From Trichosphaerium sp. ATCC 40318 (lineage: Eukaryota > Protista > Tubulinea), in the NCBI GenBank assembly GCA_038496445.1, contig JALMLS010000507.1, positions 124,001 to 188,000 on the forward strand: a DNA stretch of 64,000 nt, in the 5' to 3' direction. The position numbers were made by a program, and so were the translations under genes. The notes beneath the pieces were generated by a model, which saw only the letters and a program-made list of their open reading frames with translations, was not told the origin of the DNA and did no database searches. Numbering within the stretch: position 1 is the stretch's first letter; each line of letters begins with the position of its first letter. Below are positions 1 to 64,000 of this stretch, piece by piece.

Positions 1-851
1 TTCTCGGAGTCTCGGAGGAAATATGGTACGTTAGCCGAGCTTGTCATGAGATCTTGAGCGGAGATGTTCTGGTTACTACACGAAGCTTTATATTAGCACA
101 AAAACTGCATACAAAGCAACTTGGAAATTTCAGTTAACAAAAACCAAAAAAAAACTTACCGAAGTAAATAATAATTGTTGGCAACTGTACAATCTGTAGT
201 AGTCTTATCTCCATTTAATATAAAGTCTACGTTTGAGGTTGAATAGCATCTTGTAGGAATATTCAGTACATCCTCCACAAGAGCCCTATAGAACGTTAGT
301 ACGTGCGTAGAGTAATATTGTTGTAATGTCCGAATATCGTCAGTTCATCACACGTGGAAATTTAGGTTTAGAAATTACAAAAAATCCTCAGGACGTACCT
401 TGTCATTATGTGCTCGTGTGTTCTGTACCTGTACGCTCCTAGTTCCAAGACATAATCAGGATCTATTTCAGGAACTTCATCGTTGCCTATTGGTCTTACA
501 CGGCCTCCAGGACGCGAAAGACCTTCAACTATCGCAATGGAATTTGGTCTGTAACGCCACTGTTCATAGTTGCCTGTAAGTAACCGCCACCCGGTATAGA
601 CACCTCCAGGTCCTGCTCCTACAACTAAAGTGTCATAGTAGCGCCTAAGCAAGGTAAATTTTAGGAAGATAGCTAAAACTCGAACGATTCACACGTGCTG
701 ATATCATTGTGTGGTGACGAGAATGGTAAAAATAAGCTGAAGTTGGCACAATTGTGGCCAACAGTTTCGTTTTGGACTCATACCTTGGGTAGTACCACCC
801 AGACACAAAGGTGAAGGCGAAGAAGAGTAAGAGAAGCTGTGGTTTAAACAT
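1..851 (-). CDS. Secreted FAD-dependent amine/amino-acid oxidase-like protein (5' part; runs off the window start)
   Basis: ATG at 851 gives a signal peptide (MFKPQLLLLFFAFTFVSG). A GTATGA..TAG intron joins YYPR to RYYDTLVVGAGPGGVYTGWRL (Rossmann GxGxxG), followed by E..RPGGRV and ELGAYRY, the flavin amine oxidase fingerprints. Confidence 0.8.
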
Positions 852-1022
852 GTTGTTGATATTTTTATCCGTTGATATCACCTGCTTAACTGGTTTATCT
901 TAAAAATAGTTAAGGCAAAAAACGAAACTAGGCCAACAAACTAGCGCTCAGAAACTCATTTGTTTTAACTCAATTAACCTTGCAATCTTGTGCTGTGCTT
1001 CAAATAAACCCCACTTTGTGTC

Positions 1023-3257
1023 ATGAAGGCACAAACGGGTAGGCTGGTTTTATGCCTAATACTGTATATTCTGACATCAGCACGTGGCATTCTACTATTT
1101 GCCAATAGAACAGAGGAAACCGTACCTTTAAAATTCCAAGGTAACTCTGGCGCAGTAGAAGAAGACATTACTGGCGTTCTGGCTCTACGAGAAAGCGTAA
1201 CACCAGGTAATCAGTTGACGCTTTTTTGGCTATGTTGGCTCTTTGTTCCCTAACTTACAGATAATAGGATGTATTGTTGTAATGACTGAAGTACATATAT
1301 GCGACCAGTCTTCATCTGTTGATGCGATGATTATGGCGATTAACGAAGGCGCAGTTGGAATACTTGTAGTCGGTGGTAACTACGGTTGCTTTCCATACAC
1401 GCTATGCCAACGTACGTAGTAATATTTCTGGTTTCCTCACTTTCCTTTTTTAACTTTTAGGTTATAACCTCACTGTTTCGCTAGATGATACTACTATGGT
1501 GACAGTGCCTGTTGTAGAGATTGATAAATCCGTAGTTTCTTTTGAAGACTTTAAGAGTTTTATATCACGTGGAAGTATTAATATTACGATGATACAAGGT
1601 ACGAACCGTCAATTATGTTATAAAACCGCTAGTAGATAAAAAAAAAACCAGTTTAAACTAACCGTATTTATGACCGTTGTAGATACATCCAATAATCCTT
1701 GCAGGGCCTATTACCAATCAGCATTATTTGGAATTATACAAGGCGTCTTAATGATCGCAAATACTCTCAATATATGTCTTTGCTTATTACGGTACTAGCA
1801 ATGGAACAATTACTTTTTTTTATTTTTTAATACTATTTTGTTCATGAGCGTATTTTCATTAATTCGGAACTAAAATAAACATAAACCGTAAAATACGTTT
1901 ACAGAAAATACAATATTCGCGTTTATGTTTCGTAGTCTCGAGATTATCGGAACTCACGTGTTTTATTTTTGCCTGAACGAAAAAATACGTTTTCAGCTCG
2001 AAATTGTACATTTATTTGTGCTCTTAATTATCTTTGTAGGTTATTCCAGTTCATGATATTATACAATTACGATGGAGTATACCTTACAATTGCGAACGTA
2101 TGTATTGCAATAGAATTAGTAGCAAGTCTCGGTAGGTTTAAATTCGAAAAAAAAATTCTCCGTTCTGACAAAACAAACAAGTCAGGGCCGTTTTGATAGT
2201 TGATCTGTATGGCGGTAGAAATATCCTCCCCTACAATATATATGTTGCCCTCACAATAGGTATCGAAAGGTTTAAAGCCTCAATTGTCTAATTTTTTATT
2301 CAGGAGTTGTACCGTTGAATACAATTACAAACGTTTTAATTGTAATGTACTGGCATGAAGCGCTTATAAACAAAAGAGTTACAGTATCTCGGTTCATAAC
2401 AGTATTACGTGTACGCCTTCGAAGCATTTTTAGTTTCATAAAGATAAAAAAATATCACGTGATTTTCGTAACTTTTCTTTTAGCTCCCGTTTTTCTTTCT
2501 CTCTGGCTTACTGTTTTTAATGTGTATATTTGGTGTTATAGTTTATTTGACGCCTCTGAATAATGGTATTATTTAAACAACTATCACTCAAGTCCTTTTC
2601 AATGAAATAACTTTCTGTAGATATTGCTAACGTTCTCACTGGTGGTTTCATAATTATCGTTAACGTAGGTCTGTTAATATACCAATTCATTGTACTTTAC
2701 AGGGTATGAGATAGCTTTTATGACAAGTTTTCTTCTTAACTTTATTTTAAAGATATACCATCGTCTATATGACGCTGAATCAACAGGCAAAGCGTTTGAT
2801 GAAGATAAGAGGGCTTCAAAGTCTATAGCACGTGTAAGTACTATTAGAATATATCAGGCGTTGTTTGTTTTAATGTGGCCTTGTTTTTAGATCAAGCTGA
2901 GAATGATTGTTAATACAACTTTACTTATTGTGATAATACTATTGACGTTAACTCAAATACCTGATCGCCAAAATCCAAATATAGGCGTATGGTTACTCGC
3001 AGCATATCTGGTGGGTTATATTCTATTATCAACGTTTCAGGTTCGAAGTTTATTTTTAGTTTGTTCACATCACAAGTCACGTGTATTAAAACTACATGTA
3101 GGTTTATTCATTCGATCCAGCTTCTGCTAAAGAGAGAAAAAAGCGCAGTGGCACTGCAAAGCCTTCGAGACCTACATCAGTTACACAAGCTAATCGTAGT
3201 AGTAGTTTTATACAAACGACTGAAATGAAATCTGTCAAATCTGCCGTTGTAATATAA
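1023..3257 (+). CDS. Signal peptide + PA (protease-associated)-like domain + multi-pass (about 7 TM) membrane protein, multi-exon
   Basis: Hand-spliced exons give a signal peptide, then ITGVL..GCIVV..AINEGAVGILVV..TVPVVEI (PA-like). Successive hydrophobic helices follow (e.g. IAIELVASLVRAVLIVDLYG, LIVMYWHE), then a Ser/Lys-rich tail to TAA at 3255-3257. Confidence 0.65.
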
Positions 3258-3585
3258 TCCCCCACATCACCAAGTGCTATTTAATTGTAAACTATAGAAA
3301 TAAATGGAAAAAGTGTTAGATAAACTTACACACGTGTACTAGACTTTAACAAAATATTACATGTGCAGCTCTTTTACACAAGACGTTATTTCTATGTACG
3401 CACATAAACTGTGAAGCTGTTCTACTTCTTGACAATGGCTGTTACACTTAGCACAAGGAGACTACAAAACGTAATTCTTATTCACTCTTAGAACTTGTGC
3501 ACAACGCATGCCATACACGTGTGTGCGGTACATGCAGGTATAACGTGTACACCACAACAACTGTCTATACAAGAACAACTTAACA

Positions 3586-5372
3586 ATGACTTACCTGATA
3601 CTAACAACAGCGCTATGTATAGCGCTCATTACAATGGTAAATGGCTACTGCGATCCCGTCCTCGATTGGCCTCAAGGTGGCTATCAATATGTGTACGGCG
3701 CACCGTGTAGTATTAACAGAGTACTCGTTTAATGCTAGATTTCTTAGAGTCTCCAAGAATTTCTCGTCCGATGAATGTTGTAGAGAACGATATTGTGATG
3801 AACCGAACAGTTTTTGGTACGCTACATCTTTCAGAGTTTATTAGAGCTTGTTTACTAATAGTTTAAAATGAAATAGGCTTCCGAATCTCAGCAAAGATCT
3901 TGTATTTGATTCCTCTGTTTATGCTCCTACACCTGAGTTACTTCTATCAGGAACAGGAAATCATGACAACGGCCGTACAATAACGCTATCAGGCACTCTC
4001 AAGAGGTACGAAAGAATCTTCAGATTCACGAGACTTTCAAGCTTTTTTTGACATGTTGCTCTTTACTTGTAGTCTCAATAACCCCAACGTCGTATTTCAT
4101 GCCCATATTCTCTTTCTTGATGTGAAGCCATGCGGTCAAGTCCAACATCCGTTTTCTTTGGTAAAACAGCTTCGTGATGAATGTACGTCTCGTGTAGCCT
4201 TGTCTTAATCCTTCTGATGCATTTACAAAGGCTACGACAAGAGTTTGAATCCTCAAGTAGATCCTACATGTACGTATGATTGCTAAAGTATGCTTAGCTT
4301 ACTCTATCAATAGGTTGGCTTTGTGCTTGTAACTTTGGAGGTAGTTCTTTAGGTGTTGTTTTTGTTTAAATTTTTGCAGGTTCTATCACTGCTGTCGCAC
4401 CTGCTGGAGGCCGACTACAAGATAATCCATGGTTCCCAGCTCTATTTTCAATTTCTCCAGTAGCCAACAAATGCGCTCAAGTACGTACAGTTCCCCAACA
4501 TGGACATAATGAACGTTCTTAGTTCGGATATGGTGCTGGCGGTAAAAGCAAAGCACTTTCGATGTCGACATGGTACGTTGCTTCCATTTCAAAGGATGTA
4601 CTATAACTGTTTCTTGCTTAGGTTAAATTGGTATGCTATTCGTAGAGCAGCAAATGGAAGTTTGCCGTACAGAGGAAACGGAGATATCAATATCGACTAT
4701 TGGCGCCATTTAGTTCCAACACCACCTCCAACCAAGCCACCAACAAAAGCGCCTACAACAAAACCTCCTACAACGAAACCTCCAACTACAGTCACACCTA
4801 CCACCGACCCTCCAACAACCAAACCTCCTACCACAGTCACGCCTACCACTGACCCTCCAACAACCAGGTCACCAACGTACCCTCCAACTACCAAACCTCC
4901 AACTACAATGGCACCAACATGTACGTTCAATAAGGGTGTTTCATCTGAATTAATATTAATTATTTAGTGCCTCCGATTTGTCAAACTGATCCTCCTCAAT
5001 CAACGTATCGTCCTCCAGGAAGAATTTGTATTAAACCGAAATACGACTCTACGACTGATAAATGCTCGTAAGCAAAAACAAACAATTTGTTTTCTTCCTT
5101 TTTTCTTACGTTTTTTAAAGGTGTTTGACTTATGAATGTAAGACACATTCAGGAGATATTGATCACGCTTGCGAATCAAGGTAATTGATTTTATTTACAT
5201 TTTATTATTAAACTATGATAAATAACTGACTTGTTTGTAGTGCATGGCATTGTGTACAATTTACATATTGGCCAAAAGTATTACATCTTTCCTACCATGG
5301 AAAGCATTGTTCATGTTACTTTTAATTGTTTGTTTTAAGTATCGTCGGAAGAGCGCAACATACCCTTCTTGA
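3586..5372 (+). CDS. Secreted protein with a globular N-terminal domain, Pro/Thr mucin-like linker and Cys-rich C-terminal domain
   Basis: Signal peptide MTYLILTTALCIALITMVNG. The spliced exons include QFGYGAGGKSKALSMSTW..GDINID, then (K/D)PPTT repeats at 4717-4920, then short Cys-rich exons ending in TGA at 5370-5372. Confidence 0.65.
4717..4920 (+). repeat. Coding low-complexity repeat (PPTTK / TVTPTTD)
   Basis: Directly visible 15-nt-period degenerate repeat encoding TKPPT-type units. Confidence 0.9.
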
Positions 5373-5670
5373 CTACGTTATTTGTAACTCAAAATAAACT
5401 TGAATTACAACTTGACTAAGTGTGATAATGTTCGAAACAAAAAACTGACAATAGTTTGTCCTTCAGCAAGTTTTGTTTGCCACTAATCCTGGTTCAAATC
5501 TCACATACTTAAGTTCGCCAATGATATACCTTAGCAAGTACATTAATAAAATACACAAGCCAAGACCACTTCCTAACAATCTCCGGCTTCAAAAAACCAT
5601 TCTAATCAGCGGAACAAGAAATTAAATGCTACGGTTTAATTATATAATATTTATTTAGGAAAAGGTGTTT

Positions 5671-6414
5671 CTAAAACAAAGGTTTGGAGCACTCTCTGAT
5701 GCACTTGCGGAAAGCTTTGAGACATCCTCTCATATTTGACTTTGCACATTCTGAAACCACATCTTCGCATTCTTTGCACTGAGATACTTTGCCATCTGAG
5801 TTCTTTGATTGCTTACGTTGGCGTCTTCCTTTACGTTGACCCATTTTACGTTCACTACGTTCACCATTGGTGTCTTCATTGCGACTGCCCATTGGACGTT
5901 CTTTATCCTCATCATCTTCACTTTTACGCCCACCCATAGGACGTTCTTTGTTCTCACCTGCTCTGTTACGTCTACCGCGGTTACCTCTACGATTTCTCAT
6001 TGGTTTTTCTTCACTTTCTTCTTTATCGGCTTCAGCGTTGGTCATAGAGTCCATAGAGTACTCACCATCTTCTTCTTCGTTCTCACCTTTCATTTGTTTA
6101 CCCTTACGACCGCCCATTGGACGTTCTTTTTCTTCACCATCACCTTTGCGGTCACCCATACGGCGTTCTTTTTGTTCACCATCATTATCTTCCATAGGAT
6201 TGCGATTGCGTCGTGGGTACTTTCTACCTTGTTTGCGTTGTCTACGGTTTTGATACGATTCATCAGCAAAACACTAATCATACGATGAGTTGAAGTAGAC
6301 AGCAAGAAGCAAAGTACAAAACACTCTACTCCGACAGTAGAATTTCAAAATACGCACGTATGTAATAGCCAGCACTACAATGAGTAATATTAGAGTTCGT
6401 GAAGTTAAAGACAT
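5671..6414 (-). CDS. Secreted highly charged repeat protein (KERPMG units) with a C-terminal 6-Cys motif
   Basis: ATG at 6414 gives MSLTSRTLILLIVVLAITY. One GTGCGT..TAG intron leads to CFADESYQNRR.., in frame with ORF 5671-6195. The C-terminus is CKECEDVVSECAKSNMRGCLKAFRKCIRECSKPLF. Confidence 0.75.
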
Positions 6415-7894
6415 CGTTGAGGTGTCTCTTTGGTGTGATTTTCGATTTATTAGTAATTTATATCAAAACCCGCAGTTTTCGGACTGTTGGCCGACAAATA
6501 ACTAGCGCTACTAGTTAAAACGGCTTTAAGTTCCTAAAATAATATCTCTCCTGGTTGTATGGTTGTAAGTTGTATTGGATAGTGCAATCATTGGCCTTCG
6601 TGGTAAACAACTGAAAAAAAGGAAATTTCCATTCCTAATTTGGCAAGCCACAAGATAGAAATGGAAATACATGAGAACTTTTTGCTAAGTAGTTGAAAAC
6701 CAAAAAAAAATTCGTTGTGGTTCACAAATGTTCGCTAGCAACTTCATATTACGGCTACAAGTAGACACAGTACTGTTAAATGTACTACAAATATACTAGT
6801 AACCAAAAACTATCACATGGCTGTAAATTCGTAAAAAACTGAAAAACGTGCTTTTTTTGATAATTTTCAATCGAATGGTAAACAGTTTCTGAAAGCCAAA
6901 GTCACTTTTCAATGGCGTCTTACTATACACACAGTATCTTACATTGTGTCACGAAACTCCTGGGTTCAACTACAGATTTCAACATAAAATATGGCAGACC
7001 GCAACCGCCTGTTTCTAAGGCAACGGAAATACATTTCCCTATATCCAGAAAGGGTGGTACCAAAGTTTCAAAACAGGCCTTGCTGGTCTACCCAATCTGA
7101 ACACGAAACAAAATAAAAACGTTTTTGGTAAGATACAAATACGCACCAAACTTTAGGACATGCGAGTCTATGCGTAGAAAAGAACAATAAGAAGAACTTA
7201 CCTCGTTTATTCCAATTAGTCGTATCCACAGCACTCAAATATGTATATTAAATCCACTACAACCTATTTAGTACTATAGTGACCTGCAAGAGTAAACAAG
7301 TGGTAGTGGTTCACGAAAAGTACGTTTTACAGTTTTTTAGCGCAACAATTGTCAACAAAGTTCTTGAATTAATTTCGCAGTTAGGTGCAATTATTGTACA
7401 CTCTAAGTTCGCTCAATGTGTTCTAAACGTATTATACATGCAGGCTATACTTATCAACTACTTAGCAAAAAGTTCTCATCTTAAAAAACTACCAACTACT
7501 TGGATCCTTTGATATCAAAGGGAACCATTGTGTTTGTACAACCTGACTAAAGTAATACACTATTTAAAACCCGCAGCCGGCGGCACAATTCGCAAAGATT
7601 AAATTCCGTTGGTTCCTCGTTGAAACTTATATCTGGCAAATTATGTAAGCGGACATAACAACACTGAGCCTTATTTATTAATTAACTTTCCGGCACGGGA
7701 TGTTTTCTTTTAAAAAACTTTATTTTGCGAACGTGTTTTGTATTGTAAATAAACCACACGCTCGCTCTGCGCTAGTATCTGTCAGGGACAGACGTGTTCC
7801 TCTCCTCCCAGATTGTCTTCGCTGTCCTCGATTGGTACAGTCTGATCTAATGTTTATGGAGTGTAGCCCCTAATCTGATAATGCATACAGAACC

Positions 7895-10100
7895 TTACAT
7901 TTTAGATTTTTGTCTTCTACAATTAATAATTTCTCTAGCACATTTCTCGCCGACCAAAACAGCAGCGGCATTTGTGTTAGCATTTACTATATCCTCGTTA
8001 AAATGATAATAAAATATTAGGTTGTACCGATGGTAGGCAAAACAGAACAATCCGCAACCCTCAGATTCATTATTCCTTTCACTTTGAACTTTGAATCCAC
8101 TACACTGTAGCTATCTGATGTTACACCCATCTTACATGTACCAACCTTGAAAAATAAAAATAAGTATGAACACGTTATACAAAACAGTCGTTGACAACCA
8201 CGTGAGTGATTGAATCTTGCTTGTTATAAAATTCAATGTTGAACAAAAGCTACGTACAGGATGATAGAGAGTATCGACATGCTCTTTAACCCATGCTTTG
8301 AGCGTATTGTTTTTGACATCAATACCTGGTTTAATTTCTTTATCTACCAAATCCTTCCACACTTCGTTTTTCATAATCTTTCTGGTGCGTTTAATAGCTA
8401 GACAACAAAAAACACGTGTTATATTGGAAAAAAAATATTACGCTACCTTCCACTAACACATCAATATCTTCTTCACAAGTGAGAATTCTCGGATTAATCA
8501 AAGGGTGTTCCATGGGATTATTACTATTCAGTTTTATCCAACCAGTACTCTTTGGACAAAGATGTGTGACTGTCACAAAAAATCATGAATAAATCATTTA
8601 AAAGTAAATAGTTTCTGGTACCAACAATTGTGAATCCGCTTTTCCCTTTTTCCGTTTGAAACAGTTCCTCTCCACTTTATTCGAAAGTAAGTAAACCATA
8701 GGTGAGTGTTTTCAAAGACGGTGCCTTAGGAGGTTTGTTTGCAAGAGCTGTATATTCGGTTCTTTCACGTTTCCACCACATTTCAAGAATGCATTTACTT
8801 CAACGTGATTACAATACTTTGATCTATCCAGATACTCCTTTGTTGTGTATGCACAAGGCACCCAAACGTGATCCTATAATTACAATAAGAGCTTTTCACA
8901 ACAAACCTGAAAAGCCAGGTTGGTGTTCTTAATTCTAAGTTCCATTGAACGAGATGTACTTGAAGGTTTTGACCAACGCCAGGTAAGTCAACTAAGCATT
9001 CGATTTTATGTTCAGATAAATGATCATTAGGTCCAATACCACTTAGCATAAGCAACTGTGGTGAGTTTACAGAGCCTACAATTGTTACTTTGAACTTTTC
9101 TTGTTGACAAATGTTTATCGTACCTGCACTTACAATGGCTTCGTTCTCAACTCCAACAATGTACTTTCTGCCGTTTTTGTTTATTTGAACTCCAGTTACT
9201 CTACCTTTCTTGTTTATAATAAGCTTCTCTGCCATTGCGTTGTCAATAATTTTTAAGTTTGGAAGGTTGTTAACTGCTTTTTCGCTCAAGTATCCGTCAG
9301 CACTTGAGCATCTCTTGTATCCAGGCAGCATATTAACTTGTAGATATGATACGCCTTCTTTAGGATTTTCATTATAGTAGTGATTATAAGGTATACCCTC
9401 ACGTGTACAAGCTGAAACAAACAAGCTTGAAAACGATAAGAATATGTTGAGATTTTCCAGAAGAAAACGTACTGTCCTGGTTCACTGACACGGTCAAGAG
9501 GGAGTTGACATACTGCCATACCTGGTTTATCGACACAAGTGTTGTGCGATACCTCCATTGTTTCAAAATCACGAGTACATTCACGTGAGGTCCATCCCTT
9601 GATGCCTGTACATCAACAAGTTTACAAACAACTGCGAAAAAAACCGTTTCGTACCAGCACGTGTCCACGCGTCAAAATTATGTTTTGGCGGTCTTACCCA
9701 CGCTAAACCATTAATTGCCCCTGTACCACCTAAAATCTTGCCTCTAGGCCAGTTTATACGCCTAAACACGTGATTTAGACAAATCGTTATTCGAAACAAT
9801 ACTTACCTATTACTAGCGCATTCTTGAGGTTCTGTATTGTAGTCCCAGTCGTACACACTTCATAAGAGTCAAAACTATTTTGTGACAACTCTTTGAGGGA
9901 TACCTGTGAAATGCTTCGCCGTATTTCATTGGATTAACAATTGTTGAGTCATTCCTTGCTTTGGCGGAAAGGTGCGACGGCCCTGCTTCAATAAGTACAA
10001 CTGTAGCGCCATAATCGGCAAGCCTTCGAGCTACAACGCAGCCACTGCTCCCTCCACCTACTATGACATACTGCGATGTACAAATCGTTGGTACTTCCAT
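7895..10100 (-). CDS. GMC oxidoreductase (choline dehydrogenase / alcohol oxidase family), C-terminal PTS1-like SKM
   Basis: Motifs YVIVGGGSSGCVVARRL, WPRGKILGGTGAING, SPQLLMLSGIGP, LPGVGQNLQ, LYHPVGTCKMG, LRVADCSVLP and NANTNA. The last exon ends QKSKM-TAA. Confidence 0.92.
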
Positions 10101-10510
10101 GTTCTGTTAAAGTATTAACTGGTATTGATGCTCGCTTAACTACTTCCTTAACACTCACTTGTATGCGAAAAATGGACAATGCAGCAGCATAGTTTATGAC
10201 TCACAATAAGTTCCTTTTATCTATCAACGGCATTATTATGACTCTTGACTGCGCAGATAGTCAGCTAACAAAACGTCAATTCATTTATAGACATTAGAGG
10301 ACATGTAGCTTAAATGTAAAACACAGTCAGCTGGATGTGCATGTACCAGACAGGTAAGTGGTTCAACAAAGAGCCAGGCCCAAGGACCTGGAGGCAACTA
10401 AGTTGCCTGCTGTAAGTCAGACTCCGAATGGAGCTCCTTCACACGACCAAAATGGACTTGACCACGAACAGAATAGAACACACATACCAATTAGCTACAA
10501 ACAACACAAA

Positions 10511-11457
10511 ATGACAACCAAGCACATCAAGGTATCGTTATTTAGTACCAATTGTAGGATTATAACAAAAAATAGCCACAATACAAAGAAGCAAATAGAG
10601 CGAATCTATTAACCCTGCCTAAGGAGTTACGCCAAGAAATAATAAAATTAGAACATACAGCTTATATAAAATGGCCATTATTATCCAAACAAACAGCAAA
10701 AACCCGATTCGATGAGCGATTAAGTAAGCATGGAGAATGGTTTAAGTTTTTTAACTCAGGTTCAAAGTCATGCCAACAGGAATGGCGTAATGGTAAAAAA
10801 CATGGTGTATTCAAGACTTGGCATGTTGATACAGGGAAACTAAAGGAGCTCAAATACTTTGAAAATGATTTATGTGAAGGAGAGTGTAAGTATTGGCGTG
10901 AAAATGGTTTATTAATGCAACAGTTTACTTGTATTAATGGTGTTCGTCAAGGGGAGTATAAGAGTTGGTGGTATAATGGTTATCAGCATAGACATTTTTT
11001 TTATGTTAATGATCTTGTTGAAGGACTTAGTAAGCAATGGAGTGCAACTGGTGCATTAATTGAAGAAGGTCATTATATAAAAGATAAAAAAGATGGTATT
11101 TTTAGGGCGTGGGGAAGAAATGGTAACTTAGTTCTGCAATGTTTTTATGTACAAGGTAAACTAGGTGGAGAGTATAAGTGTTGGTGGACAAATGGTCAAC
11201 TATGTGAGCACTACTTTTGCAATAATGGGAGGATTGAGGGTGACTATAAAGAATGGTACGAAAATGGAAGGATGAAGGTTCAGTCATCTTTGTCTTGTGC
11301 TAGATACCAAGGAGAACACAAGGAATGGTATGATAACGGGCAACTATCAAAGAAGTGTTTCTATGTTGATGGTAAACTTTCCGGTGAATACAAAAGCTGG
11401 AATTGGGACGGAGAGTTGAAAAATATCTGGTTTTACAAAGACGGAAAAAAAATATGA
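10511..11457 (+). CDS. F-box + MORN-variant (MORN_2 / YwqK-like) repeat protein
   Basis: MTTKHIK is followed by a 47-nt intron (10532-10578), then PQYKEANRANLLTLPKELRQEIIKL..WPLLSK (F-box-like). This is in frame with ~10 repeats of G.YK.W..NG.L....Y..G (ORF 10915-11457). Confidence 0.8.
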
Positions 11458-11611
11458 GAAATGTAAGATTGGTAAATCTGTACAGCAACAAGATAAGCGC
11501 CAACGACCATATCCTGTAATAAAAGCATTAAATAACATTACTATTTTGAATTCAGTCAGGTATTATGAGTTGTTCTGTTATGGAATGGATGAACGACTCT
11601 CGTTCATTTAT

Positions 11612-13790
11612 TTAAACAATCAATGTCAATAGTAATATGACAATGGAACTGGCAGCTATAACCGATGCATTTGATGGCGAACCTTGTGTAGGCTCAGTTG
11701 TAGGTTCTGTAGGAGATTCTGTTGTTGATATTGACGGTTCCTGTGCTTGTGGCGAAATAGAGCCCATGGGTATATTTGCAGAAGGTTCTTCAGTTGTTGA
11801 GAGCATCGAAAAAGTTGTACTCTTTGCGCTTGTGATACCACCTGATTCCAGAAGTTGGAAAGCAATAGAAATCGAATAATCTCCATCTATAGAAACAAAC
11901 TCTTTGTCAGTCATTTCAATAAGTTATGTAGTATACCTTCAATAGGTGCAAAGTCTAAATAGTATGATCCTGAGTCTGAGGGAGCAAATTCAGTATAAGA
12001 CTCTCCTAGTGTAGATTCGTTAGTACTAAAGCTTTAGGTTACATTTAAGAAACTCACTTGTGTTATTAGGTAATGTTATGATAGCAGACATTGCAGTAGC
12101 TGAGATAGATGAATTAAGGGTTACCATTAGAAATTCTACTTCAACATCTTCAAATACAGTTCCATCTTTGATCTCCATAAAATCGTCTTCAGAAACAAGA
12201 AACAAGCTGACTACCTACCAATGATATTAAAATAGAGATGTTATCGTGTAACATACAGGGTCAACGTCAACTGATGTATCAATAATTTTGGCTCGAAGAG
12301 ATGTAAAGTATGATGCGCTATGGTATCCAAAGGAAACAGGGGCTCCATTGTCAAATCCTTTGCCTTTTGAATAAAATTAGTACTTTTACACGCGTTCTAG
12401 TGTACCGGCTCCAATCTCTACAACTAAATTACTTGCATCAACAACTGTTTGTGAATCGAACTCAAAGCACATCCATGCCAATGTGCCAGCCGGAACGCTG
12501 TTATTTCCACCTTTGAACTAGCAAACAGTTAGCTTACTCACTAAATATGCTACTCGTACAGGTCCAGAGAATCCGTTCCATTGTCTTAGTTGCAAGGGCG
12601 TAGAAGCGTTTGTGAATCCTGTGCTAGTATTCTCATTCGCCGAAAAATCAAAACCAAGTGGTGTAGTGAAGTTAGGACCTACAGCCGGTTCGTTCAATCC
12701 CCAGTATAAATCTACGTTCGAAACCTACATTTGTGTATTAGTAGCAACCAGAAAGACCATTCTGTAACGCACAGTTATAGTAGGATCGTCGAAACTTATA
12801 CCACTCTGGCTTAGGTTCGAATGTTTGAGATAGTATACAGAAGTTGTTTCCAACTTGAGGCGGTTAGTTAGTCACCATATATAGACACGCGTACATAGAT
12901 AGACTGCTGGTTCTATTTCGGACTCTTCGAACCTCTTTGAAAGGTGTCTTTTCTTAGTACTTTCTTCTTGTCCTATTAATTCTCTACATTCGGATCCGTC
13001 AGGTTCTGAACACTGTTCACCCCCTTGATGGCAATAAATGCGCTGAGTATCATACGCTTGGTATGCGCTACACGAGCAAGTGGATGTATTGAATAGTAAC
13101 GGGCTCTGGGGATCATAACCAGTACAACATGTTCCAACACAATGGAATTCGCAAATACCATCTACAATACAATCAAGAAAAAGACGTAAGGAAATAACTG
13201 AAAAACTATACAATGGACAAATGCATAATCACACTCTGTAGCCAGGATATTATCACTACATGTATCTCCGCAACAAGCTCCATAAGCTTTAGAGAAGAAT
13301 AAATCAGCAACATACAAGGTTACGAATAGCTACAAATACCTTCGGGGCAAGTTAGACTGCCTTGGTCATTGGTGTCGCAATCACGACCAGGAACAAAAGA
13401 AACGCAACCGAAGTTTCTAAAACCAGGTGTACACTTACCACCTTGACACCGCGCACCTACGTAAAGAAGTCACTACCGTCTTTAAGCCACCAGTTTAGTT
13501 TTTTAATACCGCATTCCTTCTCCTTACAAGTGAATCCTGAAAGTCGTAAATCACGTGATTTTAATACCAAAGAAGTGATAGGCGTACGAACCTTCAGAAA
13601 AAATGCCTGTTTCGTTCTCACAAGCGGCGAAAGATAACTCGACACAGCCTAGTCCAATACCAGGTCCCTTTCTTTCGTATCTCACACAACAAGCCCCAAC
13701 TGCATCTGGATCTGGTGGAAGAGAGCTACACGCCAACGCACTAGTGGCAAATACGAAAATAGTAAAGCAACAAGCACCTACAACGCTCAT
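11612..13790 (-). CDS. Secreted Cys-rich (GACC motifs) surface protein with Ser/Thr/Pro stalk and GPI-signal-like C-terminus, multi-exon
   Basis: Signal peptide, then VGACCVR and YGACCGD Cys-rich modules across exons. The C-terminus is TESPTEPTTEPTQGSPSNASVIAASSIVILLLTLIV*. Confidence 0.7.
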
Positions 13791-14739
13791 GTTGAAATAG
13801 TAAATATATCAATAGGGACGATTTTTGTAAGCTGTTCACACTTTCAATAAAATTTTAGCTCACCTCAAAAATGTTATTTATGCCCAATTTTTCGGTATAC
13901 TTCAGAACGCATATGTGTCTATAATTGATATTAACCAGAACTTGCTGGTAATTAATAGTGTGCTTCAATCAACTATTTCATTGAAATGAAACTGAGTTTT
14001 TTCTGCCTGGGATCATATTCTTCTCCTCTATCACCACCATGTTATGCAGGTAATTCTTTTCCATCATACTGAGTAAGGATTACATTCTTTCGTTTAAGGC
14101 ATTTTTTATCACTTTCAGTGTCCCACATAAAGCTATCATCATCTGTCTCTAGACCTAATTGTTGTAAATTGGTCATTGTTTTGAACAATCATTCTAACCC
14201 ACAGATACCTTTTGCAAATCTTTCCTTTTGGCAGCAGGTGCTTAATAAATCATTGTTTACCTACACACGGTTATAGCATATTTGATCATTTAGGTATCAA
14301 AATACAGAGGTTTCTTTTTCATAGAAGTTGATGAACACAATACCTATATGAAAATGTAAAAAAACTCACTCTTGCTTGGGTACTTGATTTCGTCAGATAG
14401 CCACAAAGCTTTCTATAGTTATGTTTTACCACTATACGAGTTTTAGAGAATTTTTCTCTAAGCAGTTGATGAAAAAGTAAAAAATGTGTCAGTCACACAG
14501 CAGTCAGCTACTCACCTGAAACTGCCGTATACGATAGGTTAAGGTTTGTATTTCAAGGGGAAGATCTTAACAGAGATGCACAATAAGTACCTTATATGCA
14601 ATTATGACGGTACAAATAGTATTTTACCGGCGTTTGATAAGCGGGGTAGTTTGTTACTTAAGGTAGTTTCCAGTGTAACAACTTCGGTGAGTAGCAGTTC
14701 AATCAATGACAGATTACGATAGAAAAAGAAAAGTAGAGA

Positions 14740-16280
14740 TCGCTTCTAAAGCAGTACGCGTTATTAGTGATTTGGAGAAAACAAGGAAAGGGACTAAAGG
14801 TGATTGGGTTGACACGTTGCGTACAACGTTAGACCCAGATGGTGCTTATAAAGGCTTGGGTTATTTTCAAAATTAGAAGGTTTAACAAAGCCGGTATTGG
14901 GTGATGTGCTTGCAGCGGTCGCAAAAGAGCTCAGGGTGGGTTCTTACCCAGATTGGCACAATATCGGTACGATATTTTTAGCAAAGGAGTCGGGAGAGTG
15001 GTTTACGGACTTGGCGAGCGTAGCATTCACTCCTAAGAGAGTTAGAGGTAGGTCAAATAGTGCACAAGGTTTTGGGACTAGGAGATCGCAAAAGGGGGGT
15101 ACTAACAACTCTCAAGGCGATACTGGGGTTACTGTTGTTGGAGTAGCGGAGAAAATGGTTGAGGAGAAACTAAGTGTTTTCCGTAAAGATTTGGAGCATT
15201 CGTTGGAAGGGTTTTTACGCGAATGATGGATACGGTAATGGAGGAATCACGAAAGCATGGTGCTGACAATGGTTCAAGAAGCCTGTGGAAGTTCTACCAA
15301 CTCCAAGTACGCAAAAAACGCCTAGTAGGGCGACGTGGGATGAAGTTAAGGCGTCAGAAGCCCTCCAGTCGAGAGCTGACGATGTCTTGATGGATATCCA
15401 AAAACGTTTGGGTGGTGGACCAATGAGTCATTAGGTACCGTTGTCTAGTATGACACACAGGGGCGCCATGCAGGAGCAGCGAGTGGGAAAGAATCCGCAG
15501 TTGACCAAAAAGTTTGGACATGGAGATACTTCGATACTTGACGGCAAAAACAGGACACTAAAGAATGTGTCACTACAAGCTCCTCAACTATTGCTATAAA
15601 TTACACATGTGTAATACTGCACATGTTGACTATCACTATGAAAAGTGTGGGATGGTCAATTAGCTCTTGAGGTATTTAAATCCAAAAATCGCTTAATCCA
15701 TTAGTACAGAACGTTGCAATTTATCAATTACACAATGCTCGCAAGCGTAAAACTAATCTCAATACATGTAAAATCAGCGCTAGGTGACACTTCACTAATT
15801 TAAACGCTTGTCAAAGCTTGTGTAATTGCTAATTTTGGGAACTCGCTTTTTCTTCATTCTTTACACCACAAACTAACGTTTTTAGCGTTTTAAACACAAT
15901 TAATGTCGTTTAAAGGTACGTTGTATCGCAATTGCGGATAGTTTCGGTACCATAATCCTTGTTTTAGACTACAACCCGTGCATTGATTTCAAGCACCGTT
16001 TATTGATACTGCCACTTCATGAAGAAGTTTGGAGATTGTAGACGTTGATGCTTTTATGTTTTGTGGTGAGGAAGACCACGTCTACAGGGAATGTAAGAAA
16101 AAATAAAAACTTGTGGGCATGGAGGTGAATAAAAAGAATTGTTTTCAAATTGCGTCTGTGTCTGAATGTGTGATAAAGCGTTTATGGTGAGAGGAGTGGC
16201 CATGGTTACGTAGTTGGATAGTATCTGGTATCAAGGTTACCAGAGGAACGGTGGTGATTGAGTCAAAGTTAACTAACTCA
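14740..16280 (+). mobile_element. Degenerate LTR-retrotransposon gag/protease-like relic
   Basis: Purine-rich, intronless stretch with a broken ORF (14897-15226). There is a decayed zinc knuckle FMFCGEEDHVYREC at ~16052-16093 (CX2CX4HX4C with the first Cys lost). It is followed by GVAMVT*LDS, which resembles a retropepsin D(S/T)G site. No RT or LTRs were seen. Confidence 0.4.
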
Positions 16281-16429
16281 AGCACGTGTAAAAATTTGTT
16301 GTCACAAGATATAGAAAGAAGCTAAGTTGGGATGGATATTTCCGTCAGAACGCTCCAAGATAGGTTTATGTTGTTGCAGCCTGTACAAAGTATTTAACAA
16401 AATAAAATTGTATTTGAAATTTACCCGTA

Positions 16430-16690
16430 AACACTCCAGCACTGAGCTTGATCAAATCGTTGTGAACAACCCCAGAAAACAATGCATATCTCAAGGATTA
16501 GCGTGGGATCAAATGACAGTCGCCATCATCTGTACCTACAATAGTACCGTTAAACACCCTCTGCTGAATAAGGAATTATTAATTAATACTACCGTTGGTA
16601 GCCACGTGGATGCTGAACTTTGGTGAAGGGATCCATCGCCGCTAACATGAATAATAAAAAGTAGTGTTGCCGTATCTTTTTGAACAAGTT
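16430..16690 (-). pseudogene. Dispersed fragment of the 5' exons of the beta-helix GPCR family
   Basis: Gapped similarity to 50380-50640 (gcatatctcaaggatt..cagtcgccatcatct.tacctacaatagtaccgttaaa..ctgctgaa.aaggaatt). The start codon is lost. Confidence 0.75.
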
Positions 16691-16738
16691 CGATTGTTTC
16701 AACACTCTACCTCTGTATCCGCGTACAAACTTTGTCCA

Positions 16739-18479
16739 TCAAACCAAAGTTAAGGGTTGCAATATTTTGCTTCTTACACGGTGCTTGTAGCAAGACATTC
16801 GCCTTAGTTTTAATAAACAACTCGCTTAATTTACTTTATTCAACTTACATAACAATAACACCAATAATCAGTATCACATGCCACAATGTGTAAACTAGCT
16901 TGCTATGGCTGTTGTGGCATGTCGTGAATTTAGTATCGAGAATCTGTGAAAACCTTGTAGAAAACCTTAATTGATCAACACACTGGTTTTTACCCAAGAG
17001 TATCCTTGGTGAAACTTCTTCACATTCTGATCGTTGTAATAGCATTATTGATGATTCCTAAAACACGTGATTATGTGATAAAAAGAGTACAGTATTGTTA
17101 CATTGAACGACATTGCATCAATACTAAATGATCCTTCAATGCAACCAGTCACATTTAATACAACTCTTGGCTTATCGAGCTTAAGTGTTGTATTATTGAA
17201 GTTAACGACACCTGTAGTGAAGTACAGTTAGTATACCAGAAGAGGAACTTAAACGTATACCATCAACATTTATATCACGATCAAATAAAATGACACTGTC
17301 GATTGGTATAGAGTTTCTTGAATCAATCTCGCAAATAAAGTAAGATAATTGTTGACAGTATCCATCAATCCAAACAGTTTTCGCATGCATACAATTTTCT
17401 TTGATGCCCATAAAATTCCTGTTCTCTGGCTCTACTGCACCCCAAGGCGTTGTCATAAACACACTTCCAAAATTAACTGATTCATTTGTCACAGCCTTAT
17501 TGATGTTAAAGGCACGAATTTTTAGTCATTGCACCCATTGAAAGTCAAAGTGATCTCTGAAGCCACTTGTCAATCCTAACCACCAAAAATATTGTTGCGA
17601 TCTAATACCATCAATGAACTGTTGTTCTTCTACGCTTGTGATCGTAGCAAGATACCCGCCTTGCTGTAAGCATCGCCCTAGAATATCTTAAGTAGTCGTT
17701 ATTACCGTTTTATATCTACCTTGAGCTTCAGGCCAAGTAACGTTGTTCGTAATAAAGTTGTAGCAATTTCCTGGTCAAGAATCACACGTGATTTGAACGT
17801 TTAGAAAATAGAAATAGATATTATATGTACCTGTAGAACCCCTGGTATGATCACAACGCAGTATATCCTGAGTTGTTTGTACACAGGGCACTGATACCTG
17901 AGGAACAGTATTTGATGGCGCTTCACAAACAAAATGCTCTGATGTACAATTGTTGTGAATGAGCTATTTAAAAAGGTAACTGAATAAACAACAGTTCATC
18001 CAAATGTTAAAAATAAAGACTCAAAAAGACTAGAACTCACCCCTCCAATTAGTGTCGAGCAGTTTTCGAACTCATTTGAATCCAGAAGATAGTTCGTGTG
18101 CATAGCATTAAGATGTACATCTGATTTATCGTACCAAAGGTAATGGCCTGTGTTGTTCTTTGAAATATCCAAACGCAACGTCTAGCGCTAGTTATTTATA
18201 CAATTACTCCAAAAAAACTAGTATGCGTACAGGAAATAAAGACAGCACAGACGCTTCCATAATACTGTCTATTTTGAGAGGACTGAAACCTTAAGAGTTA
18301 ATAGTTAAAATGCATTTGAGTCATGTTATAAGACCCTCACCATTCTCACACTTGTCGCTGTTTAAATCATCATGAAGAGCATAAATTGTATCCTGCCATT
18401 TACAGCTGGAAATAACGGAGCACGTGCATTTGGTGGTGTAGATAATTATAATAAACGCGAAAACAGTCGCAAAAGTCAT
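16739..18479 (-). CDS. Type I membrane protein with C-type lectin-like domains, multi-exon
   Basis: Signal peptide MTFATVFAFIII. Motifs include CYNFITNNVTWPEAQ-RCLQQGGYLATITSVEEQQFI, WWLGL, WGAVEPEN..ENCMH..WIDGYCQQLSYFICE, plus an upstream degenerate CTLD (YLWYD..HFVCE). A TM LWHVILIIGVIVM is followed by a short tail. Confidence 0.8.
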
Positions 18480-19201
18480 ACGGGTATTCAATTGTAGTTG
18501 ATGGTACCGCTTAATCTTCCAGAAACATTGTGACCGGAGAATTGTGAACATGTTCGGAATTTCATTTTTTTTTGGTAAAAAAACCCTTTACAGCATGCAC
18601 TGTTTGCTTACAGTAAGGTAACAGAACATGAGCTATTGCTGCCAAATGTACTTAGTACCAAAGTTGTGTGGCTTTACAAGCGTTTTCTCCATTACAGACG
18701 TTTGGGTAATAAGTGTGTAGCACCGGAATTTTGTAGAGGTTGACTACGTTCGTTTAGAAAGATCTCAATATTATCGGCCAATTTTTTTATCTTGTCGGTA
18801 AAGCAACAACACCAATTTGATAGCAATTGACCACAGTCAAGTTCATCGGCGCTAGCACAACGTAAAAAGAAGTCAAGGTGTTGCAAAACAAAATAAGATG
18901 TTCCACATTAGTCAACATAGTGCCAAATTTCACACGATACGGTACTTATACATCAATGAACCATTGAAGGTACACATTGTGAAGAAACTTTAAAATGTAA
19001 AAAAAAATAGTGACGCAGTATAAGGTTGTTTACAGCAATTACTGCTTAATAAAGTATGAGTTTTTAGACACAACCTTACGAACAAGGTTCTTGCACAAGC
19101 TTTTTTGGATTTTTTGCTATCAAAAAAGGAAACATCCCCAAAAAAGGGAGCTTGTCTACAATAAGCAACACTTCTCGATTTTTCTCGAAACAAAGTGCAA
19201 A

Positions 19202-19925
19202 ATGGATATTAGAAGTATTGTAAACATACATAATGCAAGAGAAGCCCAAAAACTTTTTGTACCCGACGTGGTGTGTTCCAGAAACAACAATAATACCCAA
19301 CCACCGTGTAGAGTGCTTACAGCCACAATGCCGTTGAATAAATCAGTAACACCTCAATTTATACATACGTACGCTCTAGTCGCAGTTAATATGTACTTGA
19401 GTACAAGCTATTACCCCCCTTTACCGATAGAATAGTCTTGATAGTTTACTTATTGTTGCTAGTAATTACAAGAAACCTTCATTGGAACACAATGTATATA
19501 CTACCGGCTCCAATTTCTCTACACCACTATTAGTATGCGATACATCCGCTACACCATCGGCGTGTTCTAGAAATCCCCAAATCTTGAAGAATTATGAGTA
19601 TAAAAAATTGAAACGAAAAGGCCAAGGTCCATCAAACAATACTAAATCTGGTAAAGTTTCAAAGAAAAAGAGAACATCAAGAATTAAAAAACTTCCAATG
19701 TTCATTTTATTGAAACCAACAGACATGAAAGAAAAGATTGCTTCAAAACAAAACAAAGGCGGTTCAGATTCAAATAGCAACGGTGTTGTTAATGCGCCAA
19801 CAAGCAGGTTCCACAACATACACTGGAGTTGGGAGTTTGGAATCCCTTTTCAACCCAAAGTAAAATCGCTACCTCCAATGCAACACTTTCAAAGCAAATT
19901 AGAGTTCATTCCGTATACACACTGA
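19202..19925 (+). CDS. Small basic hypothetical protein, paralog A (one intron)
   Basis: MDIRSIVN..QPPCRVLT, then a GTACGC..TAG intron, then PLLVCDTSATPSACSRNPQIL..KLEFIPYTH*. These blocks are conserved in the neighbouring paralog. Confidence 0.6.
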
Positions 19926-20819
19926 AAACACGGTAATCCTATCTGCTTAACAAACCCCTTGTGTTTTAACCAATGCAATGACACTGTCACTTTGTGAATA
20001 AAGTCTTCTCAAGCAAAGAGTTTTTGTTGACAACTGGCAACACCATGCTATGTTCATTTAGTAATATTGTAATTCTTTGTAAACGTTTGCGCGCGAGCAT
20101 AACAAAATTTGAGCCCGATTTTACCCCTGGTTCCGCCTGTATTGCGTTGCACGCAACAGGTTCTCGTTTCACAATTTTTCTAAGCTATTACCTTACAACT
20201 TCATTTTGCTTATAGAAATTGGTCGCTCCTGAAAGAACAAAAAAAAGTGAAAACCCTTTTATGTACATTTCATTTGTAACGGTGCGTTGCAACAATGTTG
20301 TAACGATTCATTAACGTAGCCCTGGCAACGATTTCATTTCATAAGTATTGCTGCTAGGACTCGCACTACCTGTAGAAAAACACGTACTATACGTTACTGA
20401 CAGTTTAAGACTACATCTTGGCCTTTTTATCAAAAACAGCTTCGACACTAGATTCCTTAAAAGGTCACTTCAAACAGCCAGAGCTCGCATTAGTGGACTT
20501 CATTACACTAGTATTTGCTAAATATGCACAAACCTTCTTGAAATGAATTTCCTAATTTGGTGGTTAAGGCGGTTTTTTCGGTTCATTTACTGATTACCTT
20601 CCTTTAAAGGAATATAAAGACATAATAGTAAGATTTGAAATCAGTGGCCGTAACAAGCTAAACGCCAACTCTATAGTCAATATTGCGGCAAAAATTAAGT
20701 CTACACGGACAGTAGATCTATGGCTTGTTTAGGAAGATTATCAAAAAAGTAAACAAACTACTTATAAGCGATTTCTCCCCGTTTGCGCAACACTTCCTCT
20801 CCATAATAGTTTCAATAAA

Positions 20820-21493
20820 ATGGATATTAGCAGCCTAGTTAACACACAGAACTCAAGAACAGAAGCTTGCATGATTCCGAATACAGCTAACAACAACAAC
20901 AAAACCAGCGATATTCAACCACCATACAAAGTGCTTACTATAACACGGCCATGTAATCATACAATCGCCAGGCCTATTATGAAAAGGTACGAACTCGCAT
21001 TATTCAAAACAATAAACGAGATTACACAGAAGCTCTTGTAATCGCTAGAAATCGGGTTTTTTCACTGCTAGAAAATACGTATTTTTTACCTTTTTTTACC
21101 TTTAAGTCTCGCCTCGTTACTTATCATATATTCTAGTAAGCCCAAAACTGAACCATTGTTCGTACGCGATACATACGCTACACGATCAGCCTGCTCAAAA
21201 AATCCTCAACTGTTGACTCGTAACCGAATTCAAACAGTTCGCACTTTCAGAACTATAAAAGCTGGACAGATTCTAAAGCATCGAAGTGGTGCCAAATATT
21301 TCATGTTATAAAACCAAATGATATTAAAACAAAGATCGAGAGGCAAATCAAAAGGTCCCAGAAGACGAAGACTTATGGATCAATTGGCACAAGTTGTTTT
21401 TTCAGTAGTTGGAAGTTTGAACCCAATAGAGGTTCAATGCCTCCACTAACACGGTTGAAACGTAAACTAGAGTTTATTCCGTATAAGCACTGA
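20820..21493 (+). pseudogene. Paralog B of the 19.2 kb gene, apparently frameshifted
   Basis: MDISSLVN..QPPYKVLT, then PLFVRDTYATRSACSKNPQLL, then ..KLEFIPYKH*. The NPQLL block and the C-terminal block are in different frames with no obvious rescuing intron. Confidence 0.5.
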
Positions 21494-23512
21494 ATGAAAA
21501 TCAATCCAATTGTTGACAAAATAGCTTGTAAATAAAGTACTTGTAGTTTAAAAACTTGAATTATACTGTGATAATGATACAAATGTGGTGTTCAAAATGG
21601 GTTGAACGCACTGTTGTCGAACTGTTTATATCTTTCCATGAGTCATTACTTTGACAATAACTTTAGGTGTACGAGCATAACATCAAAGTTGTTGAGATTT
21701 CCAGAAACCAACTTGCCATCTTTCTCTAAAACTGTCTGTTGTAATACAAAGATCTGTAACAGACTTGAAGCTACAAAATACCAAACTGCATACTTTGGCT
21801 TAAAGTACAAGATTTATTTACAAATAAATAATTTATCGTTGGTAGTTCAGAAACGGTTTCAACACGCTAATTTAGATGTCGCTTGCTTTGATTTTACACG
21901 CAAAACAACATAACTCTTGAGCCCTTTGTCAGCTTTCAACTTAAAATTCTTTGTGTGTGATGAAATTTGCTTTCTACCAGGCACTGCAAGCGCATACTCT
22001 GTTTTCTACAAATAAAAGTTAATTCCTAATTTACTTACTTTGCGAAAAAAAAAATTCTGTGAAAGCTATTTTGTTTGAACATTAAGTCTTACCCCAATCC
22101 TAACAATAAGTATCCCCGTGCATAGTTTAGGCCATATCACTCCCTCGAAACACCATATACATTTATTTGAATTTAAGAATTGAGCTTTATACGTTGTTCC
22201 TAAAGACGACAAAAGTAAGCACCAGTCACGTGATAAAACAAAAAAGAGTATTGGGTACCTGCTATTTTGAGTTCAGGTTTAACTTGGAGAGCATGAGTCA
22301 TATCTGCCTCTTGCATACCGTAGTCTGTTATTTTGATGTTATACATTGTTTGTTTATGAGGCATGTTGTTGTGTTGTAACTGTCGGGTGTTTTGGTGAAA
22401 AATGAAGTATGAATTTAGCGAAACCGAAAAAAATATTTGACAGCCAAAATCTGATGGTGCACCGCTTTAAAGAAAGGGAAGTAACCCAAACACAATAATA
22501 TTTCTTGTAAGTATTAGTACTTTCATCGTTTAGAGCGTTGGTAGTATGTACACAGCCAATAGCCAAACGTACGTTTAGTAAAAACTACAAGTTTAGAAAA
22601 TTCCTCCGAGCGCTGAAGGTTACTCGTTTGAAGCTACATACGCGAGTATGTGACATCTCTTTAGTTTTTGACACGGTACAATAAAGATTCGTTGTCCAAT
22701 AAATGAACGTGACGCCAACACTCACAAGTATCCATAAATAAATCCCTATAGTCTGAAATTAAAGACGTGGAGAGAAAAAAATAGATACCTGAACATTCGT
22801 TTAGAATAATAATTATCTGTACAGAAACTGCCACAACGCAAAAATTACTAAAAACGCGACAACAATATCATAACACAAGCATGGAATCTTTGTTTTTGTA
22901 GTAAAGTGGATAGCCCGTGATTTCTTTCTAACAACGTTTCGACACACGTGATAGCTTCATTCTTACTATGCAGACATCACAAAACTAAAGTAATAAAGTT
23001 GAATGGAAGGAGAAAAAAGTGTGTCACCGTGTAAGTGTCTAAACAAAGGTAAAATGATAGCCACTACGCACTCAATGTTCATTTGTAAACTTACAAATAA
23101 ATCGCTAACAATGTTCAAAAAAAAGATGCAAACTGCTGACTTCTCGCACCGTTTTAGACTAGTAAGATCACTGCTTATAGTATTTCTTCGTGCACGTTGT
23201 GGGTAGATCAGTGTTTGAATCATTTCAAAGGCTTAACTTAGGGTGATTCTGTTTGACATAGCGACAAATTAGATATTTGGTGTTGTTGAGAAGAGTACTT
23301 CCTGAACGACTTGAACACTGAGACGTCGATTTAAATAGATGTAACCATCCAACGTGATAATGCATGATGTCTGATACTACTTTACAGTTTTGAGAAATGC
23401 GACATCGATCCCTAAATGGGTTAAAACCAAGCACGCTCACAAACTCAAGAGTATTTATTTGATTGTACAACAACAATGTAAGACCTGTTTGTAACAAGGT
23501 GCTACCAAGAAA

Positions 23513-26262
23513 TCAAGTGTTGATTGATGTTCTCGAACGTATTGTGCCATTATCGCTAGCCGATCCTCCAATTAGAGGATCATCTTCACGAGGTGCGAAT
23601 ACATCGCTACCTCCTCTGTAGGCACGGAATTTTTTCTTTTTTTTCTCATTAATTTGAACAGATTGGAGCATTATGGCCAAAACAAATGCCATAAAACATA
23701 CACCAGCCGTTACGATCAAAGTTATCCTATAACACAGGGGACCTATAAGACATTAATACAACAAATAGAACGATAAAAAAAAGTGAACTTAAAAAGTTGA
23801 AAGGTTTCCACATACCGACACAATGCTTTATGTCTCCAAATTGTGTTGTAACAGTAACCCAGCTATACGATTTATAATAATCGTTAAAGTGTCCAGCCAA
23901 TAAAGTTGGAAATAGTTCACTGCCTATGGCAGTAGATACACCAACCAAACCATAGATACCGCCAAAATGTTTCAATCCAAACTTCTCACTCGCAATAGTT
24001 GGCCTGATATTCAATGAATAAATGACATTTGAGATAACCGTCTTTCGTACATAAGACAGAAGATACCACCATTCGCTAATCCCAATATGATTATACCAGC
24101 GTACATCATATTAATCTTGATAACGACGGTCAGTTACACAAGCAAGAAATCCAAGTATTGTTGAAAAAAAAAAACGTACTGTTGAATAAATAAAGTACAC
24201 TTGTGACAAAGCTAAAGCCGCTGTCATAAATACAAGCCATGTAGATCTAACGTATCTAAAGTATCTATCTGATAGATACCCTATTAAAATACGTCCAATG
24301 GTATTAGATACTGAGAATAAAGATACAAGCGTAGTAGTTGCTTCAGGTAGTTTTTCTTTACTTATACCGCCACTAAAAAAAAAGAAATTCAGTCAGAACA
24401 GTTGTTTGTGGTCAACTCATCCCATAAGTTCTGTAGAACGACATATAAGCCTCAAACCACGTACACATTGTTAAGCAAAAGAGAATTATCCCTAGAAATG
24501 ACAATCTCAGCTAGATTATTGACAACAGTTAGCGAGGAACCAACTGTCCTAAAGATGAAAATAGTAAGTTAACCTTGCACACAACGAAGAAATGAGCGTA
24601 CCCAAAGAAGATAAAAAAGATTAACCAAAACTCAATTGTTTTTAAAGCTTGAAGTGGAGTGTATGATGCTCCTTCTTCTTGAACAGTCTCCTTTTCCATC
24701 TGTTGTACATTTCCTTTCTCTGTATCATCAATCTTTTCCTTTTTAAAAACAATAGGACCAGTTCCAAAAACAAGAAGTTGATGTGCCCCAAGAATTACAA
24801 TAACAGCAACACCAAAAACTTTCGATGTAATATTAATTGTTGAAGTGTCACATGGCTGTTTAGTGCAAGCTCGCTTGAGAAGAACTAAAAGGTATAGAAA
24901 TAAGCTTTCACCTATTTTTGTGTATATTAATCACCTGGTGTTAGAGATCCAACAAAGAGGGTAGTGATTAGACCAATAGCAAGAGCATATGCTATATAAA
25001 ATCTTATCTGATCTCCTCTTGATGATATACTTGCTTTTTCAGGAAGTCTGTTTGAAAACAATCCTAAACACTTTTGTTAGTTCCAAGTATTTAGAACAGT
25101 TCAAGGTACCTCCTATAACACCTGTCACTGATACAATTATAGCCATGAATAACATAAGAGACGCTACATTTGAAAAAAAGAAACTGCGATAGAATTGCGT
25201 GTACTACAAGTTAAACATCAGCGCTGAACTTGACAACAATTAACACATACAATTCCAGAACATAGGCCAGCAGCACACGTGAGTATACCAGCAACCTTTT
25301 TAACAATAAGTTGCATAAGACCAAGAAGTTACTAGCATTAAGAAAGAGGCTATAAGGTAGCTCGCACCTGGCCACGATTTTCTTTCTTAAAGTTTGCCAT
25401 GTTTACATTTATCGAAATAATGTACAAGTATGCAGACCCTTGACCCACCATAAAAGCAAAGATACATACGACCCAAGATGATACGTGGAAGGTACCTAAA
25501 AAAGCCAATAAGTTTCGTTTATATCATATTTTGATCACGTGCCGTTAGTGGACAGGTACATCAGAAAGTACCTAAAGAATTAACTGAATTAATGTTGCAT
25601 ACACTTGTTGTCTCTTACCCTACTAATGCTAGTGTTGACCCAACTACAGACGCCACACGAGGCCCAAAGCGATCAAACCTACATAAACTGTAAGCAACAA
25701 CGCTTCATAGACTAGACGTACAAAAGACCACCAATAATTGAGCAATAAGCACCTACATCCAAAAACGTTCCAATCCTGCAAGAAAAGTAAGAACTTTCTC
25801 CAAAAAAAGCGCTGAGAAAAGCATGCCTGTTGATATCTTGCGTGTCGTCAATGTTTAGAACGTTACGTAAATCAACGGAGTACGCTGGGAACACGTATAT
25901 TGTCCCACCAACGCTCATAAGGTAAATACCCCATATGAGGGTCTAAAATAAGTAAAAAGTGCGGCAAATAGCTGTTGGCCAGAGAAACGAGCAATTCATT
26001 ATTGTGACACAAAAAATCGGAAAAGTCTGCCTTTGATGTAACGCAAAAACGCAAATAATAGGAAACCAAGAGCTGAGCAAGCGAATTCGCTATGGAAAAA
26101 TACAACGAAAGGTTTTACGCCAAGGGAGTAATTTACGCTCTTAACACCATACTTTACGCGTAATAAACGCAAAGACGGAAAAAATAATAGCGCTGAGTGC
26201 TAAACTCAAACAAATTACTGTGGAAACGAAGGACGTACCTGCCAGGCGTTAAAGTAGTACAT
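23513..26262 (-). CDS. MFS transporter, Nodulin-like/NFD4/Mch1 type, multi-exon
   Basis: MYYFNAWQ joined to TLIWGIYLMSVGGTIYVFPAYS..; GGLL..DRFGPR; YTPLQALKTIEFWLIF; LFSVSNTIGRILIGYLSDR; SEKFGLKHFGGIYG. Confidence 0.88.
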
Positions 26263-26391
26263 TTTAATGCCTACAGTAGAGGTTCTATGAGTTTTAATCA
26301 AGTTTGGGCTTTGAGACTTTAAAAAGAAATGTGAAGAAATAGGTCACAAAAAAGTAAACCAATCAGTCGCGTATCTCTGTTAAAATTTAAT

Positions 26392-27089
26392 TTACTCTTT
26401 TATAAAGTGCGGATAGTGCGCTACAAGCTTAAATATAAGTGCATTAAAAAAATTGAAGGTGAACCACGTGATAAGGGCAATTAAAGGGCCTAACCAATAT
26501 CCATGCCTAAAAATTAGAGTCAGGGGTAGTGGCGCTATTGTAGGCTCACCTCTTCAATTTTAATACAATGCCCATTGCCGGTATTGCTGCCACAACTGCA
26601 GAACCATACTGTGCTATCCAAGCGGTCGCAGCTTGCATAAGTGAGCGATCACGTTTGTAGGTTTAATTAGTGTACCTGGTGCAACGCACCATGGGCATTT
26701 CGCTACGCCTGGGTGGTGGTCGTATATATTACAGTGTTTCACGCCGCCATCCCAAAGCCAAGTACAGCCACATTTAAACAGAAACCTAACAAAAGCGTTA
26801 ATCAAGTGATAATTAATAGCAGTCGCTGTATCAAAGCGCTTCGGAGCCATACCCGCAGTATGGAATCGTAAAGAGGTACGAAAAACCAAAAATTAATCCA
26901 CAAAGCACAATACAGTATATAACTTTGATTATCCACCTAACACGGTTGTTAAATAACGGTTCAAAGAGTAACTGACGTTTACTGTAGTTTTGTACTTCGA
27001 TTGGCCCTTTTTATTGGAGTGTTAGTTGATAAAAACGGCTCGACGTCATTGTCGTAACTCCCATCTACGCTGGGCTCTTGAACATGCAT
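26392..27089 (-). CDS. Small ~3-TM membrane protein with a Cys/Trp-rich loop (5 exons; mostly invisible in the ORF track)
   Basis: Hand-spliced open frame: MHVQEPS..KLQ|WIIKVIYCIVLCGLIFGFSYLFTIPYCG|FLFKCGCTWLWDGGVKHCNIYDHHPGVAKCPWCVAP|AATAWIAQYGSAVVAAIPAMGIVLKLKR|HGYWLGPLIALITWFTFNFFNALIFKLVAHYPHFIKE*. All four introns are GT-AG with consistent phases. Confidence 0.75.
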
Positions 27090-27195
27090 TATGTTCACTA
27101 CAGTCAATTTGAGTACTACGAGTTATTGGACATTTTTTATTGAACGATACATCATTCTTTTTCTTGCTCCTTAGAGCACCAAGTGCATTAACACT

Positions 27196-28869
27196 TTAAT
27201 CAAACATGCCGTTGAAGATTTCGTTCTCACCACCTTCGAGGACACGGCTGATAGGAAGCCAGTTTGGTCTACCTTCAGCACCGGACAAGTATGTTTGGGC
27301 GTATTGCAAACCTCCTTTACGTTCAGCGGAGGAAGCACCTTTACCAATCCATACGAAAACTTCTGAACCAGCATCAAAGACGAATACGTCTTTGGTGTCA
27401 AGGCTAGATCTCTTGATCTAAATATAAAGTGAGCATGTGAAGAGAAAGTGGCATTTTTTTTCAAATAACTAGATAGGGGGTACGCACTTGACCGGAAGCA
27501 ACTTCTTCGAATGTCATAGAACCAGAAGCATCAGAAAGTCTGAGGAGTTTTTTAGGAGCAGACAATTCTGGTGCGGTCTTGGCATCGACAGCCTCAGTTT
27601 GGATTTGGGAGGCATCACCTTCCAAGTGTCCGAGGAACTCATCAGAGTCGGAATCACCTTCTTCAACGACAGTGATGTCAACCTTTGAACCACGCTCATC
27701 ATCGATGGCACGTGTGAGGACAGCAGCCTTGTTCTTTTCGCCAGCAGAGGCTTTAGAACCGTTCCATTGGTACAATTTGAGACCCAAATCCAAGATGAAA
27801 ACATCTATTTAGTTATTTAGTAATTTAGCTTAAGTTATAATATCTGTTTGGTCTTACCATGGCAGTTCAATGAGGCAGAAGCGAGTGGAACTTGACGAAC
27901 AATTACTCTGTTCATTTTACCGTTGAACCAAAGGAGACGAGGTTTGTATTCCTTGGCTTCGACGTGTTTGAAACCGGAGTCAATACCACCGCTCATGATA
28001 CGGAGAGCCTTGAAGTAATCCAAAAAGGCGGCGGATTCGTGACCTTGAACTTCACGATGTTGAATTGGAGCGCCGCCGAGGACGTCATCAAGCTCAACAG
28101 TCTAAAAAAGTCAACAACTGACAAGATACAAAGTTCCAAAAGCGGGCTTGAAAGTCATGTAGAACACCGTACCTTGTAAGCAGCGGTACCAGCCTCGTCT
28201 TGGGTGGTGTATTTACCGAGCCAAAAGTGAACCTGAGATAAACGGTAAGAGTGGTGAACTTATAAGTATAAAACCGCTGTACGTACATCCCATTGGAGGG
28301 CATCACCCTTCTTGTATGTGTGGAGGATGATGTAACTGTCTCCATCGTAAAATTGACCGTGTTCGGTACGGTCGAGTTTACGGACGGTAAACTTTTCAAT
28401 TCTGAAGATGTCTAGACCTGGGACTTTACCGACACCGTGGAACTAGGAAGGCAGTTAACGATACCCGAAAAAAGAAAGTTTGAGATATAAACTGAGAGAT
28501 ACTCATTTGAATAAGGAGCGCGATCACGGAGTTTAAAACGAAAAAAAGAAGTTTGTTGGGCGAACTTTTGACAAGTCCGTGATCTGCAAGTGAGAACCTT
28601 TTTTGGTCTAAAAAATACGTACTGCGGTTTCACCCTTAGCGGCAGCGAGCTTTACGTTCTTTTCGAGCTCAGAACCTAACGAACTCGTAAGAATACACAA
28701 CAAAGTATTAAAAAACGGAACAGTGCACTAAAGGCACAAAAAAAAAAGTGATTGCGTCATTGTAACCGCAGATCAAGTGGATCAAAGTATCAAACCGTTA
28801 GTGTGTGACAAACGTACCGAGGTTAGCGATGTTAGAGTCAGCGACGTTGTATTCTTTTTGCTTGAGCAT
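27196..28869 (-). CDS. Severin/fragmin-type three-domain gelsolin-family actin-severing protein
   Basis: MLKQKEYNVADSNIANLG|SELEKNVKLAAAKGE; FRIEKF; GQFYDGDSYIILHTY; FWLGKYTTQDEAGTAAYK; QHREVQGHES; GGIDSGFKHV; VFILDLG; KLLRLSDASG; FVWIGKGAS; ends ENEIFNGMFD*. Codon usage is biased as in a highly expressed gene. Confidence 0.93.
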
Positions 28870-29209
28870 TTTAGAGGTGTTGTTCGTAGTTTGAAAAGCT
28901 TGGAGAACAAAAAGTCGGGTACGCTTAAATCGCGCAATAGTTAAGCAAGGTTTTTGAAAAACATTCCAACGAGTAGACGCTAGGCACCTTCAGGTGGTCG
29001 GCATCAGAACTGAATAATCAACGTAATAAAAGGGAGGGAAAAAGACAACATCCTGACGGTACGTTTACTGAGATTGTCGATTGCAATCACGCCACCAAAC
29101 CTCCCTTGGTTGTGGTGATGTTAACGCTCGTTTTTGTTTCCTGACTTGTTGAGAACGCTCAACTATTTGTCAGTTTGTTCTAAGTAGCTTTAGTTGAAAT
29201 AAAATAAAG

Positions 29210-32200
29210 ATGAGAAGGTTTTTGATCCTTCTGACACTCATCGCTCTGGGATCCGTAAACGCAGCAGGATCGAGCTCATCATGCTCTAAATTTGAACCAC
29301 TGCCTACGGATTTGAACGTACGCCGTTTACTAAACAAATTCATTTCAATCGATGAAACTTTTCAACGCGCTTTTCTTAATTCTTCCGAACCTGCTACTCG
29401 AAGTGCTTTTTGACTCTCCCAGTTGTTTAAGAGCTTCCTATAGCGGAAACGACCTTTTTTAAAATAAATACGTACTTTTTTGCTTATATAACCTCTAACT
29501 CGTGTAGTCGTACCCGGGATTCGCTAAATCAGGAGAAATACACCTCCACGCGAATTACCGCGTTAACTTTACTCGCACTTCAAATGATTTCATTAATTTT
29601 ACTCTAACTGATACTTCATACTTGCGTGCCACTTTGGCAGCTCACGAACTTGATATTGATTTGTTTCTACATAGTGATGACAACAATCACGTGGTAGTAC
29701 GTTATTTTTTAATTTGGAAGAAATATTTCGGAGCATAGAGTAACACTAGTGCACTATCTTCATTTATTGAAGAGTTAAAAGAATTTTTTTTTTTCAGTTG
29801 TGTTTGCACAACAAAAATTCTAAAGATCCTCATTAGGACAGCTCCTTTTCGTACAAACGTGAGGATACAATAGGCGTAGAAATACCTGCTGGTGATTATC
29901 ATTTTCAGATTAAGTACCTTGGTACGTTTTCTCCCCCACAGCCCCAAAAACTCCCCAAATCCCTCTAAATCATTTTTTAAGGTTCTCAGCATTCTAAAGA
30001 TGCCATTGCATGTCATACAGTCCTATTAGAGTTTGCTATTGTCCCAAAGGTTCGTAGTTTAAAGCAAATTGGTCTTTTTTTTGTTTTCACATAAAACGGT
30101 ACTTTATCAAGTTTTATTATTTACACGCGCATTTTAGGCTACTGTTGACACTCGTATCGGCTCATACCATTCTTGTCCTGCCTCTGGTACTTATTTGGGT
30201 AACTTTGGAGCTTCAACGTTTAAGCCGTTGGAAATTGGCAATCCTGTTGAATATGATACTGCCTTGGTTAACTCTGCCAGTTCATACAATGTCCTTACAC
30301 TCCCACACGACAAAAAGCATCATTCAGAAATCGTGACTGTTCAGAACTTCACCCTTTCAAGTTCTGATTTATGGGCATTTAAATTGTCTCTCGGCTACGA
30401 TTTTTTGACTGGCGGTACCCTGCGTTTCATTGTTGGACCTAGAGATAAAGTCCACAGCTGTTTTGTACGTGTTTTTCTTTCAAAAGTTGATTTTTTGTAA
30501 GGACCGGATTAATTCATACTATAAATTTGAGATTAACTGGAATTGTAGAGCAACGATTTCTCTGTGCTCTCAGACTGTATTTACAGTTCTGGACAGTTTA
30601 TGAACGGTCAAACAATCAACACTGCCCTCTCAAAAGGCAACTACTCTGTCCTATTCTACGACAACACTGGTAGAAAGTTCCCAGCTATGAACGGAACTTG
30701 TACTCCATTCCAATTGAGTTTAAGTATTCGCCCTATTGCAAATAACGAGAACTACCTTACTTGCAATGGTAAGTCTTTTTAATAGTCTTTCTCTATGACC
30801 TTTGCTAACATGCTTTGTAGCTCAATTTTTCCCTTCGAATTTGAAGGACGAAGGATACCTCAGAGATGAGTTTTTCTTGCACTACCGTGAAAATGTGTTT
30901 GTTGATATTAACGATGCCAAACAACACTCCATCTCTTTCGCTACACGCTCCTCTAGCTTTTTCCGTGCTGTAGTAACTCAACCACGCCTTGATTTAAGAT
31001 TAGAACTCGTCAATGCTGATGACGGTACTGGTACGTGGCTTCTTGTTTTTTTGCTTTTGCAGAGTCTGGTTTTTGGTTCTGACTGTTTTTTTGTAGTTAT
31101 CAAATACAGTGATCGTCCAGAAGCTAGTTCTGAAGTCATCGAAGCTGATATTGCAGCTAATCAACAATATAACCTCACAGTCAAATTTGTTGGTTCACCA
31201 TCAGCTGTTGTATTTTGTGAAACTCTTTTGTTGGAGATTGCTATGATGCCATCTTTTGTTGTTAGCCATTTAGACCTTTGTGCTGCTGATAAAGTTCAAG
31301 TGCGTTTCTACTCTTTGGTTGGTTTACTAGTACTTACTTCATCTATTAGAAACGTCCAGCTGTTGACACAATTCCAGAAGTTGTATCATCAAACTTTGTT
31401 CTTGCAGACGAAGGTCCATACTTTGAGAATTTAGATCGCGTACGATAGCTTTTTTGTTGTATTGTAATTTTTTTTTCTGTTCTTATTGGTGTTTAGAACG
31501 ATGCTGGTCCAAAGGTTGTTGTCAGTAAAAACTTTACTGTCAATGCTACAGCAACACTCAAGGCTTCTCTTGGCGCTAACTTCCTTTTGGGAGACATGGA
31601 TTTCTACATTGTTGAGGTAACTTGTTTGAAATAGTCTGTGTGTTCCTTTTTTTTCTTACTTCCATTTGTAGCCAGATAACAGCCATCCTTGGCCTGCTGT
31701 TCGCGGCCGTAACTACAATGTTTTGGAAGCTACTCTAGAACCTGGTACAACCTACACATTGGTTATCAGTACTGGTGATAAGAGCGACCCAAAGGCTTTC
31801 TTGGGATGCTTGGAATATTCTTTTGAACTTTCTATTACATTTGAAACACACAAAGCCTGCATTGCAAGAAGGTTGCCTTCAAGTTTTAATGGACCTGAGT
31901 ACTTGGGTACCTCCACCTTGGTATGCGAGAATTCTTGATTTTTATCTGCTTTTTGTTGTTTTCTTCCTTGGTTTCTTCCTTGTGTTACCTTGATACTTAC
32001 AACATGTTAGATGCATATTCAAGAGCGTATTCAGATACCTCAGAAACCTCAGTTTGACCCATTCGGCTCTGAAACAGTAACTTTTACTCCTCCTTTGGAT
32101 TCGTTACTTCGTGTCTACACTGAACCTCATCAAATCGATATTGATTTCCATGTGTTGGAAGGTAGCAATCAAATTGCTTCCGGTATCAAAACATTCAAAG

Positions 32201-35200
32201 AAGAGGTATGTGGCGCTGGGTTTCGCCTTTTTCTGATGTTTGTTTGTTTGTTCTTATACTTGTTTGTTTAGTCTGTAGTTGTTGAGCTTAAAGCTGGTCA
32301 CAACTATACCTTACAAGTACTCTACTTTTACCACAGTCATGATGAGTACTGCGACGATTTTAACCTCGAAGTCGCTATTGTGCCAAAATCTTACGATAGC
32401 AACCACGCACTTGCTGCTTGTACTGATGGTTTGCCAGACGAAAGTTTCTTGCAAGGCATAGATGCACTTGAACTCTTTTTCAACAAGGTACTGCGCTATT
32501 AGTTTTTATCTCGTTTTGTTCTTTAAATATCTCTGACTGTTGTTTTATAGAGCTCTACCTTCTCTATCCGTCAGAATGGAACAGAAAAAGAGTTCCTTCA
32601 TGCAGTTCCGTTCACTTTGACTCAACCAAGACTCATCAGAGCTCAATTGTTCTATGATTTCATTTGGGAAGATTTGGTTGTTCGTATTCGTTCAACTACC
32701 AATGAAGATCAAGTATACTCCGGTGTCAATGATTACAACAAGAATGAGATCCCACCTACCATTGTTCCTGAGGGTAGTTACATGTTGGAAATCTACGAGC
32801 CTAAAAAGCGTGTTGATGTACCAGAACGTTGTATTACCTTCCACTTGGTTATTGGATCTAAAGACGTACGTTAGATTGTTTTTGTAGATCAGCTTTTTAC
32901 GTTTTTTTCAATCCTTTTTTTTGGCCCTTAATACTGACACGTCTCAGGCTGCTCCTGTAGAAGAAAGTTTCTGTACAGGACAACAATTGCCGTTATCATT
33001 TTCTGATATCGCTTTTGTATCTGACTTTAATGGGGATATGTTCAGTCACGCAAGAGAAATTGAGATTGACCCACAAGATGAGACCCATAAAGTAAAGATT
33101 TCTGTTGTTCATGGAGACCAAATGTTCCGCGCATTTGTTCATTCTCCTTTGGAGACTGTAGGCCTCAACTTTGAACTTAAGGACGAGGATGACTTTGGTG
33201 CTACTCCAGTCATGTCCACTAGTGATGGTGAAGTTATTCATTTGTTGGGTAACGTCGCATCAGAGAAAGAATACAGTTTCAAGCAATATGTATCTGCTGT
33301 ACCAGGCCGAGTAATTGCTCCTTGCTCTACATACAAAGCTCAACTCGCAGCAATGCCATGGGACTACATCACATCTAATATCGCCACAGACACCATCTGC
33401 ACACAGGTACAGTTCTTATCTTCCGTGTTACAACAGAAACTGACTATTTCTCTTAGACTCTACCTTCTGATATCCAACCGAATTCTCGTAAGGTTCAAGC
33501 AACATACAACCGCGTCTTGGGAGCCAAATTCACCCACAATATTACTTTCACATTGACTGATACTGCGTACTTTTCGTACGAGTTACGTTACCCATTCCCT
33601 GTTATCAGCATGTGGTTCACTCTCAGTGGTGTCGTTGTTGATCCTGATACATCAATTTCTGTAACACGTCATTACACTCCAGTCATTGGTAGGGATACTA
33701 CATTCTTGGAAGCTGTACGTTAATCGTTTGATAATAATCTATAAATTAGTCTGACAATGTTTTATAGGAGCTATCATCTGGTACATACACTTTGACCATC
33801 TCTGATTATGGTGATTACTCTGCTATTACTGCTTTGAGCGGCAAGTGTGTCAGTTTCTCCGAAGAGTACACTCTCGCCAAGGGAGATATTGAAATCCCTG
33901 TTTGCGGTGATGTAAGTCGACTTGTAGTACCTTAATTTTTTTTTACTTACGAGGTGTGTTTAGAAATTGCCAACTACTATGTCTTCTGATGAGGCTCGCC
34001 CATTTGGAGGTCCACAAAATAGTGATGGTACTGTACACTTTTATGGTACACACTTCGATTTGCCTGCAAGACATGCAAAGCGTTTCTTGAAATACAAAAT
34101 CTCCGAACCTAGTTTCATTCGTGTCTGGTTGTTGCCTAGCAGCACTCACGATGACGTTGACTTGAAGGTCTACAAGCACACAAACTTGGTATGTGCACCA
34201 ATGTTCGCTATCATGCGTTGTAACTAAAACTCTCTTCTAGACCGGCATTGTACCAAATTTTGGTGGTTACGGTTGGGACCAATGGGAGAGCACAAACTTG
34301 ACTCCTTTGGAGGCACAAGATGAAGAGTACACGCTTGAATTATATGTATTCAAACGTGAGAAGGAAACTGAATGTGGTACCTTTGCTATGCAATTGGGTA
34401 CGTCTTGTTAAAGCAATAGCTAGCTGTAATTCAATTATACTCACTTTAATCGTTTAGTTATCGAAACAAACGAGACAGTGTACAACCAATTGGCTTGTCC
34501 TGTTCCTCTTCCAGATGTTTTGAATCCACCTAGTGAAATTCAATTCCCTCGCTTTGCTACACAAACAGCACTTGTCAGTGACTTTTATCACATCAAGAGC
34601 TTTGTTGATCAACATAAGCTTGGTTCTACTGTTAGAGAAGAGATAACCTTGAATATTGAGGGTTACTACAACTTCTTTGCTGAAATCCATTATGACTTTT
34701 TGACTACTGATTTCCACTTGGAATTGTACAACAAGACTGTCAATGGAGCAAAGGATCTCAACATTAGATCTGAAGCAGGTATGACATTGGTAAAGTCAGA
34801 AACCCTTTGTTAATCTTTTTCGTTCTGTAGGTCCTGAAGAAAATGCTGGATGGGCTAATTTTGAATCTGCACTTTCTGGTGGTATCAGACTTGCCAATGG
34901 CACTTACACCTTGGCTATTGTGAACAACTTGAAAAGGAATGACGAGTTAGTGGTTGACAATTACTGTCATCGCTTCCACTTGAACGTAAGAGGTGACCCT
35001 GTAAGCAGTACTCATCCTGTATACTACGTGGTACGTTTTACGTTTTGTATTTGATGATCTGAAAACTGCGCTATATTTTATTGTTTACCGCTTATGCAAT
35101 CTCTAGGTACCTTCAGAAGGTCATGATGTTTCTACAACTGAGCCTCTACACATTGATGTTCAATTCAGTCACCCAATTAACCTCCCTACTACTCCTGAAG

Positions 35201-38200
35201 AAGTTCTAGCAGAGATCAATGCTAAACACTCATTCTACCTTCGCTCTACTGAAACACTCTCAAAGGTTATTGAACCTTCGAGAGCTTCACTTACAGCCAA
35301 CAAAATGGTTCTAACCTTGATTTTCCCTCACGAGGAATTCCTCCAAGGAGAGGTATTCTTAAAACGAACGAAAAGTATTTTGTTGCTAATATTTTTTGTT
35401 CTAGTCATTTGAGTTTTTGGTGAACACCACAATTACTACAACAGAAGGACAAACATACGGTGAAGATACCGGTAGCCATATGTTCCATATGATCGATTGT
35501 CAATGCAGCGGTCACGGTCAATGTACGTTAAGAGCGAGTTTATTGAGCTAAACCATTTTTCTAGGTGATGTTGGTCATATTTTCAAGTGTAACTGTAATA
35601 TTGGTTACAGTGGTGACAATTGTGATAGTTGTGACCAAGGCTACCACCGTCAAGGTCATGATTGTATTGCAAACAGAGAATGTGAAAGTGATGCTAATAA
35701 CACAATTTGTCACGGCCATGGTGTCTGCACAGCAAAGTACGCTTTAACAATTTTATTGTCTAAAGAGTTGGTGTTTTCTGACGAATTATTTTAAGACTTG
35801 GTTACCCTGAATGCGCTTGCGATGAAGGTTGGACCTCTAGTGATGCTGGTTACTGTAGCGTCTGTGCTGAAGGATATGACGGAGTTTCGTGCATGTACGT
35901 TATTGCGGAAATCATGATTTTTGTTGGCTTTTCGGTTTTTTGAAACGAAGCTTTTTAGACTTTGTATTTGACTCTTTTTTAGACGTGTTGCTCCTGAAGA
36001 GCAATGTGATGGTATGGGTTACCTACCTGAAGACTTGAACAGTATTGCATACTTGGGATGGGGTGGAGAGTTACACATTCAAGATAACTTCTACATCGAT
36101 CTTAAGAATCATAACCACGAAATGCGCTTTACCTTGTTCACAGATAGTGTATTCAGAATATATGTCGAGCCTCACAAGAGTACGCATATTTTCTGATGCT
36201 TTAAACTATGTTAAGCCTTGTTGTGATCAAAAGGGCCTTTTGGTTTTTGATACGATTTTTTTCGTTTACTCACTTGTTTTTGCAGTTGATGTTGATCTTA
36301 TGATCTATAAAATCGTTGGTGATACCAAGCAACTTATCAAGGCCCGTATTAAGTTCAACGACGAGGAAGTATACTTTGCAACACTCCCTGGTTCTATTGC
36401 TGGTACCCAATATAAGATTGAGTTCAACTACATTACATACAATGTTGCAACATGGAGTTGTGAATCATTCAACATGGAGCTCGCTATTCAGAAGAAATCA
36501 GAGCTAAAGATTGAAACCACAGAGTCTAATAAACTATGTGGTACAGCTAAAGCAGCGCCTCAAGTTACAGTAGGAGGGTAAGCCTTAGAAAAACCCAAAA
36601 ATGTTTTTGTAGTGTTACTATTTACTAACTTGTTTTTTTTTTTGTAGAACTGATTCTACTACTACGTTTGTTATTCCAGATCAAGGTTTTGCTTTTGATA
36701 CAAAAGAAGTATATGCTGCGCCTTCCCTTGCTACTGATAAGGGTGCTGATAAGCCTGTTCAATTGTACAACTTTACCTTTATGGTTAAGAAGGTCAAGCA
36801 TGTCCTTTTCCTTGATGTTGAAGCAACATACCGCTTTTTGGCTGGAGACGTAGCAATGAAGTACGAATACACTTACATCTCTTTTTTTTTTTTGAGAATT
36901 TCTTTTTGTACCCTGACTTACTGTAATATTTAAGGCTCGTTGATGATAGTGGTGAAGAGGTTATTACTGGTTACAATGAGTATAATACGCATCGCATCAA
37001 GCAAGAGCTTTTCCCTGGAATCTACTCCCTTATTGTCTATCAACCAACACACCAAGATCATGATATCTCATTGTACGCTAAGTTCTTTTATTTTATACTT
37101 TGATTTTTAGAAGCCATGCAGTTATTGTTGACACTCTTAATTTTTTAGATGTGCACCTTACACCTTAGCTATTAATGCTGAGTACAAGAATCAAGATGAG
37201 ACTGTGTTCAACTGTGACCGTCCTACGTTGCCAGAAAGCCTAAATGGACCTGGATTTATCAACAGCGATGGATACACTCACATTTGGGATAAATTCCGCA
37301 TTGTTGAGCAACAACAGGAAGTCAAATTTACTTTGACAAAACCAAAGAGTTTGGTTAGGATTGTTGTAGCTTCCGAGCATGCTGTCATACTTAAACTAAC
37401 TGCTGTACGCCGCCACAACTTTAGTTCTTTTTTGGTGTTTTCCGTATCTGACAGTTTTTATAGCCTGGATATCCTACTTTGCGTCTTGTTACTACTCAAG
37501 GAAATGGTGAACCAGCTGAGATGCTTGAGGAACTTGAAGCAAATCACACTTACAGTATCACTGTAACATTCCAAGATATCAAGCTCCAAGGTACTTTACA
37601 AGAAGCTGCGAGCAAAATTGTTTTTTTTTTCTTGTTACTAATTTTTTGTTTAAGATGAGTTCTGTCCTGAAATGACCTTTGAGATGGCTGTATCACCTCT
37701 TGACCCTGACTACTTTATATCTGCTCCTTGCCCAACGAATATTGTTGATAAACTACCTTCAAGAAGTATCTTTGATGGTATCTCGTATGGTACCAACAAG
37801 TACTTTAACGGCACTGAAACTGTGGAATACTATACATTCATTAAAAGTACTACTTTTTTCATAATTAGCAAATCATCATTATCTTAACTATTTTTTTCTA
37901 CTAGGTCCTCAAATCAAGGAATATACCTTTAGCACTACTGGTAGCAATATGGCCTTCGAATTTGGTATTGGTAGCGACTTCTTGACAAGCAATTTCCGTG
38001 CTGAGCTCTACAGTGTCAACCCTGAGAACGCTACTGATAGTACGTTTGATTTTTATATTTTCTTTGAGGTTTGGATGATATTAACTTTTTTTGATTAGTT
38101 TCTATTGAGTCATACGGTGTTGCTATGTACAATTACAACTACTTGTCTGCAATTTTGTCCCCTGGTAGAACGTACATGTTAAGAATAACTCAATTTGATC

Positions 38201-41200
38201 ATCATGTATTCGGTAATCCAGTTCTTCCTCGGTACGACGCTCTTGTTGTTGTACTTCTTTTGCTTATTTTCTTTTTAACTTTAGATGCGGACATATGTCA
38301 TTCTTGATGAATACATACACCACAAGCGACTGGAAGAGTCCAAAATGTCCTGGTGAAGATGCTGTTGAAATACCAAAGACCCTTGATACTATCAGATACA
38401 TGAAGGGCAGCAAACGCTCAACCGTACCACTAAGGTATTTTTTTGTTGTTTAGTTTTTTTTTTGTTGAGCGATTACCTTTGTACTGAATCAACTACTAGA
38501 TTATATGTACCTGACGGTGTTGATCAAGCTGCTTTGACTACACGTCAAATCGAATTCAGCGTAAAGACGGTATCTGTCATTCGTGTCTTTGTTGATAGAT
38601 CTACTGTTGATATTGATGTATCTCTCACTCAAAACGGAACTAGAATCGCTAGTGGTAGAAACTTGTACGATGAAGAATCTTTCGTTGCAAAGATTTCTCC
38701 TGGTTATGAGTACAAAATCGTTCTTAAGTTCTGGCATCTTGATTCTAGCACTGTTGATCCTTGCAGTGCTTTCTCAATGGTTGTTGCTGTTCTGCCACTA
38801 CCTGTTTCCAATAGATACTTGCCTACTAGCTGCTCTCCAACTCCTGCTCACTTCCCAGAAGTCAAGGCACAACCTCTTCTTGGTAGAAAGACCTTGAGCA
38901 TCTATAACTACGCTAGGTACTTGCCACTACCTTACATTTTTGTTTTTGTGTACACTGAAAGCTTCAAGTTGCTGACTTTTTTTTAAGTGATAAATCTTAC
39001 TTTCCACAAGTTGAGACTCCACTTGCCAAGGAATACTCTGTTAGCTTCCAAACTTCTTTCAACCTTTATGTTGCTGTCGGTTATGACTTTTTAACCAGTG
39101 ACTTGTTCATCAAGTTGAAAAAGAAAGGTACGTAGTTAATAGTGCTCTTCAAAAAAGATGGTTACTAACTTTATAATTTAGAGAGCGATAATGAAGTTTA
39201 CTTTGGTAGAAATACTCTCACAAGTAATATCCTTACTGTCAAGGGATTGGCTGCTGGCGATTATACCCTTGGTATCTATGAAGCCGCTGCAAACATCCCA
39301 GAGATTCGTGGATGTGTACACTTCCGTCTTGAGATGAGCGTGGAACCTTATGACGCTAATGGACGTACTCTTGTTACACAACCTAAGATTCCAACCAACC
39401 TCAATGTGTTGCCTTATCTCGACTTTACTGAGAGGCTTCATGTTGTGTCTGACTACATCACATGGGAAAATGGTGAAAGAACATCAAAGATTAAGTTCAA
39501 ACTTCCAAGTCCACCTGAAGTTATTAGGTTCGTATTTTTTTGATTTGACACTGTTTCTTTGGGTTAATGTTCTCTTTCTAGAGTTGCTATGGTACCATAC
39601 CAAGCTCCTGGTAAATTGCATGTTGTTGCTATTGTTAATGATACGAACAACCACTTCATTTACTTCACTGCTGGCAATGATGTCGTACGAGAGATATTCT
39701 TTTATTTCTTTTTTTATTCGCTATTTTCTTTGTTAACATTTATTTTTTAGCTTACAACAGGTCGTACTGAGATCTCTATGGCTCCTGAGAACTATGTTAT
39801 TGATACCATCAGTAAATTGGAAAGCCAAAAATCATGTAGCCAACGTACAACTTCTGATAAGATAGATCCAATCCATCTTTCACCTCAAGGCGTACGTACT
39901 GTTTCGCATTACGGTTTTCGTGTAAAACAATTTCTATTTGTGTCTACCATGATGAGTAGCTTCTCGATCTAGACTACTTGACATTATTGTCTTGTGGCAG
40001 TGAGATAACGCATTGGCCCTGATTATGACACAGTTTTATTATTTTTGTTTTGTTTCTTTGCGAAAAAATTACAATACAATCGTTGATTAACTTGTGACCT
40101 AGTACTACACATACTCACACAAGACTTTGATTCTAAGCAAGGCTGATGCCGAAAAGAATCCAGAACCAAATGAGGTTTGGGTGACTATTCAGTCGTTACC
40201 ATTCACTCTAGAACAATCAAGTGTTTTCTTTGCTAAGATTGGATATGAGTTCTTACTTGGTGAATTCCAACTATCTCTTCATGGTGGTCAGTTACCTGAT
40301 GACGTTATTGGAAGAAATGGATGGAACACAAACACAATCAACACGGTACGACAGCAACCCATGTTTGGAAACAAAAACCTACCATGATTTTTTTCTGATT
40401 TTTTTTAGATTATTCCAGCTGGCGAATACATTTTGGATATTAACTTACAATATGACTTGCACACAAGAGATATTAGTTACTGTCCTGAGTTCTTCTTTGC
40501 TTTGACAATTAGTGGTTCTGAAGGAAGAGGTACGATTTTGTCTGCTTTTTGTTTGAGTTTTGTATATTGACTCGTTTTTAGCCTGTACCGCATTTAACCA
40601 AGAAATCTTACCTTGGGATCTCTTTGACGGCAGCACTGCTCATTCTGAAAAGTTTGGCGGACCTGTAATCGATGGCTTTGTTCATATTCATGGACCTAGC
40701 TTTGCTTTGCCACAACGTGGTAATGAGTACCTCACACAACAGATCTTGTTCAATGCCCGTTCACCTAGCATATTTACAGCCTTGACTTCGCTTCATAAGG
40801 TTTACGGAAACTTTGAGCATAAAATCATTTCTCACAATGCTACTGGCGGTGTTGAGGTCATTCAACCTGTCACTACAACTACTGCTCACTACCAACGTTT
40901 GTCTATCTTCTACTTAGAACCGAACGGAAACAAGAATTACACCTTGGAACTCGTTCCAGTACGTTGGCGTTTTCCTATTTTTGTTTTTTGATTTTTGCCC
41001 TTTTTACGAGGGATAGTATGCTGACTTTCTTTCTTAGACGACCCATGCTAATAGACCACGTCCTTGTCCTTACTTTGCCATGGATCTAATGCTTGAGAGT
41101 GTATTTAGAGTAGATTTTGAAATGTGTAAGGATCAACCAGCTAATTCTAAACTTCCACTTCAACAGCTCACTGTACGCTCTTTATTATTTTATTTGAGAC

Positions 41201-42885
41201 CCAATACTAATGTATGAATTAGATGGTTAATGGACAAGCTAACGAAACTGTTGAGTCCTTTATGACACCAGAAATAATAGCTGCACATACAAACGGAGAC
41301 ACTTTTGATTACGTCATCGAGTTCAATATCACTGAACAGTCCCATGTTGATGTTGAGTTATCTTACAATGGCATGACCAATGCCTTCTATCTGGAACTCG
41401 AGGGTGGCCTGCGTGTACGTAGATCTATTATCTATGAGTAGTTGGTCTAACAATCAAGTTTCCTGTTCTCAGTTTTTTCTTAATAATTGGTTAACATGAG
41501 TTGACTTTTTTTGTAGGATTTACCTAAGGGTCTATTCTCTGAGGAAGCCACAAGTGGCGCTGGAGTGTTCACTACTACTCAAGAGATCGGACAAGAATTG
41601 TATTCACCTGGATTATACAAGGTTCATATCAAGCAAGATTCTTTTAATATGGACTTGGGTACTACACCACGTGTTTGCTTCCCATTCTATTGGTACGAAA
41701 ATCATACAATGGTCTTCTTCGTTGAATACTACGCTTTAACAATCATTCACTTGTATTTCAGGAGCATTGCTGTTTCAGCTCTCTCAAGTGCTACTCCTAC
41801 TATTGAGCAAGTTCTTCCTCCAGCAGGTGAACAACTCGATCCTACGGAACCTATCACGCTAGAGGTTATACTTTCTAATTCTCCATACACGACAGCCGGT
41901 GAACAGATCACAAGAAGAGCCCACTATGATACTATTGTTGCTGCATTTTCTCTTGAATCAAGAGAGCTCCACAGCCATAAGATCAAACCTACGATCGTAC
42001 CAGCTGCTTTCACTGGAGAGGATGATTTTACTGTATGGCATCTCCTCTTTGTACCACCTACATCTACTGGATTCGTGGAAGGGCACACCTACGAGTTGAG
42101 CTTAGATGCACATCATATACAGAGCGAGGCTGGCAAGGAATTCGTTCTCCAAGCGGTAAGCACAACTTTTGTTTATTTTATTTTCTGAGAATTTCTCTCG
42201 CTTAACTTTTTACTTTAGGGTCAACACATCTATAGCATGCGCAGTGGTACTGTTCCACCTGTACCTACAGCATCACCAACAGGTGTTGCACCTACTCCTA
42301 TTGCTCCTGCCGCAACACTAACGCCTACACCTCCACAAGCGCCAATTGAGCCTAACACGCCAACCGCTAGTGGTGGCATGACCATGTGGATTATTGTACG
42401 TGATTTTAAATTTTGGCTGTTTCTTTTTTTATTAGTGAACGCCAATTAACTGTTTGCTGTAGATTATCAGTGCTGTCATTGGTGCCTTGATTTTCATTGC
42501 TGCTGCTATCTACTGTTGTCGTCGTTGTACTACTCCTACACCAGCTGTTCAACTTGGTAAGGATGAAGAAACAGTAGAGATGCTTCAACGTATGAAAGAT
42601 AAAGAACAGAACACTGAACTTGAAGGTGAAGTAGGTAGTGTTGTTGAAGGATCAGGTACGATATATAATCTTACTGCAGAGGTTTTTTTGTTGGTTCTTA
42701 CTTTGAGTTTTTTAGCGATGAAATTAGAGTTCGGTGACGATGATGATGATAAACCTATACCGTTACTTGATGATGATGATGATGACTCGATTGAGGGACC
42801 TCCTCCTGATGTAAGTCTTATTTCATTGGATGGCGGAGACGATGATGATGATAACCTTGATGATTTTGATCCAAGAAACGACTAA
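29210..42885 (+). CDS. Giant (~50 exons, >3000 aa) type I membrane protein: 10 tandem beta-rich modules, two Ig-like domains, central laminin-type EGF, acidic cytoplasmic tail
   Basis: Signal peptide MRRFLILLTLIALGSVNA. A recurring C..LP..LN..G(Y/F)..H..F / DIDL / YDFL module is present. EGF repeats CQCSGHGQC..CNCNIGYSGDNCDSCDQGY lie at ~35500-35890. These are followed by a Pro/Thr stalk, TM IISAVIGALIFIAAAIYCC and an Asp-rich tail ending DDFDPRND*. Confidence 0.85.
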
Positions 42886-43576
42886 AAAAAAAAACCAAAA
42901 CCCAAAAACAAACATTTAATTTTCAGACCCTTTTTTTGGAATTATTGTAAAAAGAAGGAAAAAAATGGGTCCCTTGGTTTGTTTAGGTAACTCTGCAAAA
43001 CATTTATTGTATGTGCCTATTTTTTGAGCCAAGAAATTAATAAAATTGTAAATTCCAAAAAAATTCTGAGAATATTGATGCACCAAAGAGCATCGTGTTG
43101 TTCATGCTTTTGAAAATGATGCTTCCTCCTAGTCGATACGCCCTCAAGGGGCAGTACATATCAATGGTAAAATTTGAAAGGAAGACACGCCAACTAAAGT
43201 GTTAATTTATGTTGGTTGATGGTAAACAGCTTGGTAAAAGTAAAGGATGGTGTAAAGCTAAAGTAGGATTTTGCAAATTAGATACGAAAGTTGACTTCGC
43301 TCAATTTTGTTGGTAAATCTAGTTATTAATAAAGTGAGTCTTTTAAAAGATAGCTTAACCCTAAAATAACGTAGTGCAATTTCAAGTCAAAGCCTTGCTA
43401 CTGCATTCACGTGCCATGAATTAGCACGTGTGTGCTGTTACATAGTTATAAACGTTCTAAATCTTTGTGCGGGGAAGAAAAACACTGGGTGTTACGGAGC
43501 GAAAGACAAAAGTCAGAGGACCAAGGTTTTATTTATAACCAAATTGTTAACATAAACAATGAGGAAGTATCACATA

Positions 43577-46500
43577 TCAATTGGTACTACTAGTTGAAAG
43601 GCGAGCGTGCAAGCTTTGAATTTCAGTTTGTAAACTGTGATTTTCAACCTCCAGTTTTTTAATCTTCTTCTTCAAATCAGGTTCTTTGCGGCTGTCAAAA
43701 GCACCTAAATCAAGCGAATGTTGCCTAACGTCATTAACTCACAAATGAGTACACACAAAGTACGTACTGTTGAGACCTGAGAGGTACGTCATTGCCAAAG
43801 AAAATGACATACAACTTTGGCGCAAAGATAACAGCAAGAGTCACTAAAAGACAAGATTTAGTAATTACGTTCAAAGTTGTTTGTGATGTACCTGTTGTAC
43901 TTATCCAAATTGCAACTGAGAAAAGAATACTGACACTCCTGAGAAGTGATAGTGACGTAATGGCGTATCCCAAACCAACAAGTATCAGCGCCCATACAAA
44001 CATATCATAAATAGCTGCTCCCAACCAACGTGATTCATTATAAATACTTGGAGCCTTACGGACTGCAAACGCAAGATATGAACCAACAATCAATATTATT
44101 CCCTACCACAATTGTTTAATAGAATGAAGTACCAATAGCTTGCGTACATTATAGACAATAGTGATAATCAGAAATACGCTAGCATATCTACTCTTGCAGT
44201 GCGCAACTTGAAAGCTGCTATCGCCTGGATCTGTTGTGTGCCTGAGCCGGTTTGGAGACATTACTGACCACATAATTAAAGCAACCTTAACAAGTTTAAG
44301 GATAAACAAAAGTAACAAAAGCGAAACAAACAAAAGCAAGGCATAAGGATACTATCTGACCGCTTATTAATGCAGCTGTTAGTTTAACAACATCTATTAG
44401 AGGCACTGCAACAACATGAGTTGGACATTTCTTGAGGGTGTTAAATATTCTGTGAATTCTGTAAGTTTTCGCCACAAGCGGCCTTAAAGTTGTGGTTAGT
44501 AGTTCAAACATATTGTAGTTGTACTGAAATAAAGCGTACGCCATAGTAGTAATAAATCCCATCAATGGAATCCATATCCGCAACTCACAGATAACATCAG
44601 ATATAGGAGCACTCCTTTATTGAGTTAGTACAACTTCATAGTACTACTGCCATACCAAACAATTGTGCCACAATACAACAAATATATACCAACAAGGATA
44701 ACCACAAGTAGTTCTGGTGTTGATGCCGTCAATATTGGTGAAGATTTCCTATTCAAACGTTAGTTAGTGTTGTTGAGAAAATACGATTTTAATGACATAC
44801 CAAAAGAATAATACAACAGCGACTACAGACAAAGTTAAAAGCAATCCAAAGCACCCAACTGATATTCCTATTATAGTTGCAGCATCACTCCACCTCCAAA
44901 CCCTTAAGGTTTGTTCTCTTTCCACCATTTGAATTGACACGGAACTATTTGAAAATACAAATGCTGGGGAAAATGGAAAAGTACCACTGTATTGGCGCTC
45001 AACAATCATGGTTCCATTAAATATAACACTTGACCCTTTAGAGAATTTCATCAAAGGGAATATGTCAAACAGGTGAACGCATGTTGAAGTAGGTATTGAT
45101 ATGAACAGTGTACCCACTAAACAAAAATAAATCAGGGCTGTAAAATACAAACTTACTAATAGTAATATTTGATTCAGTGATGGCCAAATAAGACTTGCCC
45201 AGTGTAATATTGAACCTGCTTTGAGAGCTAATAAGAATATCTGTAGAGTTTAGGCTTACACGTCCCTACATATTTGTAAGCAAGTTAACATGACCATACA
45301 CTTACGTCAACAACTAATGTCGAGTTTTGAAGCATTTCCAAAAAACTGTCTTGCCCATGAACAAACATCTCTGGTGCAATTCTCAAAGTGCCATATTCGA
45401 GGGTAACAATAGTAGTATGAGGGATATATATTGTGCTTGATATTAAACTATGTATGCTAATTGATCCTATTTTTACAAGGTTAATAACGTGATCTTTCAA
45501 CTAAGAAATATACCTCTGTTTTCTATTCCTATGGAATCTATTATCATGCCAGAAACTGAGGAGGTGCAATTCCGTTTGAGTATGAGCTGTTTCTCGAGGT
45601 TAGAAGACGTTCCCTAAATTTAGAAGGATTAAGAAGTGCATGACTTTGTTTCAACAGCAGTACATAAATTCGTCCACTTTCAGCATTAAAACTCGAATAC
45701 ACTTCCAACACTCCATCCTTCGAAAAATTCAGAAAGCCGTTTTCAATTACCAGATGTTCGACAGTGTCTGATTGCTCTTTGATCCAATTTGAAAACAGTG
45801 GCATACGCAATGTGCTAAATACATTACCTGAACAATATGTCATTAAAACAGCTACAAATAGAAAAGGTACCTCCAGTAATCCGTGGGAACAAGTCATCAA
45901 AATCATCTGGATTGGTATTTTCGAACACGTTGTTTGATACTGTAGTGTTTTTTAAATATCCGTTAGTTATTATATCATTTTCAAGACCACTATCGATTGA
46001 GATAGCTAGATTCTATCAGCGTTTATTATGGTATATGGTAGTACCTGATCCAGTATTGTTCTTGAATAAGTTATTTTCTACTGTAACATTACTTGTTATC
46101 AGTCTTAGTGCACCACCTCTATCATCAGCGGTGTTATTACTACAACTACATAAGCACTTTACAGTCATTTATTTTACCTGAAAGTGCACTCTTGCATTGA
46201 GGAACTGGTACTATTCCAGCTGAATAATCCACCACCATCATGAGCAATGTTATTACTACAACTGCATCAGCACTATTCATTCATTTTTTATACACTCAAT
46301 TATACCTGAAAGTGCAGCGTTGCACTAAGAAACTGCCCTCCCCGCTGTATAATCCACCACCAAAATCAGCGATGTTATTACTACATCTGCATCAGCGCTT
46401 TATAGTCATATATTTTACCTGAAAGTGCACTCTTGCATTGAGATGTCCCCGTTGTTGTGTAATCCACCACCATCATCATGAGCGATGTTATTACTACATC

Positions 46501-49500
46501 AGCATCAGCACTTTACATTCATTTATTTTACCTGAAAGTGCAGTCTTGCATTGAGAAACTGGTACTATGCTGACTGGATAATCCACCACCATCATCAGCG
46601 GTGTTATTACTACAACTACATAAGCACTATTCATTCGTTTTTTCTACACTCATTTATTTACCTGAAAGTGCAGACTTGCATTGAGAAACTGCAATTCCAA
46701 CTGTATAATCCACCACCATAATGGGCGATGTTATTACTACAACTGTGTCAGCACTTTACAGTCATTTATTTTACCTGAAAGTGCAGTCTTCCATTAAGAA
46801 ACTACCATCCTTACTGTATAATCCACCACCATCATTAGCAATGTTATTACTACAACTGCATCAGCGCTTTACAATCTTTTATTTTACCTGAAAGTGGAGT
46901 CTTCCATTGAGAAACTGGTACTATGCTGACTGAATAATCCACCACCATCATCAGCGGTGTTATTACTACAACTGCATCAACACTATTCATTCATTTTTTA
47001 TACGCTCATTTATTTACCTGAAAGTGCAGTTGTGGATTGAGTAACTGTCTTTGTAGCTGTATAATCCACCACCAAAATCAGCAGTGTTATTACTACATCT
47101 GCATCAGCGCTTTACAATCTTTTATTTTACCTGAAAGTGCAGTCTTCCATTGAGAAACTGGTACTATGCTGACTGGATAATCCACCACCATCATCAGCGG
47201 TGTTATTACTACAACTACATAAGCACTATTCATTCGTTTTTTCTACACTCATTTATTTACCTGAAAGTGCAGTTGTGGATTGAGTAACTGTCTTTGTAGC
47301 TGTATAATCCACCACCAAAATCAGCAGTGTTATTACTACATCTGCATCAGCGCTTTACATTCATTTATTTTACCTGAAAGTGCAGTCTTCCATTAAGAAA
47401 CTACCATCCTTACTGTATAATCCACCACCATCATTAGCAATGTTATTACTACAACTGCATCAGCGCTTTACAATCTTTTATTTTACCTGAAAGTGCAGTC
47501 TTCCATTGAGAAACTGGTACTATGCTGACTGAATAATCCACCACCATCATCATGAGCGATGTTATTACTACAACTGCATCAGCGCTTTACAGTCATTTAT
47601 TTTACCTGAAAGTGCACTCTTGCATTGAGATGTCCCCGTTGTTGTGTAATCCACCACCATCATCATGAGCGATGTTATTACTACAACTGCATAAGCGCTT
47701 TACAGTCATTTATTTTACCTGAAAGTGCAGTCTTCCATTGAGAACCTGGTATTGTACCAACTGTATAATCCACCACCATCATGAGCGATGTTATTACTAC
47801 ATCAGCATCAGCGCCTTATAGTCATCAATTTTACCTGAAAGTGCAGTCTTCCATTGAGGAACTGGTACTATGCTGACTGGATAATCCACCACCAAAATCA
47901 GCGGTGTTATTACTACAACTGCATCAACACTATTCATTCATTTTTTATACGCTCATTTATTTACCTGAAAGTGCAGTTGTGGATTGAGTAACTGTCTTTG
48001 TAGCTGTATAATCCACCACCAAAATCAGCAGTGTCTTTGTAGCTGTATAATCCATCACCAGCGATGTTATTACTACATCTGCATCAGTGCTTTACATTCA
48101 TTTATTTTACCTGAAAGTGCACTCTTCCATTGAGAACCTGGTATTGTACCAACTGAATAATCCACCACCATCATCATGAGCGATGTTATTACTACATCAG
48201 CATCAGCGCCTTATAGTCATCAATTTTACCTGAAAGTGCAGTCTTCCATTGAGAAACTGGTACTATGCCAACTGAATAATCCACCACCATCATCAGCGGT
48301 GTTATTACTACAACTACATAAGCACTATTCATTCGTTTTTTCTACACTCATTTATTTACCTGAAAGTGCAGTCTTGCATTGAGGAACTGGTACTTTCCAC
48401 ACTTAATAATCCACCACCATCATCACCAGCAATGTTATTACTACAACTGCATCAGCACTATTCATTCGTTTTTTATACACTCATTTATTTACCTAAAAGT
48501 GCAGCGGCGCACTGAGAAACTGCTAAACCCGCTGTATAATCCACCACCACCATAATTAGCGGTGTTATTACTACAACTGCATCAGCGCTTTACATTCATT
48601 TATTTTACCTGAAAGTGCAGTCTTCCATTGAGATGTCCCCGTCGTTGTGTAATCCACCACCATAACGAGCAATGTTATTACTACATCTGCATTAGCACTA
48701 TACACTCATTTATTTACCTGAAAGTGCAGCGGTGCACTGAGAAACTGCCATCCCCGCTGTATAATCCACCACCATCATAATGAGCGGTGTTATTACTACA
48801 TCAACATCAGCGCTTTACAGCCATTTATTTTACCTGAAAGTGCACTCTTGTATTAAGAAACTGCCATCCTTACTGTATAATCCACCACCAAAATAAGCGG
48901 TGTTATTACTACAACTGCATCAGCGCTTTACAATCTTGTTTTTACCTGAAAGTGCACTCTTGTATTGAGATGTCCCCATACACAAGCCATACTGCCCCAC
49001 CATTGGATGTAACTTGGTTGTTTGTAAATTTAGAACCTGAAATGTGTACTGTTGATTCGTTGCTTTGAGATGATTCAATTGCTAGAACAATTAGCTCTAA
49101 AAAAACACGTGGTAAACCTACCGATTCCTCCACCTAAATGTGCTGAACCAAATAAAAAGCTGCTATTCTTTACAATCACATTCACTGTTCCTTCGCCATA
49201 AATTTGCCCTTTAACAGTCAGCAACAATTTGTTTTGAAAGCAGCACCTTTGTACACGCGTCCATAGTTGAAGACGGAACTTTCAACAACTAGTGATGAGT
49301 TGAAAATGCTGACACTTGCTAAGTTTTTTTCAAAATGTACTCTAAAGAGTTATCAGTAAAACTACAAGTTCAATTTCCCTACCCTTTCAATGCCATAGAG
49401 CCTCCTTGATTTTGTATTATACTTGTAGTACGCTTGCAGTCGAAGCCGCACTTGTTTCGACGAAAAACACAGTCCCTACGATAGTACCAGTTAGAATAGT

Positions 49501-50624
49501 AATGGATACTAGAGGATGAAAAAGAAGGTCTTGACGAGATACATGTGAACGAAATAACAGTAACTACTCAAAAAACAATGCGTGGGTTTGCACTACAAAT
49601 TAGGGCGCATGTTCTATTTCTTTGAAATTCGTTCTTTTGGTGGCCTTTTGTACGACATTTTTGCAAAGAAAACAGCGTATTTTTAGTCAATCATGGCTAA
49701 TCAATATCGCGAAAAGTAGTGCAAACCCCGTTAGCTATTCAACTAAAAAAACTGCTTTGCTGTACGCCTGTGTCCCTTGCTATAAGTTCTTTAAATATTT
49801 AAAAACGTAGCTGTTCCTAAAATCGGCAAACCGAACATCAAAAAGCGTAAGCGAAGGGTTACCCTGGTAGTCCTAAGAAACTTACAAGAGCAGGCTTAGG
49901 TTTTCTACGAATAAAGCCACGTGTTTGGTAAAAAAAAAACTCAATTACTTTGCAGTTTTTGCTGTACCTAACGTCAACGTGCCCACCTCGTATTGTAATT
50001 ACCGAAGCGATATCACTCCCATCGTTACACTAAAGCGGAGTGTTAATATTATTAAAGTCAGCGTTAATTGTATGTTGTACGTTAAACCAAGGACACTCCA
50101 TCTGTGAAATTATAAGGTTTGAGAGTGTAATGTTAACACCAAAAGTCTGAATAAAGTAATTCGAATGTCCACCGTCAATAATAGTTTCGAAATCACCGCT
50201 TCCTATTACGCGTTTTAATACAAAAGCTGGGTACTTTAGTGCGTTGAAGCAAAACCATAAACGTACCTTCAATCGTAATTTTGGACAGATTCAGAACACT
50301 CCACGTGAGGTTGGTATTGTTGTAGCCTTGTACAAAACTATTTAATGATTGAAAACTGTTCTGTCTTACCCACATACACTCCAGCACCAAGCTTTATCAC
50401 GTCATCAGATATCGCCTCAGAAAACAAGGCATATCTCAAGGATTTACATGGATTCAAACGACTACAGTCGCCATCATCTATACCTACAATAGTACCGTTA
50501 AATACACTCTGCTGAACAAGGAATTAAATTAATCCTTACCGTTGGTGGCCACATGAAGTACTGCACATTGGTGAAGGGATACCATTGCCGCTAATACGAA
50601 TAATGAAAGGTAACGTGTTGCCAT
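43577..50624 (-). CDS. Class C (GABA-B/Grl-like) GPCR with beta-helix (Pmp/pectin-lyase-like) ectodomain, copy 1 (23 cassette exons)
   Basis: MATRYLSLFVLAAM..LHVATNG.DDGDC..NPCKSL cap, then GGxx / FxNN rungs. The 7TM region has the class C motifs CELRIW, AKTYRIHRIFN, NESRWLGAAIYD and IFAPKLY. The tail is a coiled coil (LKKKIKKLEVENHSLQTEIQSL), with TGA at 43577-43579. Confidence 0.88.
46178..48908 (-). repeat. Tandem exon+intron array, 23 units of ~110-145 bp
   Basis: Each unit reads tag|T AAT AAC..GGT GGT GGA TTA..ACT TTY AG|gta(a/t)a. Exons are 72-108 nt and all multiples of 3. Introns are ~34-55 nt in a few recurring types. Confidence 0.95.
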
Positions 50625-51526
50625 ATCTTTTGGAAATAGTTACAAAGGATACTGCAAGAAACTGCAAAATAATTGTGATACACAATACAACACGTTAGTA
50701 TTCACATAAACACAAAAAACGGTTCGAACAAGTTCGATATTTTGTTCGAAGCATGCTGCCTTTTCAAATAATGTATAACATGCCAGAAAAAACAAAATAT
50801 GAAATATCTGTTTGAGGTAAGAAATTTCATTCTTTTCGTGGCACAAAAGTGTTCCAATAAACAAAATTTATTGTTACATAGTGGTACAGTAGCTGTCACC
50901 AGCGTACCTTTTTGTGACTTTCGAAACTTCTTTGTCAGATAGCTACAAGATTTATTTTCAAAAGTTTATAGTACGCACAATTCATACCATTACGCGGTTT
51001 GTTTTTGTCGGAGTAATAAAGTGAGGAGGGGCAGTACCAAGTTAATAACATTGTACACGCATATAGGGAACGCCATATAGTCAAATACTGTTTATGTTTT
51101 GGCTGAACCAATATTGGTTTGTCACGAAGAACTGAGCGCCAAACTTACTGTGATTATGTAAATCGCAACAGTAAATATAACGGAAAGGAAGCCAAAGGAC
51201 CATCACAGCATTAGCGAATCTAGTAGTATTGACGCAATTGAGTTGTTAGACGTACCAATGGGAGATACTTGCTCATTTACTTGAGTTTGTGGATGGTTCC
51301 GATCAATTTAACAAAGTTGTAGAGTATTATCCAACATTATACACTATCACGTTGGACGCAGTTGTATCTTGTTAAATTGACATCGCATTTTAAGTCTTTC
51401 AGGAAGTCATCTTCTCACAAACACCATCATATCTTTTTTGTCCTTCCTGGAAGCAACAGACAAAGATCTTTCTCTTCTTTCTGGTGTTCAAGCGCTATTC
51501 TTTTCTTGTAATTCAACGGATGGAGT

Positions 51527-51821
51527 GGGCAGCATCGTTTTTGAGACAGTTTCAGAAATTCCGACATTTTTTGAAAAAGTTTGTTTTGAAAAAAATTGCT
51601 TTGACTGTTGCTACTTTTCCTCCGCACAGCACCAACGAATCGCAAAATGGTTTTTAAGCCTATAAGTATAGAATACTGGTTAAATGTTCATAATAACAAT
51701 TTTTGGTTAAGATGGTTCTGAGGTGAGTAAAAACGTATCAAAGATTCTCGAAATGCTGTAAATATCAAAAATCAAAAATGTCGTAATTTTCGAAACTGTC
51801 TCAAAAGCGATGCTGCCCCAC
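51527..51821. mobile_element. MITE-like element, copy A (~295 bp)
   Basis: Terminal inverted repeats ggcagcatcgyttttgagacagtttc / gaaactgtctcaaaagcgatgctgcc. It interrupts the relic exon sequence ATGGAGTG^TCCTTGG. Confidence 0.85.
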
Positions 51822-52757
51822 AGTGTCCTTGGTTTAACGTACAATCTCAGCTGAGTTTTAACAACTTAATTAAAACCCTTTTAGTGTGACAATGGCAGTG
51901 CTATTTTTTTTTTTGTACTCGTCGGAAATTTGTCACTTGCTTCCGTGAAACATATCAAACCGGTGAATGCTCTTAAAGGTTACTTAAGACTGCTATAACC
52001 CTTAAATTATGTTCACGATTTTATCACAAAAGAGCTGTTTCAATTGAGGTAATAGCTAAAATTTGCCACTTATTGTTGTGTATTGAGTAGCACTGCTGCT
52101 TATTAAATATTTAAAGCACCTATAACAAGGGCACAGGCGTAAGTACATTTAGAAGTTTTGAAAAGGCTATAGTCTACGTTTGTGCTCAGTCTTATTTATG
52201 TTTTGAGCAAATGTAGTTTCTATGAATACATTGTCGTTTTCGTCAAAATAAATGTGGAAACTGCACATATATACCATAGAACAATTCCAAGTATACATGC
52301 TCTAGGAGATCTACGTTGTTAAGAAGGTTTGGAATACTTTTACACTTGTGCTAAATTAGTCGTCAGAGTACATTTTGAAAGAAACTCAGCAAGTGTCAGC
52401 AATTTCCACTCTGAAGTAGTTGTTGAAAGTTTTGTATTCGAACATGAGCACAAAGGTGCTACTTTCAAAATAGACTATAGTGACAGCAATAGGGCAACTT
52501 TGTGGAGAAGGAAAAGTGAACGTGATTGTACAGGATAGTGTGTTTTTATTCGGTTCAGCAAATATAGGTGGGGGTGATAGGTAAGTTAAAAGAATTTTGT
52601 AGAGTTAATAGTTTCTAGCAATTGAATCATCTCAAAGGCTCGAATCAACTGTGCACATTTCAAGTTCTAAATTCGCACACAACAAAGCTACATCTTATGG
52701 TGGGGAGTGAGGCTTCTTTATGTGGAGATTGAGATACAAAACTGCACTTTCAGGTAT

Positions 52758-53051
52758 GTGGGGCAGCATCGCTTTTGAGACAGTTTCGAAAATTACAACA
52801 TTTTTGATTTTTGATGTTTACGGCATTTCGAGAATCTTTGAGACGTTTTTACTCACCTCAGAACCGTCTTAACCAAAAATTGTTATTATGAACTTTTAGC
52901 TAGTATTCTATAATTATAAGTTTAAAAACCATTTTGCGATTCGTTCGTGCTGTGCGGAGGAAAAGTAGCGACAGTCAAAGCAATTTTTTTCAAAACAAAC
53001 TTTTTCAAAAAATTTCGGAATTTCTGAAACTGTCTCAAAAGCGATGCTGCC
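52758..53051. mobile_element. MITE-like element, copy B (inverted relative to A)
   Basis: Same ~26-bp TIRs. The interior is the near-identical reverse complement of copy A. Confidence 0.85.
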
Positions 53052-54110
53052 TCTGTGTCGCTTATGAATCTACTGGAGGTATCTTTGTTCTTGTTAGCCC
53101 CTTTTAATACATGGGTAGGCAATGCATTCAGCACATTGCACATATTACTGTTTTCAAGTTGGGTTGAAGAGCATTCAGACACTGTTAAACATCTGGTCAT
53201 ACAAGATGGATTTCTGAATTTTTCAAGGAACGGAGTGTTGGAAGTGATTTAGAGGTTCAATGCTCAAATTGGACGAATATATGAATAGAAATACACAAAG
53301 CTCTCATAACTCAAGGCTTGTCTTTTTAGGGAACGGTGTCTTACCTTGAGAATCAGCTTTCAAAGGATGGAGTGTTGGAAGTGTATTCGAGTTTTAATGC
53401 TGAAAGTGGACGAATTTATGTACAGCTGTTCAAACAAAACGATACACTGCTTAATCCTTGTAAATTTAGGGAACGTCTTCTAACCTTGAGAAACAGCTCA
53501 TACTCAAACGTAGTTGCACCTCCTCTATTTCTGGTATGATATTTGACTCCATCGGCCTTTTTCGGCTATTTTTCCAAGTTTCCAAGGGTACTCCCTTTGA
53601 CAGCAGACCGTTTGGACCGTTGCCCTGAAACAAGCTATTGTTTCGAAGGGCTTTATCTTTTTTGAGATGAACCATGGTATGTGACGGAAAGATCAAAAGT
53701 CACGTGCTTTACATTGATTGTGAGTCTTTTAAAAGGAGGCTTAACCCTTAAGTAAAGTAGCGTCATCTCAAGTCAAAGCATTTGCTACTGCATTCACGCA
53801 CCAAAAAGAAGCACATGCATGCTGTTACATAGTTATAAACATTCTAAATCTTTGTGTGGGAAGATAACAATGTTATTAGGTGTTGTGGAGCGAAAAACGA
53901 AAGTCAGACTGTCGCATTGTTCAAGTCTTTCAGGAAGTCCTCTTCTGAAGTTGTACCTTGCCGAGCAAAAGGAAGCCTTAACAATCTACTTCAAACAAGA
54001 TCTAGCGACTATCAACATTGGCTACGCCTACAACTTATATGACAAAACTAAAGGGTTTATTCATAACCAAATTGTTAAATAAACAATAAAGAATGAGGAT
54101 GTATCACATA

Positions 54111-57100
54111 TCAATTGGTACTACTTGTTGAAAGGCGAGCATGCAAGCTTTGAATTTCAGTTTGTAAACTTAGATTTTCAGTTTGTAAACTTTGATTCTC
54201 AGCCTCCAGTGTTTTAATTTTCTTCTTCAGATCAGGTTCATTGCGGCTGTCAAAAGCACCTAAATCAAGCGAATGTTGCCTAACATCATTAGCTCATAAA
54301 TAATCACACATAGTGTACATACTGTTGAGACCTGAGAGGTATGTCATTGCCAAAGAAAATGACATACAACTTTGGCGCAAAGATAACAGCAAGAGTCACT
54401 AAAAGAACAAGATTTAGTAATTACGTCCAAAGTTGTTTGTGATGTACCTGTTGTACTTATCCAAATTGCAACTGAGAAAAGAATACTCACACTTTTGAGA
54501 AGTGATGGTGACGTGATGGCGTATCCCAAACCAACAAGTATCAGCGCCCATACGAACATATCATAAATAGCTGCTCCCAACCAACGTGATTCATTATAAA
54601 TACTTGGAGCCTTACGGACTGCAAACGCAAGATATGAACCAACAACTAATATTATTCCCTACACAATTGTTTAATAGAATGAAGTACCAATAGTGTGCGT
54701 ACATTATAGACGATAGTGAGGATCAAAAATACACTTGCATATTTACTATTGCATAGAACAAGCGAGATACTGGAATCGCCTGGATCTGGTGTGTGCCTTA
54801 GTCGGTTTGGAGACATTGCCGACCACACAATTAAAGCAATCTTGACAAGTTTAAGGATAAACAAGTAACAAAAACGAAATAAAAACAAAAGCATGGCATA
54901 AGGATACTATTTGACCGCTTATTAATGCAGCTGTTAGTTTAACCACATCTATTAGAGGCACTGCAACAACGTAAGTAGGACGTTTCTTGAGGGTGTTAAA
55001 TATTCTGTGAATTCTGTAAGTTTTTCCAACAAGCGGCCTTAAAGTTGTGGTTAGTAGTTCAAATATATCATAGTAATATCGAAATGCTTACGCCATAGTA
55101 GTAATAAACCCTATCAATGGAATCCATATCCGCAACTCACAGATAACATCAGATATAGGAGCAGTCCTTTAATGAGTTAGCTATAGTAAACAGTACTACT
55201 GCCATACCAAACAATTGTGCCACAATACAACAAGCAGATACCAACAAGGATAACCACAAGTAGTTCTGGTGTTGATGCCCTCAATATTGGTGAAGATTTC
55301 CTATTCAAACGTTAGTTAGTGTTGTTGAGAATACGATTTTAATGACATACCAAAAGTATAATACAACAGTGACTACAAACAGAGTTAAAAGCAATCCAAA
55401 GCACCCAACAGATATTCCTATTATAGTCGTAGCATCACTCCACCTCCAAACTCTTAATGTTCGTTCTCTTTCCACCATTTGAATTGACATGGAACTATTT
55501 GACAATACTAATTCAGGGGAAAATGGAAAAGTAGTGCTGTGCTCGACAATCATGGTTCCATTAAATATAACACTTGACCCTTCAGAGAATTCAATCAAAG
55601 GGATCAAGTCAAACAGTTGAACGTGTGTTGAAGTAGGTATTGATACGAACAGTGTACCCACTAAACAAAAATTAATCAAAAAGCTGTAAACAATGACAAA
55701 CTTACTAATAATAATATTCGATTCAGTGATGGCCAAATAAGACTTGCCCAGTGTAATATTGAACCTGCTTTGAGGGCTAATAGGAATATCTGTAGAGTTT
55801 AGGCTTACATGTCCCTACATATTCATAAGCAAGTTGACATTACCATACACTTACATCAACAACTAATGTCGAATTTTGAAGCATTTTCAAACAACTATCT
55901 TGCCCATTAACAAACATCCCTGGTGCAATACTCAAAGTAGCATATTCAAGGTTGACGATAGAAGTATGAGGGATATAGATTGTACTTGATATTAAACTAT
56001 GTATGCTCATTGATCCTATTTTTACAAGGTTAATCACGTGATCTTTCAACTAAGACATGTACCTTTGTTTTCTATTCCTATGGAATCTATTATCATGCCA
56101 GAAACTGAGGAGGTGCAATTCTGTTTGAGTATGAGCTGTTTCTCAAGGTTAGAAGACGTTCCCTAAATTTACAAGTTAAGCAGCATCGTTTTTGTTTCAA
56201 CAGCAGTACATAAATTCGTCCACTTTCAGCATTAAAACTCGAATACACTTCCAACACTCCATCCTTCGAAAAATTCAGAAAGCCTCTGTCAATGACCAGA
56301 CGTTCGACAGTGTCTGATTGCTCTTTGATCCAATTCGAAAACAGTGGTATATGTAGTGTGCTAAACGCATTACCTGAACAATACGTCATTAAAACAGCTG
56401 CAAATAGAAAAAGATACCTCCAGTAATCCGTGGGAACAAGTCATCAAAATCATCTGGATTGGTATTTTCAAATGTGTTGTTTGATACCGTAGTGTTTTTT
56501 ACATATCCGTTAGTTATTATATCATTTCCAAGACCATTATTAATTGAGATAGCTAGATTCTATCAGTGTATATTATGGTATATGTTAGTGCCTGATCCAC
56601 TATTGTTATTGAATAAGTTATTTTCTACTGTAACATTACTTGTTATCAGTCTTAGTGCACCACCTCTATTATCAGCGATGTTATTACTACAGCTGCATTA
56701 GTGCTATTCATTTTTTTACACTCATTTGTTTACCTGAAAGTGCAGTCTTGCATTGAGGAATTGGTACTATCAAAACTGAATAATCCACCACCATCATCAT
56801 GAGCGATGTTATTACTACAACTGCATAAGTGCTATTCATTTTTTACAGTCATTTATTTTACCTGAAAGTGCAATCTTGCATTGAGAAACTCCCTTTGTCG
56901 CTGTATAATCCACCACCAGCATGAGCAGTGTTATTACTAAATTGCATCAGCACTATTCATTCATTTTTTTCTACACTCATTTATTTACCTGAAAGTGCAG
57001 TCTTGCATTGAGAAACTCCCTCTGAAACCCCAATTGCCGTATATTCCACCACCATCACCATAAGCGGTGTTATTACTACAACTGCATCAGCACTATTCAT

Positions 57101-59353
57101 TCATTTTTTTCTACACTCATTTATTTACCTGAAAGTGCAGTCTTGCATTGAGAAACTGTCATCATAGCTGTATATTCCACCACCATCACCATACTGAGCG
57201 GTGTTATTACTACAACTGCATAAGCACTATTCATTCATTTTTTTCTACACTCATTTATTTACCTGAAAGTGCAGCCTTGCATTGAGAAACTCCCTCTGAA
57301 ACCCCAATTGCTGTATATTCCACCACCATCACCATAAGCGGTGTTATTACTACAACTGCATCAGCACTATTCATTCATTTTTTTCTACACTCATTTATTT
57401 ACCTGAAAGTGCAGTCTTCCATTGAGATGTCCACAGAATCAAGCCATACTGCCCCACCATAGAAGAAATGAGCTTGGTTGTTTGTAAATTTAGAGCCTGA
57501 AATGTGTAAAGTTGATTCATGGAACGGAGATGCAATTGCTAGAACAATTAGCTCTAAAAAAACATGGTAAACCTACCGATTCCTCCACCTACATATGCTG
57601 AACCAAATAAAAAGCTGCTATTCTTTACAATCACATTGACTTTTCCTTCGCCATAAATTTGCCCTGCAACCATCAGCAACAATTTGTTTTGAAAGCGGCA
57701 CCTTTGTGCGCGTGTCCATGGTTGAAAGTAGAATTTTCAACAACTAGTCTAGAGTTTAAAATGCTGACACTTGCTGAGTTTCTTTCAAAATGTACTCTAA
57801 AGAGTAATCAGCAAAACTACAAGTTCAAATATCCTACCCTTTCAATAACATAGAGCCTCCTTGATTTTGTATTATACTTGAAGTGCTTGTGTCAAAGTAT
57901 GTACAGACGCTGCATTTGTTTTGACGAAAAACACAGTCCCTACGATAGTACCAGTTAGAATAGTAATGGATACTTGAGGATGAAACGAGATATACGTGAA
58001 TAGGATTAGTACAACTAAAATGTCGAAAAAAAAAAGGCGAAAAAATGTCAAAGTGATATTGAACTGTTCGCCTCATAACCTAAAACTGGTTAAGACGATA
58101 ACTGGTTTTCTAAGACCTCTATTCCGGGAACAATATGTAGAACTTTGTCAAAAAAAAGTCAAAAATTTGGCACACTAATTATCCTATATTATGCCATAGG
58201 AACTATAGAAAGCCCCCTTTTAGTGGGAGTTGGGGTAGAGAGCACCGACTGAGCGCCAGAACCCAGTTGTCTCCCTTTGTGGAATATTGAACGTTGTTGG
58301 GTTCATTGTCAGCCACCGGACGTCTTTTCACAAATTGCACTGAAACAAGAAGTCGGTTATTTAAACCTGAACGGTTAACTGGTTTGTAACCGGTTAAGTA
58401 AGAGCTCTATACAAAATAACAGTAACTACTCAAACCAAATAATTCCTCAAAAAAGAAAAAAATTCGATATTCAACTAAAAAAACGCTTTGCTGTACGCCT
58501 GTGTCCCTTGCTATCAGTTCTTTAAATATTTAAAACGTAGCTGTTCCTACAATCGGCATAGCGAACACGTTCAAAAAAGCGTAAGCGAAGGGTTACCATG
58601 GTAGTCCTAAGAACCTACAAGAGCAAGTGTAGGTTTGCTACGAAAAAAAGCCACGTGTTTGATATACTTTGCAGTTTTGGCGGGCTGTACCTAACGTCAA
58701 CATGCCCACCTCGTGTTGTAAGTACCGAAGCGATATCACTGCCATCACACTAAAGCAGAGTTTTAATATTGTTAAACTCAGCGTTAATTGTATGTTGTAC
58801 TTTAACCCGAGGACACGCCATTTGTTGAATTGTAAGGTTTGAGAGTGTAATATTAACACCAAAAGTCGTTACATTCATAAAGTAATTGGAATCTCCGCCG
58901 TCAATAATAGTTTCTAAATCACCGCTTCCTATTACGCGTTTTAATAACCAAATCTTGGTGATTTAGATGGTTGAAACAAAACCATAAACGTACCTTCAAT
59001 CGTAACGTTGGACAGATTCAGCGGTTCCCACGTGAGGTTGGTATTGTTGTCGCCTTGAACAAAACTATTTAATAATTATTGAAAACTGTTCTGTCGTACC
59101 CGCATACACTCCAGCACCAAGCTTTATCACGTCATCAGATATCGCCTCAGAAAACAAGGCATATCTCAAGGATTTACATGGGTTCAAATGACTACAGTCG
59201 CCATCATCTGTACCTACAATAGTACTGTTAATACACTCTGCTGAACAAGGAATTAAATTAATCCTTACCGTTGGTGGCCACATGAAGTACTGCGCATTGG
59301 TGAAGAGATACCATTGCCGCTAATACAAATAATGAAAAGTAACGTGTTGCCAT
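54111..59353 (-). CDS. Class C GPCR with beta-helix ectodomain, copy 2 (5 cassette exons)
   Basis: Exon-by-exon paralog of copy 1, with ATG at 59353 and TGA at 54111-54113. It has the same 7TM motifs (KTYRIHRIFN, NESRW, FAPKLY). Confidence 0.85.
56734..57349 (-). repeat. Tandem exon+intron array, 5 units
   Basis: Exons: NNTAYGDGGGIYSNWGFRGSFSMQGCTFS, NNTAQYGDGGGIYSYDDSFSMQDCTFS, NNTAYGDGGGIYGNWGFRGSFSMQDCTFS, NNTAHAGGGLYSDKGSFSMQDCTFS, NNIAHDDGGGLFSFDSTNSSMQDCTFS. Confidence 0.93.
58001..58410. mobile_element. ~410-bp intronic insertion specific to GPCR copy 2
   Basis: Copy 1 reads gtgaa^cgaaataacag, whereas copy 2 has ~410 extra bp at that point. It contains an imperfect inverted repeat taggattagt..actaattatccta (58001-58185) and a hairpin ttaactggtt-tgt-aaccggttaa near the right end. 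Confidence 0.5.
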
Positions 59354-60949
59354 ATCTTTTGGAAATAGTTACAAAGGATACTGCAAGAAACTGCAAAATA
59401 ATTGTGATACACAATACTTCGTTAGTATTCACATAAACACAAAAAACGGTTCGAACCAGTTCGATATTTTGTTCGAAGTATAGTTCGAACCATGCTGCCT
59501 TTCAAATAATGTATAACATACCAGAAGAAAACAAACAACCTTTTTATATTAAATATCTATTTTGAGGTAAGAAATTTCAGTCTTTTCGTGAGACTAAACC
59601 CGCCGGCGGGCAAATAATTGTTCAACAAAATTTATTGGTACATGGTGTACATTAGTTGTACAGCATAGTTTTAGCGAGGGATGACAATATCGTGCCAAGT
59701 CAGCAAGAGGTCCGCTGTTGTTAAAAAAAACAAGCTCTAGGCAACCTCTTGTATTAGCTGTGCCATGTACCTTTTGTGACTTTCGAAACTTCTTTGTCAG
59801 ATAGCTATAAGATTTATTCAAAAAAATTTGAAGTACACACAATTCATACCATTACGCGGTTTGTTTTGTCAGAGTAATAGTTAAAGCGTTTTTTTTTAAT
59901 ACACATGTGATTTTTATTCCACACTAAAGTGTTTGCCGTAAACGTTCGAGTCAACTATGCTAGCATTAATATTAGGTAGTTTCTTTACGCTCGTAACCTT
60001 TTTTATTCCCTTTTTGTGTGTTATCTTCTTCTTTGGTTTTGAGTAGCACCTACACGCATATTGGTAAACGTTGAAGGCTTATTTTTGAGATGTTCATGTG
60101 ATGTTTTACAAAAATTGAAATGTGGATTATTAATAACGTATCACTATGTAATGAAACTGTACCGACAGCTACCGCATGCGATAAGTAGTATAAACTGTTT
60201 TCTGTGTTTTTTACAATTTGAAATTAAAGTGAGGAGGGGCAGTACCAAGTTAATAACATTATACACGCATATAGGGAACACCATATAGTCAAATACTGTT
60301 TATGTTTTGGCTGAACCAATATTGGTTTGTCACGAAGAACTGAGCGCCAAACTTACTGTGGTTATGTAAATCGCAACAGTAATATAAACGGAAAGGAAGC
60401 CAAAGGACCATCGCAGCATTAGTGAATCTATTAGTATTGACGCAATTGAGTTGTTAGACGTACCAATGGGAGATACTTGCTCATTTACTTGAGTTTGCGG
60501 ATGGTTCCGATCAATTTAGCGTCTGTCAAAGTTGTAGAGTATTAACATGGTCATATCTTGTTGAATCGACATCACACTTTCAGGAAGTCCTCTTCTCAAA
60601 AACACAATAATCTTTGTTAGAATAACCGTGCGCCAGCTAGTACGGATTGTATGGGAGGAAATACAACGTCTTAGTGGCTATCAATAGCGCGCTGATGTTG
60701 TGCATATTGTACATAAAACACTACAGCGCATTTGTGCGAATTACACTACATTCTGTAAAGATATGAATTTTTTTCGAAAAAGAAAGATGAATGAAAAGAG
60801 AGAAAAGTGTTTTTTGGGAAGAAAATGAAGTTTCAATGGTCGGGTTTGTGTGTTGATATTAGCCATAGTTTAATTGTGTTAATGTGTTTTCTCACAAATT
60901 CAAACGCCTTGAAATGGGTGAAATATTCATCCATAAATTTAAAGAAGAA

Positions 60950-61230
60950 AAAGCTACAGATCTTTCTTTCTGGTGTTCAACATCTTGACATTAGTTCCAG
61001 TTTCCGTATCACAGACACAGCACTAAAGCATGTTTGCGGTGTTCAAGAGCTGAATGCATCGTATTGTTTTGGTATTACAGATGTGGGTATCAGCTTTAGC
61101 TGGGGTACACACAATAGACCTGACAGTTACATTAGCATCAGCTAAGGTGTTGAAGCTCTAACTGGAGTACACACAATCCATCTCGAGAGTTGTTTAAGAA
61201 CTACTGAATCATGCATTGAACATCTTTCAG
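60950..61230 (+). pseudogene. Leucine-rich repeat (AMN1-like 'ITD..L..L.GVHT.' type) fragment
   Basis: LSGVQHLDISSSFRITDTALKHVCGVQELNASYCFGITDVGIS, then frameshifted AGVHTIDL and TGVHTIHLESC. A related scrap (TDKDLSLLSGVQAL) lies at ~51455-51500. Confidence 0.65.
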
Positions 61231-61262
61231 ATACATACGCTCACTCTCATGCAAACAAATTG

Positions 61263-61440
61263 CAATTGAGAAGAGAACACTCACACTTTTGAGAAGTGAT
61301 GGTGACATGATAGCATATCCCAGTGCCCATACAAACATATCATAAATAGCCGCTGCCAACCAACGCGATTTATTATAAATACTCAGAGCCTTACAGACTG
61401 CAAGATATGAATCAAACTAATATTATTCCCTACACAATTG
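61263..61440 (-). pseudogene. Fragment of the GPCR TM6-7 exon
   Basis: Similar to 54465-54670 (SRWLAAAIYDMFVWA.GYAIMSPSLLKSVS) with deletions. Confidence 0.8.
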
Positions 61441-61849
61441 TTCCCAACCATACTTGTTAAACAGAATGGAGTACCAATCATGAATCGTGGGTTTGAGAAG
61501 GCTGTTATAGCGACTTGAAAGATAATGTGTGAAAACGTAAAAATACCTAGCGTACCAATAACATCTCTCAGGACCGCCATAGCTACGTGTTGCCATGTTA
61601 AAAAAATTGAACGAGCTAAATGGTAAGTTTGTTGGTGTACCGTTTATGATAACTACATAACTATTGTTGTATAACATGCAATCTAGAGTTAAGGCAAAAG
61701 TATACAGTACGCTACTATAAAAATAGCTACATGTACGAAAATATCATGAGTGAAAGACTCGGCGATTCTACAAAATTTGTTTAGAAAACAGCATTATTGG
61801 CTATTTTCCTTTTTTGACTGTAGATATTTGTGCAGGTTTATGCACGTGA

Positions 61850-62160
61850 TCAGTTGCAATTTGGATAAGTACAACAGGTACATCACAACCTTTGAGTCGG
61901 AATTACAAAATCTTGTTCTGTAGCGACTCTTGCTGTTATCTTTGCGCCAAGATGTATGTTATTTTATTTGGTAACAATACACCTCTTAGTTCTCAACAGT
62001 AAGTACACTGTGTAGTTTTGTTACCTATATTGTAGACAGGTGCTGTGGACAGTATCCATGATTCTGACTCGAACAAGGAAATTAAAGAATTGGATATCCA
62101 GAATCAACGGTTACAAGCTGAGAATCAAACCTTGCATGCCCACCTTTCAACCGAGTGACA
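61850..62160 (+). pseudogene. Fragment of the GPCR 3' end (TM7 + coiled coil), opposite orientation
   Basis: VAIWISTT|TLAVIFAP..(frameshift)..|GAVDSIHDSDSNKEIKELDIQNQRLQAENQTLHAHLSTE*. A further minus-strand tail scrap lies at ~62540-62630. Confidence 0.75.
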
Positions 62161-63191
62161 TCAATTGTATTTTTAGTTTTTAGTACTCTTGTTATTTGTT
62201 TTTGAAATAAAAACTTGGTGAATGATTTCCCAAGCGCAACAAAGTTGTTTGTTTTTGATTGTAGAGCCATCTGCTGCAAACACACTTGCACCGCTGGCAC
62301 AGGAACAGTCGACATCTACGGGTTCTTACTGAACTACACAGGCATCACCATCAGATACCACTATGCCTTTCATATCAGTGTTCATTGATGCCTGTCGGAA
62401 CTTCAAGCAGTTGCCAATAAACGCTTCCAAATAATCAGCATATGTGATAGTAATATCAATATCTGTACAATGTGATTAGTTGACGATTTTCAAACCAATT
62501 GTTTCTTCATATCACAAAATGACATCAAGCAAAAGTATGACATATCAGTTGAAAGGCGATGCAAGCTTTGAATTTCAGCTTGTAAGCCTATTCGCAGTTT
62601 GTAAACTCTACAATTTTTTCTTCAATGCAGGTTTATTTGAAACACCTTTGTTGATTAGTAAACGTTAGTTAATAAATTAGACTGAGATCCTCGTGAAGTA
62701 AATAGGCTTGTGTACATTGTATTAGTACTGATTCACAACACTGTCATCAATATATTAAGCACTGTATCTTCTGGCTGGCTCTTTGTGACGTTGCTGGTGT
62801 GAACAGCAATACTAAAACAGCTAGGCGATTGGTCAAGTGCATAAATGTGCTCATAGTTACATCCACATTTGAGTAATATGTCAAACGGACGTCGAACTTC
62901 AAAAAAGGTTTGTCAGTTCAAATACAAATCAGTTCCTAGATTAAACAGAAGCTGTTTTCGTTTGCTTCTGGTATGAGCTAGACAAGGTATGTACTGTGTG
63001 GGTGGCAATTTTGATGTCCTGAATTCTGATACTCTTTGAAAAGGCCATCCTTCGAACTATGCTTCGAACAAAAATATCGAACTTGTTTTTTTTTTGTACG
63101 AACCTTTTTTTGTTTATGTGAATACTAATGTTGTATATCACAATTATTTTGCAGTTCCTTGCAGTATCCTTTGTAACTATTTCCAAAAGAT

Positions 63192-64000
63192 ATGGCAACA
63201 CGTTACTTTTCATTATTCGTTTTCGCGGTGATGGTATCCCTTCACCAATGCGCAGTACTTCATGTGGCCACCAACGGTAAGGATTAATTTAATTCCTTGT
63301 TCAGCAGAGGGTGTATTAACGGTACTATTGTAGGTACAGATGATGGCGACTGTAGTCATTTGAACCCATGTAAATCCTTGAGATATGCCTTGTTTTCTGA
63401 GGCGATATCTGATGACGTGATAAAGCTTGGCGCTGGAGTGTATGCGGGTAAAGATAGAACAGTTTTTCAATAATTATTAAATAGTTTTGTTCAAGGCGAC
63501 AACAATACCAACCTCACGTGGGAACCGCTGAATCTGGCCAACGTTACAATTGAAGGTACGTTTTATGGTTTTGCCTCAACACTAAATTACCCAGCCTTTG
63601 TTATTAAAACGTGTGGTAGGAAGCGGTGATTTAGAAACTATTATTGACGGCGGAGATACCAATTACTTTATGAATGTAACGACTTTTGGTGTTAATATTA
63701 CACTCTCAAACCTTACAATTCAACAGATGGCGTGTCCTCGGTTCAACGTACAACATACAATTAACGCTGAGTTTAACAATATTAAAACTCCGCTTTAGTG
63801 TGACAATGGCAGTGATATCGCTTCGGTACTTACAATACAAGGTGGGCACGTTGACATTAGGTACAGCCTGCCAAAACTGCAAATTATTGAGTGTTTTTTT
63901 TTTTACCAAACACGTGGCTTTATTCGTAGCAAACCTACGCCTGTTCTTGTAGGTTTCTTAGAACTACCATTCGCTTACGCTTTTTTTGAATGCTTAATTT
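63192..64000 (+). CDS. Beta-helix GPCR family copy 3, first five exons (runs off the window end)
   Basis: MATRYFSLFVFAVMVSLHQCAVLHVATN|GTDDGDCSHLNPCKSLRYALFSEAISDDVIKLGAGVYA|GDNNTNLTWEPLNLANVTIE|GSGDLETIIDGG..ACPRFN|CDNGSDIASVLTIQGGHVDIR. The upstream flank is shared with copies 1 and 2. Confidence 0.8.

What the first reader, a model, noticed from the sequence alone, without database searches (positions are those of the whole stretch)
46178..48908. Cassette-exon array of hypervariable beta-helix rungs in a class C GPCR ectodomain: candidate receptor-diversification system
Seen: 23 tandem exon+intron units. Each exon encodes exactly one rung, S-N-N-(T/I)-A-x(2-3)-G-G-G-L-x(4-6)-(S/D/R)-x-(S/L)-x-x-x-C-T-F. 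All are flanked by phase-2 introns, and all lengths are multiples of 3 (72, 75, 78, 81, one 108). None has a stop codon. Framework codons are nearly fixed. The two loops vary strongly and are rich in Tyr/Trp/His/Asp (HD, DF, HDD, HY, RY, NYG; WNST, GEG, QHST, YKD, WYNT, KDG, VEST). Known: GGxx/FxxN repeats build right-handed beta-helices, and AKTYRIHRIF / NESR / PKLY mark class C 7TMs. Inference: any exon can be skipped, duplicated or swapped without breaking frame. That would give a combinatorial binding surface on a signalling receptor, analogous to one-repeat-per-exon LRR arrays, Dscam or VLRs, but on a beta-helix-GPCR scaffold in a protist. Plausible roles are prey, pathogen or self recognition.
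Basis: partly seen in the sequence, partly recalled or inferred. Interest (0 to 1): 0.93.

Follow-up and report, generated by a model that had tools for sequence, protein, structure and literature searches.

The report
One-rung-per-exon beta-helix receptor array
An amoeba receptor gene builds its long rod-shaped outer part from 23 tandem copies of one small exon plus one tiny intron; the layout is real and evolves quickly by recombination, but nothing shows that the cell mixes the exons to make many receptor versions.

Summary
On the minus strand, 24 short GT-AG introns (37-52 nt) bound 23 exons at exactly 48908-46178. The exons are 72-81 nt, plus one of 108 nt. All are multiples of 3, all sit between phase-2 introns, and none has a stop. 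Each encodes one Chlam_PMP-type rung. The gene (50624-43577) can be threaded as one reading frame: signal peptide, beta-helix, stalk, class C 7TM, charged C-terminal tail.

"Hypervariable" is overstated. There are 20 distinct cassettes in about four rung classes, with recent multi-unit duplications. Loop dN/dS is about 1.2-1.5 and not significantly above 1. The units are recombinant mosaics (PHI-type test, p<0.0002).

A tandem paralogue that is 85-95% identical in the flanks has only 5 cassettes, none shared. The same architecture occurs in a Trichosphaerium transcript, another MMETSP transcript and one ENA contig. In that contig several rungs share one exon.

Best reading: an exon+intron module amplified and shuffled by unequal crossing-over and gene conversion in a fast-evolving receptor family, and spliced constitutively. 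No RNA run could be listed, so cassette skipping is untested; short introns and the lack of selector elements argue against it. Earlier scan notes report the same architecture at another locus of this genome, and many one-ankyrin-per-exon arrays.

The parts
43577..50624 (-). Gene A, whole coding span from ATG 50624 to the stop at about 43577. Layout: signal peptide, N-cap, beta-helix, 23-cassette array, stalk, class C 7TM, charged C-terminal tail.
   Evidence: A crude splice-aware dynamic-programming model threads one ORF of about 1600 aa. The start and first intron were fixed by comparing A with B. The exon coordinates outside the array are approximate.
50540..50624 (-). Exon 1, whose product starts MATRYLSLFVLAAMVSLHQC..., a likely signal peptide. 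It is followed by a 56-nt intron at 50539-50484.
   Evidence: A 1-nt A/B indel falls inside this intron, and both genes stay in frame with the TTGTAG acceptor.
48946..50483 (-). N-terminal cap (GIDDGDCSRLNPCKSLRYAL...) and the non-array beta-helix rungs, up to the rung that ends ...ISIQECTF.
   Evidence: ORF pieces. Chlam_PMP hit on 48945-49133 (E 0.004). The span 50029-49383 is poorly modelled.
46140..48945 (-). The array: 24 introns and 23 one-rung exons. The exons span 48908-46178.
47965..48072 (-). Exon 8, 108 nt: an irregular cassette with a 33-nt in-frame internal duplication (GDGLYSYKD-TADFGGGLYSYKD).
44905..46139 (-). The last beta-helix rungs (SNNTADDRGGALRL...) and the juxtamembrane stalk.
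   Evidence: Beta_helix E 1.2e-4 and Chlam_PMP E 0.005 on 46019-46168. The stalk aligns with P0002 residues 702-860.
43806..44904 (-). Class C-type 7TM domain in about 5 exons, with the motifs AKTYRIHRIF, YNESRW and APKLY. It contains two short in-frame introns at about 44539-44483 and 43892-43845.
   Evidence: 7tm_3 E 1.4e-7 on the TM5-7 exon alone. blastp against P0002 gives 8e-57. phmmer gives 98-113 bits to canonical ANF_receptor+7tm_3 proteins.
43577..43724 (-). C-terminal charged, heptad-like tail (KKKIKKLEVENHSLQTEIQSLHARL), possibly a coiled coil.
   Evidence: P0002 has a similar charged tail. The coiled coil is inferred, not tested.
54111..59353 (-). Gene B, a tandem paralogue. Its flanks are 85-95% identical to gene A.
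56734..57349 (-). The array of gene B: 5 cassettes of 75-87 nt with 47-53-nt introns. None equals an A cassette; the best amino-acid identities are 62-81%.
63192..63969 (+). N-terminal exons of a third family member (gene C), on the plus strand and running off the window.
   Evidence: tblastn E 4.6e-71; blastn.
52368..53425 (+). Inverted partial copy, a likely pseudogene fragment, of the beta-helix and stalk region. It lies between genes A and B.
   Evidence: tblastn hits at 56-91% identity.

Best explanation
Gene A encodes a class C-type seven-helix receptor. Its extracellular part is not the usual Venus-flytrap domain but a very long right-handed parallel beta-helix of Pmp-type rungs, about 30 in all. 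Twenty-three of these rungs come from a 113-133-bp module of one rung exon plus one short phase-2 intron. That module was amplified in tandem by unequal crossing-over or replication slippage. The copies were then shuffled by further unequal exchange and gene conversion, anchored on the invariant framework (SNN, GGTGGTGGATTA, CTF) and on the intron sequences. The introns are ordinary spliceosomal introns and are most probably all removed, giving one long rod. Diversity arises in the germline over evolutionary time. Paralogues in a recombination-prone tandem cluster differ in rung number, and so in rod length, and in D/Y/H/W-rich surface turns. The structural core stays under purifying selection. 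The likely role is sensing or adhering to an extracellular polymer or surface, such as a prey or substrate polysaccharide, and signalling through the 7TM domain. Shown here: the anatomy, the homology, the mosaicism and the difference between paralogues. Inferred: splicing, expression, ligand class and signalling.
For: Array anatomy and canonical splice signals in all 24 introns: GTAAA donor, a CTGAT/CTTAT/CTAAT branch-like motif about 12 nt before TGTAG. Other introns of the gene are equally short and carry TACTAAC-like branch sites. Without splicing, every rung runs straight into a stop (AGG TAA).

Selection: the framework is under purifying selection (about 0.15-0.27). The loops are near neutral (1.2-1.5, p=0.21).

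Recombination: the PHI-type statistic is 0.330 observed against 0.518 +/- 0.028 in permutations, p<0.0002, and 44% of informative site pairs are incompatible. Identical left halves pair with three different right-half classes. The similarity matrices of left halves, right halves and introns are almost uncorrelated.

Growth by duplication: a 432-nt block at 94.7% identity and a 310-nt block at 96.5%, at offsets of 5 and 2 units.

Paralogue comparison: gene B has 5 cassettes, none shared. The flanks are 85-95% identical, but the terminal cassettes only 78-79%. More family fragments lie in the window.

Family: P0002, a Trichosphaerium transcript, has Beta_helix + Chlam_PMP + 7tm_3 at 7.7e-46. P0032 has Chlam_PMP + 7tm_3. 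Contig L001 carries the same family, also as tandem genes, with several rungs per exon. The spliced 7TM of gene A scores 218 bits to P0002 and 98-113 bits to canonical class C receptors.

Fold: the AlphaFold2 model of the P0002 helix has pLDDT 83 and three strands per rung, and the variable positions map to turns. The best Foldseek rows are beta-helix adhesins, polysaccharide lyases and tailspikes.

Literature: each Pmp repeat forms one coil, with the motif residues facing inward (PMC11166332).
Against: No transcript evidence could be obtained: no RNA run was listed, and a spliced-junction 19-mer gave only chance hits in metagenomes. Constitutive splicing and expression are therefore inferred. 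Loop dN/dS sits consistently at or above 1 within rung classes, and the variable positions have a composition like that of binding sites. Both leave room for selection for diversity beyond neutral drift. The exon model outside the array is crude, with 50029-49383 unresolved, so a defect there cannot be excluded. Array copy number could not be checked against reads.
Confidence: 0.68

Rival explanations
1. Combinatorial cassette splicing. Because every exon is frame-neutral and every splice site is alike, the cell skips different subsets of rungs, by regulation or at random. One gene would then give a repertoire of receptors with different rods and binding surfaces.
For: All 23 exons are symmetric (phase 2-2) and multiples of 3. 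Donors and acceptors are nearly identical, so non-adjacent pairing is chemically possible. The variable positions are D/Y/H/W-rich, like binding sites. Loop dN/dS is at or above 1.
Against: Symmetry follows automatically from duplicating a rung with its intron, so it is not evidence of skipping. The introns are 37-52 nt and have no docking or selector complementarity. From general knowledge, genomes with such short introns splice by intron definition; there exon skipping is rare and intron retention dominates, and retention here gives an immediate stop. Earlier scan notes report the same exon-per-repeat layout in unrelated ankyrin-PARP genes of this genome, with introns spliced out and no shuffling seen (unchecked here). 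No RNA data were available.
Confidence: 0.1
2. A decaying or silent family member. The array would be a neutrally expanding minisatellite inside a gene that is no longer expressed or functional.
For: No RNA holder was listed. The cluster contains obvious gene fragments. The loops evolve at a near-neutral rate. One cassette has lost the framework Cys and one carries an irregular 33-nt insertion.
Against: About 600 array codons have no stop or frameshift. All 24 introns keep their GT, branch-like motif and AG. The framework dN/dS is 0.15-0.27. One ORF can be threaded from the signal peptide to the C-terminus. Paralogue B keeps the same organisation.
Confidence: 0.12
3. Assembly artefact in copy number or order. 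The repeat is real, but the 23-unit length and the mosaic order come from mis-assembly of near-identical 113-133-bp units.
For: Blocks of 300-430 nt at 95-97% identity lie within the array, and such blocks are hard to assemble from short reads. No reads could be laid on the array, because one search returned no runs.
Against: Twenty of the 23 units are distinct in sequence. The array is flanked by unique sequence that is collinear with paralogue B. There are no N runs in the window. A collapsed or chimeric assembly would not be expected to keep frame and splice signals in every unit.
Confidence: 0.07
4. Somatic DNA-level diversification, such as programmed gene conversion or recombination within or between the clustered arrays in individual cells or nuclei. 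This would resemble VLR assembly or antigenic-variation systems.
For: There is a strong recombination signature. Tandem and inverted family copies and fragments nearby could act as donors. The framework core is invariant even at synonymous sites.
Against: The signature is equally well explained by germline unequal crossing-over. The germline gene is complete and spliceable, unlike an incomplete VLR gene. No dedicated enzyme or signal sequence was seen. Nothing here separates somatic from evolutionary events.
Confidence: 0.03

Closest known systems
P0002: Trichosphaerium sp. ATCC 40318 transcript CAMPEP_0168523514 (MMETSP0405), with its relatives P0032 and contig L001
   Same: It has the same domain order: Pmp-type beta-helix, stalk, 7tm_3, then a charged C-terminal tail. 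The stalk and 7TM align with gene A at 8e-57, or 218 bits after removing two in-frame introns. Its rung motif, CTFxNNTAxxGGGL, is almost the same. In L001 the genes are also in tandem and share intron positions in the 7TM.
   Different: It is only about 32-49% identical to gene A. It has far fewer rungs. In L001 several rungs lie in one exon, so the one-rung-per-exon module and its 23-fold amplification are specific to this genome's lineage.
Chlamydial polymorphic membrane proteins (Pmp; Pfam PF02415)
   Same: They share the FxxN and GGA(I/L/V) repeat, one repeat per beta-helix coil, with the motif residues pointing inward and the surface turns variable (PMC11166332, PMC10715098). They are also a paralogous, fast-evolving surface family. 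Their helices are comparably long: 22-27 coils are reported, against about 30 here.
   Different: Pmps are bacterial autotransporter passengers anchored by a beta-barrel, and their genes have no introns. Here the helix is the ectodomain of a eukaryotic 7TM receptor and is split into exons. No common descent beyond the repeat type is claimed.
Class C GPCRs (mGluR, GABA-B, CaSR; amoebozoan Grl receptors)
   Same: The 7TM matches 7tm_3, with the KTYRI..IF, NE(S)R/K and PKxY motifs. There is a large ectodomain. The C-terminal heptad-like tail recalls the GABA-B coiled coil (inference).
   Different: Gene A has no ANF_receptor/Venus-flytrap domain and no cysteine-rich domain, which every other long hit does have. 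The ligand-binding principle must therefore differ. No paper in the searched library links 7tm_3 with a beta-helix or Pmp ectodomain. One amoebozoan GPCR survey lists 'PbH1' only among its abbreviations.
One-repeat-per-exon arrays made by tandem exon duplication (LRR, ankyrin, Ig and EGF arrays; the ankyrin-PARP arrays noted in this genome)
   Same: These also have symmetric exons that each hold one structural repeat, near-identical short introns, variation concentrated on surface residues, and copy-number differences between paralogues.
   Different: The repeat here is a beta-helix rung, for which I found no described exon-per-rung array. The host protein is a GPCR.
Dscam exon clusters and lamprey VLR assembly
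   Same: They resemble gene A only in the general idea of many alternative modules for one receptor surface.
   Different: Dscam uses mutually exclusive choice of one exon per cluster, guided by docking and selector RNA pairing in long introns. VLRs are assembled somatically from flanking cassettes into an incomplete gene. Neither feature is present here.

Membership tests
Class C GPCR 7TM (Pfam 7tm_3, PF00003) | Significant match of the seven-helix region to the 7tm_3 profile | tested here: met
   The TM5-7 exon alone scores 31.8 bits, E 1.4e-7, just under the 33.5 cut-off for a whole protein. The spliced 7TM scores 218 bits to P0002, which itself matches PF00003 at 157 bits, and 98-113 bits to proteins with ANF_receptor+7tm_3. 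The Pfam profile could not be run on the spliced sequence.
Class C GPCR 7TM (Pfam 7tm_3, PF00003) | Venus-flytrap (ANF_receptor/PBP) ligand-binding ectodomain, as in canonical members | tested here: not met
   No ANF_receptor or Peripla_BP hit on any ectodomain piece. The ectodomain is Beta_helix/Chlam_PMP. This feature defines the canonical architecture, not the 7TM family itself.
Class C GPCR 7TM (Pfam 7tm_3, PF00003) | G-protein coupling and dimerisation | not testable with these tools
   A heptad-like C-terminal tail is the only hint.
Pmp-type right-handed parallel beta-helix repeat (Chlam_PMP PF02415 / Beta_helix PF13229) | FxxN and GG(A/G)(I/L/V) motifs at regular spacing of about 25 residues | tested here: met
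   All 23 cassettes read (CT)F-SNN-xA-x(2-3)-GGGL. The flanking rungs hit Chlam_PMP (E 0.004-0.005) and Beta_helix (E 1.2e-4) below the cut-off, because only single rungs could be submitted. The consensus of 30 homologues shows the same repeat.
Pmp-type right-handed parallel beta-helix repeat (Chlam_PMP PF02415 / Beta_helix PF13229) | One repeat folds as one three-stranded coil | tested here: inconclusive
   This was shown only for the homologue P0002:230-640 (AlphaFold2, pLDDT 83, pTM 0.85, three strands per 27-28 residues). Foldseek top rows are beta-helix proteins, but none reaches E<0.001. Gene A's own spliced array could not be submitted by reference.
Dscam-type mutually exclusive or cassette alternative splicing | Transcript isoforms that differ in which array exons are included | not testable with these tools
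   No RNA run was listed. The spliced-junction search gave only chance hits.
Dscam-type mutually exclusive or cassette alternative splicing | Docking-site and selector-sequence complementarity in the introns | tested here: not met
   Only three weak inverted repeats lie in 45800-49400, and none recurs per unit. The introns are 37-52 nt.
VLR-type somatic cassette assembly | An incomplete germline gene plus flanking donor cassettes that lack splice signals | tested here: not met
   The germline gene is complete, and every cassette carries canonical splice sites.

The most novel reading that the evidence does not exclude
The uniform splice sites and frame-neutral rungs are exploited, by stochastic or regulated exon skipping or by somatic recombination among the clustered arrays. 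Single cells or nuclei of this multinucleate amoeba would then express beta-helix receptors of different length and surface from one locus. That would be a protist receptor-diversification system built on a solenoid scaffold. It might be shared with the ankyrin-per-exon arrays noted elsewhere in the same genome.
Probability: 0.08. Interest if true: 0.85.

Novelty: new variant of a known kind. Interest (0 to 1): 0.45.

Why it matters
This documents a class C-type GPCR family whose ligand-binding part is a Pmp-like beta-helix rod instead of a Venus flytrap. I found no discussion of this architecture in the searched literature, and it is so far seen only in a few amoeboid protists. It also gives a clean example of a solenoid protein that grows and diversifies by amplifying an exon+intron module. 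Rod length would differ by about 18 rungs between neighbouring paralogues; at about 4.8 Å rise per rung (general knowledge) that is roughly 9 nm. If the scan's notes on ankyrin arrays hold, amplification of exon+intron modules is a general way this genome makes fast-evolving recognition proteins. That would be worth a genome-wide study. The locus is also a well-defined target for testing whether short-intron protists ever use cassette skipping.

Tried and rejected
1. RNA evidence. The look-up of sequencing runs (kind rna) on 43500-49499 listed no run.

2. A spliced-junction 19-mer (CTF|SNN) was searched in metagenome contigs. It gave 26 single matches, and none carried PMP cassettes, so all are chance hits.

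3. The representative search with the TM5-7 exon found no protein above 49% identity. This gene's own product is therefore not in the protein collections, and no protein id exists for it. The spliced array could not be folded or run through Pfam by reference.

4. An ectodomain search with P0002 returned generic bacterial and eukaryotic PMP/beta-helix proteins only. A search with the stalk and 7TM found only P0032 as a further family member.

5. P0007, a Logan contig, turned out to be a canonical ANF_receptor+7tm_3 gene and is not relevant.

6. The test for positive selection in the loops was not significant. I therefore reject "hypervariable under diversifying selection" as shown.

7. My first dynamic-programming gene model was biased by array codons and ended early. 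The later models are still approximate outside the array.

8. Foldseek against the PDB gave no hit at E<0.001.

9. A self-blastn of the array for long near-identical blocks (93% identity or more over at least 150 nt) printed nothing; an ungapped diagonal scan found them.

Full report
Observation. The finding lies on the minus strand. A pattern parse finds 24 introns between 48945 and 46140. Seventeen are 37-38 nt and seven are 50-52 nt. All start GTA(A/T)A and all end TGTAG. About 12 nt before the acceptor each carries a CTGAT, CTTAT or CTAAT motif that looks like a branch site. Exon lengths are 72, 75, 78 and 81 nt, and one is 108 nt. All are multiples of three. Each starts with the last base of a split AG|T serine codon, so the introns are phase 2, and none contains a stop. 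If the spacers were not spliced out, each rung would run straight into AGG TAA. Tandem Repeats Finder sees the same array, with periods of one, two and three units.

What the exons encode. Every cassette reads SNN(T/I)A, a 2-3-residue loop, GGGL, a second variable stretch, then CTF. This is the FxxN / GG(A/G)(I/L/V) repeat of Pfam Chlam_PMP. Only single rungs could be submitted by reference. The flanking rungs hit Chlam_PMP (E 0.004-0.005) and Beta_helix (E 1.2e-4). An alignment of 30 homologues gives the same repeat consensus, NCTFxxNxAxxxGGGIxxxxSxxxxx. Published modelling of chlamydial Pmps shows that one such repeat forms one coil of a parallel beta-helix, with the motif residues facing inward (PMC11166332).

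The rest of the gene. The start is at 50624: MATRYLSLFVLAAMVSLHQC..., a likely signal peptide. It is followed by a 56-nt intron. A 1-nt difference between gene A and its paralogue falls inside that intron, which supports the intron call. A crude splice-aware model threads one reading frame of about 1600 residues. In order it contains an N-terminal cap, non-array rungs, the array, two to three more rungs, a stalk, seven transmembrane helices and a charged heptad-like tail that ends at about 43577. The stretch 50029-49383 is not resolved.

The TM5-7 exon alone matches 7tm_3 at E 1.4e-7. I removed two short in-frame introns indicated by the homologue alignments; both carry TACTAAC-like branch sites. 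The spliced 7TM then scores 218 bits to P0002 and 98-113 bits to canonical ANF_receptor+7tm_3 receptors.

Relatives. A HMMER search of 1.84 billion representatives with the TM5-7 exon gave only 34 hits, none above 49% identity. The best long hit, P0002, is a transcript of Trichosphaerium sp. ATCC 40318 (MMETSP0405). It has Beta_helix, Chlam_PMP and 7tm_3 (7.7e-46) in one protein. All the other long hits that were scanned have the usual ANF_receptor ectodomain. A second MMETSP transcript, P0032, has Chlam_PMP + 7tm_3. An ENA contig, L001, carries the same family as tandem genes and shares 7TM intron positions, but there about five rungs sit in one open exon. The beta-helix-to-class C fusion is therefore a small family of amoeboid protists that is expressed in at least one of them. 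The one-rung-per-exon module is a local elaboration.

The window's composition fits the published Trichosphaerium sp. draft genome: GC about 38% and introns of 37-57 nt here, against GC 37.69% and a mean intron of 75 nt there (PMC10521059). Earlier scan notes call this genome a marine amoeba. The identification is an inference. I found no paper that links 7tm_3 to a beta-helix or Pmp ectodomain.

How variable are the cassettes? Twenty of the 23 are distinct, and three pairs are identical. They fall into about four classes by the second loop: YSKDGSFL, HNxGDIS, YSxxxSxS(I/V) followed by the long intron, and xSxxSTSxSM. Framework codons are almost invariant, even at synonymous sites (pS 0.079, pN 0.022). 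The introns differ by 0.168 on average. The loops differ more (loop 2: pS 0.288, pN 0.328). A minimum-change count gives 54 non-synonymous and 6 synonymous changes in the loops, a ratio of about 1.5, which is not significantly above neutral (p=0.21). The framework ratio is 0.15. Within rung classes the right halves give pN/pS of 0.135/0.076 and 0.230/0.171. Variable positions are 52% Asp/Tyr/His/Trp against 10% in the rest of the protein. So the core is constrained and the surface turns are free or mildly favoured to change. "Hypervariable" and "positive selection" are not demonstrated.

Where the variable residues sit. The spliced array could not be submitted by reference. I therefore folded the homologous helix P0002:230-640, whose rungs have nearly the same motif. 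The model has pLDDT 83 and pTM 0.85, with three strands per rung. Mapping the motif onto it places SFSM, TFS and LYSx on the strands. NN and the residues before Cys fall in tight turns. The two variable stretches fall in the turns on either side of the strand that follows GGGL. Foldseek's best PDB rows are right-handed beta-helix adhesins, polysaccharide lyases and phage tailspikes, none at E<0.001.

How the array arose. The similarity matrices for left halves, right halves and introns are almost uncorrelated (Spearman 0.20, 0.10 and -0.09). The identical left half IAHDD in units 7, 11, 12 and 21 is joined to three different right-half classes. A PHI-type test on 45 informative sites gives 0.330 observed against 0.518 +/- 0.028 in permutations (p<0.0002), and 44% of site pairs are incompatible. 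Blocks of 432 nt (94.7% identity, offset five units) and 310 nt (96.5%, offset two units) show recent multi-unit duplications. Exon 8 carries a 33-nt internal duplication. These are the marks of unequal crossing-over and gene conversion in a tandem array.

The neighbourhood. Gene B (59353 to about 54111, minus strand) is 85-95% identical to A in both flanks. It has only five cassettes of 75-87 nt with 47-53-nt introns. None equals an A cassette, and the terminal cassettes are only 78-79% identical. This confirms note s1-401055. A third copy starts at 63192 on the plus strand. Inverted or partial copies lie at 52368-53425, 61258-62155 and 16429-16557. The locus is a recombination-prone cluster of a young gene family.

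Interpretation. Frame neutrality of every exon follows directly from duplicating a whole rung together with a phase-2 intron, so by itself it says nothing about skipping. All splice sites are equally canonical. The introns are too short for selector elements, and no such complementarity exists. The gene is complete in the germline. From general knowledge, short-intron genomes splice by intron definition, where exon skipping is uncommon. Earlier notes of this scan, unchecked by me, report many one-ankyrin-per-exon arrays with about 52-nt introns in PARP genes of the same genome, spliced and without evidence of shuffling. They also report another locus with the present architecture (s1-400754).

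I therefore read the array as a product of a general habit of this genome, the amplification of exon+intron modules, acting on a fast-evolving receptor family. Diversity is generated between paralogues over evolutionary time. No RNA run could be listed and a spliced-junction search gave only chance hits. Combinatorial splicing is therefore untested, and I give it about 10%.

Function. This part is inferred. The product would be a 7TM receptor carrying a rod of about 30 rungs. The published longest Pmp helices have 22-27 coils (PMC11166332). The rod would bear two stripes rich in Asp, Tyr, His and Trp. By analogy with beta-helix adhesins and carbohydrate-active proteins, it would bind an extended polymer or surface, with signalling through the class C-type helices. 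The C-terminal heptad-like tail recalls the coiled coil of GABA-B receptors and may mediate pairing.

Verdict. The architecture is unusual and, as far as I could find, undescribed. The proposed diversification mechanism is unsupported. I rate it a new variant of known kinds: tandem exon duplication in a repeat protein, and a class C GPCR with a non-canonical ectodomain. Interest is moderate.

Noticed in passing
window 47965-48072 (-): Exon 8 is 108 nt because of a 33-nt in-frame internal duplication (…GDGLYSYKD TADFGGGLYSYKD…). This would put an 11-residue bulge in one rung. It looks like a slippage or recombination scar inside an exon.
   Followed up: partly
window 46888-46965 (-): Unit 17 has TCC (Ser) in place of the otherwise invariant framework TGC (Cys) of CTF.
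   Followed up: no
window 46178-48908 (-): The framework codons AGT AAT AAC, GGT GGT GGA TTA and ACT are identical in all 23 copies, even at four-fold degenerate sites, while the introns differ by about 17%. This suggests homogenisation by gene conversion or selection at the nucleotide level, such as splice enhancers or recombination anchors.
   Followed up: partly
window 54111-59353 (-) and 43577-43724 (-): Gene B's C-terminal heptad-like tail carries one extra SLQTENL heptad compared with gene A. This indel is the length of one heptad-like unit.
   Followed up: no
window 44483-44539 and 43845-43892 (-): Two introns in the 7TM region are in frame and free of stops (57 and 48 nt), so they read through as apparent insertions. 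Both have TACTAAC-like branch sites, and the corresponding residues are absent from P0002. The relative L001 has an intron at the same position as the first of them.
   Followed up: partly
window 52368-53425 (+), 61258-62155, 16429-16557 (-), 63192-63969 (+): Further full or fragmentary copies of the same receptor family lie in both orientations. They include an inverted fragment between genes A and B and a third gene that starts near the window end.
   Followed up: partly
window 8798-9481 (-), 10576-11454 (+): Unrelated neighbouring genes: a GMC oxidoreductase exon (E 2.4e-21) and a protein with MORN_2 repeats (E 2.6e-16).
   Followed up: no
L001:5699-7163: The ENA contig that carries the closest genomic relative also has a second family member starting directly downstream of the first. 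Tandem clustering of this family is therefore not unique to this genome.
   Followed up: partly
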